Origin: an uncultured delta proteobacterium | GTDB lineage: Bacteria; Desulfobacterota; Desulfobacteria; Desulfobacterales; Desulfosalsimonadaceae | NCBI GenBank assembly: GCA_963826785.1 | Contig: CAWGYD010000004.1 | Location: forward strand, 128,001 to 192,000 | DNA length: 64,000 nucleotides | Direction of reading: 5' to 3' | Part shown: in pieces, positions 1 to 64,000 of the stretch | Layout of the letters: each line of letters opens with the position of its first letter | Position numbering within the stretch: the stretch's first letter is position 1 | The notes under the pieces: generated by a model | Told to the model about the DNA's origin: nothing | Seen by the model: only the letters and a program-made list of their open reading frames with translations | The model's database searches: none | Translations under genes and position numbers: made by a program

Positions 1-432
1 TATCCGATCAAACAGAACCGCCGGTACGTCATTTCCGATTCTCTCTCATTCATCTGAAGATCACGGCTGCGTAGTCAACATCGGCGCGGTTTGCACTGCC
101 TTCATGTCGAAGGCGGCCAGGAGAAGCCCCATTTCTGTAAGAGGTATTATTGTAGCAGCATCCCGTCAACTCTGTCCACGATGACACCCATTCGGCCTTG
201 AGCCGGCCGTCCTGAGCGGCGCTTTCCATTCTTCTTTCCCGGCTTCTTTTCCGCGCTGATCCATTCCGTGCGGAATTCGCCCGCCTGTTGCGCTTTCAAG
301 GAACCCCCTTTTGGGCATTGATCCGCCCGGCCGTTTCCGTTTGTGTCTGAACAGATGGGATATCACAGTTATCATCAGTTAACACCGTTCATGTATGTAA
401 ACGGCAGTTATCCTTGAAAAGGAGAAATTTAA

Positions 433-2412
433 ATGAGCAAAATCATGCAGCTGATCCAGGAGCACCAGAAAGAGCGTAAGAATAAAAAGAAAGAAGATCA
501 GACATATCCGAAGAATGCCACCTGCAGCCAGTATCTGGAATTGGTCAAACAAAACCCCGAAATCGCCCAGCATGCCCCTTCCCGCATTTTCAACGCCATC
601 ATGGAGCGCGGCATCGAGGAAATCCCGGGTCGGGAAGCCTGGGGCGATGCGGTCCAGCGCTACCCGTTTTTTTCAGACTCCATGTTCGGCCAGGAAGAGA
701 CCCACGAGAAGCTGGCCCAGTTTTTTGCAGCGGGCGCCCGGCGCACGGAGACGGGCAAACGGATTTTGCTGCTGATGGGCCCCCCCGCGGGCGGCAAGAG
801 TTCCATCGCCTCCATATTGAAAAAAGGTCTCGAGGAGTACAGCCGGAAGGTGCCGCTTTATGCCATCAAGGGATGTGACCTGCACGAGGAGCCGCTCCAT
901 CTTATCCCCCGCCACTTGCGCACCAAAGTGGAAGAAGCGCTCGGCGTCAAGATCGAAGGCGACCTGTGCCCCCAGTGCCGGCGTATGCTGTTTGAGGAAT
1001 ACGCGGTGCGCGATGAGGCCGGCGACGTGGTGGAGATCAAATGGGAGGATGTTCCCGTAAACCGTATCACCCTGTCCGAGCGGGCCCGGGTGGGAATTTC
1101 CACCTTTCAGCCCGGCGATCCCAAGTCCCAGGACATCAGCGACCTGATCGGGCATGAGGATGTGGCCAAATCCGCCCGGTTCGGCAAGGCCGACCCCAGA
1201 AGCTACAGCCTCACCGGGGAGTTGGAAAAGGCCAACCGGGGCATGGTGGAATTCATCGAGATGCTCAAGTGCGACAAAAAATTCCTGTGGTGCCTGATAT
1301 CGGTGGCCCAGGAGCAGGTGATCAAGGTCCAGGGCTCCACCTTTCCCCAGATCTACGTGGATACCGTTATCCTGTCCCACACCAACCAGCCGGAATTCGA
1401 GGAGTTTTCCAAGGAAAAAGAGCCGGCCCTGCACGACCGCATCTACATGATCAAGGTCCCGTACCCCCTGCGGGTCCAAGATGAGAAAAAAGTGTACGAG
1501 AAGCTGCTGAGTCAGAGCAATTTCAACGATATCCATGTTTCCCCCTATGCCCTGGACGTGGTCTCCATGTTCACCGTGCTGACCCGGTATGCCAAGAGCA
1601 ACATCTGCGAGGACCCCATCAAGAAGATGAAATATTACAACGGCGACCGGGTGTCCGAGGACAAGTACCGGGACCCGGTGGATATCCGGGAGCTGCGCAA
1701 GGAAGGGGAGAAGCAGGGGGAGGGCTATTTCGGCATCAGCTCGCGATATGCCATCGACGCCATCAATACCGCCCTGGTGGGCAACGGCGCCAAATGCCTG
1801 ACCCCCCGCATGGTGATCCGTGCCCTGCAGAAGCATTTTGAGCATCACATGGGGTTTTCCAGGGAGGAAGTCCAGCATTACCAGTCCCTGCTCCAGGAAA
1901 CCCGGGAAGGGACGGTCACCGGCGAGTACAAGCAGATCGTGGAAAAAGAGGTGACCAAGGCCTTTCTCCGCGCCTACGAGGACCTGGCCCGGGAGCAGTT
2001 CAACAAGTACATCAGAAACATCACTTCCTTCTGCCGCAGGGAAAAAATAGTCGACGACTTTTCCGGCGAGCGCAGGGATCCGGACGAAAAGTTCATGCGG
2101 TCCATCGAGGAGGTGATCGGGGTGACCGAAAACCGCAAGGACCAGTTCCGCCAGGAGGTCCTGGTGTACAAGGCCACCGAGAAGAACTTCGGATACGAAA
2201 CCTATGAACCGCTCCAGGAAGCCGTGGAGAAGAAACTGCTCCACCAGATGAAGGACACCCTTTCCCTGGTGGTCTCCTCGGAAAGGCCCAAGGGTGACGA
2301 GGAGCGCGCCCGCGCCCGGGACCTGTTCGACACCCTGGTCAACGAGCGCGGATTCTGCGAAACCTGCGCCCGGGAGTTCATCGAGGACGCCGCCCGGTTT
2401 CTCTCCGAGTAG
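433..2412 (+). CDS. prkA: PrkA/YeaG family AAA+ ATPase (annotated serine protein kinase)
   Basis: Walker A GPPAGGKS, LHEEPLHLIP, IEGDLCPQC, GELEKANRGMVEFIEMLK motifs; AAGGAG RBS; followed by yeaH and spoVR. Confidence 0.95.
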   Translation: MSKIMQLIQEHQKERKNKKKEDQTYPKNATCSQYLELVKQNPEIAQHAPSRIFNAIMERGIEEIPGREAWGDAVQRYPFFSDSMFGQEETHEKLAQFFAAGARRTETGKRILLLMGPPAGGKSSIASILKKGLEEYSRKVPLYAIKGCDLHEEPLHLIPRHLRTKVEEALGVKIEGDLCPQCRRMLFEEYAVRDEAGDVVEIKWEDVPVNRITLSERARVGISTFQPGDPKSQDISDLIGHEDVAKSARFGKADPRSYSLTGELEKANRGMVEFIEMLKCDKKFLWCLISVAQEQVIKVQGSTFPQIYVDTVILSHTNQPEFEEFSKEKEPALHDRIYMIKVPYPLRVQDEKKVYEKLLSQSNFNDIHVSPYALDVVSMFTVLTRYAKSNICEDPIKKMKYYNGDRVSEDKYRDPVDIRELRKEGEKQGEGYFGISSRYAIDAINTALVGNGAKCLTPRMVIRALQKHFEHHMGFSREEVQHYQSLLQETREGTVTGEYKQIVEKEVTKAFLRAYEDLAREQFNKYIRNITSFCRREKIVDDFSGERRDPDEKFMRSIEEVIGVTENRKDQFRQEVLVYKATEKNFGYETYEPLQEAVEKKLLHQMKDTLSLVVSSERPKGDEERARARDLFDTLVNERGFCETCAREFIEDAARFLSE

Positions 2413-2473
2413 TCTCTGCGGCATCCCTTAGGTGGTTTATCGATAACAGCAGGGAAAATAACTACGAGAAAAA

Positions 2474-2609
2474 GGAATGATGGAATAATGGAATAATGGA
2501 GTAAAGGGTAAAAGCAAGAATCTCCCAGATGGATTGCAAATTCAAGTCCCCCTTTTTCAAAGGGGGATTCAGGGGGATTTTCCCATCATTCCAACATTCC
2601 ATTATTCCA
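2474..2609. repeat. Inverted clusters of TGGAATAA-type octamers enclosing a CCCCCTTTTTCAAAGGGGG hairpin
   Basis: Four octamer-like units at 2474-2504, three reverse-complement units at 2586-2609, hairpin at 2547-2567. Confidence 0.8.
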
Positions 2610-2681
2610 GTCCTTCAATCTCGGACAACCAAACAAGTGCCCACCCAAAAAGGGCAACTGGATGAGTATAAGGACTGTCAT

Positions 2682-3995
2682 ATGCCAATTTACGAACGGC
2701 ACCGGGAGACCAAGCAGGGCCCCATGGACGCGGCCCGGCACCGGGAAAAGCAGCGCGAAGCCATCAAGCGGGGCATGCGCGAAATCGTGGCCGATGAAAG
2801 CATCATCACCCGCCGCAAGGATGAAAAGGTGAAAGTCCCCATCCGGGGGATCAAGACCTACCGCTTCATCCACGGAAATCCCGGGGGTTCCGGCGGGGGC
2901 GGCGTGGGGGAAGGCGAGGGCAAGCCCGGCGACGTGATCGGAAAACGGCCCGGTCGGGGACGCCCCGGCCAGGCCGGGGACCAGCCGGGTGAGGATTACA
3001 TCGAGACCGAGATCGAGCTGTCCGAACTCATCGAGTTCATGGTGGAGGAGATGGGGCTGCCCAAGATGGCCCCCAAGGACGTGGCCAAGCTGGTGACGCC
3101 GGAAGGGTGGAAATACCGCAGCATCTCCAAGACCGGCCTGCGTCCCAACATCGAGAAGAAGCGCACCTTGAAGGAAGGGATGAAGCGGCTGATCTGCTTT
3201 ATCGAGGAACTCAAGCGGGAAACCGGCAGATCCGATGAAGACTGCGAAACCGCACTGGAAATGGCCCAGGGGGACATCAACGAGGCCCTTGCCATGCTCT
3301 CGGACCCCGCGTTTTGTCCGGAGTGCCATCTCACGGCCGCACCCATCATCACCCGGGAGGATCTGCGCTACCGGGTCCTGGAAAACGAATACGCGTACCA
3401 CTCCAACGCGGTGGTGCTGGCCATGATGGACGTGTCCGCCTCCATGGGGATGGAGAAAAAGTACATCGCCCGCTCGTTTTTCTTCTGGCTGGTGGAAATC
3501 TTGAAGCACCTCTATGAGAACGTGGAGATCCGGTTTATCACCCACACCACGGACGCCAAGCTGGTGGACGAATACAATTTCTTCCACAAGGGGGAATCCG
3601 GCGGCACCCTGTGCCACACCGCCTTCGATCTGGCCGCCGAACTGGTGGAAAAGCAGTACCCCGTGGAAAAATACAACGTCTACGGCTTTCTGTTTTCCGA
3701 CGGGGACGACTGGAGCCCGGAAAAGACGGTCAAATCCCTGCGGCACCTGATGCAGCTGGGGGTGAACATGGTGGGCTACGGCGAGGTCATGGATCGAAAC
3801 GTCATGAGCAACCTCATGCGCATCGCAGAGGATGTGTTTGTCTTAAAACCCCTGACCTCCAGGCGGGACTCTTCCGTGGTGGTTTCCCAGAGCGAGACCC
3901 ACCCCTTCCTGGCCGTGTTGTTTCGGGATGAAAAGCAGATCCTGCCGGCCATCGAGGAATTTCTGAAAAAGGAGCGCTGGCAGAATGAAAAATGA
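2682..3995 (+). CDS. yeaH: YeaH/YhbH (DUF444) protein with C-terminal VWA domain
   Basis: DAARHREK, Gly-rich GVGEGEGKPGDVIG, MIDAS-like MMDVSASM, ESGGT, FSDGD; start set at ATG 2682 behind AAGGA. Confidence 0.92.
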   Translation: MPIYERHRETKQGPMDAARHREKQREAIKRGMREIVADESIITRRKDEKVKVPIRGIKTYRFIHGNPGGSGGGGVGEGEGKPGDVIGKRPGRGRPGQAGDQPGEDYIETEIELSELIEFMVEEMGLPKMAPKDVAKLVTPEGWKYRSISKTGLRPNIEKKRTLKEGMKRLICFIEELKRETGRSDEDCETALEMAQGDINEALAMLSDPAFCPECHLTAAPIITREDLRYRVLENEYAYHSNAVVLAMMDVSASMGMEKKYIARSFFFWLVEILKHLYENVEIRFITHTTDAKLVDEYNFFHKGESGGTLCHTAFDLAAELVEKQYPVEKYNVYGFLFSDGDDWSPEKTVKSLRHLMQLGVNMVGYGEVMDRNVMSNLMRIAEDVFVLKPLTSRRDSSVVVSQSETHPFLAVLFRDEKQILPAIEEFLKKERWQNEK

Positions 3996-5490
3996 TACCC
4001 AACGCCTGGCGCGCATCGACGCTCGCATCCAGGAGATCATGGAAGAGTGGGGGCTCACCGTGGTCCCCACTGATTTTGAAATCATTCCCGCCCAAAGAAT
4101 GTTTGAGATCATGGCCTACGGCCTGCCGGTCAATTTCCGGCACTGGTCCCGGGGCCGCGACTACGAGCGGGTCCGCACCATCTACGAGCACTCGGGGCTG
4201 GGACTTCCCTATGAAACCGTGCTCAACACCTCGCCCCCAAAGGCGTTTCTCATGGAGACCAACCCCTTTGCCATACAGGTGATGGTCATCGCCCACGTGT
4301 ACGCCCACGTCGATTTTTTCCGGGAGAACCTCCAATTCAAGGAAGCCCCGGAAGACATCCTCCCCAAGGCATACGAGATGGCCAAGCGGTTTGATTATTA
4401 TGAACACCACTACGGCATCTCCCGGACCGAGCCGCTCATCGATGCGGGCCTGGCGCTTCAGTTCAACATCGATCCGGACATCCATAAATCCCTGGAAAAC
4501 CGGGACGAGCAGTTCGAGCGGCTCTATGGCGAGACCGATGACGGCGGAAAACCGGTGGATGCGTTTTATAAACTCTTCCCCCGCCAGAAGAAGAAGCGGC
4601 CGGACTTCTGGGAACTGGCCCACAAGACGCCGCTGGAGCCGGAGCGCGACCTGCTGGGCTATCTCATCGACCATTCGCCCAAACCCCTGGATCGGTGGGA
4701 GCAGGATGTCCTGTCCTCCATCCGCACCCAGGGGATGTATTTCTATCCCCAGCTGCGCACCAAGATCATGAACGAGGGCTGGGCCTCCTACTGGCACGAG
4801 CAGGCCATGCGAAAGCTTTTCGAGGAAGGGCTGCTCAATACGGAGGAGCACGGCTACTATGCCCAGTACCACGCGGCGGTCCTGGCACCCAACCGGTTTC
4901 AGCTGAATCCCTACCGGGTGGGCCGGAAGATGTTTGAAGACATTCGGAAACGCTGGGACTGCGGCCGGTTCGGCCGTCAGTGGCGGGAATGCGAGGACGA
5001 CCGGGAGCGGGAGTGCTGGGACAAGGGGCTGGGGGAGGGGCTCGAAAAGATGTTTTCCGTGCGCCGGATCTACTCGGACCGGATGTTTATCGAGCATTTC
5101 CTCACCGACGACCTCATCCATGATATGAATCTCTATATCTACGAAGAGCGAAAAACCATGGATGGCGGCAGCGAGATCGTGATCGCGGAGCACCGCCCCG
5201 AAATCATCCGGCAGCAGCTCAAGGAAGTGCACGCCGACGGCGGCCAGCCCCGCATCGTGGTGGAGGACGGCAACTACCGGGGCCGGCATGAACTCTACCT
5301 GCGCCACATATTCGAAGGCGCTCCGCTCGATTACGAATACCTCCAGAAAACCGTCGAGCACATCTACCACCTCTGGGGCCGCAACGTGCACCTGGAAACC
5401 GTGGACGTGCTCAAAAACGACCGCGGCGAGCTTTCCCGCCGAAACGTAGTCTACCAGTACGACGGCATCGGCCATTCCAAAAAAGGATAG
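3985..5490 (+). CDS. spoVR: SpoVR/YcgB family protein
   Basis: HWSRGRDY, AHVYAHVDFF, YFYPQLRTKIMNEGWASYWH, LNPYRVG; overlaps yeaH end. Confidence 0.95.
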   Translation: MKNDTQRLARIDARIQEIMEEWGLTVVPTDFEIIPAQRMFEIMAYGLPVNFRHWSRGRDYERVRTIYEHSGLGLPYETVLNTSPPKAFLMETNPFAIQVMVIAHVYAHVDFFRENLQFKEAPEDILPKAYEMAKRFDYYEHHYGISRTEPLIDAGLALQFNIDPDIHKSLENRDEQFERLYGETDDGGKPVDAFYKLFPRQKKKRPDFWELAHKTPLEPERDLLGYLIDHSPKPLDRWEQDVLSSIRTQGMYFYPQLRTKIMNEGWASYWHEQAMRKLFEEGLLNTEEHGYYAQYHAAVLAPNRFQLNPYRVGRKMFEDIRKRWDCGRFGRQWRECEDDRERECWDKGLGEGLEKMFSVRRIYSDRMFIEHFLTDDLIHDMNLYIYEERKTMDGGSEIVIAEHRPEIIRQQLKEVHADGGQPRIVVEDGNYRGRHELYLRHIFEGAPLDYEYLQKTVEHIYHLWGRNVHLETVDVLKNDRGELSRRNVVYQYDGIGHSKKG

Positions 5491-5574
5491 ACGATTTCCC
5501 CAATTTTGAATCCGTTTTATCAAAACCCTCTCTTGAGTCTTACAAATCTCAAAAAGCCCCCCCATTTCAAAAAG

Positions 5575-5616
5575 TCCCCTTCTAAACTTTTTAAAAGGGG
5601 GATTTAGGGGGATTTT
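5575..5616. repeat. Degenerate CCCC..AAAGGGGGATTTAGGGGGATTT palindromic element
   Basis: Similar to copies at 2547-2581 and 10229-10267. Confidence 0.65.
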
Positions 5617-5808
5617 CCCTCAGAATACACGACCCTTCCCCCGCCCCCCCCACCCTTCCCTTCTGCGAAAAAGGTCGCCCGTGCGCCCGCCGGGAATAAC
5701 CCGAGCAGGCCCTGCCCGCATTCGATTGCAAACCCATTGAAAAAAAGATCCGGATATCATAATGATTTTGATTTGGCATCGGTGATTGGAATGCAATCAG
5801 GAGGTTTG

Positions 5809-6279
5809 ATGAATCAAAAGAAAAACCAAAGCACCGGGCCGCACACGGTGAAGCTGGATCAATGGATCGACTGCGCGCCGTTTGAGCGGCTGCTGAACAT
5901 GGAGATCGTGGAGGCGGCCGGGGGCAGGGCGGTGTTGACCATGCCGTTTTATGAACAATATGCCCAGGGAGCCGGCCTGATGCATGGCGGCGCACTGGTC
6001 AGCCTGGCCGACACGGCCGTGGGGATGGCCATCAAGAGCCTGCTTCCGCCGGACACGCATTTTGCCACCACCCGGTTGGAAACCGTCTTCCTCTACCCGG
6101 TCACAAAAGGCGTGGTGACCGCCGAAGCCAGCGTGACCCGCCGGGAAGGCCGCATCCTCGAAGGAAGCGCCGTGGTCAAAAACGAGGAGGGCCGTGAAGT
6201 GATGCGGTTTAACTCCGAGTTCAAGGTGGCCAGGGAAAGAAAGCAGACACTGCTTCCGCGCCTCGATCTTGAACGGTAG
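5809..6279 (+). CDS. PaaI family (hotdog-fold) thioesterase
   Basis: GLMHGGALVSLADTAVG motif; AGGAGG RBS before ATG 5809. Confidence 0.9.
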   Translation: MNQKKNQSTGPHTVKLDQWIDCAPFERLLNMEIVEAAGGRAVLTMPFYEQYAQGAGLMHGGALVSLADTAVGMAIKSLLPPDTHFATTRLETVFLYPVTKGVVTAEASVTRREGRILEGSAVVKNEEGREVMRFNSEFKVARERKQTLLPRLDLER

Positions 6280-6300
6280 GGGAGGGTTTTACGCCTGCCC
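6276..6300 (+). repeat. GTAG-type REP-like palindrome
   Basis: GTAGGGGAGGGTTTTACGCCTGCCC; its TAG is the stop codon of the thioesterase gene. Confidence 0.5.
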
Positions 6301-6331
6301 GCTCCTGTCGGGCATCCCGGCCAACTTGTCG

Positions 6332-6838
6332 TCATTTTTCTTCATACAACTGCCGCAAGGTTTCCTGAAGGACCGCCAGCCGCTGCTTATCCGCCGGATC
6401 ATTTGACTTTCTTTTCAGTTCAACCAGCATCCGGATATCGAGCACGCGTAAAGTATATCCCCTGAATTCCAATTCTATGGTTTGACCCAGAAGATCTTCA
6501 TATGTTTTTCCGTCTTCAATAAACGCCAGGACATCCAGCGGGCCCAGAGGGGTCGATAAAAGCACATGCCCTTCAGAAAAATCTTCCTGTTTTGGCGCTA
6601 TGACTTTGTCATCAGGGCGACGATAAATAGCGCCTATCGATTTTAGAAATGAAAAGAGCGTTGAAATGTTTTCGGAAGACCGGCGATGCAGGATATCCAC
6701 ATCCAGTGTCGTGACCGGCGCCCCCTGCACCACCGCCGCCAGGCCGCCCACCAGGATAAACTGGATTTCCGCCTTGAGCAGCCCCTCAAGTATCGCGCTC
6801 AGATCTGCGCCTGTCGTTTCTTTGCTGTTTGAATGCAT
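6332..6838 (-). CDS. Predicted nucleotidyltransferase (DUF6036-like)
   Basis: FILVGGLAA...PVTTLDVDI (GG plus DxD) and LVELKR...DKQ end; true start uncertain. Confidence 0.75.
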   Translation of the reverse strand: MHSNSKETTGADLSAILEGLLKAEIQFILVGGLAAVVQGAPVTTLDVDILHRRSSENISTLFSFLKSIGAIYRRPDDKVIAPKQEDFSEGHVLLSTPLGPLDVLAFIEDGKTYEDLLGQTIELEFRGYTLRVLDIRMLVELKRKSNDPADKQRLAVLQETLRQLYEEK

Positions 6839-6995
6839 TTCTCAATTCCAGAATCGCCCGTACCGCATTGTCATTTGCCTTCAGGCGTTCCTCCGGTGTC
6901 ATTTTGAGGAACATAATGATCAAGCCTTTATCAACGTCTTTTTTTTCTTGTTCGCCGGTCATAAGATATGAAGAATTTCCCATAGATGCTAACAT
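6786..6995 (-). CDS. Small protein with LKMTPEERL motif, putative partner of the nucleotidyltransferase
   Basis: Overlaps the NTase 5' end; short helical sequence; start may be the ATG at 6963. Confidence 0.6.
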   Translation of the reverse strand: MLASMGNSSYLMTGEQEKKDVDKGLIIMFLKMTPEERLKANDNAVRAILELRNAFKQQRNDRRRSERDT

Positions 6996-7028
6996 TAATG
7001 AAATCGTAAAAGTCGTATTTTAGGCTTT

Positions 7029-7055
7029 CGTCATTCCAGCGGATGCGGGAATCTA
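7029..7055 (+). repeat. CGTC-type palindromic repeat, solo degenerate copy
   Basis: CGTCATTCCAGCGGATGCGGGAATCTA resembles the copies at 39151-39228. Confidence 0.6.
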
Positions 7056-7242
7056 TAGGCTCCCGGAATTTTCAAAATCAGACAGCGACTCCGTTGAATC
7101 CAATATAAATGGTTCGGCAAGGCCTTTATAACCGTTTTTATCATATTTATTGTGGCCAAGAATGTTACACTGTCAATAGTTTTATTACAGATGAATGCGC
7201 AAGGCATATTCAGGTAAACCCCAAAGCCAGGAGGTGATTGCC

Positions 7243-8946
7243 ATGACCAGCCCCTATGATGCCAGGCCATGGGTTTCGGCTTACGACCCGTGGGTTAACC
7301 CGGAGATCGATCTTCCGGAAACGACCTACAAGGACATGCTGGAAGAGGGGCTTTCGGTTGCGCCCGGGCGGCCGGCCATGATTTTTTTCGACCGGCCGAT
7401 CACGTTTGCCAGGCTTGACGAACTGTCCGCCCGGTTTGCCGCATATCTTTGCGCTTCCGGGTGCCGGGCCGGGGACGTGGTGGCCATCAACATGCCCAAT
7501 CTCCCCCAGTACCTGATCGCCTTTGCCGGGGCGGTGCGGGCCGGGTGCGCGGTTTCCGGGGTTTCGTTTCTGCTCACCCCCAAGGAATTGTCCTACCAGC
7601 TGGCCGATGCCGAAGCAAAAGTCCTGGTCACCCTGGACTCCGTGTTCGAGGAAAAGGTAGCGCCGATTGCGGACCATCTGCCGGCATTGAAGGCGGTGGT
7701 GGCAGCCGGGGTGGCCGATTTTCTGCCGCCAATCAAACGGATGCTGGGAAAGCTGTTGAAAAAGATCCCCACCGGCAGGGTTTTTCCCCTGGCCGGAAAG
7801 CAGGTGGTATCCTTTCAGCAGGCAATATCTCATCATCGACCCAAATTGCCGAAAGTAGTTTCTTCCCCGGATGAACCCTGCCTGGTCCAGTACACCGGCG
7901 GGACCACGGGGCGGCCCAAGGGAGCGCTTTTGACCCACCGCAACATTGCCGCCAATGTGCTTCAGGCCCGTCAGTGGATTAATCTCAAGCCGGGCGATCC
8001 GGAGGTGGGGTGCTCGGCATTTCCCTTCTTCCACCTGGCCGGAATGATGCTCGGAATGATGGGGCTCTGCTCGGGCATGACACAGCTGCTGATCCCGGAC
8101 CCGAGGGATACGAAGCTGATCTGCCGGCTGATTTCCAAATACCGGCCCACGATCATGGCCAACGTGCCCTCCCTTTACCAGATGCTCATGGACGAACCGA
8201 AATTTTCAACACTTGATTTCTCTTCCCTTCGCCTGTGCATGTCCGGCGCGGCCCCCTTTTCCGCCGAATCCATCCGCCGGTTCGAGTCCATGGCGGGGGC
8301 GGGCAAGGTGCTGGAAGTCTACGGCATGACCGAGACCAGTCCCCTGCTCACCATGAATCCCCACAGCGGCAGAAAAAAGATCGGTTCCGTGGGTATACCG
8401 GTCCAAAGCACCCGGATCAAACTGGTGGACGTGGATACCGGAAAGTGCGAAGTCCCGGTGGGGTCCGAAGGGGAGCTGATCGCCCGGGGGCCCCAGGTGA
8501 TGGCCGGCTACAAGGGGATGCCCGAAGAGACCGCCCATGCCCTGCGCGAATTTGAAGGGGAAACATGGCTCTACACCGGGGATGTGGCACGGATGGATCC
8601 GGATGGTTATTTCACCATCGTGGATCGGACCAAGGACATGGTCAATGTGGGCGGCTACAAGGTCTTTTCGCGGGAGGTGGAGGAATCCCTCTACCAATTT
8701 CCAGGCGTGGAGTTCTGCGCGGTCATCGGCATCCCCGATCCGAAGCGGCCCGGCTCCGAGCGGGTCAAGGCGGTGATTCAGCCTTCATGGGATATCGATT
8801 CGGCCGATATCGACGCCAGGCGAGAAGAACTCCTTAAATACTGCCGGAAGACCATGGCCCCCTACAAGGTTCCCAAAGCGGTGGAATTCACCCGATCCAT
8901 TCCGCTCACTGCCGTGGGGAAGGTGGACAAGAAGGCGCTTCGTTAG
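7243..8946 (+). CDS. Long-chain fatty acid-CoA ligase (FadD-like)
   Basis: QYTGGTTGRPKG, YGMTETSP, LYTGD, TAVGKVDKK; GGAGGTG RBS. Confidence 0.93.
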   Translation: MTSPYDARPWVSAYDPWVNPEIDLPETTYKDMLEEGLSVAPGRPAMIFFDRPITFARLDELSARFAAYLCASGCRAGDVVAINMPNLPQYLIAFAGAVRAGCAVSGVSFLLTPKELSYQLADAEAKVLVTLDSVFEEKVAPIADHLPALKAVVAAGVADFLPPIKRMLGKLLKKIPTGRVFPLAGKQVVSFQQAISHHRPKLPKVVSSPDEPCLVQYTGGTTGRPKGALLTHRNIAANVLQARQWINLKPGDPEVGCSAFPFFHLAGMMLGMMGLCSGMTQLLIPDPRDTKLICRLISKYRPTIMANVPSLYQMLMDEPKFSTLDFSSLRLCMSGAAPFSAESIRRFESMAGAGKVLEVYGMTETSPLLTMNPHSGRKKIGSVGIPVQSTRIKLVDVDTGKCEVPVGSEGELIARGPQVMAGYKGMPEETAHALREFEGETWLYTGDVARMDPDGYFTIVDRTKDMVNVGGYKVFSREVEESLYQFPGVEFCAVIGIPDPKRPGSERVKAVIQPSWDIDSADIDARREELLKYCRKTMAPYKVPKAVEFTRSIPLTAVGKVDKKALR

Positions 8947-9869
8947 CTTTTGACCGCCTCCGCCCGATTTTCATCGGGCACGCACACCCGGTTTTTGCCC
9001 CTATCTTTAGCCTGATACAGCGACTGGTCGGCTTTTTGGATCAGGCGGTAGACGGAATCGGCATCTGAGGGGAATTCTGACACCCCGACGCTGATGGTGA
9101 CCTTTCCGCCGGGTTGGGTCTCCCGGTGGGCAAATGGGTATTGCGCCACGGCTGTGCATATCCTTTCCGCCAGCGCCGCCGCTTCTGCCTTTGCGGTTTC
9201 GGGCATCAGGATGACAAATTCCTCTCCACCGTACCGGGCGGCCACATCCGTTTTCCGGGTCAGGCCTTGAAAACAGCGCGCAAGATCCTGCAGCAGCCGG
9301 TCTCCGGGCTGGTGCCCATGGGTGTCGTTATAGTGCTTGAAGTCATCCAGATCGATCATTAAAAAAGACAGGTTCCGCTGATACCGCCGGGCGCGTTCCA
9401 GTTCAAGCTCTATTCGGTCCATGAAAAAATGACGGTTATGCAGGCCGGTCAGTTCATCCGTCACGGCCAGCAAGCGGACCTCTTCATTCAATCGGGTGAT
9501 GATATGAATATAGGTGCCGTGAATCATGCCGAAAAAGCTGCCGACCAGAATGAAAAAGATGGCCATGGGAACATGCTCGAAGGTAAAGGCCCTGGCCAGT
9601 GCCGCAAAAATAGTGCCCGGGGTCAAACTGTAAAAGTCATGGGCGATCATGGACAGGGGATGAAGGATGGCGATGCCGAAAAGGGCGCCGGCCAGCGTAT
9701 GAACGCAAAGACGGCGACCGATGCCGATACGGTTTTCCTGAAACCGTCCGGGCCTGAAAGTTCGTTTGCGATTGCCGTTTTTCACAGACCGGCGGGCCGC
9801 CTGGAATATCGACCGGATGGTCATGACACGTTGCTCCAAAATTTTCATATCTGTTCTTGAATCTGACAC
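8943..9869 (-). CDS. Membrane-anchored diguanylate cyclase
   Basis: Two hydrophobic segments, TDELTGLHNR, DLDDFKHYND, RYGGEEF; RKTD I-site. Confidence 0.93.
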   Translation of the reverse strand: MSDSRTDMKILEQRVMTIRSIFQAARRSVKNGNRKRTFRPGRFQENRIGIGRRLCVHTLAGALFGIAILHPLSMIAHDFYSLTPGTIFAALARAFTFEHVPMAIFFILVGSFFGMIHGTYIHIITRLNEEVRLLAVTDELTGLHNRHFFMDRIELELERARRYQRNLSFLMIDLDDFKHYNDTHGHQPGDRLLQDLARCFQGLTRKTDVAARYGGEEFVILMPETAKAEAAALAERICTAVAQYPFAHRETQPGGKVTISVGVSEFPSDADSVYRLIQKADQSLYQAKDRGKNRVCVPDENRAEAVKS

Positions 9870-10049
9870 AAGATAGACATCAATGCATTAATTTCAAAGG
9901 ATACAGGCCTGCTGCCGCCCGTTAAGCGATTGCCCCCGATCATGCTTTGAAACGACTTTGATCAGGCATTATTTTTAATGAAGGCGTAAACAGCTCCCCA
10001 TCCGCCGGGCTGTGGTTTTTTTACATGAAGAAACTTTTTAACCTCGAGG

Positions 10050-10140
10050 GTACACCCCCCTTGAGGGCACACCTTTAATTCCCCCCTCGAGGGGGGACCA
10101 AGGGGGGTGTACGGCCCGGCAAAAACAAAAAAATAAATTT
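10050..10140. repeat. Miniature TIR-bounded palindromic element (GTACACCCCCCTT...AAGGGGGGTGTAC) plus conserved right flank
   Basis: Perfect 13-bp inverted ends at 10050-10062 and 10100-10112; right arm recurs at 11904-11962 and 46021-46083. Confidence 0.8.
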
Positions 10141-10180
10141 GTTTTTCTGGTTATCCCGAAAAAACCAGTAATCGTTTTTC

Positions 10181-10267
10181 TCCCCCCTTTTGAAAAGGGG
10201 GGCGGGGGGGATTTCTCCCGGGAGGCGCCAAATCCCCCTAAATCCCCCTTTTCCAAAGGGGGACTTT
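10181..10267. repeat. Inverted doublet of CCCCCTTTT-nn-AAAGGGGG hairpins
   Basis: Two hairpins, each with an adjacent GGGGGATTT or AAATCCCCC tail, in opposite orientation. Confidence 0.75.
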
Positions 10268-10507
10268 GAATCCGGAATTCTGACTGGAGTAATTCCGGAT
10301 AACTAGATTTGTTTTTACCGTTTGCCGAGTCAACTTATTTCAGAAGCGCCTGATTCTGTTTGCGCGGCGTTTTTGCAGAAAGGAACTTTTGCAACCTTGC
10401 CGTCAGGACACCCCCCTCTGCCCTACAAGGGGGGAATAAATCAGGAAGCTGCCTCAAACTCTCCTTGGGTGATGCCAGGGGAATTAGCGTATCCGGGAGG
10501 TTTTCTC

Positions 10508-11650
10508 ATGTACTGCATCAGGGCCGATACAGTTTATACGGGCAGGGAAGTGCTCGGAAACCACTATCTGAAGTTTGAGGGCCAGGCCATAAAGGGCATT
10601 TCAGCCCAGGCGGAAGGCGAACTGCTGGGGGAATACGCGGTGGTGACGCCGGCGTTTATCGATGCGCATAATCATATCGGCATGGTCCGCGCCGGGGAAC
10701 CCAATGCGGAGGGTGAATCCAATGACCGTCAGGATCCGGTCCTGGTGCTGGCGGATGCCCTCGACTCGCTGCAGATGGATGACGCGGCTTTAAAGGATGC
10801 CGTGGAGATGGGGGTGCTCTATTCCTGCATCGTCCCCGGCAGCGGCAACATCATCGGCGGCCGCTCCGCGGTAATCCGCAACTATGCATCCCACAGCAGC
10901 GCCGCCTTTATGGGGCGGGCCGGCATGAAGGCGGCGCTCGGGTACAACCCCATGTCCACTACCGAGTGGAAGGGCAGCCGGCCCACCACCCGCATGGGCA
11001 CCATCGCCATTTTGCGCAATCGACTCGAGGCGGTGCACCGAAAAGAAAAGCAGTTTGCGGCGGCCGATGATGAGGAAAGAAAGAAGATGGTGTTTACGGC
11101 CGAAGAAGAGGCCCTGGGTAAAATCCTGTCCGGGAAGACCGTTTTGAGAACCCATGTCCATAAGATCGATGATATCGCGGTGCTGCTTCGCCTGGTGGAC
11201 AGATATGGAATCCGGGTCACCGTTGATCATGCCATGGGGGTCAATGATCCCGGGATTTTCCGGGAGTTGAAAGCGCGCGATATTCCGGTGATTTACGGCC
11301 CCATCGACGCATTTGCCTACAAGGTGGAGCTCAAGCATGAAAACTGGCGCAACATCGCCCATCTTCTGGAATCGGGGGTCGAGTTCGGGCTGATGTCCGA
11401 CCACCCGGTGACGCCATCGCGCCAGATTCTGCTTCAGACCCGCTGGTTTATGCGCCTCGGGTATTCACGGCAGCAGGCCATCGAGCTGATTACCCGCAAA
11501 AATGCCCGTATTTTAACCATTGAGGATCGGGTGGGCACCCTGGAGACGGGAAAATGGGCCTCTTTTATCTGCTGGAACGGCGACCCCTTTGATCTGTCCT
11601 GCTATCCCGTACAAGTTTACGGGGAGGGAAAGCTGCTGTATCAGGCGTAA
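10508..11650 (+). CDS. Amidohydrolase superfamily protein
   Basis: PAFIDAHNHIG, PGSGNIIGG, SDHPV, GTLETGKWA; GGAGG RBS. Confidence 0.9.
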   Translation: MYCIRADTVYTGREVLGNHYLKFEGQAIKGISAQAEGELLGEYAVVTPAFIDAHNHIGMVRAGEPNAEGESNDRQDPVLVLADALDSLQMDDAALKDAVEMGVLYSCIVPGSGNIIGGRSAVIRNYASHSSAAFMGRAGMKAALGYNPMSTTEWKGSRPTTRMGTIAILRNRLEAVHRKEKQFAAADDEERKKMVFTAEEEALGKILSGKTVLRTHVHKIDDIAVLLRLVDRYGIRVTVDHAMGVNDPGIFRELKARDIPVIYGPIDAFAYKVELKHENWRNIAHLLESGVEFGLMSDHPVTPSRQILLQTRWFMRLGYSRQQAIELITRKNARILTIEDRVGTLETGKWASFICWNGDPFDLSCYPVQVYGEGKLLYQA

Positions 11651-11727
11651 AAATCAATTTGATCCACATTCGCGGCGTTTTTGAAGAAAGAAACTTTCAA
11701 ATCGTAACGAAACGACCGCCGCCGCCG

Positions 11728-11937
11728 GTACACCCCCCTTCGCCCCCCTCAAGGGGGGGCATTGAATTCGATCAATTCCCCCCTCAAGGGGGGACTTCTT
11801 TTTCTATCCCCCCTGCCGAGGGGAGACTCCATTTCTTATTCCCTCCTACCGAGGAAAGACTCTATTTTCTATTCCCACCTGCCGAGGGGAGACTTCTTTT
11901 TTTATTCCCCCCTGCGAGGGGGGATCAAGGGGGGTGT
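11728..11937. repeat. TIR-bounded element with six tandem 31-33-bp hairpin units
   Basis: Ends GTACACCCCCCT and AGGGGGGTGT; units start near 11742, 11775, 11806, 11838, 11871 and 11904. Confidence 0.85.
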
Positions 11938-12106
11938 TGGACCTGCGGATAACAAAAAATGAAGTCACTTAAATTAACCGGTTCGCCAAATCAAGTTCCT
12001 TAAAAGCCCAATTCCACCATACATCCAGCTATATATCCAGGCGGCAAAGAGGAGGGGACGGCGATGCGGCCACGAAGACAGGCTTGAATGCGATATGGAT
12101 ATGGAA

Positions 12107-13093
12107 TCAATAGTCGAAAGGCGGATGGATCGGGGCGAAGTGGTATCTCTGTTCGAAAATGGAGGCCACCGGCGCCAGATGCCTGCTGAGAGAAGGAATT
12201 TTCAGATCGTTTTTCTTTGATCCGGGCGTGAGAAGTTCGTCCGGTGCGGCGATTTCATTTGCACTGCTGGGTGTAAAATCGACCATATCGGTATCCACGC
12301 TGCCGATGAACAGATCACTGGAGATCTTCAAAATTTCCCGGTCGCTCCCCGAAGAAATATAGATTCGGGCCTGTTTGAGCTTCTTCTTTTTGGAACCCGT
12401 ATCCATCAGGTTCTTTACGGAAGGGGAGATGACGATCGCCTCCCGGGATCTGCCGTCGACGGTGATGGTCGTCTTCTCCACGGCGGTCAGTTCGATCAGA
12501 TAGCGGCTCTTGCCGTTAAAGGTGTCAAACTGCCGGGTCTCCCCGACTTTCCAGTCCATGGACAGGGCCAGAAAGGCTGCGGAATAGGGGTCAACGGTGA
12601 AATTGTCCGATTCGAATTCGATGGATTTTACTCTCCCTTTGTGGTCCTTGCGCACCGATTGAATCATCCCGTCCGGCCGGAAGGTCACCTCGGTTTCCTT
12701 TTTCCGTGAATTTTCCCTGGAGTGGTAGACGGAATGCTTTGGAAGCAGGGTTTCAGCTGAAATGACGGCTTCGGTGCTGTACCGGAGTTTGTAAAAAAAA
12801 TCGATGAACTTGACGGTCTGAGCGCTGGCCTTGATTTCGTAATCGGCTCCGTTTCTGATCAGTTCCAGTACCACGCTTCCGGCCGGAATACCGTTCCACG
12901 AAACCCTGTAATCGTATTTGCCCATTTTAGGAGCGAATTTCGAAATATCCGGAGTATATACCGGTGTGGTGATCTTGACCTGGTCGATGGGGATATCTTC
13001 TGCCCAGCCGAGGGTTCCGGCAAGAAAAATAACCACCAGAACGGCCGCCAGCTTAAAAACCGTATTTATTTTTCCATTGATTGCAGTTTTCAT
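12107..13093 (-). CDS. Exported DUF3108-like protein
   Basis: Signal peptide; YRVSWNGIPAG; DPYSAAF; beta-rich. Confidence 0.7.
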   Translation of the reverse strand: MKTAINGKINTVFKLAAVLVVIFLAGTLGWAEDIPIDQVKITTPVYTPDISKFAPKMGKYDYRVSWNGIPAGSVVLELIRNGADYEIKASAQTVKFIDFFYKLRYSTEAVISAETLLPKHSVYHSRENSRKKETEVTFRPDGMIQSVRKDHKGRVKSIEFESDNFTVDPYSAAFLALSMDWKVGETRQFDTFNGKSRYLIELTAVEKTTITVDGRSREAIVISPSVKNLMDTGSKKKKLKQARIYISSGSDREILKISSDLFIGSVDTDMVDFTPSSANEIAAPDELLTPGSKKNDLKIPSLSRHLAPVASIFEQRYHFAPIHPPFDY

Positions 13094-13403
13094 TTCGAAA
13101 TCTGACCTCTTGGTTTAAAATATTCCTTTTTCACATGCCGCGCAGGGGGAAATTGGCCCCGTTACCGGCGCATTTAGTTGGAAAATAGGAATATTAAGCA
13201 ACTTGTCAAGATCATATCATGTGTTTCGCCCCACACCATCCGCGCCGCGCATTTGATCTTGAAATTATTACCTAAACCATTATGTTACCCTCTTATCATG
13301 AGAAATCAAGAAAATTTACAGACGTGTGGCCGCGAAACCGTCTTCCCGTTGATTGCAGGAAAAGATGGGGGAAAGGTCTTACCGTTTAGCAGGAGAACGT
13401 ATT

Positions 13404-13829
13404 ATGGCAGATGAAACAAGTGATTTCTGGCAGCATCATTCAGACGAGTACTTGAAGATGGCCTTTCGCGCGGATCGATCCGAAATCCTGGAGAATCCGG
13501 ATGGCTACGGTAAAAATACCGGTGATTGCGGGGACACGGTGGAGATTTATTTGACCGTCGAAGAAGACCATGTCCGGTGGGTCAATTACATGACCCAGGG
13601 GTGCATCAACACCCGGGCGTGCGCCGGAACGGTGTCGCTGCTGGCCGAAGGCATAAGCGTGCCCGAAGCCTGGGAGATTAAGCCGGAGGATGTCATTTCC
13701 TATCTTAAAACCCTGCCCGAAGCATCCGAACACTGCGCCGAATTGGCCGTTGGCGCGCTCTATCGGGCACTGGCGCAGTATCGCACCCACCTTCGGGATC
13801 CCTGGAAGAAGGTTTACCGGAAAAGATAG
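13404..13829 (+). CDS. IscU/NifU N-terminal domain protein
   Basis: CGDTVEIYL, GCINTRAC, HCAELAVGAL; AGGAG RBS. Confidence 0.88.
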   Translation: MADETSDFWQHHSDEYLKMAFRADRSEILENPDGYGKNTGDCGDTVEIYLTVEEDHVRWVNYMTQGCINTRACAGTVSLLAEGISVPEAWEIKPEDVISYLKTLPEASEHCAELAVGALYRALAQYRTHLRDPWKKVYRKR

Positions 13830-13881
13830 ATCGGATCTCTTTTTCTATTACATTTCAAATAGTGATCAGGATACCGCCTTC

Positions 13882-14802
13882 ATGCACATTTTAAAGCCCC
13901 TGCCCGCAATTGCCGCCATTTACGGCATGTGGATGTTTGCATCACTTGTGGTCTATGGCCTGGGCGGATTGATTCCGGACGCAGCATTTCATCCCCTGGC
14001 CATTCCATTGATCACCCTGATTTATGTGCTGCTGGGATTTTATCTGACCGTATATTTTCTCATCCATGCCGAAAGCGCCTTTCATAAAAAGGACGCACTT
14101 CGAACCGGGTACATCATCGGGACAGCCGCCGTCGGGGTGCTGATTTACGGTGCGGCCCGGATATACCACATCTCCGGTCCCCTGATGCAGATGCTCAACA
14201 CGGCCAATCTGCTGGTACTGGCCAATCTGGTGGGTGCCTGGATCATTACACCGGTTTTGCGCATGGCCGAGCTTTCCATGCTGTGCGTGGTGGCGGCGCT
14301 GGCGGACCTGTTCAGCTTTCTGCGGGGACCCACGCGGGCAATCGCTGAAAGCATTCATACCTACTACTCCGGGGGCCTCCAAGGCCCACCGCCGGCCGGC
14401 GATTTTCTGCTCATCAAGGTCGCCGTTCCGGGAATGTATTATCTCAAGCCGATTTTCGGCGTATCCGACTGGATCATCATGGCCTTTTTATCGGCTGCGG
14501 CCGTCCGCTTCTGCATCGACGACAACCTGGCCGGAAAAAGCCTTCCGGCCATGGTTCGGGAAAAACGAATTTCATTGTATTTTCCCGTCCCGGGAGCGGC
14601 ACTGGTCATCGCCGTTTTGCTTGCCTACCGCTTCAATATCTTCATCCCCGTGCTCCCGATGGTGGCTGCAGTATTCATATCCTACCTCCTGCTGGGCTAT
14701 CCCGCCGCCAGACAGTTCACCCGTCGGGACTGGATTCTTCTGGCGGGGTTCTCTTTGGGAATGCTGGTGCTCTTGAGCGTCGGGGTAATGCTGGCCACCT
14801 GA
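13882..14802 (+). CDS. Polytopic membrane protein, possibly GxGD-like protease family
   Basis: About 9 hydrophobic segments; ADLFS...GPT, FGVSD and PVLP motifs. Confidence 0.65.
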   Translation: MHILKPLPAIAAIYGMWMFASLVVYGLGGLIPDAAFHPLAIPLITLIYVLLGFYLTVYFLIHAESAFHKKDALRTGYIIGTAAVGVLIYGAARIYHISGPLMQMLNTANLLVLANLVGAWIITPVLRMAELSMLCVVAALADLFSFLRGPTRAIAESIHTYYSGGLQGPPPAGDFLLIKVAVPGMYYLKPIFGVSDWIIMAFLSAAAVRFCIDDNLAGKSLPAMVREKRISLYFPVPGAALVIAVLLAYRFNIFIPVLPMVAAVFISYLLLGYPAARQFTRRDWILLAGFSLGMLVLLSVGVMLAT

Positions 14803-14858
14803 TCCGAAACCCGGCCTTCTATCACCCGAAACCTTGCCCTCTTGCATAGATTTGTTTT

Positions 14859-15032
14859 TCAGGAAATTTCGGCGATGCAGTCCCTCGCAGCCATGCCGCT
14901 TTTCCGGGCAACATCCCGATAGCAGGAGTGCCGCTCCCCGGATCGGCTGTCACATCTGTCCAACCGCTCCATCACCTTACTATATTCTCTATGGCAACAT
15001 CGTTTGGCTTTCTCTCTGAATTCAGAATCCAT
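14859..15032 (-). CDS. 57-aa Cys-rich hypothetical protein (below ORF-track cutoff)
   Basis: GGAGGTGA RBS before ATG; MDSEFREKAKRCCHREYSKVMERLDRCDSRSGERHSCYRDVARKSGMAARDCIAEIS. Confidence 0.6.
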   Translation of the reverse strand: MDSEFREKAKRCCHREYSKVMERLDRCDSRSGERHSCYRDVARKSGMAARDCIAEIS

Positions 15033-15257
15033 AGGATCACCTCCATTCTGCTTTTTAAGGAAAAGTATAAAAAACCATCAGGTCCATTGCTTCCTGTTTA
15101 TCTCCAAATTAAGCATGGATATATGAAAGCAAATGGGGGCAATTCGGTAAATTTTCTCCCGCGCGGAGGGGGCCTGTCCGTTGCATGAAACTTCGCTGCG
15201 AACGACACAGCCATTTCTGCAACCTGTTTTAAATGCTCCTTGATGGGCTGCGGCCGA

Positions 15258-18200
15258 GTTTCAATCCTTGTTCTTATGGATAGTTCCCGTCAATGCTATA
15301 CGGCGCTTCATCCTGGCGCCGGTAAGCTAGGGTTTCAATCCTTGTTCTTATGGATAGTTCCCGTCAATGATCGGCTATGCCGCCGTGTATATCGGTCGAA
15401 AATAGTTTCAATCCTTGTTCTTATGGATAGTTCCCGTCAATTGGCGCGACCTGCGGCCGCGGTCGATCTGCGGCTACAGTTTCAATCCTTGTTCTTATGG
15501 ATAGTTCCCGTCAATCCACTAGAGCCGACGGCCACCCGGACCGCCTGGTGTCGTTTCAATCCTTGTTCTTATGGATAGTTCCCGTCAATATGGCCAACTT
15601 CATCATCAAGCGGCGACTGGATGTGGTTTCAATCCTTGTTCTTATGGATAGTTCCCGTCAATAACCGGGCCGTCGATTTAATCGAACGAATACCTGCTGT
15701 TTCAATCCTTGTTCTTATGGATAGTTCCCGTCAATAAGTGCCCTGGAAGATCATGTGGTGGAATCCAATTGAGGTTTCAATCCTTGTTCTTATGGATAGT
15801 TCCCGTCAATAAGGATGCGATTTCTGACGGCCCACTCGGTGCCGTTCAATCTGTTCTTATGGATAGTTCCCCCCCCGATGGGTTTCAATCCTTGTTCTTA
15901 TGGATAGTTCCCGTCAATCTGCCTGCGGCTCGGGCTGCCGCGAGCTCTGATTTCAATCCTTGTTCTTATGGATAGTTCCCGTCAATGGCCGTGGAGCTGT
16001 TCGAACGCGATGTTTCAATCCTTGTTCTTATGGATAGTTCCCGTCAATGATCGGCTATGCTGCCGTGTACATGGTCGAAAATAGTTTCAATCCTTGTTCT
16101 TATGGATAGTTCCCGTCAATATGGCTCCACCTCCGGCCGGGTCATCTGCCGCTCCAGTTTCAATCCTTGTTCTTATGGATAGTTCCCGTCAATCGGATCG
16201 GCGGCCGCCCAGGAATGGCTGTTCTTTCAGTTTCAATCCTTGTTCTTATGGATAGTTCCCGTCAATGTCTTCCCGCTGCAGGTTTTCGATGGTCATCAGA
16301 TGTTTCAATCCTTGTTCTTATGGATAGTTCCCGTCAATAATACGCGGTCGAATACGCGGCCCCGAACCTGGCGTTTCAATCCTTGTTCTTATGGATAGTT
16401 CCCGTCAATATAAAATCTGGGCGGACATTTTTACCAGTTCGTCAGAGTTTCAATCCTTGTTCTTATGGATAGTTCCCGTCAATCCGGGAGTCACCCGTAC
16501 TGCAGATATTGACTGTTCCCGTTTCAATCCTTGTTCTTATGGATAGTTCCCGTCAATATGTCCAGAGTCCCAAAAGGGGCACTATCTGGATTGGGTTTCA
16601 ATCCTTGTTCTTATGGATAGTTCCCGTCAATCCGATCTGATGGCGGCTTACGGTGAACTGGTCATGGCGTTTCAATCCTTGTTCTTATGGATAGTTCCCG
16701 TCAATACGGCATGAACGCATCATACCATTATGCTGATGACAGTTTCAATCCTTGTTCTTATGGATAGTTCCCGTCAATTTTAATGCGCCTTTGGTTTTGA
16801 GTGCGCTTAAAAATGGTTTCAATCCTTGTTCTTATGGATAGTTCCCGTCAATTGTGGCAACCGGCTTGTGGCAGGCGTGGCAATTTATGTTTCAATCCTT
16901 GTTCTTATGGATAGTTCCCGTCAATTCGCATTGTCAAGCTGTGGGACAATCTCAGTACAGTTTCAATCCTTGTTCTTATGGATAGTTCCCGTCAATTTTT
17001 AACTTACTGATTATTGTTGTGTATTCAAAGGTTTCAATCCTTGTTCTTATGGATAGTTCCCGTCAATTGAATTTAACCGCTACATCGGCCCGCACCCGAT
17101 CCGGTTTCAATCCTTGTTCTTATGGATAGTTCCCGTCAATCTGGATGCCGGGGTGCTCTATTTCTTTTGTAAAATGTTTCAATCCTTGTTCTTATGGATA
17201 GTTCCCGTCAATGTGGCTCTGTGGCGATCTGACGCGGCCTTAAATTGGTTTCAATCCTTGTTCTTATGGATAGTTCCCGTCAATATGACACCCGCGGCAT
17301 CCTGCGTGCCGTCCACTGCGTGTTTCAATCCTTGTTCTTATGGATAGTTCCCGTCAATTTGCCGGTGGTTTGGCGCAGGCTGACGGTGGTGGAGTTTCAA
17401 TCCTTGTTCTTATGGATAGTTCCCGTCAATACCGTGGAGCCGGTAGGGGTCATTGGTGAGTGCCGGTTTCAATCCTTGTTCTTATGGATAGTTCCCGTCA
17501 ATCCGGTTTCAACCACAAGGAGGCGATATGCCAATTGATGTTTCAATCCTTGTTCTTATGGATAGTTCCCGTCAATTTCAATCCACTACTCGCTGTTTTC
17601 GCCACCGTTTGGTTTCAATCCTTGTTCTTATGGATAGTTCCCGTCAATGCGTGATGTTTCCGAACGATCCACCTGTTTTTCAATTGTTTCAATCCTTGTT
17701 CTTATGGATAGTTCCCGTCAATTCGAAGGTCTTCGTCTCCACAGGGCCGTACCCGGAGTTTCAATCCTTGTTCTTATGGATAGTTCCCGTCAATAAAAAC
17801 TCCAGATCGTGTGCATATTCCGCGATTGGTGTTTCAATCCTTGTTCTTATGGATAGTTCCCGTCAATACGGATTACGTTTACATTGACGAGTTGCAGAAA
17901 TGTTTCAATCCTTGTTCTTATGGATAGTTCCCGTCAATACCGATTTACCAGTATCAGCCGCATCCAGAACAACAGTTTCAATCCTTGTTCTTATGGATAG
18001 TTCCCGTCAATCCCATGTCCCGCCCATGCTCTCCCAAAACACCCCGGGTTTCAATCCTTGTTCTTATGGATAGTTCCCGTCAATGGTATATTCAATACCG
18101 CCAGCGGGGGCCACCACGCGTTTCAATCCTTGTTCTTATGGATAGTTCCCGTCAATCGGCCTCAACATCAAAATCGACGTCACCAAACTGGACAAGTTTC

Positions 18201-21200
18201 AATCCTTGTTCTTATGGATAGTTCCCGTCAATAAGTGCGACCAGGGCAGACTAAGGCAGATCGTAAGTTTCAATCCTTGTTCTTATGGATAGTTCCCGTC
18301 AATGCCGGTTTTGGGCCGACTGAAAAGCCGGTGCATGTGTTTCAATCCTTGTTCTTATGGATAGTTCCCGTCAATATCCAAAGGTGGTTCATCTCTGCCT
18401 CGCAGCCAGGTTTCAATCCTTGTTCTTATGGATAGTTCCCGTCAATATGGCGGCGAAAAAAGAGATAGCGATTCCTGACCAGTTTCAATCCTTGTTCTTA
18501 TGGATAGTTCCCGTCAATGACATGAGGCTTAAGTCATACACCCAATCCCCCGGTTGTTTCAATCCTTGTTCTTATGGATAGTTCCCGTCAATGATTGATG
18601 ACACCAAGGATGCGGACAGCGATACACCAGTTTCAATCCTTGTTCTTATGGATAGTTCCCGTCAATATTATGGCGGAGTGGTAAAATGTCGAATGAATTA
18701 CTGTTTCAATCCTTGTTCTTATGGATAGTTCCCGTCAATCAAGACACAGATTGATTCTGAGTTTGGGCTGAGGAGTTTCAATCCTTGTTCTTATGGATAG
18801 TTCCCGTCAATAATAGTCCAGGCATTGCGGGAACACGGATTATCCAAGTTTCAATCCTTGTTCTTATGGATAGTTCCCGTCAATGACCGGCTTTGGGTGC
18901 GGGAAACCCATGCGGATATGTTTCAATCCTTGTTCTTATGGATAGTTCCCGTCAATCTCGAACAAAGGAGCCCATTCGAGTCCATTAGTTTCAATCCTTG
19001 TTCTTATGGATAGTTCCCGTCAATCGGGCGGGCGCATACCGCTCACGTGCACGCGAGTTTCAATCCTTGTTCTTATGGATAGTTCCCGTCAATGAATTCT
19101 GCCGAGCATTCATGGCTAGTAAAAGTCGGGTTTCAATCCTTGTTCTTATGGATAGTTCCCGTCAATTCGTATTGGCACGTGCACAACCTTCTCAGTGTCA
19201 GTTTCAATCCTTGTTCTTATGGATAGTTCCCGTCAATTCATATGGCCGGTACTAGAATAGCGGCAATTTTAGTTTCAATCCTTGTTCTTATGGATAGTTC
19301 CCGTCAATTAGTGTAGAATTCCGTTCAGCTCCGGTGTTCAGTGTGGTTTCAATCCTTGTTCTTATGGATAGTTCCCGTCAATACGGACAGGTAAGGCCTG
19401 GGAGATCTGGACGACATTTATTGTTTCAATCCTTGTTCTTATGGATAGTTCCCGTCAATATGTCGGTGTTGGCGTAGTCATCGATATCTGGTTTCAATCC
19501 TTGTTCTTATGGATAGTTCCCGTCAATCCAATGTGGGCTATGTATAATGCGGCACCGTTGTTTCAATCCTTGTTCTTATGGATAGTTCCCGTCAATCGCC
19601 CAGGCACATTGATCACCAAGTCGAATACCGTGTTTCAATCCTTGTTCTTATGGATAGTTCCCGTCAATACTTAAGCACCGTCGCAGATGACGGCCTGTAT
19701 CATTGTTTCAATCCTTGTTCTTATGGATAGTTCCCGTCAATCAGGATTTCGGTTTCAATCCTTGTTCTTATGGATAGTTCCCGTCAATCACATTCCACCG
19801 TCTATGAAGCCGAACATTGTGTTTCAATCCTTGTTCTTATGGATAGTTCCCGTCAATGATACCGATTGCGATCTGAGGCGCAATGGGTTTCAATCCTTGT
19901 TCTTATGGATAGTTCCCGTCAATGCGGTTTCAGGACCACCAGCTCTGTTTCAATCCTTGTTCTTATGGATAGTTCCCGTCAATATGCGATGAACGATTGC
20001 CACGTGTTGCCACTCAACAGGTTTCAATCCTTGTTCTTATGGATAGTTCCCGTCAATCACAGACCGTGGAAGTGGCGGCGATCGCAAATCTACTGTTTCA
20101 ATCCTTGTTCTTATGGATAGTTCCCGTCAATAAACTGTCGGGCAACTAAGAATCCGGTATTGGAGTTTCAATCCTTGTTCTTATGGATAGTTCCCGTCAA
20201 TATAGTCACGCGTATGACCCATCACGGTAGTGCGCGACGTTTCAATCCTTGTTCTTATGGATAGTTCCCGTCAATTGGCGCGGTCCGTGAAATTCTATGT
20301 CGCGGCGTACATGAGTTTCAATCCTTGTTCTTATGGATAGTTCCCGTCAATATAATGTTTCAGGATAGTGTTTCAGCTCGATTGTGGTTTCAATCCTTGT
20401 TCTTATGGATAGTTCCCGTCAATCAACCGACTACCTGATATCAGCGGCCGCGTATAAGTTTCAATCCTTGTTCTTATGGATAGTTCCCGTCAATCATGGG
20501 CTTCATGCCGAGATGCCCGCATTGCAGTGACCGTGTTTCAATCCTTGTTCTTATGGATAGTTCCCGTCAATTGACGGAGGCGCCGAATCATTGCGCATAA
20601 TATGATGTTTCAATCCTTGTTCTTATGGATAGTTCCCGTCAATTAAGTTGCCATCTTAGTCTCGTTATCCGAATCAAGTTTCAATCCTTGTTCTTATGGA
20701 TAGTTCCCGTCAATCCAATGTCGCCAGCTCGATCGCACTTGGTTTCAATCCTTGTTCTTATGGATAGTTCCCGTCAATCCTTACCCTGTTTCGAGCAAGC
20801 TCCGTTTCCTGGTTTCAATCCTTGTTCTTATGGATAGTTCCCGTCAATGCCATCGATCGGAGATACCAGTCGGCACTACATCAATGTTTCAATCCTTGTT
20901 CTTATGGATAGTTCCCGTCAATAGCTGGCATCTGGGCTCGCAAATGGATCAACTTCATGGTTTCAATCCTTGTTCTTATGGATAGTTCCCGTCAATGATC
21001 ATCGGACATGGTCGACATGTGACTGGACATCGGGTTTCAATCCTTGTTCTTATGGATAGTTCCCGTCAATTGAATCTGACAGCCGCATCAACAGATCCGC
21101 ATCAACGGTTTCAATCCTTGTTCTTATGGATAGTTCCCGTCAATCGGGCTCGGCATGACTCCAGAGCTATGTCGCTACCATGTTTCAATCCTTGTTCTTA

Positions 21201-21651
21201 TGGATAGTTCCCGTCAATCTGAGAATCACGATGCGACGACTGCTGGAGGCATTCGGTTTCAATCCTTGTTCTTATGGATAGTTCCCGTCAATCCGTAATT
21301 CTGTGCCCATATGCCGTTCATTGGTGTTTCAATCCTTGTTCTTATGGATAGTTCCCGTCAATTCGATCGCGTCTGCCGGATGACATCAGCAGGTCAGTTT
21401 CAATCCTTGTTCTTATGGATAGTTCCCGTCAATCGGTGCGTCGGCAATTCACGGCGTCACCAGCACCGTGTTTCAATCCTTGTTCTTATGGATAGTTCCC
21501 GTCAATTTGATTGCATCGGCATGCAGAACTGTTATGCCATTCGGTTTCAATCCTTGTTCTTATGGATAGTTCCCGTCAATTAGTGAGACTGCCCAGTCAA
21601 TTGACCTCTTATATGTTTCAATCCTTGTTCTTATGGATAGTTCCCGTCAAT
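15258..21651 (-). CRISPR. CRISPR array, about 90 repeats and 89 spacers; repeat ATTGACGGGAACTATCCATAAGAACAAGGATTGAAAC (37 nt)
   Basis: Near-identical repeats, spacers mostly 34-37 nt; ATTGAAAC 3' end and an AT-rich leader at the high-coordinate end set the orientation. Confidence 0.99.
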
Positions 21652-21858
21652 CCTCCTTTCTGGAAATATGATTTTAAATCAAGTAGTTGAAAATATTTTG
21701 ATTCGTTTAGAATCATATCCGTGCTCCAATTTTCATTCAAAAAACCCAACTGAAAGGTACTTCAAAGTGGAAATAAATTTCTGATATTTCAGCTGATAGA
21801 GTTATTTATAGCTATTTTCGGTATATTTTTGCATCCCTAAGAAATAATGAAGAAGGGA
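21652..21858 (-). promoter_or_regulatory. CRISPR leader with IHF-consensus site at 21677-21689
   Basis: AT-rich non-coding stretch between cas4 and the first repeat; AATCAAGTAGTTG matches WATCAANNNNTTR. Confidence 0.8.
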
Positions 21859-22464
21859 TCAAATGGATTTTTCACACAGATTACCATAGCAGCAGTCCGC
21901 GCATCTTGCCTTGTACTTGGTCGGCGCCGGATAAATACCTTTTTGTACAACATCCAGCAACTGCCCGATCATTGTTTTAAGCTCATCAAAAATCCTTTCC
22001 GGAATCGGCACTTCCACCAATTTGTTGTTGCTGCGGGTGTAGACGATAAAACCCCGTTTCACAGCTATGCTGAAATTATCCTTGATCAATTGAGCATAGA
22101 AGGCAAGCTGAAACCGGTGATTTTTGAAGGTGCGCTCCTTGTATTCGGCATATTTATAATCGAGCGGGGCCGCGGTGCCGTCATCCAGAAAAAGGATTTC
22201 ATCGATGATCCCGCGGATGCCCATTCCGGAAGCAAGATGGACTGATTTTTCCCGCCGGATGCACCCAATCTTCTTCCTCAGGTAATCCGGGTTGAACCTT
22301 GCTTTGTCTTCGTGAACTGTCCGGCCCTTTGTCACCTTGAAGCGCTTTTCCTGGTGCTCGGGAATTTTCAGGTACAGCTCGAAATATGTAAAGCGCGGGC
22401 AGTAGAGGAACTCCAGCAGGTCGGTTGCGGTAACGCTTATTGCCGTGCTTTGATATTGCTCCAT
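21859..22464 (-). CDS. cas4: CRISPR-associated exonuclease Cas4
   Basis: YCPR, GIIDEI, PLDYK, QLAFYA, CADCCYGNLC Fe-S motif; alternative start 22488. Confidence 0.95.
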   Translation of the reverse strand: MEQYQSTAISVTATDLLEFLYCPRFTYFELYLKIPEHQEKRFKVTKGRTVHEDKARFNPDYLRKKIGCIRREKSVHLASGMGIRGIIDEILFLDDGTAAPLDYKYAEYKERTFKNHRFQLAFYAQLIKDNFSIAVKRGFIVYTRSNNKLVEVPIPERIFDELKTMIGQLLDVVQKGIYPAPTKYKARCADCCYGNLCEKSI

Positions 22465-22678
22465 ATCCAAATCGGTATCATTATCCATTTTAAAAGATGG
22501 AAGATGCAGTGCTGCTTTCCGCCGGACTACCATTTTCCAGAAGCCCAAGCTGCTCCGAGTATTCGGATGGCCCAGTTCGTAATCGAAAAAGCCGTCCCCC
22601 GGTACGTGCTCATGCTGCTCGAATTCGTACTCCAGCAGGAATTGATGTCATACCGAATTAACCGAGCAATAAAATGTA

Positions 22679-23203
22679 TCATCCATATCGCTTAATTTGC
22701 TCCTTTACTGTAAACCCGATCCCCTTTTTCGCTTTGTTTTCCGGATTCAACAACTGATCGAGCACCTGAAAAACCACCTGGAACCGCTCATCCGTTTGTT
22801 TCCGAAGTCCCTCTATTTCCTTCTTTAATTCCTCACTGACTGAAACCAGATGGCGAATGCGGGTAAAGGTTCGCATGATCTCTATATTGACCCGAATGGC
22901 TCGATCATTGTTGAGAACGCTGGAAAGCATGGCGACGCCCTGTTCTGTAAAGGCAAACGGTTTGTATCTTGCACCTCCCCAACTTGAGGTCACAATTTGT
23001 GACCTCAAGTTGGTAAATTCTTCTTTACTCATTTCAAACATGAAATCAGGGGGGAATCGATCAATATTGCGCCGGACCGCCTGTTTTAGGACCTTTGTCT
23101 CGACTCCGTACAATTCGGCAAGATCTCTGTCTAACATCACCCTAAGGCCACGTATGTGATAAATTTTTGATGCAACCGCGTCCGATGAAATCATATTCGG
23201 CAT
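22679..23203 (-). CDS. ORF6N domain putative DNA-binding protein
   Basis: IRGLRVMLDRDLAELYGVETKVLKQAVRRNIDRFPPDFMF, PFAFTEQGVAMLSSVL, C-terminal IGF; GGGAGG RBS before ATG 23203. Confidence 0.92.
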   Translation of the reverse strand: MPNMISSDAVASKIYHIRGLRVMLDRDLAELYGVETKVLKQAVRRNIDRFPPDFMFEMSKEEFTNLRSQIVTSSWGGARYKPFAFTEQGVAMLSSVLNNDRAIRVNIEIMRTFTRIRHLVSVSEELKKEIEGLRKQTDERFQVVFQVLDQLLNPENKAKKGIGFTVKEQIKRYG

Positions 23204-23226
23204 CTCAAACCTCCCAGCATGCTGGA

Positions 23227-23503
23227 TTAAATAAAAAACTTTGCCAGAATCTCTTCGTTTACCAGTTTCTTGTCGAATCCCTGGCCCAAGACCTTGATGC
23301 GCCGGAAATCCTCTTGGCAGAAGGGGAAGAGGTAGACGCTCGAAGACAAATTCAGATCTCCTTGATCTCCAGCCAATCGGGCCGCTTTTAACCGTATTCG
23401 GCCAGAAGTATATTGGCCAGCCGGTGGGCTTCGTGCTGGATGATGTGCCGGCGCTTGATGTTTTTCCGGCGGTACGCATCGATTCGTCGAAGTGTGCGTT
23501 CAT
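23227..23503 (-). pseudogene. Fused remnant of cas1 3' end and internally deleted cas2
   Basis: 23341-23503 aligns to 31190-31353 (1-nt deletion, in-frame TAA); 23233-23340 aligns to 30902-31009 with 7 substitutions. Confidence 0.92.
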
Positions 23504-24204
23504 GGGTTACTTGTAACTTCAGGTTTCTCGAATGGTTTAATCCATCCGAAGCCATGACTTACTGCATGGCCAATTGCAAATTCATCGGGAAGGATTGCAT
23601 TTGTGGCGAATCTGCCCAGGACGCCGGTCAGTTGTTGTCCTTTATAATTGCAAGTGACAGTCCTTCTTTCCGTAAAAGTGGCATATAGTCTTTCAGGAAA
23701 AATGATATTCAGTCCTTTCAAAGAAGTGAGGATCTGCGCCCGAAGCAGTCTGTCTTCCTCGTATAGCTTGTCCGTAAACTTCATCGGCTTATACTTGGCG
23801 TAATTTTTCTGATTGAACAAAAGAACAGGGGTCGCCAGGCGATAATGTAAAAGCCTTTCCGAAATGCCGAACTCGGCGGATGCGGGCTTCAGGAATATAT
23901 CTGTGGGGCGAACCTCATTGCCGTTTATCGAGATGTTCAGATCAAGCCAGGGGAGTTGAAGGATTTTTTGTGCCGATTCCATCCAGCCGAGAACGAGCCC
24001 GTTGTTATTCCGCCATTGATACTGAACCCTGGGGTATCGATAGATGAAAGCGCCGCTTGGATCATGCTGATGAAATTCGTTATCCGGAAAGGCATTGAGT
24101 ATTCCACCCCGGAGTTGGGCGGCAAGGGTCTGCCTGAATCCTTTAATCGAACTGTCAAAAACAAGTTCCACTACCGTTTTAGGGCGCTTTTCTAAAATGT
24201 GCAT
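23500..24204 (-). CDS. cas6: CRISPR-associated endoribonuclease Cas6 (Cas6b-like)
   Basis: FHQH...YRYPRVQYQ N-terminus; C-terminal G-loop IGHAVSHGFG. Confidence 0.85.
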   Translation of the reverse strand: MHILEKRPKTVVELVFDSSIKGFRQTLAAQLRGGILNAFPDNEFHQHDPSGAFIYRYPRVQYQWRNNNGLVLGWMESAQKILQLPWLDLNISINGNEVRPTDIFLKPASAEFGISERLLHYRLATPVLLFNQKNYAKYKPMKFTDKLYEEDRLLRAQILTSLKGLNIIFPERLYATFTERRTVTCNYKGQQLTGVLGRFATNAILPDEFAIGHAVSHGFGWIKPFEKPEVTSNP

Positions 24205-26558
24205 GTGGATTCCTTTTCCGGGAGTTTCAAAAATCCGGTTTCTTTTGAGTAATACTCTTCAGAATCAAGAAGTATGACGGGATCGCGTTCCGGATCTTTC
24301 CCGGCATAAACCTGGATAACTCTTTCATAGAACTTGTGCCGGATTTTTCGGAATTGCTTTTTCTTTTCAAGAGCGTCGAGATCACTGTTGCATATCTCCC
24401 GGTATTGTTCCCAGATAGCCTGGTCTGCCGGATTCCGATTTACAAAGCAGGTTACCTGGGGCGGGCCTTCCTCGATAAGTTGGAATTGTTTTTCAAGCTC
24501 GGGAAAATTTCCTTCCAGCCAGTATGTTTCAAGATTGACCTGGTCGATGCGCCCCCAGCAGTTTTCAAAATAAATCCGGCTGAGCCGAAGAAAATCTTTT
24601 TCCTCAAATTCCAGGGTCGTACCGGAGGATATTTCTGAAAGGCCAAGGGCATCGATGGTAGCGTCAATAAGCGGCACATCGTAGATTTTGGACCATAATG
24701 GCGCCTTCAATTCACCGTTTTCATCTTCCTTGTACAGTTTCCAGATGTGCACTTCGCCGGGCGTGCCGCCGTCATGACGATTGGATCGACCGCAGCTCTG
24801 GATGATCGAATCAAGGGGCGCGATTTCCCGATGAACTACAGGAAAGCTGAAATCGACGCCGGCCTCGACCAGTTGGGTGGAAACCACTATGCAGGGAATG
24901 TTGCGTTTCAGATATTTTTGAACAAGTCGGATCCGGGCGCGGCGGTCCCATGGGGTGAGGTTTGTTGACAGCATGATGATCCGGGAATCCGGGAATGCTT
25001 CTTTCAATTTGTCAAATATGTTCTTCACCGATGCCCGGCGATTGAGAATAATCAGGGTGGAACTGAATTCTTCTTTCAAATCCGCAATAATCCGGCCACA
25101 AAATGTGGGAAGACTCAGTTTTTCGGTATGGCAGAAAAGCGACACCCGGGAGAGTTTATGGAAATAGCCCGGATGTTTGGTGAGCAATTCTTTTATATCG
25201 GGATCATCATGTCTGAAAATCAACGGCCGCGTGGCTGTCAGCAAAACGAATGTCATATTCAGGGCAGCCGCGGCCTCACCAAAAATATGGCGGATGGTTT
25301 TCCAGTAACGAAGCGGAACGGCCTGGACTTCGTCCATCAGTACGATGCTGCCGCATAATTGTCCCGCTCGCTTGAGTTCCGAGTTGCTTGCGGAAATCAG
25401 GCTGTGAAGGAACTGGTAAAAGGTCGTGATCACAATTTCACTCTGCCAGCTTTCCGTCAGGAGCGCGCCGGCTTCCTCCGCATCGAATTCGGCTACTTTT
25501 CCCCGGTAAAGTCCCGGCACCAGATGATGATGTTTCAACAGTACGTCTTCACGGTTTCCCAATCCGCAAAGCCTCATGACATCCGCCATGACCTTGTGAT
25601 TCTGGTCGATTACCGAGGTGAACGGGAGACAATAAATGATTCGTGGCGGTCTCTTCCGGTTTTTTGAAATGTTTTTCCGGGCATTCAAAGCGGCGTTGAA
25701 TATAGCCAGGGTCTTGCCCGAACCCGTAGGGGCGGTGAGCGTAAAAAGCCGGTGCTCCGGATTTGTCGCCCATTGATCATTCACTTCACCGGAAATGGCT
25801 TCCCGCAGATGGTCCATATTAGAATCCGGCTGCCCGAATTTCTCCGCTTTGTATCTTCCTACCATATCAGCCGGAATTTCGGGCCGGTTCAGGACATAGC
25901 CGATGGCTGAATCGATTTTATCCGCAGACAGAAGGGCGCCGTATCCCACCAGAAAGCCAAGGACGCCCGGCGTCTTCATTTCCGGAAAACAGCGGCGGAT
26001 CTGTGACATCCGGATCTTGCCGAAACTCTCTTGAATGGCCGCGACTGTGAAGTCCTGGTGGTTTAATACCGGCAGGTCTTTGCTATGAAAATAACGGGAA
26101 AGGCCCGGGGCGACCCATGCGAGTATATTTTCAATATCAAGACTTTGGAGTTGCAGGGGCAGGGTATCGTCGGATTTAATACGCTGGCGGATATTGCCGT
26201 AGGCATTTTCCCAGGAGTCGAATCCCAAGTTTCCATGATGCCGCAAAACGGCAATAAGGATGCTCAGCCTTTTCCACAGGGGCAGATCCAGATATTCGGT
26301 AATCTTCCACCCGATACAGGCGCTGCATTCGGAATGGCTTGTAAACCGGTTCCTTTTTTTCTTCTGAAGCCGGTCAACCTGGAAATAAGGAGTGGATTTG
26401 CCGATATCGTGGAACAGGCCGGATAAAAATGCGATCTGCCTTAAGTCTTCGCCGGCTTCGAAAGCTGCGGCTTCCGCCGATTCGGCGACCCGGAGAAGAT
26501 GCCCGGAAAGCGGATCATTTTCGTGCGCCAGACATTCATAGAAAGGAAACAATTTCAT
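24192..26558 (-). CDS. cas3: Cas3 HD nuclease-helicase
   Basis: HDIGK, HHG, APTGSGKT, DEVQ, TAT, STQLVEAGVD, QSCGRSNR. Confidence 0.97.
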   Translation of the reverse strand: MKLFPFYECLAHENDPLSGHLLRVAESAEAAAFEAGEDLRQIAFLSGLFHDIGKSTPYFQVDRLQKKKRNRFTSHSECSACIGWKITEYLDLPLWKRLSILIAVLRHHGNLGFDSWENAYGNIRQRIKSDDTLPLQLQSLDIENILAWVAPGLSRYFHSKDLPVLNHQDFTVAAIQESFGKIRMSQIRRCFPEMKTPGVLGFLVGYGALLSADKIDSAIGYVLNRPEIPADMVGRYKAEKFGQPDSNMDHLREAISGEVNDQWATNPEHRLFTLTAPTGSGKTLAIFNAALNARKNISKNRKRPPRIIYCLPFTSVIDQNHKVMADVMRLCGLGNREDVLLKHHHLVPGLYRGKVAEFDAEEAGALLTESWQSEIVITTFYQFLHSLISASNSELKRAGQLCGSIVLMDEVQAVPLRYWKTIRHIFGEAAAALNMTFVLLTATRPLIFRHDDPDIKELLTKHPGYFHKLSRVSLFCHTEKLSLPTFCGRIIADLKEEFSSTLIILNRRASVKNIFDKLKEAFPDSRIIMLSTNLTPWDRRARIRLVQKYLKRNIPCIVVSTQLVEAGVDFSFPVVHREIAPLDSIIQSCGRSNRHDGGTPGEVHIWKLYKEDENGELKAPLWSKIYDVPLIDATIDALGLSEISSGTTLEFEEKDFLRLSRIYFENCWGRIDQVNLETYWLEGNFPELEKQFQLIEEGPPQVTCFVNRNPADQAIWEQYREICNSDLDALEKKKQFRKIRHKFYERVIQVYAGKDPERDPVILLDSEEYYSKETGFLKLPEKESTCTF

Positions 26559-27255
26559 CGTCTACCCGGTAAATTTCTGATCCTTTCGAAATTTGACATT
26601 CAATCGGGCCGGCATCCTCGGCCAGGAGGATCTCCTGGTAACGGTGGACAATACGATCGCCGTCCATCACCGCCGGAATCCGGGTCCGGTGATACCGCCG
26701 GTCGGCTTCATATACGGGAGTAACCCCTTCTCTCAGGGAGATCACCGAATCCGTTTTTGCCGTACCCTCGGGCATTATGTGCGCGGCCGCTTCGCCAACC
26801 CAGTTGATATCCGCCAGGCATTGGGCAAGGCCAAGTACCGGTGTGTAAACAGATCGTTGGTCCTCAAGTAGATTCTTCAGCGGGTCATGCATATCGGCCG
26901 GCAATCCGCCGATAAATACCCGGAACGCCGGCTCTTTTAAAAATTCGTAATTGACCTGAATATGGGTATTGGTATGGGCGCGCGGCCGCAGATATTTGTC
27001 GGTGCCGTCCTTGGTGTTGAGAAGATTGATCGCCGCACGGAAGATCCGCACGGGGGCAAGCAGCCGAATGCCGATTTTGATTTTTTCCCAACACAGTTTT
27101 TCATGATATTCCGTTTTCGACAAGCCCAGGACAGCGCCCAGAATTCCCAGCACAGCCGGCGGCGGCGGAAGCGGGAATGTCACCGGGCTCATGGGTGAAT
27201 ATGGTTTTTTGAAATGTCCATATTCTCCGTGGATATCAAAAACCAGGATTTTCAT
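26536..27255 (-). CDS. cas5: Type I-B Cas5
   Basis: VFDIHGEYGHFKKPY...PPPPAVLGILGAVLG; YTPVLG. Confidence 0.93.
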   Translation of the reverse strand: MKILVFDIHGEYGHFKKPYSPMSPVTFPLPPPPAVLGILGAVLGLSKTEYHEKLCWEKIKIGIRLLAPVRIFRAAINLLNTKDGTDKYLRPRAHTNTHIQVNYEFLKEPAFRVFIGGLPADMHDPLKNLLEDQRSVYTPVLGLAQCLADINWVGEAAAHIMPEGTAKTDSVISLREGVTPVYEADRRYHRTRIPAVMDGDRIVHRYQEILLAEDAGPIECQISKGSEIYRVDDEIVSFL

Positions 27256-27258
27256 TAT

Positions 27259-28245
27259 TTATATCTCCAGGTTTTCAGCGGCGATATCCCTTGCCTTGAG
27301 CAGGTCGATTGCGGCCGCCTCCCGTTGTACGTCCTTGAGGCGGAGCCTTGAATTCTGGCGGACCCGGACGGAAACCACTTTGTCGTTTTGTTTGAAGGCA
27401 TCGAGCAACTGCGATAGATCAATGCAGAATTGATTCGAATCCCGGATACTTGTTTCTTCTTCAGGCTGATCCGTCATCTTGATCCTGCGATGTAGTGCAC
27501 CGATTTTGTACCCCTTCCGGTTTTCAATCACCATCAGCAGCATGGGATCATGCCCCATTTTCGAATGGGTGTTGAGCTCGGCGGTGCCGCGCCAAAGGGC
27601 ATCCAGCATCTGATTCAGATCTTCTTCGGACATTCCGGTAGTGCGGGCGGCGTTTTCGTTGGCAACCCCATAGACGCCGATAAGGGCGTAGGGGAGAAGC
27701 CACCGTTCGGCAAACGATTTCTGCGATGCCGAAGCCGAGCCGGCGAAAGCGGCGGTCTGCTGCACCATTTGCGGCGAAACGCGATGCAGGCTGCGGTTAA
27801 ACGGCATAAACTGGACCGGACCCGTCACTTTCAGGGAAGCCTCATTTTTGCCCATGGGAAGGGCACACCCGAACAGACGGGCATCAATGCATTTTTTCAT
27901 GATGATGTCCTGAAGTGCATTCAACTTTTCAAGCCCTTTTTTCCCTTTTACGGCTTCATCAATGAAGCTTTCCGCCCGGTCCTTTCCCTGGGATAAAAAA
28001 CCGTCCGGCTTGAAAGTATCTCGGATCAGAATCTCTGTGCCATTGGCGATCCTTTTTTCCACGTCCGGTTCGCTCGCCAGGAAAAAGTCCCGGACCGTCC
28101 GCTTGATCCGGACATCGGTCACCGTCGCTTCGCCGGTTTCCGGGTCCGTGCGGGGCCGGTTTTCATCAAGAGGATCACCATTGGGATTACAGTCCTTGGC
28201 CTCATAAAGAAACAGCATTTCATAACGATTTTCAATTGGACCCAT
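27259..28245 (-). CDS. cas7: Type I-B Cas7 (Csh2-like)
   Basis: NPNGDPLDENRPR, TDVRIKRTVRD, DARLFG, TGPVQF; GGAGG RBS before ATG 28245. Confidence 0.95.
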   Translation of the reverse strand: MGPIENRYEMLFLYEAKDCNPNGDPLDENRPRTDPETGEATVTDVRIKRTVRDFFLASEPDVEKRIANGTEILIRDTFKPDGFLSQGKDRAESFIDEAVKGKKGLEKLNALQDIIMKKCIDARLFGCALPMGKNEASLKVTGPVQFMPFNRSLHRVSPQMVQQTAAFAGSASASQKSFAERWLLPYALIGVYGVANENAARTTGMSEEDLNQMLDALWRGTAELNTHSKMGHDPMLLMVIENRKGYKIGALHRRIKMTDQPEEETSIRDSNQFCIDLSQLLDAFKQNDKVVSVRVRQNSRLRLKDVQREAAAIDLLKARDIAAENLEI

Positions 28246-28687
28246 TGTCTTCCGCCTCCTCGACATATTCAGAGATTTCTGCCAGTTCCTTGTTGCCGGA
28301 AAGCGCCCTGATCCTGCCTTCCAGGCTGTAGCCGATCGTGAATGCAAAAGTGGCTTCTTCGTTCGTGATTTTCCAGGTTTCCCCGCACCTTACCCATGCC
28401 TGGGCCAGGTCCGGATCCATGGTTTTCGCAACCAGACCCAGGGCCTCATACTGCGCCAGTTTGTCATGACCTTCCCGGTAGAGCCGTTTCAGATGATCCC
28501 GCGGCAGAAGCCGCCCTACAAACTTCTTGGCAAACGGCGTGGTTTTTCGCTTTCCATATTGAACGCTGGTGACAACAGACATGTAGCATCCTGTCAGAAA
28601 AGCAACGACTTTTTCCGGCTGGTCAAAAAATTCCGGGTGCTCAAGGATATACTGCCCATAGGGGCTTGCAGGGACTGCACCTTCCAT
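28232..28687 (-). CDS. cas11: Internally translated small subunit Cas11 (151 aa), in frame within cas8b
   Basis: AAAAGGAG 5 nt upstream of an in-frame ATG preceding the helical FF...KVVAFLTG domain. Confidence 0.7.
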   Translation of the reverse strand: MEGAVPASPYGQYILEHPEFFDQPEKVVAFLTGCYMSVVTSVQYGKRKTTPFAKKFVGRLLPRDHLKRLYREGHDKLAQYEALGLVAKTMDPDLAQAWVRCGETWKITNEEATFAFTIGYSLEGRIRALSGNKELAEISEYVEEAEDNGSN

Positions 28688-30034
28688 GGGAACTCCTTTT
28701 CTGTTCGGGATTATGAGTTGCGTAAGGCATGCATAGCGGTAAAAAGCCCATGCCTGGCGCAGTGTCCAATTGAGCATGGAACTTTCTTTTTTGCCGACGG
28801 AGATGATTCGGTTGACCAGGTGATGCAGAAATTGGTTGTACCTGATCTGTTTATGTTCAAACAGGGCGACAAGCCATGCGCGGAAAACTTCTTCGCTCTT
28901 GCTTTCGGATGCTTCCGAAAAATTGTGGATCAGCCTGGCATTGATTTCGATCGGCTTTTCCGCCCCATTTTTATCGATAGAGGTCAGGTCATCCGCCGAC
29001 TTGATTTTCCTGCCGGCATTATAAATGGCTTTCATCCGGCTGGGCAGGACCTGCTGAACTTCCGCCTGAATTCGCCAGGCGGCATTTTCCTGTTTGAAAA
29101 AAATCAGGGCAAAAGCCATTTGATCGGAATGGCCGGTAAAATCTTCTAAAAAGTTCTCTTCCTGTGCGATCAGGTCAAACTGCTTGCTGTTTCCCAGCTT
29201 GAACCGCCCCGGGTTGGTGGTCAGCAGGTGTTTCATCTCTTCCCGGACTTCTTCGGAATTACTGTAGGGGAGGATCATATAGCTCTGGCCGGCCATGGTG
29301 CCGGTCAGATCATCCCCAATGCGGATCACCGCGCCTGAAATTTTTATGGCGCATTCCTCGCATACCGGGAAGTTTTTAACTCCGTCCACCTCTTTGAATC
29401 CCCCGGCAATGCTACCGATCTTATCGAGATTGTAGCAGGCCAGGAGTGAATAATTGCCGAAAACAAGTTTGTCTTTTCGACCGCAGACAAAACATGTGCC
29501 TTGCGCCCTGATGCCGCCTCGCGTTTTCCAATTGGCCAGAACCGATTGCTGCATGTGGCGTTTGCAGGATTCCCATTTATAAACCGGCAGGACATTGCCA
29601 TTTGAATTCTTCGCCCAGAACACATACCCGCGATGTTCTTTTCCATCAATTCCAGAGTCTTTGGATTGTGCCTCGACTTCAGCCCAGATGGATTTCAGGT
29701 TTTGGGAATAATCGATGACGGTGACATCCAGCCATTTTTTTTCCTCGGGAGTCAGTTCGCCGGATTCCAGGAGATTTTTCACAGCTTTCAGGAGCCGGTT
29801 GTCGGTGGTTTTCGCCTGCTTGCAGCAGGGGGTATAATCGGTCCCGTTCGAAGGGCCTGAACGATAAATTACATCTTCCCTTTTATGCAGAACCTTGACG
29901 GAATCGAATCGTCCGGTTTCATCAAAGCAGATGGCAAGCCCCCGATCATAAATTTCCGGCATTCCTTCGTTCAGGTATTCGATCAATTCCGAATCCGGCA
30001 GGAGTTTACTGTACTCGGAAAGTTTCTGGAACAT
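28232..30034 (-). CDS. cas8b: Type I-B large subunit Cas8b (TM1802/Csh1-like)
   Basis: CFVCG...YNLDKIGSIAGGF...NFPVCEEC zinc motif; position before cas7. Confidence 0.88.
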   Translation of the reverse strand: MFQKLSEYSKLLPDSELIEYLNEGMPEIYDRGLAICFDETGRFDSVKVLHKREDVIYRSGPSNGTDYTPCCKQAKTTDNRLLKAVKNLLESGELTPEEKKWLDVTVIDYSQNLKSIWAEVEAQSKDSGIDGKEHRGYVFWAKNSNGNVLPVYKWESCKRHMQQSVLANWKTRGGIRAQGTCFVCGRKDKLVFGNYSLLACYNLDKIGSIAGGFKEVDGVKNFPVCEECAIKISGAVIRIGDDLTGTMAGQSYMILPYSNSEEVREEMKHLLTTNPGRFKLGNSKQFDLIAQEENFLEDFTGHSDQMAFALIFFKQENAAWRIQAEVQQVLPSRMKAIYNAGRKIKSADDLTSIDKNGAEKPIEINARLIHNFSEASESKSEEVFRAWLVALFEHKQIRYNQFLHHLVNRIISVGKKESSMLNWTLRQAWAFYRYACLTQLIIPNRKGVPMEGAVPASPYGQYILEHPEFFDQPEKVVAFLTGCYMSVVTSVQYGKRKTTPFAKKFVGRLLPRDHLKRLYREGHDKLAQYEALGLVAKTMDPDLAQAWVRCGETWKITNEEATFAFTIGYSLEGRIRALSGNKELAEISEYVEEAEDNGSN

Positions 30035-30056
30035 GTGGTTTTCCTTTATTGTTCCC

Positions 30057-30467
30057 TTACAGATTGATTATCTGGGCATTTAATTTATCAAAATCCCGGT
30101 CAAAAGAAACAACCGGATGGGTGGGAGAAGAACAGGCATACAAAAGGCAATCCACGAAATCGATGCCATGCTTTTCGTACGCCAGCAGGGCGTTGATCAA
30201 TATAGCCTTGTTTGAATTGACAATGCCGTTGAAGCTGATGACCCGATTCAGCCGGTCCACGATTTCCCCGCGTGGAATCTTATAAAAACTTTCCATGACG
30301 TAAATGCATTCCAGCAGGACAGCATCAAGGATCTTGGCTTTTTTTCTGGAATGCGAAACTTCGATCATGAACCGGGTGGCTCTGGGACTGAATTCAGGAT
30401 GATCATCCAGTAGATAGCGGAGAATGACATTGGTATCGATCAAATGGATTGTTTCGTGAGAATTCAC
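30057..30467 (-). CDS. vapC: PIN-domain VapC-family toxin
   Basis: IDTNVILRYL, E in VLLECIYV, DFVDCL, SFDRDF. Confidence 0.9.
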   Translation of the reverse strand: MNSHETIHLIDTNVILRYLLDDHPEFSPRATRFMIEVSHSRKKAKILDAVLLECIYVMESFYKIPRGEIVDRLNRVISFNGIVNSNKAILINALLAYEKHGIDFVDCLLYACSSPTHPVVSFDRDFDKLNAQIINL

Positions 30468-30485
30468 TCGAAGATGCCTGCTTGT

Positions 30486-30752
30486 CTATGATTTTCGCTC
30501 ATGTTCATTATTAATTTCCCAGGCAATCTCCTCCTGGATTTTCCCCCTGATCTTATCCAGCGGCTCGTATTTTTTGGCGTAGGCCTTCAGACTGCCGGCC
30601 AAGCTTTCCGCTGTTCCGGCGGGCACGCCCTTGAGTTTAACTTCCCCGTTTTCCACCACAAACAATACCGAGCCGTCTTTACTGATATTCAGCTGCTTCC
30701 GGATTTGCTTAGGGATGGTCACCTGTCCTTTTTTAGAGACCTTTGCGTACAT
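30486..30752 (-). CDS. AbrB/MazE/SpoVT-family antitoxin
   Basis: AKVSKKGQVTIPKQIRKQLNI swapped-hairpin signature; directly upstream of the PIN gene. Confidence 0.92.
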   Translation of the reverse strand: MYAKVSKKGQVTIPKQIRKQLNISKDGSVLFVVENGEVKLKGVPAGTAESLAGSLKAYAKKYEPLDKIRGKIQEEIAWEINNEHERKS

Positions 30753-30809
30753 TTGGTTTTGTCCATATTATAGTGAATATCCTTTATTTTTATTTTTTTC
30801 TTTACAATT

Positions 30810-30840
30810 ACAATATTTCATTCATTTTGGAATTTGTCAA
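30810..30840 (-). promoter_or_regulatory. Putative sigma70 promoter of the abrB-vapC-cas8b operon
   Basis: Minus-strand TTGACA at 30840-30835 followed after 17-19 nt by an AT-rich -10-like AATATTGT. Confidence 0.55.
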
Positions 30841-30861
30841 ACCTCATGTATTGCATCAGGC

Positions 30862-30898
30862 AGTAATTGGAGGTCACAAATTGTGACCTCCAATTACT
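30862..30898. promoter_or_regulatory. Perfect 18-bp-arm palindrome, candidate operator or hairpin
   Basis: AGTAATTGGAGGTCACAA-A-TTGTGACCTCCAATTACT abutting the cas2 stop; 21-bp core shared with 22979-23013. Confidence 0.7.
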
Positions 30899-31198
30899 TC
30901 AAAAAAACTTTGCCAGGATCTCCTCGTTCACCAGCTTCTTGTCGAATCCCTGGCCCAGGACCTTGATGCGCCGGAAATCCTCCTGGCAGAAGGGGAAGAG
31001 ATAGACGCTGTCCTCTTCCTCGTCGATGATCTCCCGGCAGATTTCGCCCAGTTCATCGAACCGGCTGCTTTCAAGCCGGCCCAGAAATACGCTCTTCTGG
31101 ACCCGGACGAGGCCGGCCTTCTTGCAGGCCTTGGCCACCTTGTTCCGCTTCTTGTTTTCCACAATATCGTAGATGATCCAGGTCAGAATCGAAGACAC
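30899..31198 (-). CDS. cas2: Cas2
   Basis: IIYDI, RVQKSVFLG, DSVYLFP; GTG start behind AAGGAG. Confidence 0.95.
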   Translation of the reverse strand: MSSILTWIIYDIVENKKRNKVAKACKKAGLVRVQKSVFLGRLESSRFDELGEICREIIDEEEDSVYLFPFCQEDFRRIKVLGQGFDKKLVNEEILAKFF

Positions 31199-31200
31199 AC

Positions 31201-32220
31201 TCAGATCTCCTTGATTTCCAGCCAATCGGGCCGATTTTTGCCGTCTTCGGCCAGAAGTATGTTGGCCAGCCGGTGGGCTTCGTGCTGGATGATGTGACGG
31301 CGCTTGATGTTTTTTTTGCGGTAGCGCACCGACTCATCCAGGTGCGTGTTCATGGCCTCCACCACCACGGGTTTGCCGTTCTGGTTTAAGCTGACCGCCT
31401 GCTCGCCGGCCTCGAAATAATCATCCTTCATCCGGCGGCCGGTGAACAGGTACACGCCGGTCTGCTCGGCAAAGATGCGGAAGGGTTCGATCAGGTCGAA
31501 CACCAAAGACTTCTTGTTGTAGTTGTCCGTGTGCAGAAAGCCCACATAGGGGTCGAGGCCGGAGAGGATGCAGGCTTTTTCCACCAGGCTGTAGAGGATG
31601 CCATAGCAATAGTTGAGCACCGCGTTGAAAGGGTCTTTGGCCGGCTGGCGGGAGCGGCCGGAGAAGCGGTATTTTTCCGGCAGCAGCTGTGAAATGCACT
31701 GAAAGTAGGCCCGGCCGGCGGCCCCCTCGATTCCCATCAGCCGGTTGCGGATGTTCTCTTCCGTGTCTGCCGTAAGCTCCGCCAGATTTTCAAGCGCCTT
31801 GGCGATTGCGGCCAGCGGCTTTTCAAACTGCGGCTCCTTTCCGGGGCGGGCATACATCAGCTTCTTGAGATACTGGCCCTGGTTGTCGAATTTCTGCCGG
31901 ATCATGTCCGTGACCAGCTTGAGGCCGGTTTCCCCGTGCACCGCCGCGTCGAGCTGCCGTCGCCGGATCAGGGCCGTGCTGCCGGTTTTGGAAAACCAGA
32001 CCCGGCCCACCGGATCGCCATACCCGTCCAAAAAGACGATGTCGATGTTGTGCTCCAGCGCCAGGACCACCGCCTGGGTGGAGAGCATGGCCTTGTTGGT
32101 GAGGATGATGGACTCGACCTTCAAGGGGGATATGTCGAACCGCTTCTCCTCATGCTTGAGGCGGAATATCCCGTCTTTCTGGGTGATCAGGGTGCCGGGG
32201 GTGTTGATGACCAACTGCAT
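31201..32220 (-). CDS. cas1: Cas1
   Basis: LMGIEGAAGRAYF, DPFNAVLNYCYG, GLDPYVGFLH, LVFDLIEPFR. Confidence 0.98.
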   Translation of the reverse strand: MQLVINTPGTLITQKDGIFRLKHEEKRFDISPLKVESIILTNKAMLSTQAVVLALEHNIDIVFLDGYGDPVGRVWFSKTGSTALIRRRQLDAAVHGETGLKLVTDMIRQKFDNQGQYLKKLMYARPGKEPQFEKPLAAIAKALENLAELTADTEENIRNRLMGIEGAAGRAYFQCISQLLPEKYRFSGRSRQPAKDPFNAVLNYCYGILYSLVEKACILSGLDPYVGFLHTDNYNKKSLVFDLIEPFRIFAEQTGVYLFTGRRMKDDYFEAGEQAVSLNQNGKPVVVEAMNTHLDESVRYRKKNIKRRHIIQHEAHRLANILLAEDGKNRPDWLEIKEI

Positions 32221-32574
32221 GATTGCCTTGTTCCCTCCTCAGGTGTGGACGGCAAATTGAGCCCTGGGGAAACCGGAACCGATGGGTGCATGGGCCGCCT
32301 GCCCGGGGGGATTGCTGGATGCGTTATAAAGATCGTATTTTGAAACCGGAACCGGATAAATTATGAGATGTTGATACTGAAATTTGGCGAGAAATTCAAG
32401 TAAATATCAGATTTTATGTTCATAAAAAGCGCAACAGGTGGATGAAAATATTGCAATTTAGCGGATTCGGGTGGTATCAGTCACGTCCGGCGTGCGACAG
32501 TTAGACTTTTGATACCGAAAGTGACGAGATGCATTATTACAGGCGAGTAGCCGAAGCCGGGTGCCCCCGAGGCA

Positions 32575-33153
32575 TCAATTCCGATCATCGGAATCATAGA
32601 GGATGCAGCCCCAGAGATAGAGGCTGCCGGGTTCGATCACCCGGGGGAGGTGTTCGTTTCGGCGGTGCCAGGGTTTATACATGGCGACGGCCAGCTCGCT
32701 GCAGTAGTATCGATTGGGGGTATTGATGCCGATGGTGCCGAGAAAATCGTACTTTTTGCCCACGGCAGCCCGGGCGAAGGCCAGTGCCCGGTCGCGGTTG
32801 TCGTCGGTGGCCCACCGGGGACGGATCACCAGGATGCGGTGGGATTTGTTGATGAAGTCCGCCAACGGTGTGGTATGGACGCCGGACGCTTCGGCTTCGA
32901 TGATTTGCATCCGGTCCAGATCCAGGATTCCGGCATGGCTTAAGGGAATGTTGGTGGCATTGGCCACAAAGGTGTCGGACACGTGGTAGCCGCGGGTCAC
33001 CAGCCAGTCGCCGTTTTGGGCCACTTTCAGGATTTCGGTTTCAAATGTTTGATTCTGGGTCAGATGGATTTTTTCGGGGGACGGTTGTACGATGGGCCGG
33101 CCCAGGCAGGCGGCAATGCTCAGGCAGAGGATCAAAAGGAGTATTTTCTTCAT
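32575..33153 (-). CDS. YiiX/YebB-like permuted NlpC/P60 lipoprotein
   Basis: Lipobox IAAC; SHAGI before YDF...YYCSEL (permuted His/Cys order). Confidence 0.85.
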   Translation of the reverse strand: MKKILLLILCLSIAACLGRPIVQPSPEKIHLTQNQTFETEILKVAQNGDWLVTRGYHVSDTFVANATNIPLSHAGILDLDRMQIIEAEASGVHTTPLADFINKSHRILVIRPRWATDDNRDRALAFARAAVGKKYDFLGTIGINTPNRYYCSELAVAMYKPWHRRNEHLPRVIEPGSLYLWGCILYDSDDRN

Positions 33154-33282
33154 GCTTTGCTCCGAATATGTGAAGAAATACTTGAAATCAGCAACTTTTG
33201 TCAGATAATCGTGGATGGAACGGATTGTCAAGTCAAACACGATAATTACCGGGATCTCTGATCGAAACGAAAATCTAATTCC

Positions 33283-33864
33283 ATGCCAGTGACGATGCCG
33301 GAAAATGCGATTTCAAATGTGGTGGGATTTGACGATGCCCCTTTTGAGCGGTCTTATCGCGGCCGGGTCAAAGTGGTGGGGGCGGTGTTTGCGGGGCTTC
33401 GGTTTGACGGCGTGCTGGTCGGGGATGTCGAACGGGATGGTGCGGATGCGGCGGACCGGCTGGCCGGAATGATCGAACAGTCCAAATTCTACGAACACAT
33501 CCGGCTGGTCATGCTGCAGGGGATCGCCCTGGCGGGATTTAACGTGGTGAACGTTTTTGCCCTTCATGAACGGCTCAATCTGCCGGTTTTAGTGGTGGCG
33601 CGCAAACAGCCGGACATGGATGCCGTCCGGGATGCGCTGCTGAACAAGATCCCCGGGGGAAGTGCCAAGTGGGCGATGATTGAGCGGCTGGGGGAAATGG
33701 AAGCGGTCGGATCCGTGTATGTCCAGCGGATGGGTCTGACGAAAGCCTGTGCGGAAAAAACAGTGGCACGGTTTGCCGTGCACAGCCATATCCCGGAGCC
33801 GCTGCGCGCAGCCCACATGATCGCCACCGCCCTGGTCGATGGACAGAGCCGGGGCAATCCATAA
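33283..33864 (+). CDS. DUF99 family (endonuclease V-like) protein
   Basis: VVGFDDAPF, GIALAGFNVV, PEPLRAAHMIA. Confidence 0.88.
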   Translation: MPVTMPENAISNVVGFDDAPFERSYRGRVKVVGAVFAGLRFDGVLVGDVERDGADAADRLAGMIEQSKFYEHIRLVMLQGIALAGFNVVNVFALHERLNLPVLVVARKQPDMDAVRDALLNKIPGGSAKWAMIERLGEMEAVGSVYVQRMGLTKACAEKTVARFAVHSHIPEPLRAAHMIATALVDGQSRGNP

Positions 33865-33898
33865 GGCCGCATCAAACCTGTCTTCTCCGGACAGGTCA

Positions 33899-34300
33899 TC
33901 AGATGCTGTCAAATTTTTCCTTCTGTTCCTTGCATTTGATACAGCGGATGGCAAACGGGCGGATTTCCAGTCGGGCCGGCCGGATCCAGCGGCCGCAATC
34001 CATGCAGCGGCCATAATCCCCGCTTTCCATCCGCTTGAGGGCCTCCTCGATCTGGTCGAGTTCATTTGCTTTTTTCCGGACGAAGGCAAGCGCGTTGTTT
34101 TCGCGAAGCTCCTCCAGCGCCCGGTCGCCGTTTTCCCTCATCAGGTCGACGATATCCTGGTGTTTCTGCTTGGCTTCGCGGTCCATGTCATGAAGTATTT
34201 CGTTCCAGAGGCGTGTCTTCCGATCAATGAGGTTCTGGCGGATGACTCCGCGTTCCTCCGGGGTTATCGGCCGCCTGATGATGTTATTTTCTTCCCCCAT
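33899..34300 (-). CDS. TraR/DksA C4 zinc-finger protein
   Basis: Coiled coil plus YGRCMDCG...RL...CIKC. Confidence 0.9.
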   Translation of the reverse strand: MGEENNIIRRPITPEERGVIRQNLIDRKTRLWNEILHDMDREAKQKHQDIVDLMRENGDRALEELRENNALAFVRKKANELDQIEEALKRMESGDYGRCMDCGRWIRPARLEIRPFAIRCIKCKEQKEKFDSI

Positions 34301-34436
34301 ATCGCCACCTCCGTTTGCATTAATCCGATCTGATAAAAGCATAATGCGCATTGCGATAATTATCAATCAGTGGGCCATGAAAGAAGATTCACTGCTTGTC
34401 ATGGTGGGGCCGCCACTGCCATGCCGGGGCGATGAA

Positions 34437-34853
34437 TTATTCTCCAATAATTTTCACCAGCACCCGTTTTTTCCTTCTGCCGTCGAACTCGCCGTAGAAG
34501 ATCTGCTCCCAGGTGCCGAAATCGAGCCGGCCTTCCGTAACCGCCACCACCACCTCCCGTCCCATGACCTGGCGCTTCATGTGGGCGTCGGCATTGTCCT
34601 CGCCGACATTGTGCCGGTATTTGGAAACCGGTTCATGGGGGGCGAGTTTTTCCAGCCAGACCTCGTAGTCGTGGTGCAGTCCGGATTCATCGTCGTTGAT
34701 GAACACCGATGCGGTGATGTGCATGGCATTGACCAGGACCAGCCCTTCCCGGACGCCGCTTTCGGCCAGACACTGGTTCACCTGGGGGGTGATGTTGATG
34801 AAGGCCCGGCGGGTGGGAACATTGAAAAACAGCTCTTTTCTGAAACTTTTCAT
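34437..34853 (-). CDS. yjbQ: YjbQ/UPF0047 family protein
   Basis: [32 protein letters not shown]. Confidence 0.92.
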
Positions 34854-35154
34854 GGAGGCACCGAATCTGATAAGGGTTTATTCGATCTGTTTTTTTGAAA
34901 TTAACGGATCTGCGGGCGACTGTCAAATTGAGTGCAGGTCTTTCTTTATTTTGCCAGGCATTCCCGGGCCGTTTTCCATTTCAAAAGGGTGCAATGCTGT
35001 TTGCCTTCGTCAAATAAAGGATTGCGCCGGAAGCCGGATTGTTCCATAACATTTTTCCATTGAAAAAAACGGCTTTGTTTTTATATTTGTGCCTTTGTAT
35101 GCTGCCGTGTGCCTGTGAAGACAGCGGCCCCCGAATCGCAAGTCAGATAGTGAT

Positions 35155-38100
35155 ATGACCCTCGAAAATCGAATCCGGAAAATCCAGAGAAAAATCCGAA
35201 AGGCCATGGCCGCGGATCGTCCATCTCTTGAGCCGGGAGATCGGCCGGATCCGGTCGGCCGTGTCCTCGGGCCGGCAGGGCGAAAAGGCGCTGGAAGATC
35301 GCCTGGACAAGCTTGAACAGCGGATCCTTGCCGGCATCGACCGGAGGCGGCGGCGGGAATCATCCCGGCCGGAAATGCGCTACCCGGAAAATCTGCCCAT
35401 ACTGTCCAAAAAAGATCAAATCATCGATGCGATTTCAAAGCACCAGGTGATCATCGTTTCCGGTGAGACCGGGTCGGGCAAGACCACCCAGCTGCCCAAG
35501 TTCTGCATCGAAGCGGGGCGGGGGATCGACGGGATCATCGGATGCACCCAGCCCCGGCGCATCGCCGCCATCACCGTTGCCGGCCGCATCGCCCAGGAAC
35601 TGGAGGAGGCGCCGGGAAATTCGGTGGGCTACAAGATCCGGTTTCAGGATACGTTCAACCGGGACCGGTCTTTCATCAAGCTGATGACCGACGGCATCCT
35701 GCTGGCCGAGGCCAACCGGGACCGGTTTTTAAACGAATATGACACCCTGATCATCGATGAAGCCCACGAGCGCAGCTTGAATATCGATTTCATCCTGGGC
35801 ATGCTCCGGCAGCTGACCCGGAAACGGCCCGACCTGAAGCTGATCATCACCTCGGCCACCATCGACACGGAAAAATTTTCCAAAGCGTTTGAGGACGCGC
35901 CCATCATCGAGGTGTCCGGCCGGATGTACCCGGTGGATGTCCGGTATGCCGATGACGGGGCAAACGATGACGACACCTATGTGGACAAGGCGGCGGATGC
36001 GGCAGACCGCGTGACGGCGGAAAGCCGGTCCGGGGATGTGCTGATCTTCATGCCCACGGAGCAGGACATCCGGGACACCTGCGAGATCCTTTCCGGCCGC
36101 AGATACCCGCACACTACGGTTTTGCCCCTGTACGCGAGGCTTTCCGCAGCCGACCAGATGAAGGTATTTTCCCCCCAGCGGGGCCGCAAGATCGTGGTGG
36201 CCACCAACGTGGCGGAAACCTCGATCACGGTTCCGGGGATCCGCTACGTGATCGACACGGGCCTGGCCCGCATTTCCCGGTATGAGCCGCGCTCCCGCAC
36301 CACCTGCCTGCCCGTCCTGCCTGTTTCCAGGAGCAGCGCGGATCAGCGCAAGGGGCGCTGCGGCCGGGTGCAAAATGGGATCTGCATCCGCCTGTTTACA
36401 CAAGAGGACTACGAAAACCGGCCCCTGTACACGCTTCCTGAAATCCTGCGCGCCAACCTGTCGGATGTCATTCTTCGCATGATCGCCTTGAAGCTGGGGG
36501 ATATCGAAGATTTTCCGTTCATCGATCCCCCCCCGGCCCGCCAGATCAAAGACGGGTTTGATCTTCTCTTTGAACTGGGAGCCATTGAAAAGCAGGGGAA
36601 AAATACGATATTGACCCGCCGGGGCCGCCTGATGGCGAAAATTCCCCTGGACCCCCGGCTGTCCCGGATGCTGATCGAATCCAGGGAGCGCGGCTGCCTG
36701 GCCCAGGTGGTGGTGATCGCATCTGCCCTGACCATCGGCGATCCCCGGGAACGCCCCGAAAACTTCGAACAGGCAGCGGATGCGGCCCATGCCCCATTCA
36801 AGGACCCGGCATCTGATTTTGTCACCCTGTACAATATCTGGAAGGCCTGTTTCGGGGAGCCGAACCTGGAGAAAAGCACTTCCATCCGCGCGGCCCGGCT
36901 CAAGCAGTTCTGCAGAAAGAATTACATGTCATTCAAGCGGATGCGGGAGTGGCAGGATATTTTCGAGCAGATCACCGGCATCCTGGCCGAATCCGGCATG
37001 GACCTGAAAGCGGCAGGGGCCGCAAAGCCGTCTGCGGAAAAGCAGGGGGTCTATTCCGACCTGTACACGGCCGTTCACAAGTCGATTTTGAGCGGCTTTT
37101 TATCCAATATCGCCCTCAAGAAGGAAAAAAACCTTTACCAGGCCGCCAAGCAGCGCACGGCCATGATCTTTCCCGGCTCGGGGCTGTTCAACAAGGCCGG
37201 CACCTGGATCGTGGCCGCCGAGATGGTGGAGACCTCCCGTCTGTTCGCCCGGACAGCGGCCAATATCGATTCCGGATGGCTGGAGGAACTGGGCCGGGAG
37301 CAGTGCAGGTATGCCTGGCTGAATCCCCGGTGGGAGAAGAACAGGGAGGCCGTGGTGGCCGATGAGCAGGTCAGCCTGTTCGGGCTGGTCATCATTTCCG
37401 GGCGCACGGTCCTGTATGGTCCCCATGACCCGAAGACCGCAACGGAGATTTTCATCCGCAATGCCCTGATCGAGGGGGATGTCAAGTTCGAGCTTCCGTT
37501 TATGACCGCAAACCGGGCCCTGATCGAGGACGTAAAGGACATGGAAAGCCGGGTCCGGCGGCGGGATTTGCTGATTTCAGAAGCCGCGCTGTTTGAATTT
37601 TACGACCAACGCCTGGAAAACGTCTATGACATGCCGGGCCTGAAAAAAAAGATCCGGGAGGCGGGGTCGGATGCTTTTTTGCGCATGGGTGAAGCAGATG
37701 TCCTGGCGGCGCAGCCCGATCCGGAGCGCTTGCTGCAGTTTCCGGACACCGTGAACCTGGGCGAAAATCAGTTCGCCTGCACCTATCGCTTCCTGCCGGG
37801 GGAGAAGGAAGACGGGGTGACCATCCGGATGCCCAAATCTGCCGTCTCCTCCGTGCCCGCGGACACCGCCGACTGGATCGTGCCAGGCCTGCTGGAGGAG
37901 AAAATCACCGCCCTGATCCGGTCCCTGCCCAAGTCCCGGCGAAAGGCCCTGGTGCCGATTGGCGACACCGTGGCGGTGATCATGGAACAGATGCCCAAGT
38001 ACCAGGGCTCCCTGCTGGCAACGCTCAGCGCTTTTATATTCAAGCGCTTCAAGGTGGATATCCCCGTATCCGAGTGGAACACCGATGAACTGGCCGACCA

Positions 38101-39121
38101 CCTGAAGCTTCGCTTTTCCATCACCGATGAAGCCGGCAGGGAACTGGTCAGCGGCCGGGACCGGTCCGTACTGAGGCAGGTTGGCGGACCTGCGCCCGCG
38201 CCTGCCGGATTTGACCGGGAGCGGCGGCAGTGGGAACGCGAAGGCCTCACCGGGTGGGACTTCCCGGACCTGCCGGAAGTCATCCTGGTTTCACCGAAAA
38301 AGCGGGAAAGCTTTCCCGTGTATCCGGCGCTTACGGATGTGGACGGCCGTGTCGACCTGCGCCTGTTCACGGACAAGGCCGAGGCGCAATGCGCCCATCC
38401 CGAAGGCGTGGCGCGCCTGTTTTCCCTCTATTTTGCAAAGGATCTTAAGTTTTTGCATAAAAACCTGGCCGTGGGGCCGGACATGGCCGCTGCGGCCCGC
38501 CATTTCGGAGGAAAGACCCAGGTCAGGGACCGGCTGTATGATCGGGTAATCCGGGATCTGTTTGCCGTCAACATCCGCACGAAAAAATTATTTCTCGACC
38601 ATGCCCAATTCTGCGTCAACCGGATTCTGCCGGCCGGCCAGGCCTTGACGGATGCGGTTTTTCCGGTGATCGGCGCCTGCCATGAAGCCTACGCGTCCAT
38701 TTCCGCATTGCAGCGCGTGTATTTGAAAAGCGAGGCGATCCAGGCCTTTCTGGGCGAACTGGCACAAGGGCTGTCCCAGCTGGTGCCGCCGCATTTCATT
38801 GATCTGTACGATGGAAAAGAAATGGCGCGCCTGGTAAGGTATGCAAAAGCGGTCCGGCTGCGGGCCGAGCGGGGGGTATCCGACATGGACAAGGACCGCA
38901 GAAAAGCGGCCCGGGTGAGTCCGTTTGCCTCCGGTTTACATGACCTGGTGGACTCCCTTGATGCATCGGCCTCGGATGAAAAGCGTGATGCCGTAGAGGA
39001 ATTCTTCTGGATGCTCGAGGAGTACAAGGTCTCGGTATTCGCCCAGGAACTCAAGACCGCCTTTCCCGTCTCCCCCCGGAAACTGGCCGACCTGGAGGCG
39101 AAAATCCGGCGGATGATTTGA
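35155..39121 (+). CDS. hrpA: ATP-dependent RNA helicase HrpA; apparent frameshift near 35225
   Basis: GETGSGKTTQLPK, DEAHERS, SAT, QRKGRCGR, VFAQEL; plausible N-terminus MTLENRIRK...AMAADR is in another frame. Confidence 0.93.
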
Positions 39122-39150
39122 TGGCGCAGATTCTTGTTTGTCGCAGATTC

Positions 39151-39228
39151 TGGATGCCCGCCTTCGCGGGCATGACAATAATTATATCATTGGCCATTAC
39201 CCGTCATGCCCGCGGAGGCGGGCATCTA
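39151..39228. repeat. Inverted doublet of 26-bp palindrome GTCATGCCCGCGRAGGCGGGCATCYA (REPIN-like)
   Basis: Copies at 39151-39176 (minus) and 39203-39228 (plus), 26 bp apart; truncated third copy at 39558-39577. Confidence 0.88.
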
Positions 39229-39237
39229 TGATTACAT

Positions 39238-39537
39238 TCATTGCCTGATAACTCCGTACAAATCTTTCCATTCAGGATTCTTTTCCTCGATCAGCCGCAT
39301 TTTCCAGTCACGATTCCACTTCTTGATCCTTTTTTCCCGGGTGATTGCCGACTCTGCATTCTGGTGAACCTCATAATAAACCAGATTCACCACATTATAC
39401 TTTTCCGTAAACCCCTTCACGAAATGTTGTTTGTGCTGCCAGACGCGCTTGAGCAGATCAGAGGTAACCCCGACGTACAAAGTGCCATTTTTTCTGCTGG
39501 CTAAAATGTAAACGTAGAACTGTTTTTCATATTCCAT
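39238..39537 (-). CDS. Small stand-alone GIY-YIG nuclease
   Basis: FYVYILAS...TLYVGVTSDLLKRVWQH, AITREKRIKKWNRDWK. Confidence 0.93.
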   Translation of the reverse strand: MEYEKQFYVYILASRKNGTLYVGVTSDLLKRVWQHKQHFVKGFTEKYNVVNLVYYEVHQNAESAITREKRIKKWNRDWKMRLIEEKNPEWKDLYGVIRQ

Positions 39538-39617
39538 TCTAAACCGCCACCCCACCCATCATGCAGGCGGGCATCCAGATAATCCGCCATCATTCAATTG
39601 GCGGCATCAATTCGCAA

Positions 39618-40463
39618 TTATCCGTTTAGATTCCAATATTCCGAGAGTTTTAAGCAACCGTCAGCCTCCTCATCCCGGCCCCGCTTTCGGCATCCGGCCG
39701 CATAGATCCGGCATTTTTGCACCAGCATGGAAATGGCGGCCAGCCGCTGGGATTTTGACAAGATGCCGCTTCGCAATATTTTATCGATGCTGTAAATGCG
39801 GTATTTGTCCAGGCAGGGGGCGGCGGAAAGCTGGTCTTCGTGGCCGCCCTGTTTGACAATCAGGGGTTCGTCGATCAGGTGCACCGGGTGGTGCGCCGAT
39901 ATCCGCAGCCACAGGTCGTAATCCTCGCAGGCCGGCATGGATTCGTCAAACAGTCCCGCCTGATCAAACAGGGATCTTCGCACCATGACCGCAGATGGGC
40001 TGACCAGGCACAGCTCCAGTGAAGGTTCAAATATCATCCCGGAGGGCTTGGCATGCCTGTTTTTAGGATTCACCCGCCGGCCCCGGCGGACCCAGATCTC
40101 CTGGGTCTGGCAGATCAGGGCTTCCGGGTGGTCATCGAAAAAGGAGACCTGCCGGGACAACTTGCCCGGCAGCCAGTAATCGTCTGAATCGAGAAAGGCG
40201 ATCAGTTCCCCGGAGGAAGCTGCAATCCCGTGGTTCCGGGCGGCGGATACCCCCCTGTTGGGCTGGGTGATGACGGTGACGCGCTCCCCATAGGCGGAAA
40301 GCAGCTGCGGTGTTTCGTCGGTGGAGCCGTCATCGACAATGAGGAGTTCAAAATCGGTATCATCCTGCTCGAAAACCGAATCAATGGCCCGGGGAAGCGC
40401 CCAGGCCCGGTTGTGAGCGGGGATGATAACAGAGACGCGGGGGGAACGGCGGGTTGAGGGCAA
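39618..40463 (-). CDS. Family 2 glycosyltransferase
   Basis: VSVIIP, VDDGSTD, GVSAARN, FLDSDD, EDYDLWLR. Confidence 0.93.
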   Translation of the reverse strand: MPSTRRSPRVSVIIPAHNRAWALPRAIDSVFEQDDTDFELLIVDDGSTDETPQLLSAYGERVTVITQPNRGVSAARNHGIAASSGELIAFLDSDDYWLPGKLSRQVSFFDDHPEALICQTQEIWVRRGRRVNPKNRHAKPSGMIFEPSLELCLVSPSAVMVRRSLFDQAGLFDESMPACEDYDLWLRISAHHPVHLIDEPLIVKQGGHEDQLSAAPCLDKYRIYSIDKILRSGILSKSQRLAAISMLVQKCRIYAAGCRKRGRDEEADGCLKLSEYWNLNG

Positions 40464-40467
40464 GTCG

Positions 40468-40782
40468 ACACCCCCCTAACCCCCCTCGAGGGGGGAATTT
40501 TTTGGGGGTCGCCCATGCCGGCATTCCTCCTCGAGAGGGGTACTTTTTGTGGAGAGCCCGTAGCTGAATCCCTTCTCGAGGGGGGATTCTTTTGGGGGCA
40601 ACCCATGCCGGAATCTCTCTTTAAGAGGAAAATCTTTTTCGGATAACCCATGCCTGAATCCCCCCTTGAGAGGGATAGCTTTTGCGGAGAGCCCGTAGCT
40701 GAATCCTCCCCTGAGCGGGGTGCCTTTTATGGAAAACCCATACCTGAATCCCCCCTTGAGGGGGGAATTAAAGGGGGGTGTA
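40468..40782. repeat. TIR-bounded element with seven hairpin units at 45-bp period
   Basis: Units start at 40521, 40566, 40611, 40656, 40701 and 40746 (first unit near 40478); ends ACACCCCCCT and AGGGGGGTGT. Confidence 0.88.
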
Positions 40783-40826
40783 TCCGGATGCCGATAAACA
40801 GGAATACTTCGTATCATGGCCGGCCA

Positions 40827-42686
40827 TCAGCTGTTAAAGGGGATAAACAGCCGGTAGACGCCGTATTCCAGGGTGGCCTTGACCTTGGCGTCGCCTTTTT
40901 CGAACACCCGCATCATTTCCTTGTTGGCGGGGAGTACGTCCGCGGTGAAGGCCTGGATGCCGCGCTCCTTGGCCAGGCGCATGAGCATTTTATAGGTGAA
41001 GGTGGCGATTCCCAGGCCCTGGTATTCTTCATCAACGACAAAGGCCACGTCCGCGTGCGGCCGTTTGGGGTCCTTGACATACCGGGCTTCGGAGACAATG
41101 TGCCCCGCTCCTGCATCCCCCACCAATCCCACGATGGACATGACCTTGCTGTAGTCCACGTTGACATACTCCTGCATCTTGGAATGGGGCATGGTCTTTA
41201 ACGGGGTGAAATACCGATAATACACGGATTCATCCGAGAACCGGTAGAACAGCCGGCGCATCTCCTCCTCGTCGGAGGGCTTGATGGCCCGGAAGCGGAT
41301 GGTCACGTCATTCTTGAATGTGTGCTTGGTGGCGATGTCCGACGGATACAGGTGGGCACTTTCGGCCATGAAGATCTGATCTTTGTAGATCATGTTGATG
41401 GCCTTTGCCTCTTCGATGAGCTTGGCCCGGTCCTCGGGATGGGCGATTTCGACCAGCGCCTGTGCCCGCTCCCGGATGGTGCGGCCGTTTAAGTTCGCCA
41501 CACCGTATTCGGTGACCACGAAATCCACCGATTCGCGGACGTTTAACTGGTTGGGGATGTCCTCGATGGAGACCAGGATGTTGGATTCCCCCTTCAGGTT
41601 CCGGCTGGGCAGCGCGAAAATGGTGCACCCGCCTTCGGAGATTTCCGCGCCGTTGACGAAATCGATGACCTCGGCGGGATCGGTGGTGACATTGTTCTTG
41701 CCGATGTGCAGGGCGATCCGGCCGGAAAGGTCCGCTTTGCGGATGTTCACGATGGCGGTAAACCGGTGGTTTCTTCCGATGCGCATGGGGTTGAAGACCT
41801 TTTCGATTCCCTGGAATTCCACCAGCGGATTGCTGCACAGCCAGTTGATCAGCTCCTGGGTCCCCATGGCGTAGGAGGTCAGGGATTTGCCGGGGAAATG
41901 CTCCTTGATCCGGTTGGTCACCGCCCCGCTGTTGATCAGGTCCATCAGCGCGTCGGTGAAAACCGGGCTGTGCACCCCCAGATCTTTTTTGGTCATGAGG
42001 TGTTTGGCCAGGGGCTCGAACAGCGGCCCGATGGAAAACATGATGCAGCTGCCGTCTTCGATGATGGAGGCCACGTTGGCGGCCACCCGGTCAAACACGG
42101 GGTCAATGGGCCAGCGGGGAAAATAAATGGGCTTTTCCGTGGATTTGACCAGGAAGTCGAACTCGTTGATGTTCACAAAGGTGTTGCCCATGGTCACCGG
42201 GATATCGGCGTTGATCTCGCCCACCACGATGGGGGCCTGCTTCATGGCCAGCCGGGCCACATCCACGGCCACCCCGAGGCTGCAGTATCCCAGCTGGTTG
42301 GGCGGGGTGATCTGGATAAAAGCGATGTCAAAGGGGATGCGGCCGTGCGCGATCAGCTGGGTCAGGCGGGAAAAGCGGCTGGGGATCAGGTCCACCCGGC
42401 CTTCCATGATGGCTTCCTTGGCCACCCACCCGGAAAAAAAGGTCTTCAAGCGGTACTTGTTGCTCTTGAGCTCCCGGGGGGAGATGACATCCCCGAAGCT
42501 CAGCAGCTGAAAAAGCTCCAGGTCCTGAAGATTGTCCGCGTCCGAGGCCATGAGGTGTTTAACCAGGGTCCTGGGCTCTGCCGCGCCGGTTCCGATGAAG
42601 ATGCTCATTCCGGGCTCGATTTTGCTGAGCACCTTTTCCGGCGAAACCACCCGGCTTTCCCAATCCATCTGAGTTTTCTCATTCAT
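40827..42686 (-). CDS. Acetyl-CoA hydrolase/transferase fused to a C-terminal GNAT domain
   Basis: CSLGVAVD, DLGVHS, VVTEYGVA; C-terminal FVVDEEYQGLGIAT. Confidence 0.88.
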   Translation of the reverse strand: MNEKTQMDWESRVVSPEKVLSKIEPGMSIFIGTGAAEPRTLVKHLMASDADNLQDLELFQLLSFGDVISPRELKSNKYRLKTFFSGWVAKEAIMEGRVDLIPSRFSRLTQLIAHGRIPFDIAFIQITPPNQLGYCSLGVAVDVARLAMKQAPIVVGEINADIPVTMGNTFVNINEFDFLVKSTEKPIYFPRWPIDPVFDRVAANVASIIEDGSCIMFSIGPLFEPLAKHLMTKKDLGVHSPVFTDALMDLINSGAVTNRIKEHFPGKSLTSYAMGTQELINWLCSNPLVEFQGIEKVFNPMRIGRNHRFTAIVNIRKADLSGRIALHIGKNNVTTDPAEVIDFVNGAEISEGGCTIFALPSRNLKGESNILVSIEDIPNQLNVRESVDFVVTEYGVANLNGRTIRERAQALVEIAHPEDRAKLIEEAKAINMIYKDQIFMAESAHLYPSDIATKHTFKNDVTIRFRAIKPSDEEEMRRLFYRFSDESVYYRYFTPLKTMPHSKMQEYVNVDYSKVMSIVGLVGDAGAGHIVSEARYVKDPKRPHADVAFVVDEEYQGLGIATFTYKMLMRLAKERGIQAFTADVLPANKEMMRVFEKGDAKVKATLEYGVYRLFIPFNS

Positions 42687-42848
42687 GATGTCAATTCCCG
42701 ATGATCTGTTAACCAGCCCATACGTCAAGAGGCCGGCGCCGGCTGTTGTCCTGCTTCCGATTTGCCGATAAAATGCTCATTTTCGGGCGCCCTTTACAAA
42801 TGCCGCCCGAATTTTATGGAACCGGGCATGCCTGCAGGCATCAAATGA

Positions 42849-42881
42849 AAATCCCCCTGCCCGTCACAGGCAAGGGGATTT
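42849..42881 (-). terminator. Putative intrinsic terminator
   Basis: AAATCCCCTTGCC/GGCAGGGGGATTT stem downstream of the acyl-CoA synthetase stop. Confidence 0.5.
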
Positions 42882-42909
42882 GGTTGAACGGGGCATGCCT
42901 GGCGGGCAA

Positions 42910-44706
42910 TCAGTTCTTTGGGTACATGGAGTCGATCTTGTCCTTGTAGGCTTCCAGCGCCACATTTTTTTTCACCTTGAGCGTCGGGGTCAGCATTTTG
43001 TTCTCAATGGTGAATTCCGGGACGATGGTGACCTTCTTGATGGTCTCGAATTTGGCGAATTTTTTATTCTTTGCCGCCACTTCCGAGTCGATCAGCTTCT
43101 GGATCTCGTCATTGATCATGAGATCTTCCAGGCTGTTGAAGGAGATCCCTTTTTCCCGGGCATATTCGGGCACGTTGTCCGGATCCAGGGTGACCAGGGC
43201 GGAAAGGAACTTGCGCTTGTCCCCGATGACCAGGACCTGGTTGATGTACTTGGAGGTGGCGATGTGCCCTTCGATGGCCGACGGGGCGATGTTCTTGCCG
43301 CCTGCGGTGATGATGAGGTCCTTTTTCCGACCGGTGATCCGCAGGAAATTCTCGGAATCGATCTCGCCCAGGTCGCCGGTCCGCAGCCACCCGTCCGGCG
43401 TCATGGTTTTGGTGGTTTCTTCGGGCATCTTGTAATATTCCCGCATGACGTTGCGGCCACGGAACAGGATCTCGCCATCCTCGTCCAGCTTCTGCTCGAT
43501 CCCCGGGCCGGGAGGGCCGACCCAGCCGACGCGGTAGTTGTCGACCCGGTTGACGTTGGTGAAGGAGGTGTTTTCCGTCATGCCGAGGCCTTCTAAGACG
43601 ATGACGTCCGCGCCGATGAAGAACTTCGCGATGGACGGGTCCAGGGGCGCCGCACCGCTGATGCAGAAGCGCAGGCGTCCGCCCAGGGCCGCGTGCAGCT
43701 TTGAGAAGACCAGCTTGGAGGCGATCTTGTGCTTGAAGGCCAGCATGGCGGGGATCGATTCCTTGTTCAGGCGGCAGTCCGCCACCTTGTCGCCCACGTC
43801 CACGGCCCATTTGAAAATCTTCAAGGCCACGCCGCCCTTGGCTTCCGCGCCGCTGACCACCTTGGAGTACACTTTTTCGTAAATCCGCGGAACGCTGGGG
43901 AACCAGTGGGGTTTTGCGATCTTCAGGTCGTCCACGATGGTGTCCATGCTGCGGGCGAAGTTCACCGTGGCGCCCAGGAGCAGGGTGGCGTAAACCAGGG
44001 TCCGGGCGAAAATGTGCGCTAAGGGCAGAAAGAGGAAGCTTTCGTCCCCGGCCCGGACATCCGCGCATCCTTCCACCGACTGGGCGGTGAAGGTGATGTT
44101 GTCGTGGGTGATGACCGCGCCCTTGGGCACGCCGGTCGTTCCGGAAGTGTAGACGATGGTGGCGATGTCCTCCGGGGTGACCGTCTTGATCCGCTGCTGC
44201 AGATCTTTTTCCGTTATCTTTTTCCCCAGCTTGAGGAATTCATCGAAGCTGATGATCCAGTCGTCGTTTTGGGATGCGCCTTCGAAGAGGATTACCTTGC
44301 GGATATTGGGAATTTCGTCTCGGATTTGCAGGAGCTTGTCCAACTGGGCCTGATCCTGTGCAAAAATCACCACGGAATCGGAATGATTGATGATGTACTT
44401 GCAGTCTTCCGGCAGGTTGGACTGGTAGATGCCCACGGTGGCAGCCCCGATGGTGGCATTGGCCATATCACACAGCACCCACTTGTAGCAGGTATAGCTG
44501 AGGATGATCACCTTGTCCCCTTTTTGAACATCCAGAGCCATGAGGCTTTTTCCGACCTGCTTCAACTGGTCGTAATACTCCGCCCAGGTAACCGATTCGG
44601 AAGTCCCCTCTGAATCCAGAAACCAGCGGTATGCCGTCGTGTCCGAATGGGCATCGATGGTCTTTTTCAGCATCTGGTGGACGTTCTGGTAATCTATGAT
44701 GCGCAT
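42910..44706 (-). CDS. AMP-dependent long-chain acyl-CoA synthetase
   Basis: YTSGTTGVPKG, GMTE, RTGD, GRKKDLIITAGGKN, LTPTLK; GGAGG RBS. Confidence 0.93.
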   Translation of the reverse strand: MRIIDYQNVHQMLKKTIDAHSDTTAYRWFLDSEGTSESVTWAEYYDQLKQVGKSLMALDVQKGDKVIILSYTCYKWVLCDMANATIGAATVGIYQSNLPEDCKYIINHSDSVVIFAQDQAQLDKLLQIRDEIPNIRKVILFEGASQNDDWIISFDEFLKLGKKITEKDLQQRIKTVTPEDIATIVYTSGTTGVPKGAVITHDNITFTAQSVEGCADVRAGDESFLFLPLAHIFARTLVYATLLLGATVNFARSMDTIVDDLKIAKPHWFPSVPRIYEKVYSKVVSGAEAKGGVALKIFKWAVDVGDKVADCRLNKESIPAMLAFKHKIASKLVFSKLHAALGGRLRFCISGAAPLDPSIAKFFIGADVIVLEGLGMTENTSFTNVNRVDNYRVGWVGPPGPGIEQKLDEDGEILFRGRNVMREYYKMPEETTKTMTPDGWLRTGDLGEIDSENFLRITGRKKDLIITAGGKNIAPSAIEGHIATSKYINQVLVIGDKRKFLSALVTLDPDNVPEYAREKGISFNSLEDLMINDEIQKLIDSEVAAKNKKFAKFETIKKVTIVPEFTIENKMLTPTLKVKKNVALEAYKDKIDSMYPKN

Positions 44707-45017
44707 TGCTGCCTCCCCTCCTTTGAATGATGAGATCGGAAAATTTTTCCCGGTTGCAATTTTTTTTGGGAATCGTCCGATCCCCAAAACCTGTAAAATC
44801 GTATTTATCGAATCCGGACTGGGATATTTTTAATCGGATATCTTTAATTGGATGCAACTACATTCCAAGGTCTGGCCGCAAGCCGTGAAACGGCTCGCCG
44901 GAGCCTGTGCCAAAGCATGAGTTTAATTGACATAAGTTAGGAGAGGCGGGTGATAATGTCAAGTATTTTCGGGTTTTGTCGCAATTTGAAGGATTTGGTA
45001 ATTATTGTGAGCTGATT

Positions 45018-45872
45018 CTATTCGAAGAGAATTCCGGTGTATCCGACAAAAGTATCCCCCGGATTCTCCTCGAAACTGGAGTGGTATCCGACCAGATGCG
45101 CCTTCGCCGCCCCCATGGCGCCGGCTGCGGATATGGCGGCAGCTGCAGCGCCTGCACAGCAGGCGTTGTGACGGGACAGCCCCTCACGGATGGTTTCCGC
45201 CGGCTTCATGTCGACCATGAGGTCGATGATCCTGCGGTCATTTTCATCCCGGACCCATTCATAGGCCTTCCGGCCGGACCCGGCCGGGGTCATGCCGAAG
45301 CTGGGACCGTAGTGAGTGAGGTCGGTGGAGCCGATGACCTTGATGGCGATATTCGATTCTTTGGCGATTTCGATGACGCGCCGGGCCATCTGCAGCGTCT
45401 CATCCATGGGAGGTGCCCCTATGGGCAGAAGACGGGCCGATTTAAAGAAGTATTTAATAAAGGGAAGCTGCAGTTCGATGGTGTTGTCGGGGGTAAACCG
45501 GCTGGCGGTTTCGATGGTGAACGTATATTCTTTTGCAATTTGTCCCGATATCTCCCGGTCGATCTCGAGGTCGCCGAAGGGCGTCTCCCAGGCGCCGTCT
45601 GTCATGATATAGCCGGAGCGCTGGGGCGGCAGGTGCATGCCGAAAATAACCACCACATCCGGATCGGCACCGTCTTTCAGGGCATGGATGACATTGCAGG
45701 CCAGGCTTCCGGAAAACTGCCATCCGGCGTGGGGCACCAGCCCGGCCGCGTAGGTTTTAGACAGGTCCGGCTGAAACCGGGTGTCTTTTAGGAACCGGGT
45801 GATCTGCCGCTCGCATTCCGCCGCCCCTGAAGGATACCAGGAACCGGCATATACGGCCCTTCGGGTGTTCAT
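45018..45872 (-). CDS. amrB: AmmeMemoRadiSam protein B (MEMO1 family)
   Basis: AGSWYP, PHAGW.FSG, WETPFG, ELQLPF, STDLTHYG, VGY. Confidence 0.9.
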   Translation of the reverse strand: MNTRRAVYAGSWYPSGAAECERQITRFLKDTRFQPDLSKTYAAGLVPHAGWQFSGSLACNVIHALKDGADPDVVVIFGMHLPPQRSGYIMTDGAWETPFGDLEIDREISGQIAKEYTFTIETASRFTPDNTIELQLPFIKYFFKSARLLPIGAPPMDETLQMARRVIEIAKESNIAIKVIGSTDLTHYGPSFGMTPAGSGRKAYEWVRDENDRRIIDLMVDMKPAETIREGLSRHNACCAGAAAAAISAAGAMGAAKAHLVGYHSSFEENPGDTFVGYTGILFE

Positions 45873-46020
45873 GGTCGCCTCCCTGTTTTTATTTGTCTAT
45901 AGATCAGGTTAACCCCGGATCTGATAATTGACAATCCACAATTGACATTGGCCATTCACAATTGGGGTTAAATGGCTAATGATTGTCTATTTTGATGAGC
46001 CGGTAAAAGCATTCTACTTT

Positions 46021-46083
46021 TATTCCCCCCTGCGAGGGGGACCAAGGGGGGTGTACGGCCCTGCGAAAACAAAAAATGAAATT
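46021..46083 (+). repeat. Solo right arm of the ACACCCCCCT element family
   Basis: Near-identical to 10078-10140 and similar to 11903-11962. Confidence 0.75.
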
Positions 46084-46146
46084 CGAGTTAAGTTTTCCAG
46101 CCTGCTGCAAAGACCCACAAGGGTAACCGGTGTGTTCATCCACCAA

Positions 46147-47328
46147 CTATTTATACCGTTCCATCGCCCGCTTGAATCCGGGAAGTGCGCCGGTGATGGT
46201 GGCATCGTCCACGCAGAAGGCCAGCCGGAAGTGGCCGGGGCCGCCGAATCCGGAACCGGGCACCGCCAGGATCAGCTCATCCTGCAGGGCCCGGACGAAT
46301 TGAACATCGTCTTTGAGCGGCGTTTTGGGAAAAAGATAGAAGGCCCCTGCCGGTGTGACGAATTCGTATCCGGCTTCCCTGAGCCCGTCGCAGAGCAGGT
46401 CGCGTTTCTTTGCATATTCAGAAATATCCACACTGATCCCCTGGAGCGCGCCAACGGCCCGCTGCATCAGGGCGGGGGCATTGACAAATCCGAGTATCCG
46501 GTTGGCCAGCCCCATCCCGCCCATCAGGTCGGTCTTGTGGGTGGCCGCCGGATTGACCGCGATAAACCCGATCCGCTCCCCGGGAATGGACAGGTCCTTG
46601 GAGTAAGATGTGGCCACCAGTGTTTCCGGGTAGCAGGAGAAGATGCTCGGCACGGCGACGCCGTCATAGACGATCTTGCGGTAGGGCTCGTCGGATATCA
46701 GGTAAATGGTCGTTGACAGTTGCCTGCTCTTGCGGGTCAGCAGCGCCCCCAGCTGCTCCAGCCGCTGCTTTGAATAGATCCGGCCGGTGGGATTGTTGGG
46801 CGAGTTGATCAGCACGGCCCGGGTTTTTTCGTTGATGGCCGCTTCGATGGTTTCAAGGTCAAGATCGAAATCCGGCCGGCTGGAGACCGTGATGAGCCGG
46901 CCCCCGTGATTGTCCGCATAGAACATGTATTCCACAAAATAGGGAACCGGCGTGATGACTTCCTCCCCCGGGTTCAGCAGCGTCTTTAAGATGACATTGA
47001 GCCCGCCGGCCGCGCCGCAGGTCATGATCACCTCGTTTTCGGTCACCTCCACCTGCTGCTCGCCGGAAAGGTATCCGGCCACTGACTTTCTTACGTCCGG
47101 ATATCCGATATTGGGCATGTAGGCGTGGTCGCCGGGGTGTTCGTCATTTACCAGTTCAAGAAGTTTTAGTTTGAAGGTCTCCGGGGGGGCGATATTGGGA
47201 TTGCCCAGGGAAAAATCATAGACGTTTTCCGGGCCATGGATCGATCTCAGGCGGGCGCCTTCCTCGAACATTTTCCGGATCCAGGAGGCCCGGCTGATAA
47301 AGGATTCCATCTGTTTTGCAATCGTCAT
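46147..47328 (-). CDS. PLP-dependent class I/II (aspartate) aminotransferase
   Basis: NSPNNPTG, SDEPY, SYSKDLSIPGERIG. Confidence 0.93.
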   Translation of the reverse strand: MTIAKQMESFISRASWIRKMFEEGARLRSIHGPENVYDFSLGNPNIAPPETFKLKLLELVNDEHPGDHAYMPNIGYPDVRKSVAGYLSGEQQVEVTENEVIMTCGAAGGLNVILKTLLNPGEEVITPVPYFVEYMFYADNHGGRLITVSSRPDFDLDLETIEAAINEKTRAVLINSPNNPTGRIYSKQRLEQLGALLTRKSRQLSTTIYLISDEPYRKIVYDGVAVPSIFSCYPETLVATSYSKDLSIPGERIGFIAVNPAATHKTDLMGGMGLANRILGFVNAPALMQRAVGALQGISVDISEYAKKRDLLCDGLREAGYEFVTPAGAFYLFPKTPLKDDVQFVRALQDELILAVPGSGFGGPGHFRLAFCVDDATITGALPGFKRAMERYK

Positions 47329-47372
47329 TTCGCCTCCATGATTTGTGCGTTGGTCAACATTTCCTTTAGGTA

Positions 47373-47594
47373 CTATTTTGCGGCCTCGACAGACTTGATC
47401 TCCGGAATCTCCTGTTTGATGAGCCGCTCGATCCCGTTTTTAAGCGTCATCTGGGACATGGGGCATCCCGCGCACGCCCCCTTGAGGCGCACGGTTACGA
47501 TGCCGTCTTTCACTTCCAGCAGTTCCACATCACCGCCGTCGGCTTTCAGAGAAGGGCGAATCTTATCGATCACTTTTTGAACTTTTTCTTTCAT
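47373..47594 (-). CDS. NifU C-terminal (Nfu) domain protein
   Basis: IRPSLKADGGDVEL, GACAGCPMS. Confidence 0.93.
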   Translation of the reverse strand: MKEKVQKVIDKIRPSLKADGGDVELLEVKDGIVTVRLKGACAGCPMSQMTLKNGIERLIKQEIPEIKSVEAAK

Positions 47595-47728
47595 GGTGTC
47601 TCCTTTCGTTTTCGCGCAGAGAAGCGCCGGATGAACCCCGAATGGTTCGTAGACAAAAAATTATGTCTGGCTGCGGACGACCTTGTTAGAATATTCGCAT
47701 TCGTCCGCATTCGTCAATATCAGGCGCT

Positions 47729-49947
<2,219 letters not shown>

Positions 49948-50047
49948 GTATGGCGCAGCACGTTATCTGTAACCAAGTTCAAAGGGGCATCCGCGCATGA
50001 AGGTGAATGCGCGCAATGGATAGGTCGATATTTACGTAATCCCGGTG

Positions 50048-50233
50048 TCAAAGGTTTCCGAGATAGGTCAGCAGCAGTCCGGTGACCATCAGGGCAAAGC
50101 CGAATTTCCGAAGGGCATTATCGGGCATCTGCAGCACGATCCGCATCATTTTTTTGACCTGCTCGGGCAGGCCGAAGTAGGGCAGCCCCTCGATAATCAG
50201 GACCATTCCAAGGACGCTTAAGAAAAATTTCAT
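50048..50233 (-). CDS. DUF2065 family small membrane protein
   Basis: LGMVLIIEGLPYF..P, LRKFG. Confidence 0.85.
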   Translation of the reverse strand: MKFFLSVLGMVLIIEGLPYFGLPEQVKKMMRIVLQMPDNALRKFGFALMVTGLLLTYLGNL

Positions 50234-50340
50234 TGATCACAAGCCCCTGTTCTGTGTTAAAAGAGCCAATATATTTGCATTTAAAATATTGTCAAAATAA
50301 AATACAGCTTTTTTGCGAATAAGAAGAAGGGTGGGAAACA

Positions 50341-51771
50341 ATGGAATTTGAACCGGTCATCGGCCTTGAAGTCCACGCACAGCTGAAAACCGATACCAAG
50401 ATTTTCTGCGGATGCTCCACCGCTTTCGGGGCCGCGCCCAATACACAGGTCTGCCCCATATGCCTGGGAATGCCCGGGGTGCTGCCGGTGCTCAACAAGA
50501 AAGTGGTGGAATACGCCATGCGCATGGCGCTGGCCACCCGCTGCACCATTTCGCAGCAAAGCCGGTTTGCCCGAAAGAATTATTTCTATCCGGACCTGCC
50601 CAAGGGATACCAGATCTCCCAGTACGAACTCCCCATTGCCGAAAGCGGGTATGTGGAAATCACGCTGGCTGACGGGACCGCCAAGCACATCGGCATCACC
50701 CGGATCCATATGGAGGAAGATGCGGGCAAGCTGATCCATGATCCGGACCGGCCCCGGAGCCTGGTGGATCTAAACCGCACCGGCACGCCGCTGATCGAGA
50801 TCGTGTCCGAACCGGACCTCCGATCGCCGGAAGAAGCCGGGGCCTACCTGCGGCACCTGCGCTCCATCCTGCGGTACCTGGGCATCAGCGACGGCAACAT
50901 GGAGGAGGGCAGTTTCCGGTGCGACGCCAACGTGTCCATCCGGCCCGCCGGCTCCCAGACCCTGGGCACCCGGGCGGAGTTGAAGAATCTAAATTCTTTC
51001 AAATTCGTCGAAAGTGCCCTCGCCTATGAAATCAAGCGGCAGAAGGGAGTGCTGGCCGATGGCGGCAAGGTGGTGCAGGAAACCCGGCTGTGGGATTCGG
51101 CCAAAGGGCGGACCACTTCCATGCGGGGAAAAGAAGAAGCCCACGATTATCGCTATTTTCCCGACCCGGACCTGGTGCCCCTGGTGATCGATCCGCAATG
51201 GATTGAAAATGTCCGAGCCGATCTGCCCGAGCTTCCCGATGACCGCAAGAACCGGTTTGCGTCAGATTACGGTTTGCCGGAGTATGACGCCGATGTTCTG
51301 ACCGCCTCCCGGGAACTGGCCGATTATTTCGAGGCATGCGCCAAAATGGTCAAAACCCCCAAGACCGCGGCCAACTGGATCATGGGGGATCTGATGGGCG
51401 TGCTCAACGCCTCCGGGTTGACCATCGAAGACAGCCCCATTCCGGCGGAGCGGCTGGCGGAGCTGATTTTACTGATTGAAGCCGATACCATCAGCGGCAA
51501 GATCGCAAAGGCCGTCTTCGAGGAGATGGTCGACACCGGAAAGCCGGCCGGAAAGATCGTTTCTGAAAAAGGGCTGGTCCAGGTCACGGACATGAGCGCC
51601 ATCGAGGCGGTGGTGGACAAGGTGCTGGCCGACAACCCGGATGAGGTGGAAAATTACCGGGCCGGCAAAAAGAAGCTGATGGGCTTTTTTGTGGGGCAGG
51701 TGATGAAGGAAACTAAAGGAAAAGCCAACCCGCAGATGGTCAATCAGCTGCTGGGCAAAAAGCTGGGCTGA
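50341..51771 (+). CDS. gatB: Asp/Glu-tRNA amidotransferase subunit B
   Basis: [41 protein letters not shown]. Confidence 0.98.
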
Positions 51772-51898
51772 TTTTTCCGGGCAAGTCTTTGTTGTAAGTC
51801 GCCAATGATGCCCTTTATCGTGCCATCCGGTTTGCAAGACGGAGCACGTGCTCGTGAATATACACGAAATAAGGCTCGGGATTGTTTGAAAGCGAGGC

Positions 51899-52080
51899 GA
51901 CCGGCCTGTGGGCTTCTCCCGCTCACTGTTCATCATTTTGATGCTTCTAAGACTCGCTGCGCTGCATCCTGGAAACTCGCCTTCGGCTCAAACAGTCCAG
52001 GATGCGGCCGCTTTGCTTCGTCAAGAAGCATTCGCAAAATAATGAAGCAATGTTCGCCGGGAGAAACCCACAGGCCGGTC
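51899..52080. other. 182-nt nested rod-like hairpin (structured RNA or MITE-like element)
   Basis: Four nested inverted-repeat segments around the loop AACTCGCCTTCGGCTCAAACAG. Confidence 0.75.
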
Positions 52081-52233
52081 TTAGGCCGTGCAAATTCGCT
52101 GTTGCCTAAAACGCCGGCAGACCACCTGACAGCCCTGACCGGATTCCCCGGCCGCCCGGCAGGATGTGGCCAGGGGTTCTGGAAGCGAATTTTATATTTT
52201 GCGGCTCTGCTGACTGCTGACTCCTGACTGCAA

Positions 52234-52266
52234 TGCATCCGCAGGCTGAAACAGCCTGCGGATGCA
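52234..52266 (-). terminator. Perfect 15-bp hairpin downstream of the acylase gene
   Basis: TGCATCCGCAGGCTG-AAA-CAGCCTGCGGATGCA; no clear U tract. Confidence 0.55.
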
Positions 52267-52276
52267 CACATCAAAA

Positions 52277-54835
52277 CTACTTCAGAAATAGACTCCGGAT
52301 AAAGCAGGAGCCATCGTCGTCGTCGTCATCGTTTTGGTCCTGTGAAGCGGCAAACAGCGGAAATTCCCGGTAGGCGAACGGGTCGAAGACACTGGTCATG
52401 GAGTAGAAGTTGTCATCGAAGACCGGCATGCCCTGGGCGTCTGCCAGGATGGTGCCGGACTCGCCCAGGGGGAACATGCTCTGGATACGGACCGGGCCGG
52501 TTTGACCCATTTCCACGCAGTGGGCATAGGTCGACCGGGATGAAAACGGCATGGTGTGCAGCGGATTCAATGCCAGGGGCGGATTATTGAACATGGGGTG
52601 GTTGAATTCGATCACGCCCCGCTTGTCGGTCCCCCAGGGCCGGGCATCCAGGGGGAGCTGCTCGGCCAGGACATTGTCCAGGGCCGCCACAATGATGGCA
52701 TTGGCGGTCTGGGGCGCATCGGCATCCATTGCATTGGCGAACCAGTCATAGTTATTGACGATGGAGGCGTCTTCGCCGGCCAGTCCGTGCAGCAGCACAT
52801 TGAACATCACCAATGTGTTCTTCCACTGCGCCTTATCGGTATCATACTCGGTGGAGTCTCCCAGTTCATCCAAAAAGGTCAGGTTGATTACTTCCCGGAT
52901 CCAGGCGTCGGCCAGCATCCAGGCATCGGACCGGTCCATCCCTTTTTTCCAGTTGTCCCTGCCGCCCTTGACAAAGTGGCCGTCGAACCCGTCCATGATG
53001 GCCAGGGCCTCGGTGCGGGCCGGTGAGGGATCTTTGGATACCGCATACCGGAAGTCGTCTTCAACAAAGGCCCAGGGATTTCCGCCGCTGCCGAAGGAAT
53101 CGGTGGTGGCGATGTACAGGGCCAGGTCCCGCACGTCCGCAAAGCTCAGGTTATCGTGGGTGGTGAGGTAATCCTTGAGCACGTGGGCCCGGTGAAACGG
53201 GCCGAAGAAGTAGCTCAGGTTGTTGTAGGAATTGGGGTAATCCGCGCTGCTCTTGTTGTTCCAGCCGGCATAGAATTCCTGGTGGGTGTTGCGGTCCGTG
53301 GAGAGGGGTTTTAGGTCATCGACGCTCCACTCCGCCTGGGCGCCGGACATGCCCTGGGGAAAGCGCCAGTCCACCGGCTGGTCGTTGATGATGGAGGGGC
53401 GGACCGGGTCCATCCCCGACATCCAGTAGGCGATGTTCCCGTCGTTGTCGGCGTAGCAGAAATGCTGGCTGACCGCAACATTTCGCAGGGCCGCGCCGAA
53501 TTCATCCATGCTCTTTGCCCGGGCCAGGTTCAGAAATGCGGTCAGTGTGCCGAATTCCTTGCCCCACTGGGAATATTTCCAGGCGACGATGGGGCCGTCG
53601 GTGGCCGCATTGTAGGTCTGGGGATTGAAATTGGCCGGGTTGACGATGGGGCCGTGGGGGGAGCGGGTGACGGGGATGGTCACCGGCGCCTGGCCGGCCA
53701 CGTTGATGGTTTCGCTGCGGGTCGTGTAATAGCCTTCCGGCGCCGAACCCGGTGCGGGTTCAAAATAATAATCCACCGTGTGGGCATGCCCCACCTGCAT
53801 GGACCAGGCATGATGCGGTGTGCGGCCGATGACGATGCCGGGGAGTCCGGCGATGGCCATGCCGGAGATGTTTAAACCCGCCGCTTCGATGGAGCCCTCC
53901 TGGCAGATGGCGGGCGTGTCGAATCCCATCTGGGGTCCGGAATAGAGGATAGGGCGGCCCGAGGCGGTCTTGTTCCCGCTGATCACCCAGGCATAGGAGC
54001 CCATCCTGGCGAAGGCATTGATCTTTTCAAGCTTTTCCTGGCGGTCCGCCCACCGGTTCTCCAGGGATTCGGCCATTGACTGCAGATCCGATCCCGGCAT
54101 GGACGCCGGCGCCGTCACTTCCGGCCCTGCATTTTTTACCGCCATGGCCCCTGCCACCGCCTGGTCGGAAAAATCCGGGATGTAGGTGTAGGCCGCCGGG
54201 TCGTTGGTCCAGCGCAGGTCGTTGAACATGGCAAATCCCTGGGCCTGGCCGAACACGGTGCTGAGGTACTGCAGGAGGGCGGCATTGTCGACCTGTCCTG
54301 ATTTTTGGGCTTCAGGGTCGAAATTGCGAAGCATGAGCGCCTCCCAGGCCATTACATCTTCCACCGTCCAGTTGGCCGGTATATACGGAGTGCCCATCTG
54401 CTGGGAAAGAACCTGGAACTCAAAGGGAAGCTGGCTGGGATCGGCGGCGATTTCGGCGATCCGCCGGTTGAACCCGGCCACATATCCATTGATCACTTCC
54501 CGGGAGTCTTCATCCAGGGCATTGAATCCGGCGGTCAGTTCCGCGTCCGTGTACCCGGTCATGCGCACCAGCGCGTCCTGGTTCAGGTAGTCCGATCCGA
54601 AGATGGCGGCCAGGTTGCCGTTGGCGGACCGGCGGAACAGCTCCGCCTGCCAGAGCCGGTCGGTGGCCACGGCATATCCCATGGCCTCGAACACATCATA
54701 GAGGGTCTCATCCGCGTCCCCCTTGATGAACCAGACCCCCTTGTCATCCCGGGTGGTGGTCACGGCGGCGTTGGCTGAGATGGTGAAAGCGAAAACAATC
54801 AGTGTTACCAGAAAAAACCAGCGTTTGCCCTTCAT
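52277..54835 (-). CDS. Exported penicillin acylase family (Ntn hydrolase) with CFI-box-like C-terminus
   Basis: Signal peptide, DRLWQ, GSYAWVISG nucleophile site, HGPIV, GESG; ends DDDDDDGSCFIRSLFLK. Confidence 0.9.
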   Translation of the reverse strand: MKGKRWFFLVTLIVFAFTISANAAVTTTRDDKGVWFIKGDADETLYDVFEAMGYAVATDRLWQAELFRRSANGNLAAIFGSDYLNQDALVRMTGYTDAELTAGFNALDEDSREVINGYVAGFNRRIAEIAADPSQLPFEFQVLSQQMGTPYIPANWTVEDVMAWEALMLRNFDPEAQKSGQVDNAALLQYLSTVFGQAQGFAMFNDLRWTNDPAAYTYIPDFSDQAVAGAMAVKNAGPEVTAPASMPGSDLQSMAESLENRWADRQEKLEKINAFARMGSYAWVISGNKTASGRPILYSGPQMGFDTPAICQEGSIEAAGLNISGMAIAGLPGIVIGRTPHHAWSMQVGHAHTVDYYFEPAPGSAPEGYYTTRSETINVAGQAPVTIPVTRSPHGPIVNPANFNPQTYNAATDGPIVAWKYSQWGKEFGTLTAFLNLARAKSMDEFGAALRNVAVSQHFCYADNDGNIAYWMSGMDPVRPSIINDQPVDWRFPQGMSGAQAEWSVDDLKPLSTDRNTHQEFYAGWNNKSSADYPNSYNNLSYFFGPFHRAHVLKDYLTTHDNLSFADVRDLALYIATTDSFGSGGNPWAFVEDDFRYAVSKDPSPARTEALAIMDGFDGHFVKGGRDNWKKGMDRSDAWMLADAWIREVINLTFLDELGDSTEYDTDKAQWKNTLVMFNVLLHGLAGEDASIVNNYDWFANAMDADAPQTANAIIVAALDNVLAEQLPLDARPWGTDKRGVIEFNHPMFNNPPLALNPLHTMPFSSRSTYAHCVEMGQTGPVRIQSMFPLGESGTILADAQGMPVFDDNFYSMTSVFDPFAYREFPLFAASQDQNDDDDDDGSCFIRSLFLK

Positions 54836-55127
54836 TTTTCCTCCTTTGCCAGAGTTAATGCATTCTCAGGTGATGAAAACCGGATGGGTTTATCGGTTTG
54901 AACGGGTGAGCATCAAGTATACTGAAGTGATATCTTTGGGGGGCTGTTTTCACAGCTTCATTTATTGCATTGATGCGCCGATGTGTCAACCTGAATGAGG
55001 GCGTTGGCGCGTCGGGATAGAGGCGGGCAGAAAAGAAAGGGTTTCCCGCTATTTTCTTGAATCGGGCGTGGAAGTGAAAACGGGAGCGATCCCACCGGAT
55101 GGGCAGATGATTGGCAAACCCGATTTC

Positions 55128-55464
55128 TCAGGCAAAATTCAGGATCATACTGTCGTGGGCGGTGTACGTCTTAAACGGCATACCGGCTTCACGGGCGACA
55201 TATCCGGGGACCGCAATACCGGAGCCGAATTGCGCGTAATCGACAAAGGTCCTGCCGTCGATCAGAACTTTCATTCCCTTGGCCGGGGCTTTCAGCAAGA
55301 TGATGGCGCTGACATTTTGAAACCGGGACTGAATATCGAGACAAGCCGAGCTTCCCCGCCTGCTGTCCGATATCGACTTCCATATAGTTTTGCGACGCAT
55401 CGTCAATTTCATATTTGTAGGTTTCACCGATGTGGTTCAATACATTATTCAGATCCACGTTCAT
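55128..55464 (-). CDS. Hypothetical protein (about 110 aa) split by a frameshift near 55345
   Basis: GGAGG RBS before ATG 55464; two overlapping ORFs join into one plausible protein. Confidence 0.6.
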
Positions 55465-55660
55465 GGTATGCCTCCAAAACAGGTGGTTAAGCAGGACTAA
55501 AAAATCCTATGTGACCCACAATCTTTCTTTAAGGTAAGGGGGGCGGAGGCAAAGTCAATTCCATCCCATATACCTATCCGCTTGCGGCAGCCCTTGTTGC
55601 CGTTTATGTTTATGTCGAATCTGCTCATTTCTATTCATTTAAAAATTTTCCGAGGCATGC

Positions 55661-57185
55661 ATGGGCAACCGGATCGGATTTCAAAATCCCCCTTTGGAAG
55701 ATATGGTCGCAGTCGGCGCCATCAGCCCCTATGGGTTTCGGCTGTGGTTCAGGTCGAATACCCCCGGAAGCGTATTCATCCGCTGGCAAAAAGACGATCA
55801 GCCCTCTCAAGAGATTTGGGTGGATATCCCTCCGAATAATCCGAATGATAACACCGCCGCCGTCCAAATCGGCGGCGACGGTCCTTCGGAACATCGTCTG
55901 AGTCCCGGCAACCCCTTACAATTACGAGGTGCGCCATGCCGATGGCCGGCTCATCGGCGATGGGCGTGTTGAAACCGCCCCGGAAGTCCCGGGCGATATC
56001 ACCGGCCGCTATGCATTTGCGCTGATGAGCTGCAACCAGCCGTTCAAGCACGACGGCCGGGTAAATCCCACCACGGGACAGATGCTCGGAGCCGCGCTGA
56101 CATGCATCGAAAATCATCATGTCAAATATGCGCTGCTCATGGGTGATCAAATGTATGCGGACATGCCCGCTCCATTATCCCTGTTCAACCCGGATTATTT
56201 TGCCACCATCGCCCCGGACGGAAAAAAAGCCATTCAGGAGTGCACGGCCCAGGAGGTGCGGCAACTGTACCACCGGCGATATCGCCAGTTCTGGAATCTT
56301 CCCGGATTCAAACGCCTGCGGAGCGCTCTGCCCTGCTATCCCATACTGGATGATCATGATATCATCGACAACTGGGGATCGGATCCGGAACACCAGGAGG
56401 AAAAATGGGGTCGATTCATCAATGGCGCGCTGCTGGCATATATGGACTACCAGGGGGCGCCGGTTCTGCCCGTGGGCGATCGCCTTCCTGATTCTTTTGA
56501 CTACACGTTCTCCTATGGCCCCACCGCCACCTACGTGCTGGATCTGCGGTCCAACCGTCTGGCGGGAAAGAACGGCCGCATTTTCTCCGATCATCAGGAG
56601 GCCGGCCTGAAACGGTTTTTAAATACCCGTATGGAGCCGATCCTGTTTATCGTCTTGAGCGTGCCCGTGATTCATCTGCCCCGGTGGTTTTCCAAGGTCA
56701 TGGCCCGGATTTTCCCGGAACATGAAGACTTTTCAGACCGGTGGTCCACCGGGGCGCATATCCGGGACCGGGACCGGGTTCTTGAGATGATCCATGCGCA
56801 CCAGTCCGCAAATCCCGCTCAGCGGATCATCCTGCTCAGCGGAGACATCCATATCGGATGCGTGCATCAAATCCGTTTCGGGAGCCGGGTGGTCTATCAG
56901 ATGGTCTCCAGCCCCATCACCCATACGAACCACTTTCTGGTAAAGGTGGGGGCAAAATGGCTGATCCGGTCCAACCGGCGATACATGACCCGCGACGGCC
57001 GTCTGCAGGGAAAAATTCGGCTGTTGCGCGGGGGAAAAGAGCACACCAATCCATACGGCGGATTGAACATCGGCCTGGTGGAAATTGAACCCGGCGGGCA
57101 GGATTATGCCCCGAAGTTTCGGTTTCTGCTCTACGGGCACCAAAACGGGCGCCCCAGGTGTGTTTTTCGGTCGCCGTGGATCTGA
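55661..57185 (+). CDS. PhoD-like metallophosphatase; frameshift near 55910
   Basis: SCNQP, MGDQMYAD, LDDHDIIDNWG, LDLRS, LSGDIH; N-terminal domain lies in another frame. Confidence 0.85.
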
Positions 57186-57239
57186 TGCGAAATGAATCCT
57201 TTGACTCCGGGCGCCTGTTTTTAAGTCCCTGCTTTTTTT

Positions 57240-57330
57240 TGCTCCGGTGGGCCATGAAATGTCCGAACTGAAGGCACAGCAGCGTCCACAGGGCGCCGGC
57301 GGTCCAGCCGGCCAGCACATCCGTGGGCAC
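57240..57330 (-). pseudogene. C-terminal fragment of a PAP2-family phosphatase
   Basis: PTDVLAGWTAGALWTLLC resembles the tail of PAP2 motif 3; upstream catalytic residues are absent. Confidence 0.5.
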
Positions 57331-57563
57331 AGACGGCTTTTCTCCAGACCCACCGAAAAATGATCCATCGGACATGCGATCGGTCTCCTGAACGGGTTAA
57401 TATTTACCTAACCATAACAACAGGGAGGGGATTTTGCATCAGGCCACATGTCAATTCCCTGATGGTACCCGGGTGAAAAAAGGATATCCCGGGCCGGAAA
57501 AATTGCCCGGGTTTGCCCGAAGTCTTAGTTTATATAAAAAACCCTAAAAAAAGAGACGATGAG

Positions 57564-58091
57564 ATGAATCATCCGGCAAAAAGACCCGCCCCCACCCGGA
57601 TGCAGGTGGTCCGGAACTCTTCCATTCTGCTCATGACAATGGTGCTCTTTTCCTGTTCGGCGGTATCCAAACAGATGCGGACCGAGGCAGTGGATGTCCC
57701 TTTTGAGACGCTGGCCTGGGACACGGAGCCGTACATCGGCAAGACCGTCATCCTGGGCGGCTATATTTATGATCGGCGGGTGCATCTGGGGGTGACCCAG
57801 CTGATCATCCTGCAGGCGCCACTGGGTCTCTCGGATCAGCCTAAATCAAAAAAGGATTCCAAGGGGTTTTTCATGGCGCTGTGCGCCGGCGACCTCGATC
57901 CGGAAATCTACCGGGTCGGTCAGGACGTCACCGTGGCCGGTACGGTCATGGGCAGGGAGATACCGGATTTTGGCGATATCAGAAAACCGATGGTGCAAAT
58001 ACGCGTTCGTGAAATTCACTATTGGGAATACGGGCACAATGAAGACCGCTGGTATGATGTTTTACAAGCCGTCCCAAGCCCGGGCAAGTAG
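57564..58091 (+). CDS. Slp family outer-membrane lipoprotein
   Basis: Lipobox LFSC; GKTVILGG, LDPEIY..G..VTVAG, IHYW. Confidence 0.85.
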   Translation: MNHPAKRPAPTRMQVVRNSSILLMTMVLFSCSAVSKQMRTEAVDVPFETLAWDTEPYIGKTVILGGYIYDRRVHLGVTQLIILQAPLGLSDQPKSKKDSKGFFMALCAGDLDPEIYRVGQDVTVAGTVMGREIPDFGDIRKPMVQIRVREIHYWEYGHNEDRWYDVLQAVPSPGK

Positions 58092-58115
58092 AAGCCGCTG
58101 CACGCATCCTTGAAA

Positions 58116-58520
58116 TTACATCTGCTGCAGAATCTGTTTGACCTGGCTGCCGTCCGCCCGGGGGCCGAAATGGGCCATGATGTCTTTCATGGCCTGCATC
58201 TTGTTCTTGTAGGCAGTGAAATCGATATTTTCATCGATCCAGTTTCGGATTTCAGTTTCATCTGCCATGCGGGGCAGGTAGGCCTCCAGAATTTCGATAT
58301 AGGGCGTATCTCCCTGGCTTTTTGTGTGGGCCAGTGTTTCACGTTCTGAATTGATGAGTTTTTTTAAAATTTTCACCACGTCGTCGTCGGGCAGGGCCTT
58401 TTTGTCGCTTCGGCCAAACTCGCCCATGACGACCCGCAGCGCACTTTTCTTTTCCTCGTTTTTTTCTTTCATGGCCCGCATGAGATCCTGCTTGATCTTT
58501 TCCTGAATGGTCATTTTCAT
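58116..58520 (-). CDS. GatB/YqeY domain protein
   Basis: DLMRAMKEK, ILEAYLP, ADG; GAGGAG RBS. Confidence 0.88.
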   Translation of the reverse strand: MKMTIQEKIKQDLMRAMKEKNEEKKSALRVVMGEFGRSDKKALPDDDVVKILKKLINSERETLAHTKSQGDTPYIEILEAYLPRMADETEIRNWIDENIDFTAYKNKMQAMKDIMAHFGPRADGSQVKQILQQM

Positions 58521-59220
58521 GCTCCTCATGTAAAACGTGTGTCGAAAAATTTACCGGTATTTTGCGAGAGCATTGATATCCTGAATTTTGCAAAAGAACA
58601 AGCCGTAACCGGATGCAGGCGCCGGGTCGTTCTATTCATGTCCTTATGGGGTAATTTTCGGGTGGATACTGTTTAATTTTATCCGAAATAAATGATTTCA
58701 GTTACTTTGAAACAGTCAAGGCGGTCGGCTGCATTTGATTTCACGTCAATGAATCATTTCCTCATATTTCCCAAGTAACCGATTGCGTTGAATAGTTCGT
58801 TGAATTTAGACAAAAATACAATAAAAACAAAAGATTGTAAATATTGAAAGATTTAGTGAAACAGCAGGCGAAACGCTGATAATGCAATAGAATCAATTTT
58901 TTGAAAGATAAATCATCCGGAAACCAAGAACGGGTATTCTGACATAAAGCAAGATCACTCAATAAATACTTTACGAAAAGAGACATGCTAATGCTTAAAA
59001 ATAAAACATATACGGTCAATCATGTATTTTCAATCGGAGCAATACTTTGTTACTTCTAAAGTGCAGTTCTTCAGTAAACTGGCCTTTTCTATGAAATCAT
59101 AGGAGGGCGATGGACCCCAAAAGTGACAGCGGCATCCGATCAATATCAAAATCCATTCATCACAGGCGGTCGGATTCATGAAGGCAACAGATTACGCATC
59201 TCATGTGAAGGAGAGTCCTG

Positions 59221-59892
59221 ATGACCGGAACCTTAGTGGAAAACAATCATCTGCATGATCAGCGATTCCGTCCATATTCGTTGAATGCTCAATCCGCAGC
59301 AGGCGCCGTGCCTGCCGGTCTTTTCAAAATGATTATAAATGAAGATGCCCCCTCATGGAAATCAAGATCGCGTCTATATCCGATGAATCCGCGAAAGGGT
59401 CTTACCATGAAAACACGGCGGGCGCTGCATTTTGTTCCCCAGGAAAGTGCCGGCGTGTTGCTGATTATCGGTGAACCCCGTGATGTGGCAACGGCTGCCG
59501 AGCGTCTGAAGAATCATTTTTTGTGTATCCTGCTGCTCAATCCCGGCGATTCACCCGATCCGGAAGGCACGGTCGCCCGCAATAAAGGGGGGAATGGCCC
59601 CCTTGCCATACAGGTCACCGCACGGCTGAGATCGCTAAGAGGCCACCTGGGCCGGTTTTCCGCCACTGTTTCCTGCAGCCACCTCTCCGCCGACCTGATG
59701 TATTTTACGACAGGAAAGTGCGAATATGTTGATCTGGTTCTGGATCTGGGCAAAAAAGAGGTGATGCCTGCCGAATCTCAGCCCTACGGCTACTTCGCCC
59801 CGGGACCGGATATGACAGAGCGCTTAGCGGTCCTTCAAACCCTGATATCCCTGTCCGGCCTGATACGTGATCTCAAGCATGCCGTCCCCTGA
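59221..59892 (+). CDS. Hypothetical protein resembling the non-Fe-S N-terminal part of polyferredoxin-type proteins
   Basis: SAGVLLIIG, GHLGRF, DLVLDLG, PYGYFAPG; AGGAG RBS; start uncertain. Confidence 0.45.
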   Translation: MTGTLVENNHLHDQRFRPYSLNAQSAAGAVPAGLFKMIINEDAPSWKSRSRLYPMNPRKGLTMKTRRALHFVPQESAGVLLIIGEPRDVATAAERLKNHFLCILLLNPGDSPDPEGTVARNKGGNGPLAIQVTARLRSLRGHLGRFSATVSCSHLSADLMYFTTGKCEYVDLVLDLGKKEVMPAESQPYGYFAPGPDMTERLAVLQTLISLSGLIRDLKHAVP

Positions 59893-59939
59893 TGATCCGG
59901 GAGCGCCGGGCGCCCCTTCAGCCGGATCAGCCGGTAAAT

Positions 59940-61298
59940 TCAGTTGCGCATACTGGTTACCGGGGCGGGGAGGCGGCCGCCGCGCCTGAGAAAGTCTTTT
60001 GCGGAAAACGGGTTGACGTGCATGACCGGCGCGGTGCCCAGCAGGCCGCCGAATTCCACCAGATCGCCCGCCTTTGCGCCCGGAACCGGGATGACCCGCA
60101 CGGCAGTGGTTTTGTTGTTGATGATGCCGATGGACAATTCGTCGGCGATAATCGCATTGATGGTCTCCTCGGGGGTATCTCCGGGGATGGCGAACATATC
60201 CAGTCCCACGGAGCAGACCGCGGTGAGGGCTTCGAGCTTGTCCAGCCCCAGGGCGCCGGCCTGCACCGCCTCGATCATCCCGGTGTCTTCGCTGACGGGA
60301 ATGAACGTACCGGAAAGGCCCCCCACGTTGCCCGAGGCCATGGCCCCCCCTTTCTTGACGGCATTCATCAGCAGGGCCAGGGCTAAAGTCGATCCGTGCG
60401 CTCCGATCCGTTCGATGCCGAAGGCCTCGATGACATTTGCCACGGAATCGCCGGCGGCGGTGGTGGAGGCCAGCGAGATATCCACGATGCCGAAAGGAAC
60501 GTCAAGTGCCCCGGCCAGTTCCCGGCCGATCAGTTCACCGGCCCGGGTAATTTTAAACACCGTGCGCTTGATGACCTCCGACAGCTGGGTCAGATCGCAT
60601 TCCCTGTTTTTTTCCACCACGCTCTTGACCACCCCCGGTCCGGAGATGCCGATGTTTAAGGCCACATCCGCTTCGCCCACCCCGTGGAAGGCGCCCGCCA
60701 TGAAGGGGTTGTCTTCGGGGGCGTTGGCAAATACCACGAACTTGGCGCAGCCGACGGCATTTTCGGTTTTGGCGGCCGTTTTCTTCAGCATCCCCCCGAT
60801 GAGGTTGATCGCATCCAGGTTCAGGCCGGAGATGGAAGATCCGACATTCAAAAACGAGCACACCCGGCTGGTGGCGCTCAAAACCTCCGGCAGGGTGGCG
60901 ATCAGCATCCGGTCTGCGGCGGTAAATCCCTTGTGCACCAGGGCGCCGAATCCGCCGATGAAATCGATGCCGGCATCCCGGGCGGCCGCATCCAGGGTTC
61001 TTGCCATGTCCACGAATTTTTCTTCCTGGCAGTGGATTTCCATGATCAGGCTGGCCGGGGTGATGGCGATGCGCTTATTGACGATGGGGATGCCGTACTT
61101 GAGTTCCAGTTTTTCAGATTGGGTGATCAACTGAGACGCATAGCGGTGAATTTTTTCGTACACCTTGTCCTTGAACCGGGAAAAATCCGAGTCGATGCAG
61201 TCCTTGAGGTTGATTCCCAACGTGGTGGTCCGGATATCGAGGTTCTGGTACAGGGTCATGCTGGCGGTTTCGTATATTTCTTCAAGCGAGATGGCCAT
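59940..61298 (-). CDS. DUF711/UPF0210 (PFL-like) protein
   Basis: LDIRTTTLGINL, PIVNKRIAITP, DNPFMAGAFHG, VCSVGLDM. Confidence 0.92.
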   Translation of the reverse strand: MAISLEEIYETASMTLYQNLDIRTTTLGINLKDCIDSDFSRFKDKVYEKIHRYASQLITQSEKLELKYGIPIVNKRIAITPASLIMEIHCQEEKFVDMARTLDAAARDAGIDFIGGFGALVHKGFTAADRMLIATLPEVLSATSRVCSFLNVGSSISGLNLDAINLIGGMLKKTAAKTENAVGCAKFVVFANAPEDNPFMAGAFHGVGEADVALNIGISGPGVVKSVVEKNRECDLTQLSEVIKRTVFKITRAGELIGRELAGALDVPFGIVDISLASTTAAGDSVANVIEAFGIERIGAHGSTLALALLMNAVKKGGAMASGNVGGLSGTFIPVSEDTGMIEAVQAGALGLDKLEALTAVCSVGLDMFAIPGDTPEETINAIIADELSIGIINNKTTAVRVIPVPGAKAGDLVEFGGLLGTAPVMHVNPFSAKDFLRRGGRLPAPVTSMRN

Positions 61299-61302
61299 GT
61301 CG

Positions 61303-61584
61303 TTATACCCTGTGCATCATTTTAAAGATGTTTTCATGCTGGACCTGGACCTTCATCCCCAGATCGGCGCCGATACTCACCAGGTTGTTCACCATTTCAT
61401 CCATTGAAACGACGGCGTCCCTCACATCCACCAGCATGGTCATGACAAAGTAGCCGTCGGTCATGATCCGCTGGTTGATATCGATGATATTGATCTCCTG
61501 CTGGAAGAGATATGCGGAAAAGGTTGCCACGATCCCTTTCCGGTCCTTGCCGATGACGGTGATAAATACCAGTTCTTTTTCCAT
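61303..61584 (-). CDS. ACT domain protein (UPF0237)
   Basis: ITVIGKDRKGIVA, QHENIFKMMHRV; usual partner of DUF711. Confidence 0.9.
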   Translation of the reverse strand: MEKELVFITVIGKDRKGIVATFSAYLFQQEINIIDINQRIMTDGYFVMTMLVDVRDAVVSMDEMVNNLVSIGADLGMKVQVQHENIFKMMHRV

Positions 61585-61968
61585 TTTTCCCCACCTGTAA
61601 GACGTTGTCGGCTCCGGCCTCCGAAGGCTGCCCAGTCGTTTATATCGGGGTATGGAAAAAAAAGAAAACCATTTTTGCCGCAAACAGGATCAAACCCGCT
61701 CTCCGGATGGATTCGCATTCCTGCATGGATCGTAAAACCGCTTTTTATCAGGTTGGGCGTATGGGCGAATTACCGGATCGAAGACGAATTTTTACCCTCC
61801 TGAGGGTATTTTCCTTTTCCAGTCCGCACCGGATGATCAGTCCATGATTCTGCCTCAATCCGTCATATTCACGATTGATGCCTTTTGGTTTTTCTTTTTT
61901 GGAAAATGATCTGAAAATGGCCGTTTTTTCTTTAACCCCTTTAACTCGCAGCATTTAGGAGGTTTCAC

Positions 61969-63491
61969 ATGAAGATAGCAAAAATGATCATCGTTTTGTT
62001 GATGGCAGCGCTGATCCCGCTGACCCTGATCACCGGATGTGATGATGATGATGACGACAACAATGATGCCAATGTTCGGGTTCTCCACATGAGCTATGAT
62101 GCGCCGGCGGTGGATGTGAGATTTGATGATCAGACCGAAATCGCCAATCTGAATTATCCGGAATCCTCCGGCTATGTGGATGTGAATGAAAACGTGAATA
62201 CCATCACCGTGTTCCCCACCGGGGCGGCTGCCGCCACTCCCGCCGTGCTCCAGCAGAATGTGGATCTGGCAAAAGATCAGCATTACACCGTGGTGGTGCT
62301 GGACCAGCTGGCCGATATCGATGCCGTAGTGGCCACGGATGATCGAAAGACGCCTTCGGATCAGGCCAAGGTCCGGTTTATCCATGCGGTACCCGATGCC
62401 CCGGCAGTGGACGTTCATATGGGTTCCGGGGCGGGGCCACCGTTTTTCAAAATGTGGCATTCAAGCAGGTGACCGATTACGTGGAAGTTCCCGGAGGAGA
62501 CTATACGTTTGCGGTGACCCCGGCCAATGCCAGCACCGAACTGGTCCGGTTCAATCCCATCGCCCTGGAAAATGGCAAAGCTTACACCCTTGTGGCCCAT
62601 GGAACTCTCGATGCGGCGGACAATGCGGATTTCGGGGTGCGGGCGTTTACGGACAACGATGATGGCGCCGCCTATGAAGACCTGTCCGACACCCAGGTGA
62701 TGGCGGTCAATTTAACGCCCAATGCCGGACCGGTGGACCTGTATGTCGATGATGAGAGCGCCGGAACCAATCTGGCCTATTCGGAAAACACCGGCTACAT
62801 GAATTTGAATTCCGGCACCCGCACGATCCGGGTGAATACGGCGGGAACACAGAATGCAGTGAGCGAAACCGACCTGGATTGCCAGACCGGAAAACGTTAC
62901 ACGTATCTCGTCGCAGACGATAACATGGAACCACTGGTGCTGGAGGATGATTTCACCCCGCCGCCCGCGGGCATGGCCTATGTGCGCTTTGTGCACCTGG
63001 CGCCGGATGCCCCTCCTGTGGATGTCGCTGCCGATGGGACCGTGCTTTTCAACAACGTGGCCTATGGCGAGTCGGACAACGGCGGGATGTTCACTGCAGT
63101 GGATGCCGGCACCTATGATCTGGAGGTTCGGGCGGCCGGAACCAATACGCCCGTTCTCACCGTGAATAATGTCGCGTTAAATGAGGGGGCGATTTACACT
63201 CTGGTCGCCGAGGGGTACGCCAACCCCGTACCGGGTCAGCCGGCACTCAATGTCCTGGTCATCGAAAACAGGGAAACGGCCGTATCGCCCGATACCCAAA
63301 CCCCGTCGGACATGAATCCTCCTTCCGACGTGCAGACGCCGGACATGGAAACCCCATCGGATATCGTTTCCCCGGTTGATATGGAAACCCCTTCGGATAG
63401 CGATATGCCTTCGGATATGGATAATCCGGATGATATGCAAGCCCCATCGGATATCGAACCGCCGATGGATATGACGATAACGCCGGAATAA
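61969..63491 (+). CDS. DUF4397 repeat lipoprotein; frameshift near 62445
   Basis: Lipobox ITGC, four VRxxHxxPDAPxVD-type repeats spread over two frames; AGGAGG RBS. Confidence 0.85.
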
Positions 63492-63498
63492 GAAAAAA

Positions 63499-63534
63499 TC
63501 CCGTTTTCGATCCTTTCCGGAATGGAAAACGGGA
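63499..63534 (-). terminator. Intrinsic terminator between convergent genes
   Basis: TCCCGTTTTC/GAAAACGGGA stem with a T tract on the minus strand. Confidence 0.65.
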
Positions 63535-63602
63535 GCAGCATTTCAAGAGGGTCAGCGCCGGCCGGATTCGTTTCCAGCCGGCGCTTTGGTGTTCAAAGGG
63601 AC

Positions 63603-64000
63603 TTAATTGGCGGTGCTGGGATACATGCTTTCGATTTCCTGGGCATATTTTTCGTTGACGATCCGGCGCTTCATCTTCATGGTGGGCGTGAGTTCACCGC
63701 CTTCCACCGAAAACTCCTCGGGGATGATCACGAACTTTTTGATGGTCTGCACCCGGGCTAAAGACTTGTTCACCTCTTCCACCTTTGCCATGAGATAGGC
63801 ATTGAACTTGGGGCATTTCGCGGCTTGGGCCATGTTTTTGGCCGGGCTTCCGGCGGCCTGGATTTCGGCTTCGATCTTGTCCGGATCAAGGGTGAACAGG
63901 GCGCTCATGTACTTGCGCCGGTCGCCGATGACCACGACCTGGTTGACCACCGGGATGGCTTTTAGTTTTCCTTCCAGCACCTGGGGCGGGATATTTTCAC
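63603..64000 (-). CDS. AMP-dependent acyl-CoA synthetase, 3' part (runs off the window)
   Basis: ENIAPQ, VIGDRRKYMSAL, GELTPTMKMKR; paralogous to 42910-44706. Confidence 0.88.
   Translation of the reverse strand, partial: ENIPPQVLEGKLKAIPVVNQVVVIGDRRKYMSALFTLDPDKIEAEIQAAGSPAKNMAQAAKCPKFNAYLMAKVEEVNKSLARVQTIKKFVIIPEEFSVEGGELTPTMKMKRRIVNEKYAQEIESMYPSTAN

Follow-up and report, generated by a model that had tools for sequence, protein, structure and literature searches.

Dedicated regulators encoded in cas loci include Csa3 and WYL-domain proteins. PDC-S05 is a single-gene phage defence candidate that emerged from guilt-by-embedding (Payne et al., 10.1101/2024.01.29.577857), and one member of this family was described to cut T7 and T5 plating ~1000-fold (10.1101/2024.09.26.614923). 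The passages on PDC-S05 in this literature mention neither a palindrome nor a mechanism. The abortive-infection protein BstA has a cognate DNA element, aba, which overlaps its own gene, differs between variants and works in trans; aba is 63 bp long, carries direct CCCGCC repeats and lies at the gene start (Owen et al. 2021, PMC8585504). The strings “palindrom” and “ORF6” do not occur in the main text of that paper. Likewise, the titles and abstract openings of the ORF6N literature, a set with subscription papers mostly outside it, include no paper on a 27-bp site, a cas link or a binding site.

Here we describe an ORF6N gene embedded in a type I-B cas locus, together with two palindromes that appear to be its cognate sites. 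The locus lies in a 64,000-nucleotide stretch of DNA, referred to as the window. Its features are listed in Table 1; residue numbers of the ORF6N protein are counted from the ATG at 23194 (171 aa).

Table 1. Features of the cas locus and its surroundings, in window coordinates.
Feature	Position	Strand	Remarks
CRISPR array	15258-21652		90 repeats
cas4	21859-22548	-	downstream of ORF6N
ORF6N gene	22679-23203	-	174 aa from ATG 23203; winged-helix domain and long C-terminal helix
Palindrome 1	22979-23013 (centre 22996)		17-bp perfect arms, 1-nt centre; inside ORF6N coding sequence
Predicted recognition-helix codons	23069-23098	-	residues 33-42 (K34, Q38)
Decayed duplicate	23233-23500	-	parts of cas1 (3' end) and cas2 (start and 3' end); next to ORF6N on its upstream side
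Type I-B interference genes cas8b, cas7, cas5, cas3, cas6	23500-30034	-	
PIN/VapC gene	30057-30467	-	
abrB/MazE-type antitoxin gene	30486-30752	-	
Sigma-70-like promoter match	30812-30840	-	TTGACA-17-AATATT upstream of abrB; consensus match only
Palindrome 2	30862-30898 (centre 30880)		18-bp arms; starts directly after cas2 stop
Intact cas2	ends 30899	-	
Intact cas1	31201-32220	-	

The ORF6N protein and the two palindromes

The ORF6N protein matches PF10543 over the whole model (E 1e-36; 125 bits against a curated cut-off of 27.8) and also falls in the phage anti-repressor family PHROG 4792. Three PADLOC models of PDC-S05 match it, the best at E 8e-60 over positions 6-174 of 177 (~160 residues), and the gene is embedded between cas6 and cas4 here and within cas operons in related loci. 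ORF6N was found in 99 of 251 genomes of an order-level sample. A Pfam scan of the protein gave no KilA-N match, no catalytic domain and no sensor domain (CARF, WYL). The predicted fold of residues about 4-115 resembles the winged-helix domains of Dachshund (PDB 1l8r; Z 6.5, rmsd 2.8 over 82), pSK1 Par (PDB 8csh; Z 5.0, rmsd 2.1 over 53) and Mbp1/APSES (PDB 1bm8; Z 4.4, rmsd 3.4 over 78). These scores are middling, identities are 4-10%, and the predicted common fold shows no function. When PDB sequences were searched with the profile of the family, nothing better than E 0.03 was returned, and a Foldseek search returned no match at E up to 0.001. The homodimer prediction scored 0.29 (mark 0.42), which speaks neither for nor against a dimer.

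The cas1/cas2 duplicate beside ORF6N is, over 23233-23474, 91-94% identical to 30902-31009 and 31189-31323 and carries no upstream palindrome; it had been overlooked in the original prediction. The abrB-vapC pair is another passenger, recurrent after cas2 in this cas lineage. When the CRISPR spacers were compared with the genome outside the array, no match beyond 17-21 nt was observed.

Both palindromes have exactly the coordinates and arm lengths first described for them, and the window holds just one other perfect palindrome whose arms reach 15 bp or more, three in all. Palindrome 1 is in frame and encodes NLRSQIVTSS; it is the 27-bp site of the ORF6N family, with perfect arms that extend to 17 bp. 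As originally noted, the window holds no third copy of the core common to both palindromes, and the 4.43-Mb, 88%-complete genome likewise holds two copies only, also when one mismatch is allowed. A REP-type repeated palindrome, of which many intergenic copies would be expected, is ruled out by this count. The end of palindrome 2 is 21 bp from the promoter match, in agreement with the earlier estimate of ~21 bp before TTGACA, and 40 bp separate the palindrome centre from the start of the abrB -35 box. Palindrome 2 is predicted to form a stable hairpin (-29 kcal/mol, z -5.6). Despite this hairpin, the idea that it acts as a cas2 terminator, put forward earlier as an outcome that would refute a regulatory role, was rejected by a consensus scan in which 0 terminator-like sites were found in 30600-31000.

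Covariation between the in-gene site and the predicted recognition helix

The symmetric 27-bp site is kept in 188 of 203 ORF6N genes (at least 10 of 12 pairs), compared with 0.45% in synonymous-codon resampling. Pairing falls sharply from 182/203 genes at offset 13 to 46/203 at offset 16, which argues for a site of fixed size. We observed covariation between this site and the predicted recognition helix, with residues 34 and 38 tracking the bases at +/-7 and +/-4, respectively. After 6 of the 203 genes with symmetry below 8 were left out, Q38 was accompanied by A/A in 129/131 genes, E38 by G/G in 24/24 and R38 or K38 by C/C in 36/40, while K34 was accompanied by G/G in 115/116. Independent pairs obey this code in 9 of 9 cases (p 0.004).

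The code also extends to a base that leaves the encoded peptide unchanged and to a second reading frame. A purely synonymous base is A in 1 of 114 K34 genes versus 12 of 19 R34 genes; the tree-aware form of this test has 5 independent pairs only (p 0.06). A subfamily that reads the site in frame +1 (VTNCD/VANCD) follows the same code (Q with A in 11/12, E with G in 7/8) in an analysis that left out 11 of 262 rows below the score cut-off. The counter-example consists of two near-identical frame +1 K38 genes that carry G/G, both under the cut-off. Because the bases track the helix at a synonymous position and in a second reading frame, it appears to be the DNA, not the peptide, that is conserved; these same two tests speak against covariation within the protein as the source of the link between helix and site, and that explanation was rejected. 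In searches of viral contigs that started from the site, in-gene Q-type matches have K34/Q38 in 12/12 and in-gene E-type matches have E38 in 3/3. Based on this family-wide code, the in-gene 27-bp site is probably the ORF6N protein's own binding site, and the original proposal that the protein binds within its own coding sequence is thereby borne out as probable.

We considered whether the symmetry could instead arise without any binding, by template switching at a hairpin, with palindrome 2 as a selectively neutral remnant of an ORF6N gene. Template switching during replication is reported to perfect inverted repeats in proteobacteria (PMC5941160). In line with such a process, two adjacent changes in the related genome G003 lengthen the coding palindrome to 20-bp arms and replace Thr by Pro, the 18-bp arms of palindrome 2 and of the G438 upstream site are over-long, and some extra sites lie within clear ORF6N remnants (G191, G243). 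Template switching cannot, however, account for bases that track a helix residue ~30 codons away, nor for the one-arm synonymous position or the two reading frames. It probably supplies paired mutations, not selection, and we regard it as a very unlikely explanation of the site.

The intergenic palindrome in related loci

Judged by its bases, palindrome 2 fits the code of the window's ORF6N protein (K34/Q38). Among free sites near ORF6N genes, from which palindrome 2 was left out, 26 of 45 fit the neighbour's code versus 24.6 after permutation, which is no better than chance. A cas2-site-ORF6N cassette is present in G293, G003, G026, G438 and L145, and G002 has a cas1 stub followed by the site and ORF6N, with an upstream site at odds with the code of the K38 protein next to it. 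In these kin the intergenic site lies 63-127 bp upstream of ORF6N and not upstream of abrB; in G003 the ORF6N stop codon overlaps the abrB -35 box. G243 retains a site without a gene, between cas2 and cas6. The original prediction would have the palindrome conserved before abrB and Cascade in homologous loci; instead, the site is absent from 7 of 9 cas2-abrB junctions and from the G002 abrB-vapC pair, and only 2 of the 9 have it close to the abrB promoter, at different spacings. Both genomes that have lost most of ORF6N before abrB have kept a site close to the -35 box; the distances, 40 bp in one and 72 bp in the other, differ by about three helical turns.

Across six kin the intergenic core is 95% identical and the downstream flank 27%, a difference which argues that the intergenic site was under selection as the upstream site of ORF6N, and for which template switching cannot account. 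By comparison with these kin, palindrome 2 is the former upstream site of ORF6N, left after the gene moved. The suggestion that it is a relic was therefore correct in tracing it to an ORF6N locus, but a plain relic is incomplete given the selection on the core. We propose that the ancestral order was cas1-cas2-site-ORF6N-abrB promoter, the arrangement seen in kin; ORF6N would then have shifted 7.7 kb with a cas1/cas2 remnant to its place between cas6 and cas4, while the upstream site stayed after cas2. The proximity of palindrome 2 to the abrB promoter would be a by-product of this rearrangement. The ORF6N protein can probably still bind palindrome 2, and if this were to alter Cascade expression, the effect would be a secondary one.

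Could the palindrome itself serve recombination or mobility, so that ORF6N cassettes are moved or reshuffled through it? Several sites (G026, G293) resemble left/right hybrids of two subtypes, ORF6N often has a duplicated gene tail next to it (cas2 in G054 and the window, cas6 in G376), and a deletion junction in G003 falls a few bases past a palindrome arm. Yet the duplicated tails do not stop at the palindrome, the genome holds only the two copies, a scan of 20 ORFs at the locus and on either side of it revealed no recombinase or transposase, and ORF6N has no catalytic domain by Pfam. A mobility site thus seems highly improbable to us.

Orphaning by rearrangement also bears on the central claim of the original prediction, namely that ORF6N is a dedicated CRISPR regulator with palindrome 2 as the operator of the TA-Cascade promoter. 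A dedicated or recently exapted regulator would act on palindrome 2 to control the abrB-vapC-Cascade promoter or cas1-cas2 read-through. The fit of palindrome 2 to the code, the sites retained near the -35 box and the gene-less site in G243 favour this possibility, and a feedback loop would be physically possible because ORF6N sits in the operon downstream of the abrB promoter. Moreover, ORF6N, a remnant or a site occurs in 11/26 loci of this cas1-cas2 lineage versus ~0.07 expected, an enrichment that overstates the number of events because kin are not independent. However, the other 15/26 loci, some on short contigs, have none of these, and the junctions described above mostly lack the site. 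ORF6N has no fixed place in the operon (before cas1, or after cas2, cas6 or vapC), no sensor domain was found in its protein, and the centre of palindrome 2 precedes the predicted start by ~75 bp, outside the promoter boxes. A cas or array signal was observed at 4/80 genome loci of close ORF6N relatives and 2/81 metagenome or viral loci, counts obtained with the Cas proteins of this locus and simple repeat detection only, which could miss other CRISPR types. An ORF6N tree of 48 rows shows 7 changes of the cas label, at least 5 of them forced by well-supported branches. By these counts ORF6N is rarely cas-linked overall and enriched in this I-B lineage only, so its enrichment near cas genes holds for the lineage and not for the family. 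Given the 4/80 count and kin sites that precede ORF6N rather than abrB, neither the dedicated regulator nor its operator was borne out, and we consider such a role unlikely.

Free copies on phages and comparison with known systems

Of 15 tested viral records that carry a free copy of the site, 14 lack an ORF6N gene, and 4 of these have a completeness of 90% or more. By comparison, 0 matches were obtained with three permuted-arm control palindromes; one further control pattern, also with 0 matches, was not counted as clean because it resembles the family's R/K-type site. Neither RhuM nor Bro-N was found in 5 free-site viral records, one of which has KilA-N ~105 kb from the site, and the cas2-end-plus-site junction is absent from the searched viral contigs. 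The free copies on ORF6N-less phages suggest an aba-like decoy. This leads to a tentative scenario, possible rather than likely, of a very widespread anti-phage ORF6N/PDC-S05 module restrained by its in-frame site and by phage decoys, with a back-up role in cas loci and an orphan site that may couple the module to Cascade expression. A simple recognition code would govern the joint diversification of protein and site, large phages without ORF6N would carry a single free copy as a decoy or immunity element, and this I-B lineage would repeatedly embed the module in its cas operon as back-up.

The explanation that we favour, and hold to be likely, is that both palindromes are the cognate site of ORF6N, a PDC-S05-family passenger of the I-B cas lineage, and that the second site was orphaned by rearrangement. 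ORF6N would be a small winged-helix protein of this candidate family, settled as a defence passenger. The 27-bp site is most likely occupied by two monomers, with helix residues 34 and 38 reading the bases with which they covary, and the in-gene site may let the protein occupy its own gene, limiting or sequestering itself. A protein that recognises a target within its own gene, by a residue-to-base code common to several phyla and to two reading frames, would offer a mechanism open to direct testing, both for the large and uncharacterised ORF6N family and for the PDC-S05 candidate. For CRISPR biology the meaning is more modest: a candidate defence passenger is enriched in one I-B lineage, and a regulator role is unsupported.

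ORF6N resembles PDC-S05 in its full-length HMM match and its place inside a defence operon, whereas the phage-blocking PDC-S05 member is annotated as Virulence_RhuM. With Csa3/WYL-type regulators it shares a small DNA-binding gene in a cas locus and a palindrome near a cas promoter, but it lacks their CARF or WYL sensor domain. A dedicated cas regulator would be expected to have a conserved operator at its target promoter and to belong to a family mostly confined to cas loci, whereas the ORF6N site is not conserved there and ORF6N lies mostly away from cas loci. The likeness to BstA is that a short cognate DNA element lies within the gene of the protein itself and varies between variants, an element recognised for ORF6N by covariation only. 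BstA is a larger, two-domain prophage protein with a KilA-N-like DNA-binding domain; ORF6N is a small protein in a chromosomal cas operon, whose fold matches (Z 4-6.5) include Mbp1 without a Pfam KilA-N match. Whereas aba has terminal direct repeats at the gene start, the ORF6N site is a mid-gene dyad with a residue-to-base code, and such a defined site would make the question raised by BstA and aba, that of a DNA element silencing a KilA-N-like defence protein, testable.

A palindromic site within ORF6N coding sequences

Both palindromes of the original prediction are present, with 17-bp arms inside the ORF6N coding sequence (palindrome 1) and 18-bp arms in the intergenic region after cas2 (palindrome 2). 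Their common core occurs at just two places in the 4.43-Mb genome, and the same is true when one mismatch is allowed. With the family weight matrix, the two palindromes score 40.3 and 33.8 bits in this genome and the runner-up place 17.2. A palindrome within the coding sequence is characteristic of the ORF6N family: at the position of palindrome 1, 10 or more of 12 pairs are symmetric in 188 of 203 distinct genes, collected from genomes, metagenomes, and viruses. Symmetry of this degree is found in 0.45% of synonymous-codon resamplings and, at a different stretch of the same genes, in 1 of 200. Pairing is seen in 175 to 200 of the 203 genes at offsets 2 to 13 from the site centre, in 108 at offsets 14 and 15, and in 30 to 46 farther out; this fall past offset 13 points to a 27-bp site of constant size whose centre is looser.

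An AlphaFold2 model of ORF6N (mean pLDDT 77.6) predicts a winged-helix-like domain, with one helix spanning residues 33-42 and another, long one spanning 97-133; Dachshund, pSK1 Par, and Mbp1 are its closest structural matches, with middling Z scores of 4.4-6.5. In 197 genes (6 with symmetry below 8 were left out), the base at +/-4 tracks residue 38: Gln accompanies A/A in 129 of 131, Glu G/G in 24 of 24, and Arg or Lys C/C in 36 of 40. At +/-7, K34 accompanies G/G in 115 of 116, and R34 accompanies A/A in 38 genes, A/G in 16, and G/G in 8. Gln-adenine, Arg/Lys-guanine, and Glu-cytosine are the usual major-groove pairings. Independent pairs, taken from a tree built without the helix and site columns, were 9/9 concordant for Glu, for Arg/Lys, and for R34 (p = 0.004).

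Three observations show that the DNA is matched rather than the peptide. At a synonymous position with the opposite arm unchanged, A is found in 1 of 114 K34 genes versus 12 of 19 R34 genes, a bias that other Arg/Lys codons do not show; a tree-aware version of this test has just five pairs (p = 0.06). In a second ORF6N subfamily (VTNCD, VANCD), the site is read one base out of frame and the code is obeyed (Q with A, 11/12; E with G, 7/8; several rows are near copies), the cases against it being two K38 genes under the cut-off. Finally, when viral contigs were searched site-first, all 12 in-gene matches to the core paired with Q38 (Q-type) encode K34/Q38, many being near copies, and all three in-gene matches to the core paired with E38 (E-type) encode E38. 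The ORF6N studied here is K34/Q38, so palindromes 1 and 2 would both be cognate. From the family symmetry and the helix code we infer that ORF6N binds its palindromic site, in agreement with the predicted self-binding site in its gene.

The outer arms, perfect but different between the two copies, had been taken as a sign of selection. In the most similar locus, that of genome G003, two adjacent changes replace one residue and give the coding palindrome arms of 20 bp. Two intergenic copies, palindrome 2 and the upstream site of G438, have 18-bp arms. Such changes and long arms are the signature of inverted-repeat correction by template switching (PMC5941160), and this process explains why the outer arms differ yet are perfect, but leaves the helix code unaccounted for.

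History of palindrome 2 and its cas locus

The CRISPR locus is type I-B, with a 90-repeat array; its minus-strand order is cas1-cas2-palindrome 2-promoter-like site-abrB-vapC-cas8b-cas7-cas5-cas3-cas6-ORF6N-cas4-array. A decayed copy of the cas1 3' end and cas2 ends (91-94% identity to the intact copies), absent from the original prediction, adjoins ORF6N upstream. Two spacers are 92% identical across 36 nt, probably through acquisition against variants of one target.

Palindrome 2 had been proposed as a dedicated Cascade operator, which is probably wrong. One genome (G293) has an intact cas1-cas2-site-ORF6N arrangement, and G003 has cas1-cas2-site-ORF6N-abrB-vapC-cas8b, in which ORF6N carries an internal deletion and its stop codon is overlapped by the TTGACA box. 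Three further loci (G026, G438, L145) have cas remnants-site-ORF6N, and G002 has a cas1 stub-site-ORF6N. The site centre lies 63-127 bp upstream of the ORF6N match in these relatives. Over six genomes the intergenic 19-bp core is 95% identical versus 27% for the following 30 bp, so the site was maintained by selection. In addition to these cassettes, the abrB junctions were compared: cas2 is followed by abrB in nine loci, seven of which lack the site there. Judged by these sequence comparisons, palindrome 2 is a site of ORF6N and not of abrB. In the family as a whole, free sites are concentrated 39-166 bp upstream of the start of ORF6N, and 24 of 173 eligible loci have one within 400 bp; they fit the neighbouring ORF6N's code in 26 of 45 cases, no better than chance (24.6 expected), and certain ones are remnants of sister ORF6N genes (G191, G243). 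In the simplest history, ORF6N would have been duplicated or moved to the junction of cas6 and cas4, taking a cas1/cas2 tail along, and been lost from behind palindrome 2, stranding the site 40 bp from the abrB -35 box. Binding of ORF6N near the abrB promoter today is plausible, although a role there as a dedicated CRISPR regulator has a low probability.

Across the family, ORF6N is not cas-specific at all. A cas match or repeat run lies near ORF6N in 4 of the 80 loci from genomes and in 2 of the 81 from metagenomes or viruses, as queried with this locus's Cas proteins, which other CRISPR types could escape; one positive per set is the lineage's own cassette, and two are three-repeat runs only. 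The I-B lineage itself does show a genuine link: of 26 loci chosen by cas2 similarity (66-84% identity) from an order sample of 401 genomes, 11 contain ORF6N as a gene or a remnant, or have its site, about 0.07 being expected from genome-wide density, with some negatives on short contigs and kin that are not independent. None occurs in seven farther or broken cas2 loci. ORF6N takes different positions, following cas2, cas6, or vapC or preceding cas1. On a 48-row ORF6N tree the cas label switches seven times, and further passengers, abrB-vapC among them, occupy these junctions as well. Such a pattern marks an accessory gene embedded in its locus.

Several further features were observed. The cas2 remnants of the lineage repeatedly retain about the last 35 codons, at differing junctions; a promoter or some other cis element may lie at this 3' end of cas2. 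Duplicated tails of a neighbouring cas2 or cas6 often adjoin ORF6N and suggest that it was inserted via duplication or small-circle integration. Two genomes have a 126-136-aa ORF between cas1 and cas2, presumably resembling a four-helix-bundle family protein, and a further cas locus, in G002, has two other long palindromes between its cas7 and cas1 genes. In the own genome, REP-like G/C-run palindromic repeats are spread through intergenic regions of the window. A tRNA-like sequence is followed by a related palindrome, whose core has two mismatches; this arrangement is present in two nearly identical copies of opposite orientation, which may reflect a fold-back duplication or an artefact of assembly. 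Two perfect intergenic palindromes with 16-bp arms and A/T-rich centres, which do not match the ORF6N matrix, are possibly sites of related families.

Coordinates of palindromes and associated features (L, compared loci; C, parts of the own genome)
Feature	Position	Strand
Palindrome 1	window 22979-23013	
Palindrome 2	window 30862-30898	
Similar spacers	window 15369, 16049	
cas2 remnants	window 23233-23340; L105 9176-9283; L102 10909-11013; L145 684-791; L299 8576-8683; L107 4114-4182	
ORF6N with duplicated tails	L105 8619-9283; L277 10212-12490; L283 8000-8260	
ORF between cas1 and cas2	L107 2055-2462; L288 9799-10176	-
Other long palindromes	L114 2773, 3174	
REP-like repeats	window 2544-2580, 5587-5619, 10073-10266, 11728-11966, 40748-40781, 46013-46083	
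Related palindrome	C2 3240-3264, 4342-4366	
16-bp-arm palindromes	C6 234373-234405; C10 213189-213221	
Free single viral sites	L345, L347-L352, L356, L357, L360, L367, L370-L372, L374, L376-L378, each at 701-721	

A defence candidate and free sites on phages

The ORF6N protein matches the PADLOC single-gene phage defence candidate PDC-S05 (E = 8e-60). One PDC-S05 member, annotated RhuM, cut T7 and T5 plating about 1000-fold (10.1101/2024.09.26.614923; PMC12881386). Among viral matches to the site, 12 of 25 for the Q-type core and 7 of 10 for the E-type core lack ORF6N within 700 bp. When 15 of these 19 records were searched over their full length, PF10543 was absent from 14, including four at least 90% complete (299, 363, 176, and 158 kb), and one had ORF6N about 700 bp from the site. 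In five records tested for copy number, the site is present once each. Several free sites are intergenic and terminator-like, with flanking A and T runs, often shaped as bidirectional terminators. Permuted-arm palindromes of the same composition gave no matches in the viral contigs for three controls, a small number. Some free copies could be explained by lost genes or related binders.

Our search of literature listings found no paper on the ORF6N palindromic site; this locus adds the embedding in a cas lineage, the history of an orphaned site, and tests of the code by synonymous changes and by a shifted reading frame. By analogy with BstA, an abortive-infection protein with its own DNA element, aba (PMC8585504), the free phage sites are what an aba-like decoy would look like.

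Follow-up and report, generated by a model that had tools for sequence, protein, structure and literature searches.

A type I-B CRISPR-Cas locus with remnants of a second cas1-cas2 locus: probable merger of two systems in an uncultured delta proteobacterium

In situ exchange of effector modules beside fixed cas1, cas2 and cas4 genes has been described for CRISPR-Cas loci (Koonin and Makarova 2019, PMC6452270), and the replacement of the E. coli I-E module is reported to be driven by IS elements (PMC3903273). vapBC genes within Sulfolobales cas cassettes have been proposed as a maintenance aid (PMC4390879, section 8; PMC3119797), and the CreTA, CreR and CrePA systems are reviewed in PMC12737573. 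Two further processes of relevance are the unconventional circularizable structures, described with long repeats that are at least 99% identical and with circles shown by PCR (PMC7843796), and homology-facilitated illegitimate recombination (PMC6382021).

The window analysed here is a stretch of 64,000 nucleotides from an uncultured delta proteobacterium of the Desulfosalsimonadaceae (contig CAWGYD010000004.1, positions 128,001 to 192,000). On its minus strand the genes, assigned with NCBIfam and Pfam, run cas1-cas2-abrB-vapC-cas8b-cas7-cas5-cas3-cas6-(repeat)-ORF6N-cas4-leader-array (Table 1). The effector was assigned to the Hmar variant of type I-B as cas8b, a Csh2-type cas7, Cas5h, cas3 and cas6 are present together with cas1, cas2, cas4 and an array; TIGR02590 and TIGR02592 exceed their cut-offs, Cas8b matches PF09484 with 205 bits, and TIGR02556 and TIGR02591 score under their cut-offs. 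The array consists of 89 repeats of 37 bp, 88 of which are identical. On the chromosome the locus neighbours a YiiX-like gene.

Table 1. Features of the locus, with positions in the window
Feature	Position	Strand	Details
cas1, intact, 339 aa	31201..32220	-	TIGR00287, PF01867; GC3 0.83, host-like
cas2, intact, 99 aa from GTG	30899..31198	-	TIGR01573, PF09827
35-bp perfect palindrome directly after cas2	30863..30897	.	copy of ORF6N-internal palindrome
sigma70-like promoter, putative, upstream of abrB	30812..30840	-	10/12 match, extended -10
abrB/MazE-type antitoxin, 88 aa	30486..30752	-	TIGR01439, PF04014
vapC PIN-domain toxin, 136 aa	30057..30467	-	PF01850
Hmar-type I-B effector, five genes	23500..30034	-
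cas8b	30034-28232	-
cas7	28245-27259	-
cas5	27255-26536	-
cas3	26558-24192	-
cas6	24204-23500	-	stop codon overlaps cas1 remnant
cas1 3' remnant	23352..23505	-	88% identity to upstream copy; frameshift and nonsense codon
cas2 remnant	23227..23349	-	first 3 codons fused in frame to codons 64-99; open 40-codon frame
ORF6N gene, intact	22679..23203	-	PF10543; PADLOC PDC-S05 match
in-frame palindrome within ORF6N	22979-23013
Tneap-type Cas5 C-terminal shred, 25 codons	22567..22641	-	I-B variant unlike that of the intact effector
probable Tneap-type Cas3 C-terminal shred, 24 codons and stop	22490..22564	-	abuts cas4 start
cas4, intact	21859..22488	-	TIGR00372
leader (21858-21652) and CRISPR array	15258..21858	-	array span 15258-21651

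The cas1/cas2 repeats and the shreds of a second locus

Downstream of cas6 lie the shreds of a second locus, in the order cas1 3' end, cas2 5' and 3' ends, intact ORF6N, Tneap cas5 3' end and probably Tneap cas3 3' end, which run into cas4. A preliminary description had placed abrB-vapC and the effector genes through cas6 between two same-orientation copies of cas1/cas2 sequence, and the gene assignments and two repeat blocks of 167 and 108 bp bear this out. The cas1 block (23505-23340 against 31355-31189) is identical at 147 of 167 positions (88%) with one 1-nt gap (E 7e-53), and the cas2 block (23340-23233 against 31009-30902) at 101 of 108 (93.5%; E 3e-39), so that both matches are far beyond chance. 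They are offset by about 7849 and 7669 bp, respectively, and no further copies of either were found in the 4.43-Mb genome. Both blocks belong to one segment, the cas2 of which lacks 180 bp in frame (codons 4-63); this, the frameshift and stop in the cas1 piece and the Tneap shreds at 22641-22490 go beyond the preliminary description. All seven differences between the cas2 remnant and the intact cas2 are synonymous, an outcome with a chance of about 2e-5 under neutral change. The remnant represents a second allele, whose divergence took place while it was functional, and the copy downstream of cas6 comes from another locus and is in decay. That the repeats are a maintained excision device is not supported; in none of the 15 complete relatives is the effector flanked by cas1/cas2 repeats.

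The Cas5 shred was detected by tblastx (E 6e-5), shares 18 of 25 residues with the protein P0029 and is the best match in the genome for 29 of 52 queries. A C-terminal Cas5t HMM detected it with E 3.3e-5, a value that is optimistic as the model was picked after the tblastx match, and among 116,378 six-frame segments it alone scores below E 2.7; with a full-length Cas5t HMM (120 proteins) the shred was not detected in the six-frame genome. These matches, given the post hoc choice of HMM, point to membership of the Tneap type. No whole Tneap cas5 was found in the genome, which excludes duplication of the Hmar locus or its mis-assembly as the origin of the shred; nor were the Tneap module and its cas5 found in the 58 family genomes searched, and segment 22489-22680 had no match to plasmids. 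The shred that follows outscores shuffled sequences (p<=0.005) against three of five Tneap Cas3 ends and is co-linear with locus L062, which is suggestive of the end of a Tneap-type Cas3. A cas6 start fused to cas4 had been considered here and was dropped, as a Cas3 end followed by a normal cas4 start reads better.

The palindrome within ORF6N, for which no description was found in the literature, stands between cas2 and ORF6N in three other loci (L008, L012 and L081), and its copy after the intact cas2 appears to mark an ORF6N gene lost from the upstream position.

The abrB-vapC pair and the related loci

AbrB and VapC are a textbook pair. Here the antitoxin gene lies directly upstream of the PIN gene, whose product keeps all four acidic catalytic residues in alignment (D11/E53/D106/D123), and the two are predicted to form a conventional type II system. 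In this clade the pair sits after cas2 and is often lost, and loci of this kind commonly carry it as a passenger. Their nearest paralogues in the genome are just 37% (AbrB) and 27% (VapC) identical, making cross-neutralisation unlikely. The promoter scan returned three sites in the region where 2.1 are expected, and a TTGACA box occurs at a similar place in L008, L009 and L019. The gap between vapC and cas8b is 22 nt, and abrB-vapC-cas8b through to cas6 probably form one operon driven by the candidate promoter upstream of abrB.

In six intergenic regions the best 37-mer matches to the CRISPR repeat were 15-18 (6 in the 22-nt gap) against shuffled means of 16.6-18.1, although very divergent creA repeats could escape such a scan. 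Four spacer seed matches fall within the locus and none in the abrB promoter, an Rfam scan returned no match, and no degenerate-repeat mini-array with a spacer to a toxin or cas promoter, as in CreTA, CreR or CrePA, was found. The pair does not sense Cascade. A protein antitoxin senses loss of its own gene only, not of Cascade function; the pair may slightly penalise deletions in which it is included.

The genomes compared included none of the same genus. abrB-vapC is intact in one of the 15 complete relatives, broken in three and unmatched in 11, and ten have neither abrB/vapC nor any other TA-like Pfam match in the span. Where abrB follows cas2 (15 of 43 loci), the next feature is the same cas8b in three, an unrelated cas6 in six and the contig end in six. 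Two complete loci, L009 and L010, carry the same effector in the same order at 71-84% identity; vapC is truncated or absent in both, there is no distal repeat and cas6 adjoins cas4. In the closest locus, L008, the pair is intact and the sequence ends inside cas3. Judged from this distribution, abrB-vapC travels with cas2 and not with the Hmar effector. The proposal that the pair is a dedicated guard of the cassette is not supported, as the pair follows cas2 whatever the effector and is broken in L009 and L010, which keep the cas order without an intact TA, the very observation that the preliminary description had named as refuting it.

That effector modules are swappable, as had also been suggested, agrees with the relatives, in which a fixed cas1-cas2...cas4-array frame holds different effectors across the clade and sister cas1 genes stand beside different modules (L062/L065, 98/90; L057/L060/L022/L068, 100/99), with adaptation genes and array constant. 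A full gene followed by cargo and a decayed end of the same gene was seen in four of the 15 complete loci (L050, L057, L060 and L068) and in L066, and with host genes in L085 and L088. In seven of eight gene-end duplications in related cas loci, a 3' remnant lies beyond the cargo, which is the pattern of left anchoring; a right-anchored case is a cas4 5' remnant in L057. Genomes G035 and G054 show the same shredding with ORF6N intact. Self-repeats in L051 (a tRNA end) and in L055 and L062 (intergenic elements) were rejected as unrelated.

Origin of the locus

We consider that two type I-B systems have merged in this locus, the repeats being the scar of an effector swap and the TA a passenger, and give this a probability of roughly 0.72. 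Two systems sharing the clade-wide frame would have recombined on one side within the conserved cas1-cas2 genes and on the other by a non-homologous join or a single crossover, which would have placed the Hmar effector and abrB-vapC beside the Tneap locus. Successive deletions would then have worn away the redundant cas1-cas2 as well as the Tneap effector, with ORF6N and the single cas4 retained.

As for direction, we slightly prefer an incoming Hmar effector and a resident Tneap locus. The higher GC content of the upstream cas2, compared with the remnant, is just as compatible with the opposite direction, and ancestral states at the seven differing cas2 sites gave a mixed outcome. The GC3 contrast between cas1-cas2 and the effector is also seen in relatives and so gives no indication of direction. 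In the reverse scenario, the somewhat less likely of the two, a Hmar locus like L008-L010 would have been resident, and a cas1'-cas2'-ORF6N-Tneap-cas4 fragment, perhaps already collapsed, would have come in from a relative via cas4 and been joined at the cas6 end, ORF6N being gained. It has the same core (scar and passenger TA), is included in the probability of the merger and differs from it in direction alone. Its support comes from the AT-richer remnant (GC3 0.72 against a host-like 0.83; six of the seven changes are towards A/T), from the collapsed cas2'-ORF6N loci known in the family (G035 and G054), from the final 11 residues of cas6, which are unlike those of L009/L010, from a cas4 closest to that of L060, a Tneap locus (72%), and from the right-anchored precedent in L057, whereas the left-anchored majority of gene-end duplications speaks against it. 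A cas4 tree (AU p=0.40), sliding identity and a leader comparison placed cas4 and the leader with neither I-B system.

A more general scheme, which we regard as improbable, is that in this clade the cas1-cas2 and cas6/cas4 ends are standing recombination anchors, that whole effector modules and small defence genes travel through them as circles without a recombinase, every arrival being reversible by the gene-end repeat that it leaves, and that a TA whose promoter drives the effector operon tips the contest between co-resident effectors, so that the TA-bearing Hmar module would have survived and the TA-less Tneap module been shredded.

It is very doubtful that the locus is an excisable cassette without a recombinase, which would have entered as a circle by a single crossover, would leave likewise and would be held by VapC addiction. 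The geometry is compatible with single-crossover integration, the catalytic residues and distant paralogues described above speak for it, and maintenance of cas cassettes by vapBC has been proposed (PMC4390879, PMC3119797); the maintenance reading is an old one, being already in PMC4390879. A simulated crossover in the cas2 block removed the TA and effector as claimed and restored cas1-cas2-ORF6N-cas4-array, with a 339-aa Cas1 and a 100-aa Cas2, but the cas5 and cas3 shreds stay and the product is therefore not quite the clean adaptation-only locus envisaged; the claim fails for the cas1 block, where the crossover gives a 327-aa Cas1 and a deleted cas2. The repeats are, however, short and diverged, with longest identical runs of 24 bp (cas2 block) and 35 bp (cas1 block), where the minimal recombination segment in B. 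subtilis is 25-35 bp (PMC6382021), and the better substrate is the one that breaks Cas1 and deletes Cas2. Furthermore, the bracket is seen in no complete relative, vapC is lost from both complete loci with the Hmar effector, and most complete relatives are without any TA-like match. No recombinase was found among the 13 locus proteins and 43 of the 55 other ORFs of the window, the remaining 12 being overlapping alternative frames or scanned earlier, nor do the repeats, which are decayed coding sequence, present the integrase and short att core of a site-specific integrative element. At best the repeats permit RecA deletion of the ordinary kind, at a low rate, and nothing suggests selection for an adaptation-only deletion product.

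Local tandem duplication of one locus with neutral decay, or an assembly artefact, is extremely unlikely: the two copies do resemble one another (88-93.5%) more than any relative (62-84%), but the wholly synonymous cas2 divergence, the Tneap shreds without a source in the genome and the 465-kb contig without N speak against it. The C-terminal tail of Cas2 has a role in Cas1 binding. We give next to no credence to the idea that the remnant has been retained as a mini-gene, the product of which (40 residues of the Cas2 C terminus, translated from a ribosome-binding site of its own) would compete for Cas1 and damp spacer acquisition, because, despite its in-frame deletion, open frame, exclusively synonymous differences and a start near codon 62-65 shared by four genomes (window, L068, L054 and L081), the remnants of L054 and L081 carry a frameshift or a stop, that of L068 has many replacements, that of G054 starts at codon 31-36, and with about 2-3 lesions in the adjoining 167 bp the lack of any replacement over 108 bp is not significant (estimate p ~0.3).

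Comparison with known systems

Discordant trees are the usual evidence for effector exchange between CRISPR loci. Here a physical record is kept, in both cas2 alleles, the join and what is left of the displaced variant, and the same footprint of gene, cargo and decayed gene end is seen in relatives, which makes the locus a useful case for module swapping without transposases. This is a known process clearly recorded, rather than a new addiction-protected excisable cassette, and if anything it is ORF6N rather than VapC that outlasts locus decay in the family.

In homology-facilitated illegitimate recombination, one anchor captures large foreign DNA. Such an anchor with a non-homologous join would leave a full gene, cargo and the 3' remnant of the resident allele, as seen here; this process, which is not known from this phylum, and single-crossover integration are indistinguishable by sequence alone. 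The unconventional circularizable structures, for which Palmieri 2013 is said to be the reference, likewise have direct repeats and no recombinase of their own; by their published description they differ in repeat length and identity, as the repeats here are 167 and 108 bp, 88-93.5% identical and decaying. With CreTA the locus shares a toxin gene within a I-B locus, but, in contrast to CreTA, CreR and CrePA as reviewed, the scan found no crRNA-like antitoxin or regulator and the antitoxin is a protein. The AbrB-type antitoxin and PIN toxin inside a cas operon resemble the vapBC of Sulfolobales as there portrayed, whereas this is a bacterial I-B locus whose relatives often lose the TA and keep the effector. 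No described sequence scar of effector replacement was found in the literature. Unlike in the E. coli I-E replacement, in so far as it is set out in the source cited, the shreds of the displaced module and a second cas1-cas2 allele remain, and there is no insertion sequence. As in the described exchange of effector modules in situ, cas1, cas2, cas4 and the array stay and the effector variant changes, the variants here being the Tneap and Hmar forms of type I-B.

Two cas1-cas2 alleles and a collapsed second locus

The CRISPR-cas locus (source genome 4.43 Mb in 11 contigs; window G000:C4:128001-192000) lies on the minus strand in the order cas1-cas2-abrB-vapC-cas8b-cas7-cas5-cas3-cas6-[repeat]-ORF6N-cas4-leader-array, with an intact type I-B effector of the Hmar variant and an array of 89 repeats. 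The two direct repeat blocks of cas1 and cas2 sequence noted in a preliminary description are present as described (147/167 and 101/108 identical), with no further copies in the genome. Both belong to a single segment, comprising the cas1 3' end, the first cas2 codons, a 180-bp in-frame deletion and cas2 codons 64-99. Within the cas2 block all seven differences are synonymous, whereas a random change would be synonymous in 21% of cases (p about 2e-5), and the cas1 block of the downstream remnant carries conservative replacements together with a frameshift and a stop. The remnant is thus a second cas1-cas2 allele, which diverged while still functional and decayed later.

Six family matches fall in the window-type cas2 clade; ORF6N is the next gene in five (four intact, one internally deleted), and the sixth, the window's upstream copy, retains just the palindrome that elsewhere precedes ORF6N. 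An in-frame DNA palindrome also occurs in the ORF6N genes themselves (window and L081-L110), where 20 of the 25 scored reach the threshold compared with 1% of random windows, and its arms co-vary though the peptide, and even the frame, changes. A strict test finds an upstream intergenic copy in 2/25, and one can also be seen in L012 and L019. ORF6N is PADLOC candidate PDC-S05 and may be a selected or a selfish gene; in family genome G054 the only remains between host genes are the end of cas2, ORF6N and half of a repeat.

The origin of the remnant allele is explained by the 190 bp that separate ORF6N from cas4. By tblastx against the loci collected by then, this segment matches the end of cas5 in L060 and in L062, two loci of Tneap-type I-B (Cas8b1/Cst1, Cst2, Cas5t). 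Among 116,378 segments of the six-frame genome, this Cas5 shred is the best match for 29 of 52 Cas5t proteins, and 18/25 residues are identical to one Cas5t protein, P0029. A C-terminal Cas5t HMM, picked post hoc after the first match to the shred, gave E 3.3e-5 and no other match under E 2.7 in the six-frame genome; a full-length HMM (120 proteins) did not detect the shred there, and searches of the source genome yielded no whole Tneap cas5. The following 24 codons, with a stop one base ahead of the cas4 start, are similar to the C-terminal ends of Tneap Cas3 (p<=0.005 for three of five, not for the other two). On this evidence the downstream region is what remains of a second, collapsed locus with the order cas1-cas2-ORF6N-[Tneap effector]-cas4-array.

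Coordinates of features in the window, elsewhere in its genome (G000) and in related loci (L numbers)
Feature	Position	Remark
CRISPR array	15258-21651	Irregular spacers of 10, 23, 25 and 27 nt, plus a 71-nt interval that holds a partial repeat, remainder uniform; deletions or read errors
274-codon frame	22679-23503 (-)	Opened by the cas1-remnant frameshift; ATG overlaps cas6 stop, runs straight into ORF6N; could preserve translational coupling with ORF6N and cas4, or may be fortuitous
Palindrome	22979-23013	In-frame within ORF6N
Palindrome	30863-30897	
cas2 remnant start	23340	Near codons 62-65, as in L068, L054 and L081 (four genomes; G054 differs); may reflect a hot spot for deletion or, in part, the alignment
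Collapsed loci	22490-23505; L122:10716-11570; L123:8314-9225; L012; L014	ORF6N intact, cas genes shredded
REP-like inverted repeat	39153-39226	After hrpA, adjoining solitary GIY-YIG gene (39241-39555)
Second, distant cas1 (L001)	G000:C5:252354-253671	Within 570-aa frame, cas2 next; probably a Cas4-Cas1 fusion system
Distant abrB-vapC pair	G000:C5:316910-317528	
Second Cas3-like C-terminal shred	L062:10702-10850	Between cas3 and second cas6; suggests a scar of the same kind as the window's
Two cas6 genes	L060:4676-6999; L062:3984-11548	Flanking the Tneap module or ahead of it; consistent with stacked module arrivals

Effectors and the abrB-vapC pair in related loci

The collection of cas1 orthologues covered 58 family, 401 order and 401 phylum genomes as well as metagenomes, and 54 loci with cas1 identity of at least 58% were mapped, leaving out duplicates and more distant cas1 loci; some metagenome contigs in this set may duplicate one another, and kin do not count as independent cases. 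Of the mapped loci, 15 extend from cas1 through the effector to cas4. All 15 share the frame cas1-cas2-[effector]-cas4-array and between them carry several kinds of effector; none of these effectors is bracketed by cas1/cas2 repeats, and in the cas1 tree well-supported sisters bear different effectors. L009 and L010 carry the window's effector (71-84% identity), with cas6 immediately before cas4. Related loci often show a footprint in which cargo separates an intact gene from a decayed copy of that gene's end; the genes involved are cas2 (L050, L068), cas6 (L050, L057, L060, L066) and cas4 (L057, L068). The cargo includes ORF6N, HEPN-MNT, BrxC-like and other genes, and in L085 and L088 an ORF6N-bearing footprint lies beside host genes. 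The BrxC-like gene of L057 and L068 (388-408 aa; helical and wHTH domains) lies between cas4 and the leader, where the cas4 end is duplicated. Four-helix-bundle genes (23S rRNA IVP/bAvd-like; Pfam shown for L050) lie between cas1 and cas2 in L018, L028, L050 and L054.

A match to abrB follows cas2 in 15 of the 43 loci with a whole cas2, and the first effector gene beyond it is window-type cas8b in three, an unrelated cas6 in six, and lost to the contig end in six. Of the complete loci, one (L060) has an intact pair, three (L009, L010, L057) have a broken one and 11 have no match; L050, one of these 11, has other TA-like pairs, and the other ten gave no TA-like Pfam match (35 of 68 candidate ORFs scanned, leaving out those already identified, array-derived or very short). 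In L008, the closest locus, the pair is intact and the locus terminates within cas3. As abrB precedes varied effectors and the pair is often broken or unmatched, it is tied to the cas2 end rather than to the window effector, and is dispensable. L009 and L010, which hold the same effector beside a broken pair, speak against the proposal that it guards the cassette. VapC may be active, since it retains D11, E53, D106 and D123 and the source genome encodes no close paralogue of it. A promoter-like site ahead of abrB and a vapC-cas8b gap of only 22 nt suggest that transcription of the effector genes probably begins with the pair.

Direction of exchange and excision

Two alleles, Tneap shreds, a common frame and turnover of the abrB-vapC pair are all present. 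Recombination would have been anchored on one side in the conserved adaptation genes and completed on the other by either a non-homologous join or a single crossover, and redundant parts would have been deleted afterwards. In related cas loci, seven of the eight duplicated gene ends are left-anchored, which favours an incoming Hmar module. The opposite direction, a fragment arriving through cas4, fits the higher AT content of the remnant and the presence of collapsed cas2'-ORF6N loci in G035 and G054. The cas4 tree assigns cas4 to neither system (AU test, p=0.40).

That the effector is an excisable, addiction-protected cassette, as previously suggested, is very unlikely. Simulated recombination within the cas2 block (identical over at most 24 bp without a break) deletes 7,669 bp and does leave the anticipated intact cas1 and cas2, but a crossover in the cas1 block (35-bp run) leaves a 327-aa Cas1 and a deleted cas2. 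The better substrate thus yields the broken product, which counts against design; for B. subtilis, PMC6382021 gives a minimal RecA segment of 25-35 bp. The window contains no recombinase, and recombinase-free circularizable structures are reported with long, near-identical repeats (PMC7843796). Like any scar of this kind, the repeats allow for deletion at a low rate.

Comparison with known systems

Carriage of vapBC within cas cassettes has been proposed as a maintenance aid (PMC4390879, PMC3119797). CreTA, as outlined in PMC12737573, is coupled to Cascade, whereas the window's abrB-vapC does not appear to be coupled in that manner, since neither a creA-like repeat nor a promoter-matching spacer was found at the locus. 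A literature search covering few subscription journals found no published sequence scar of effector exchange. The exchange itself is reported in situ beside fixed cas1/cas2/cas4 (PMC6452270) and in E. coli (PMC3903273), and the window locus is a well-preserved new example of this known process.
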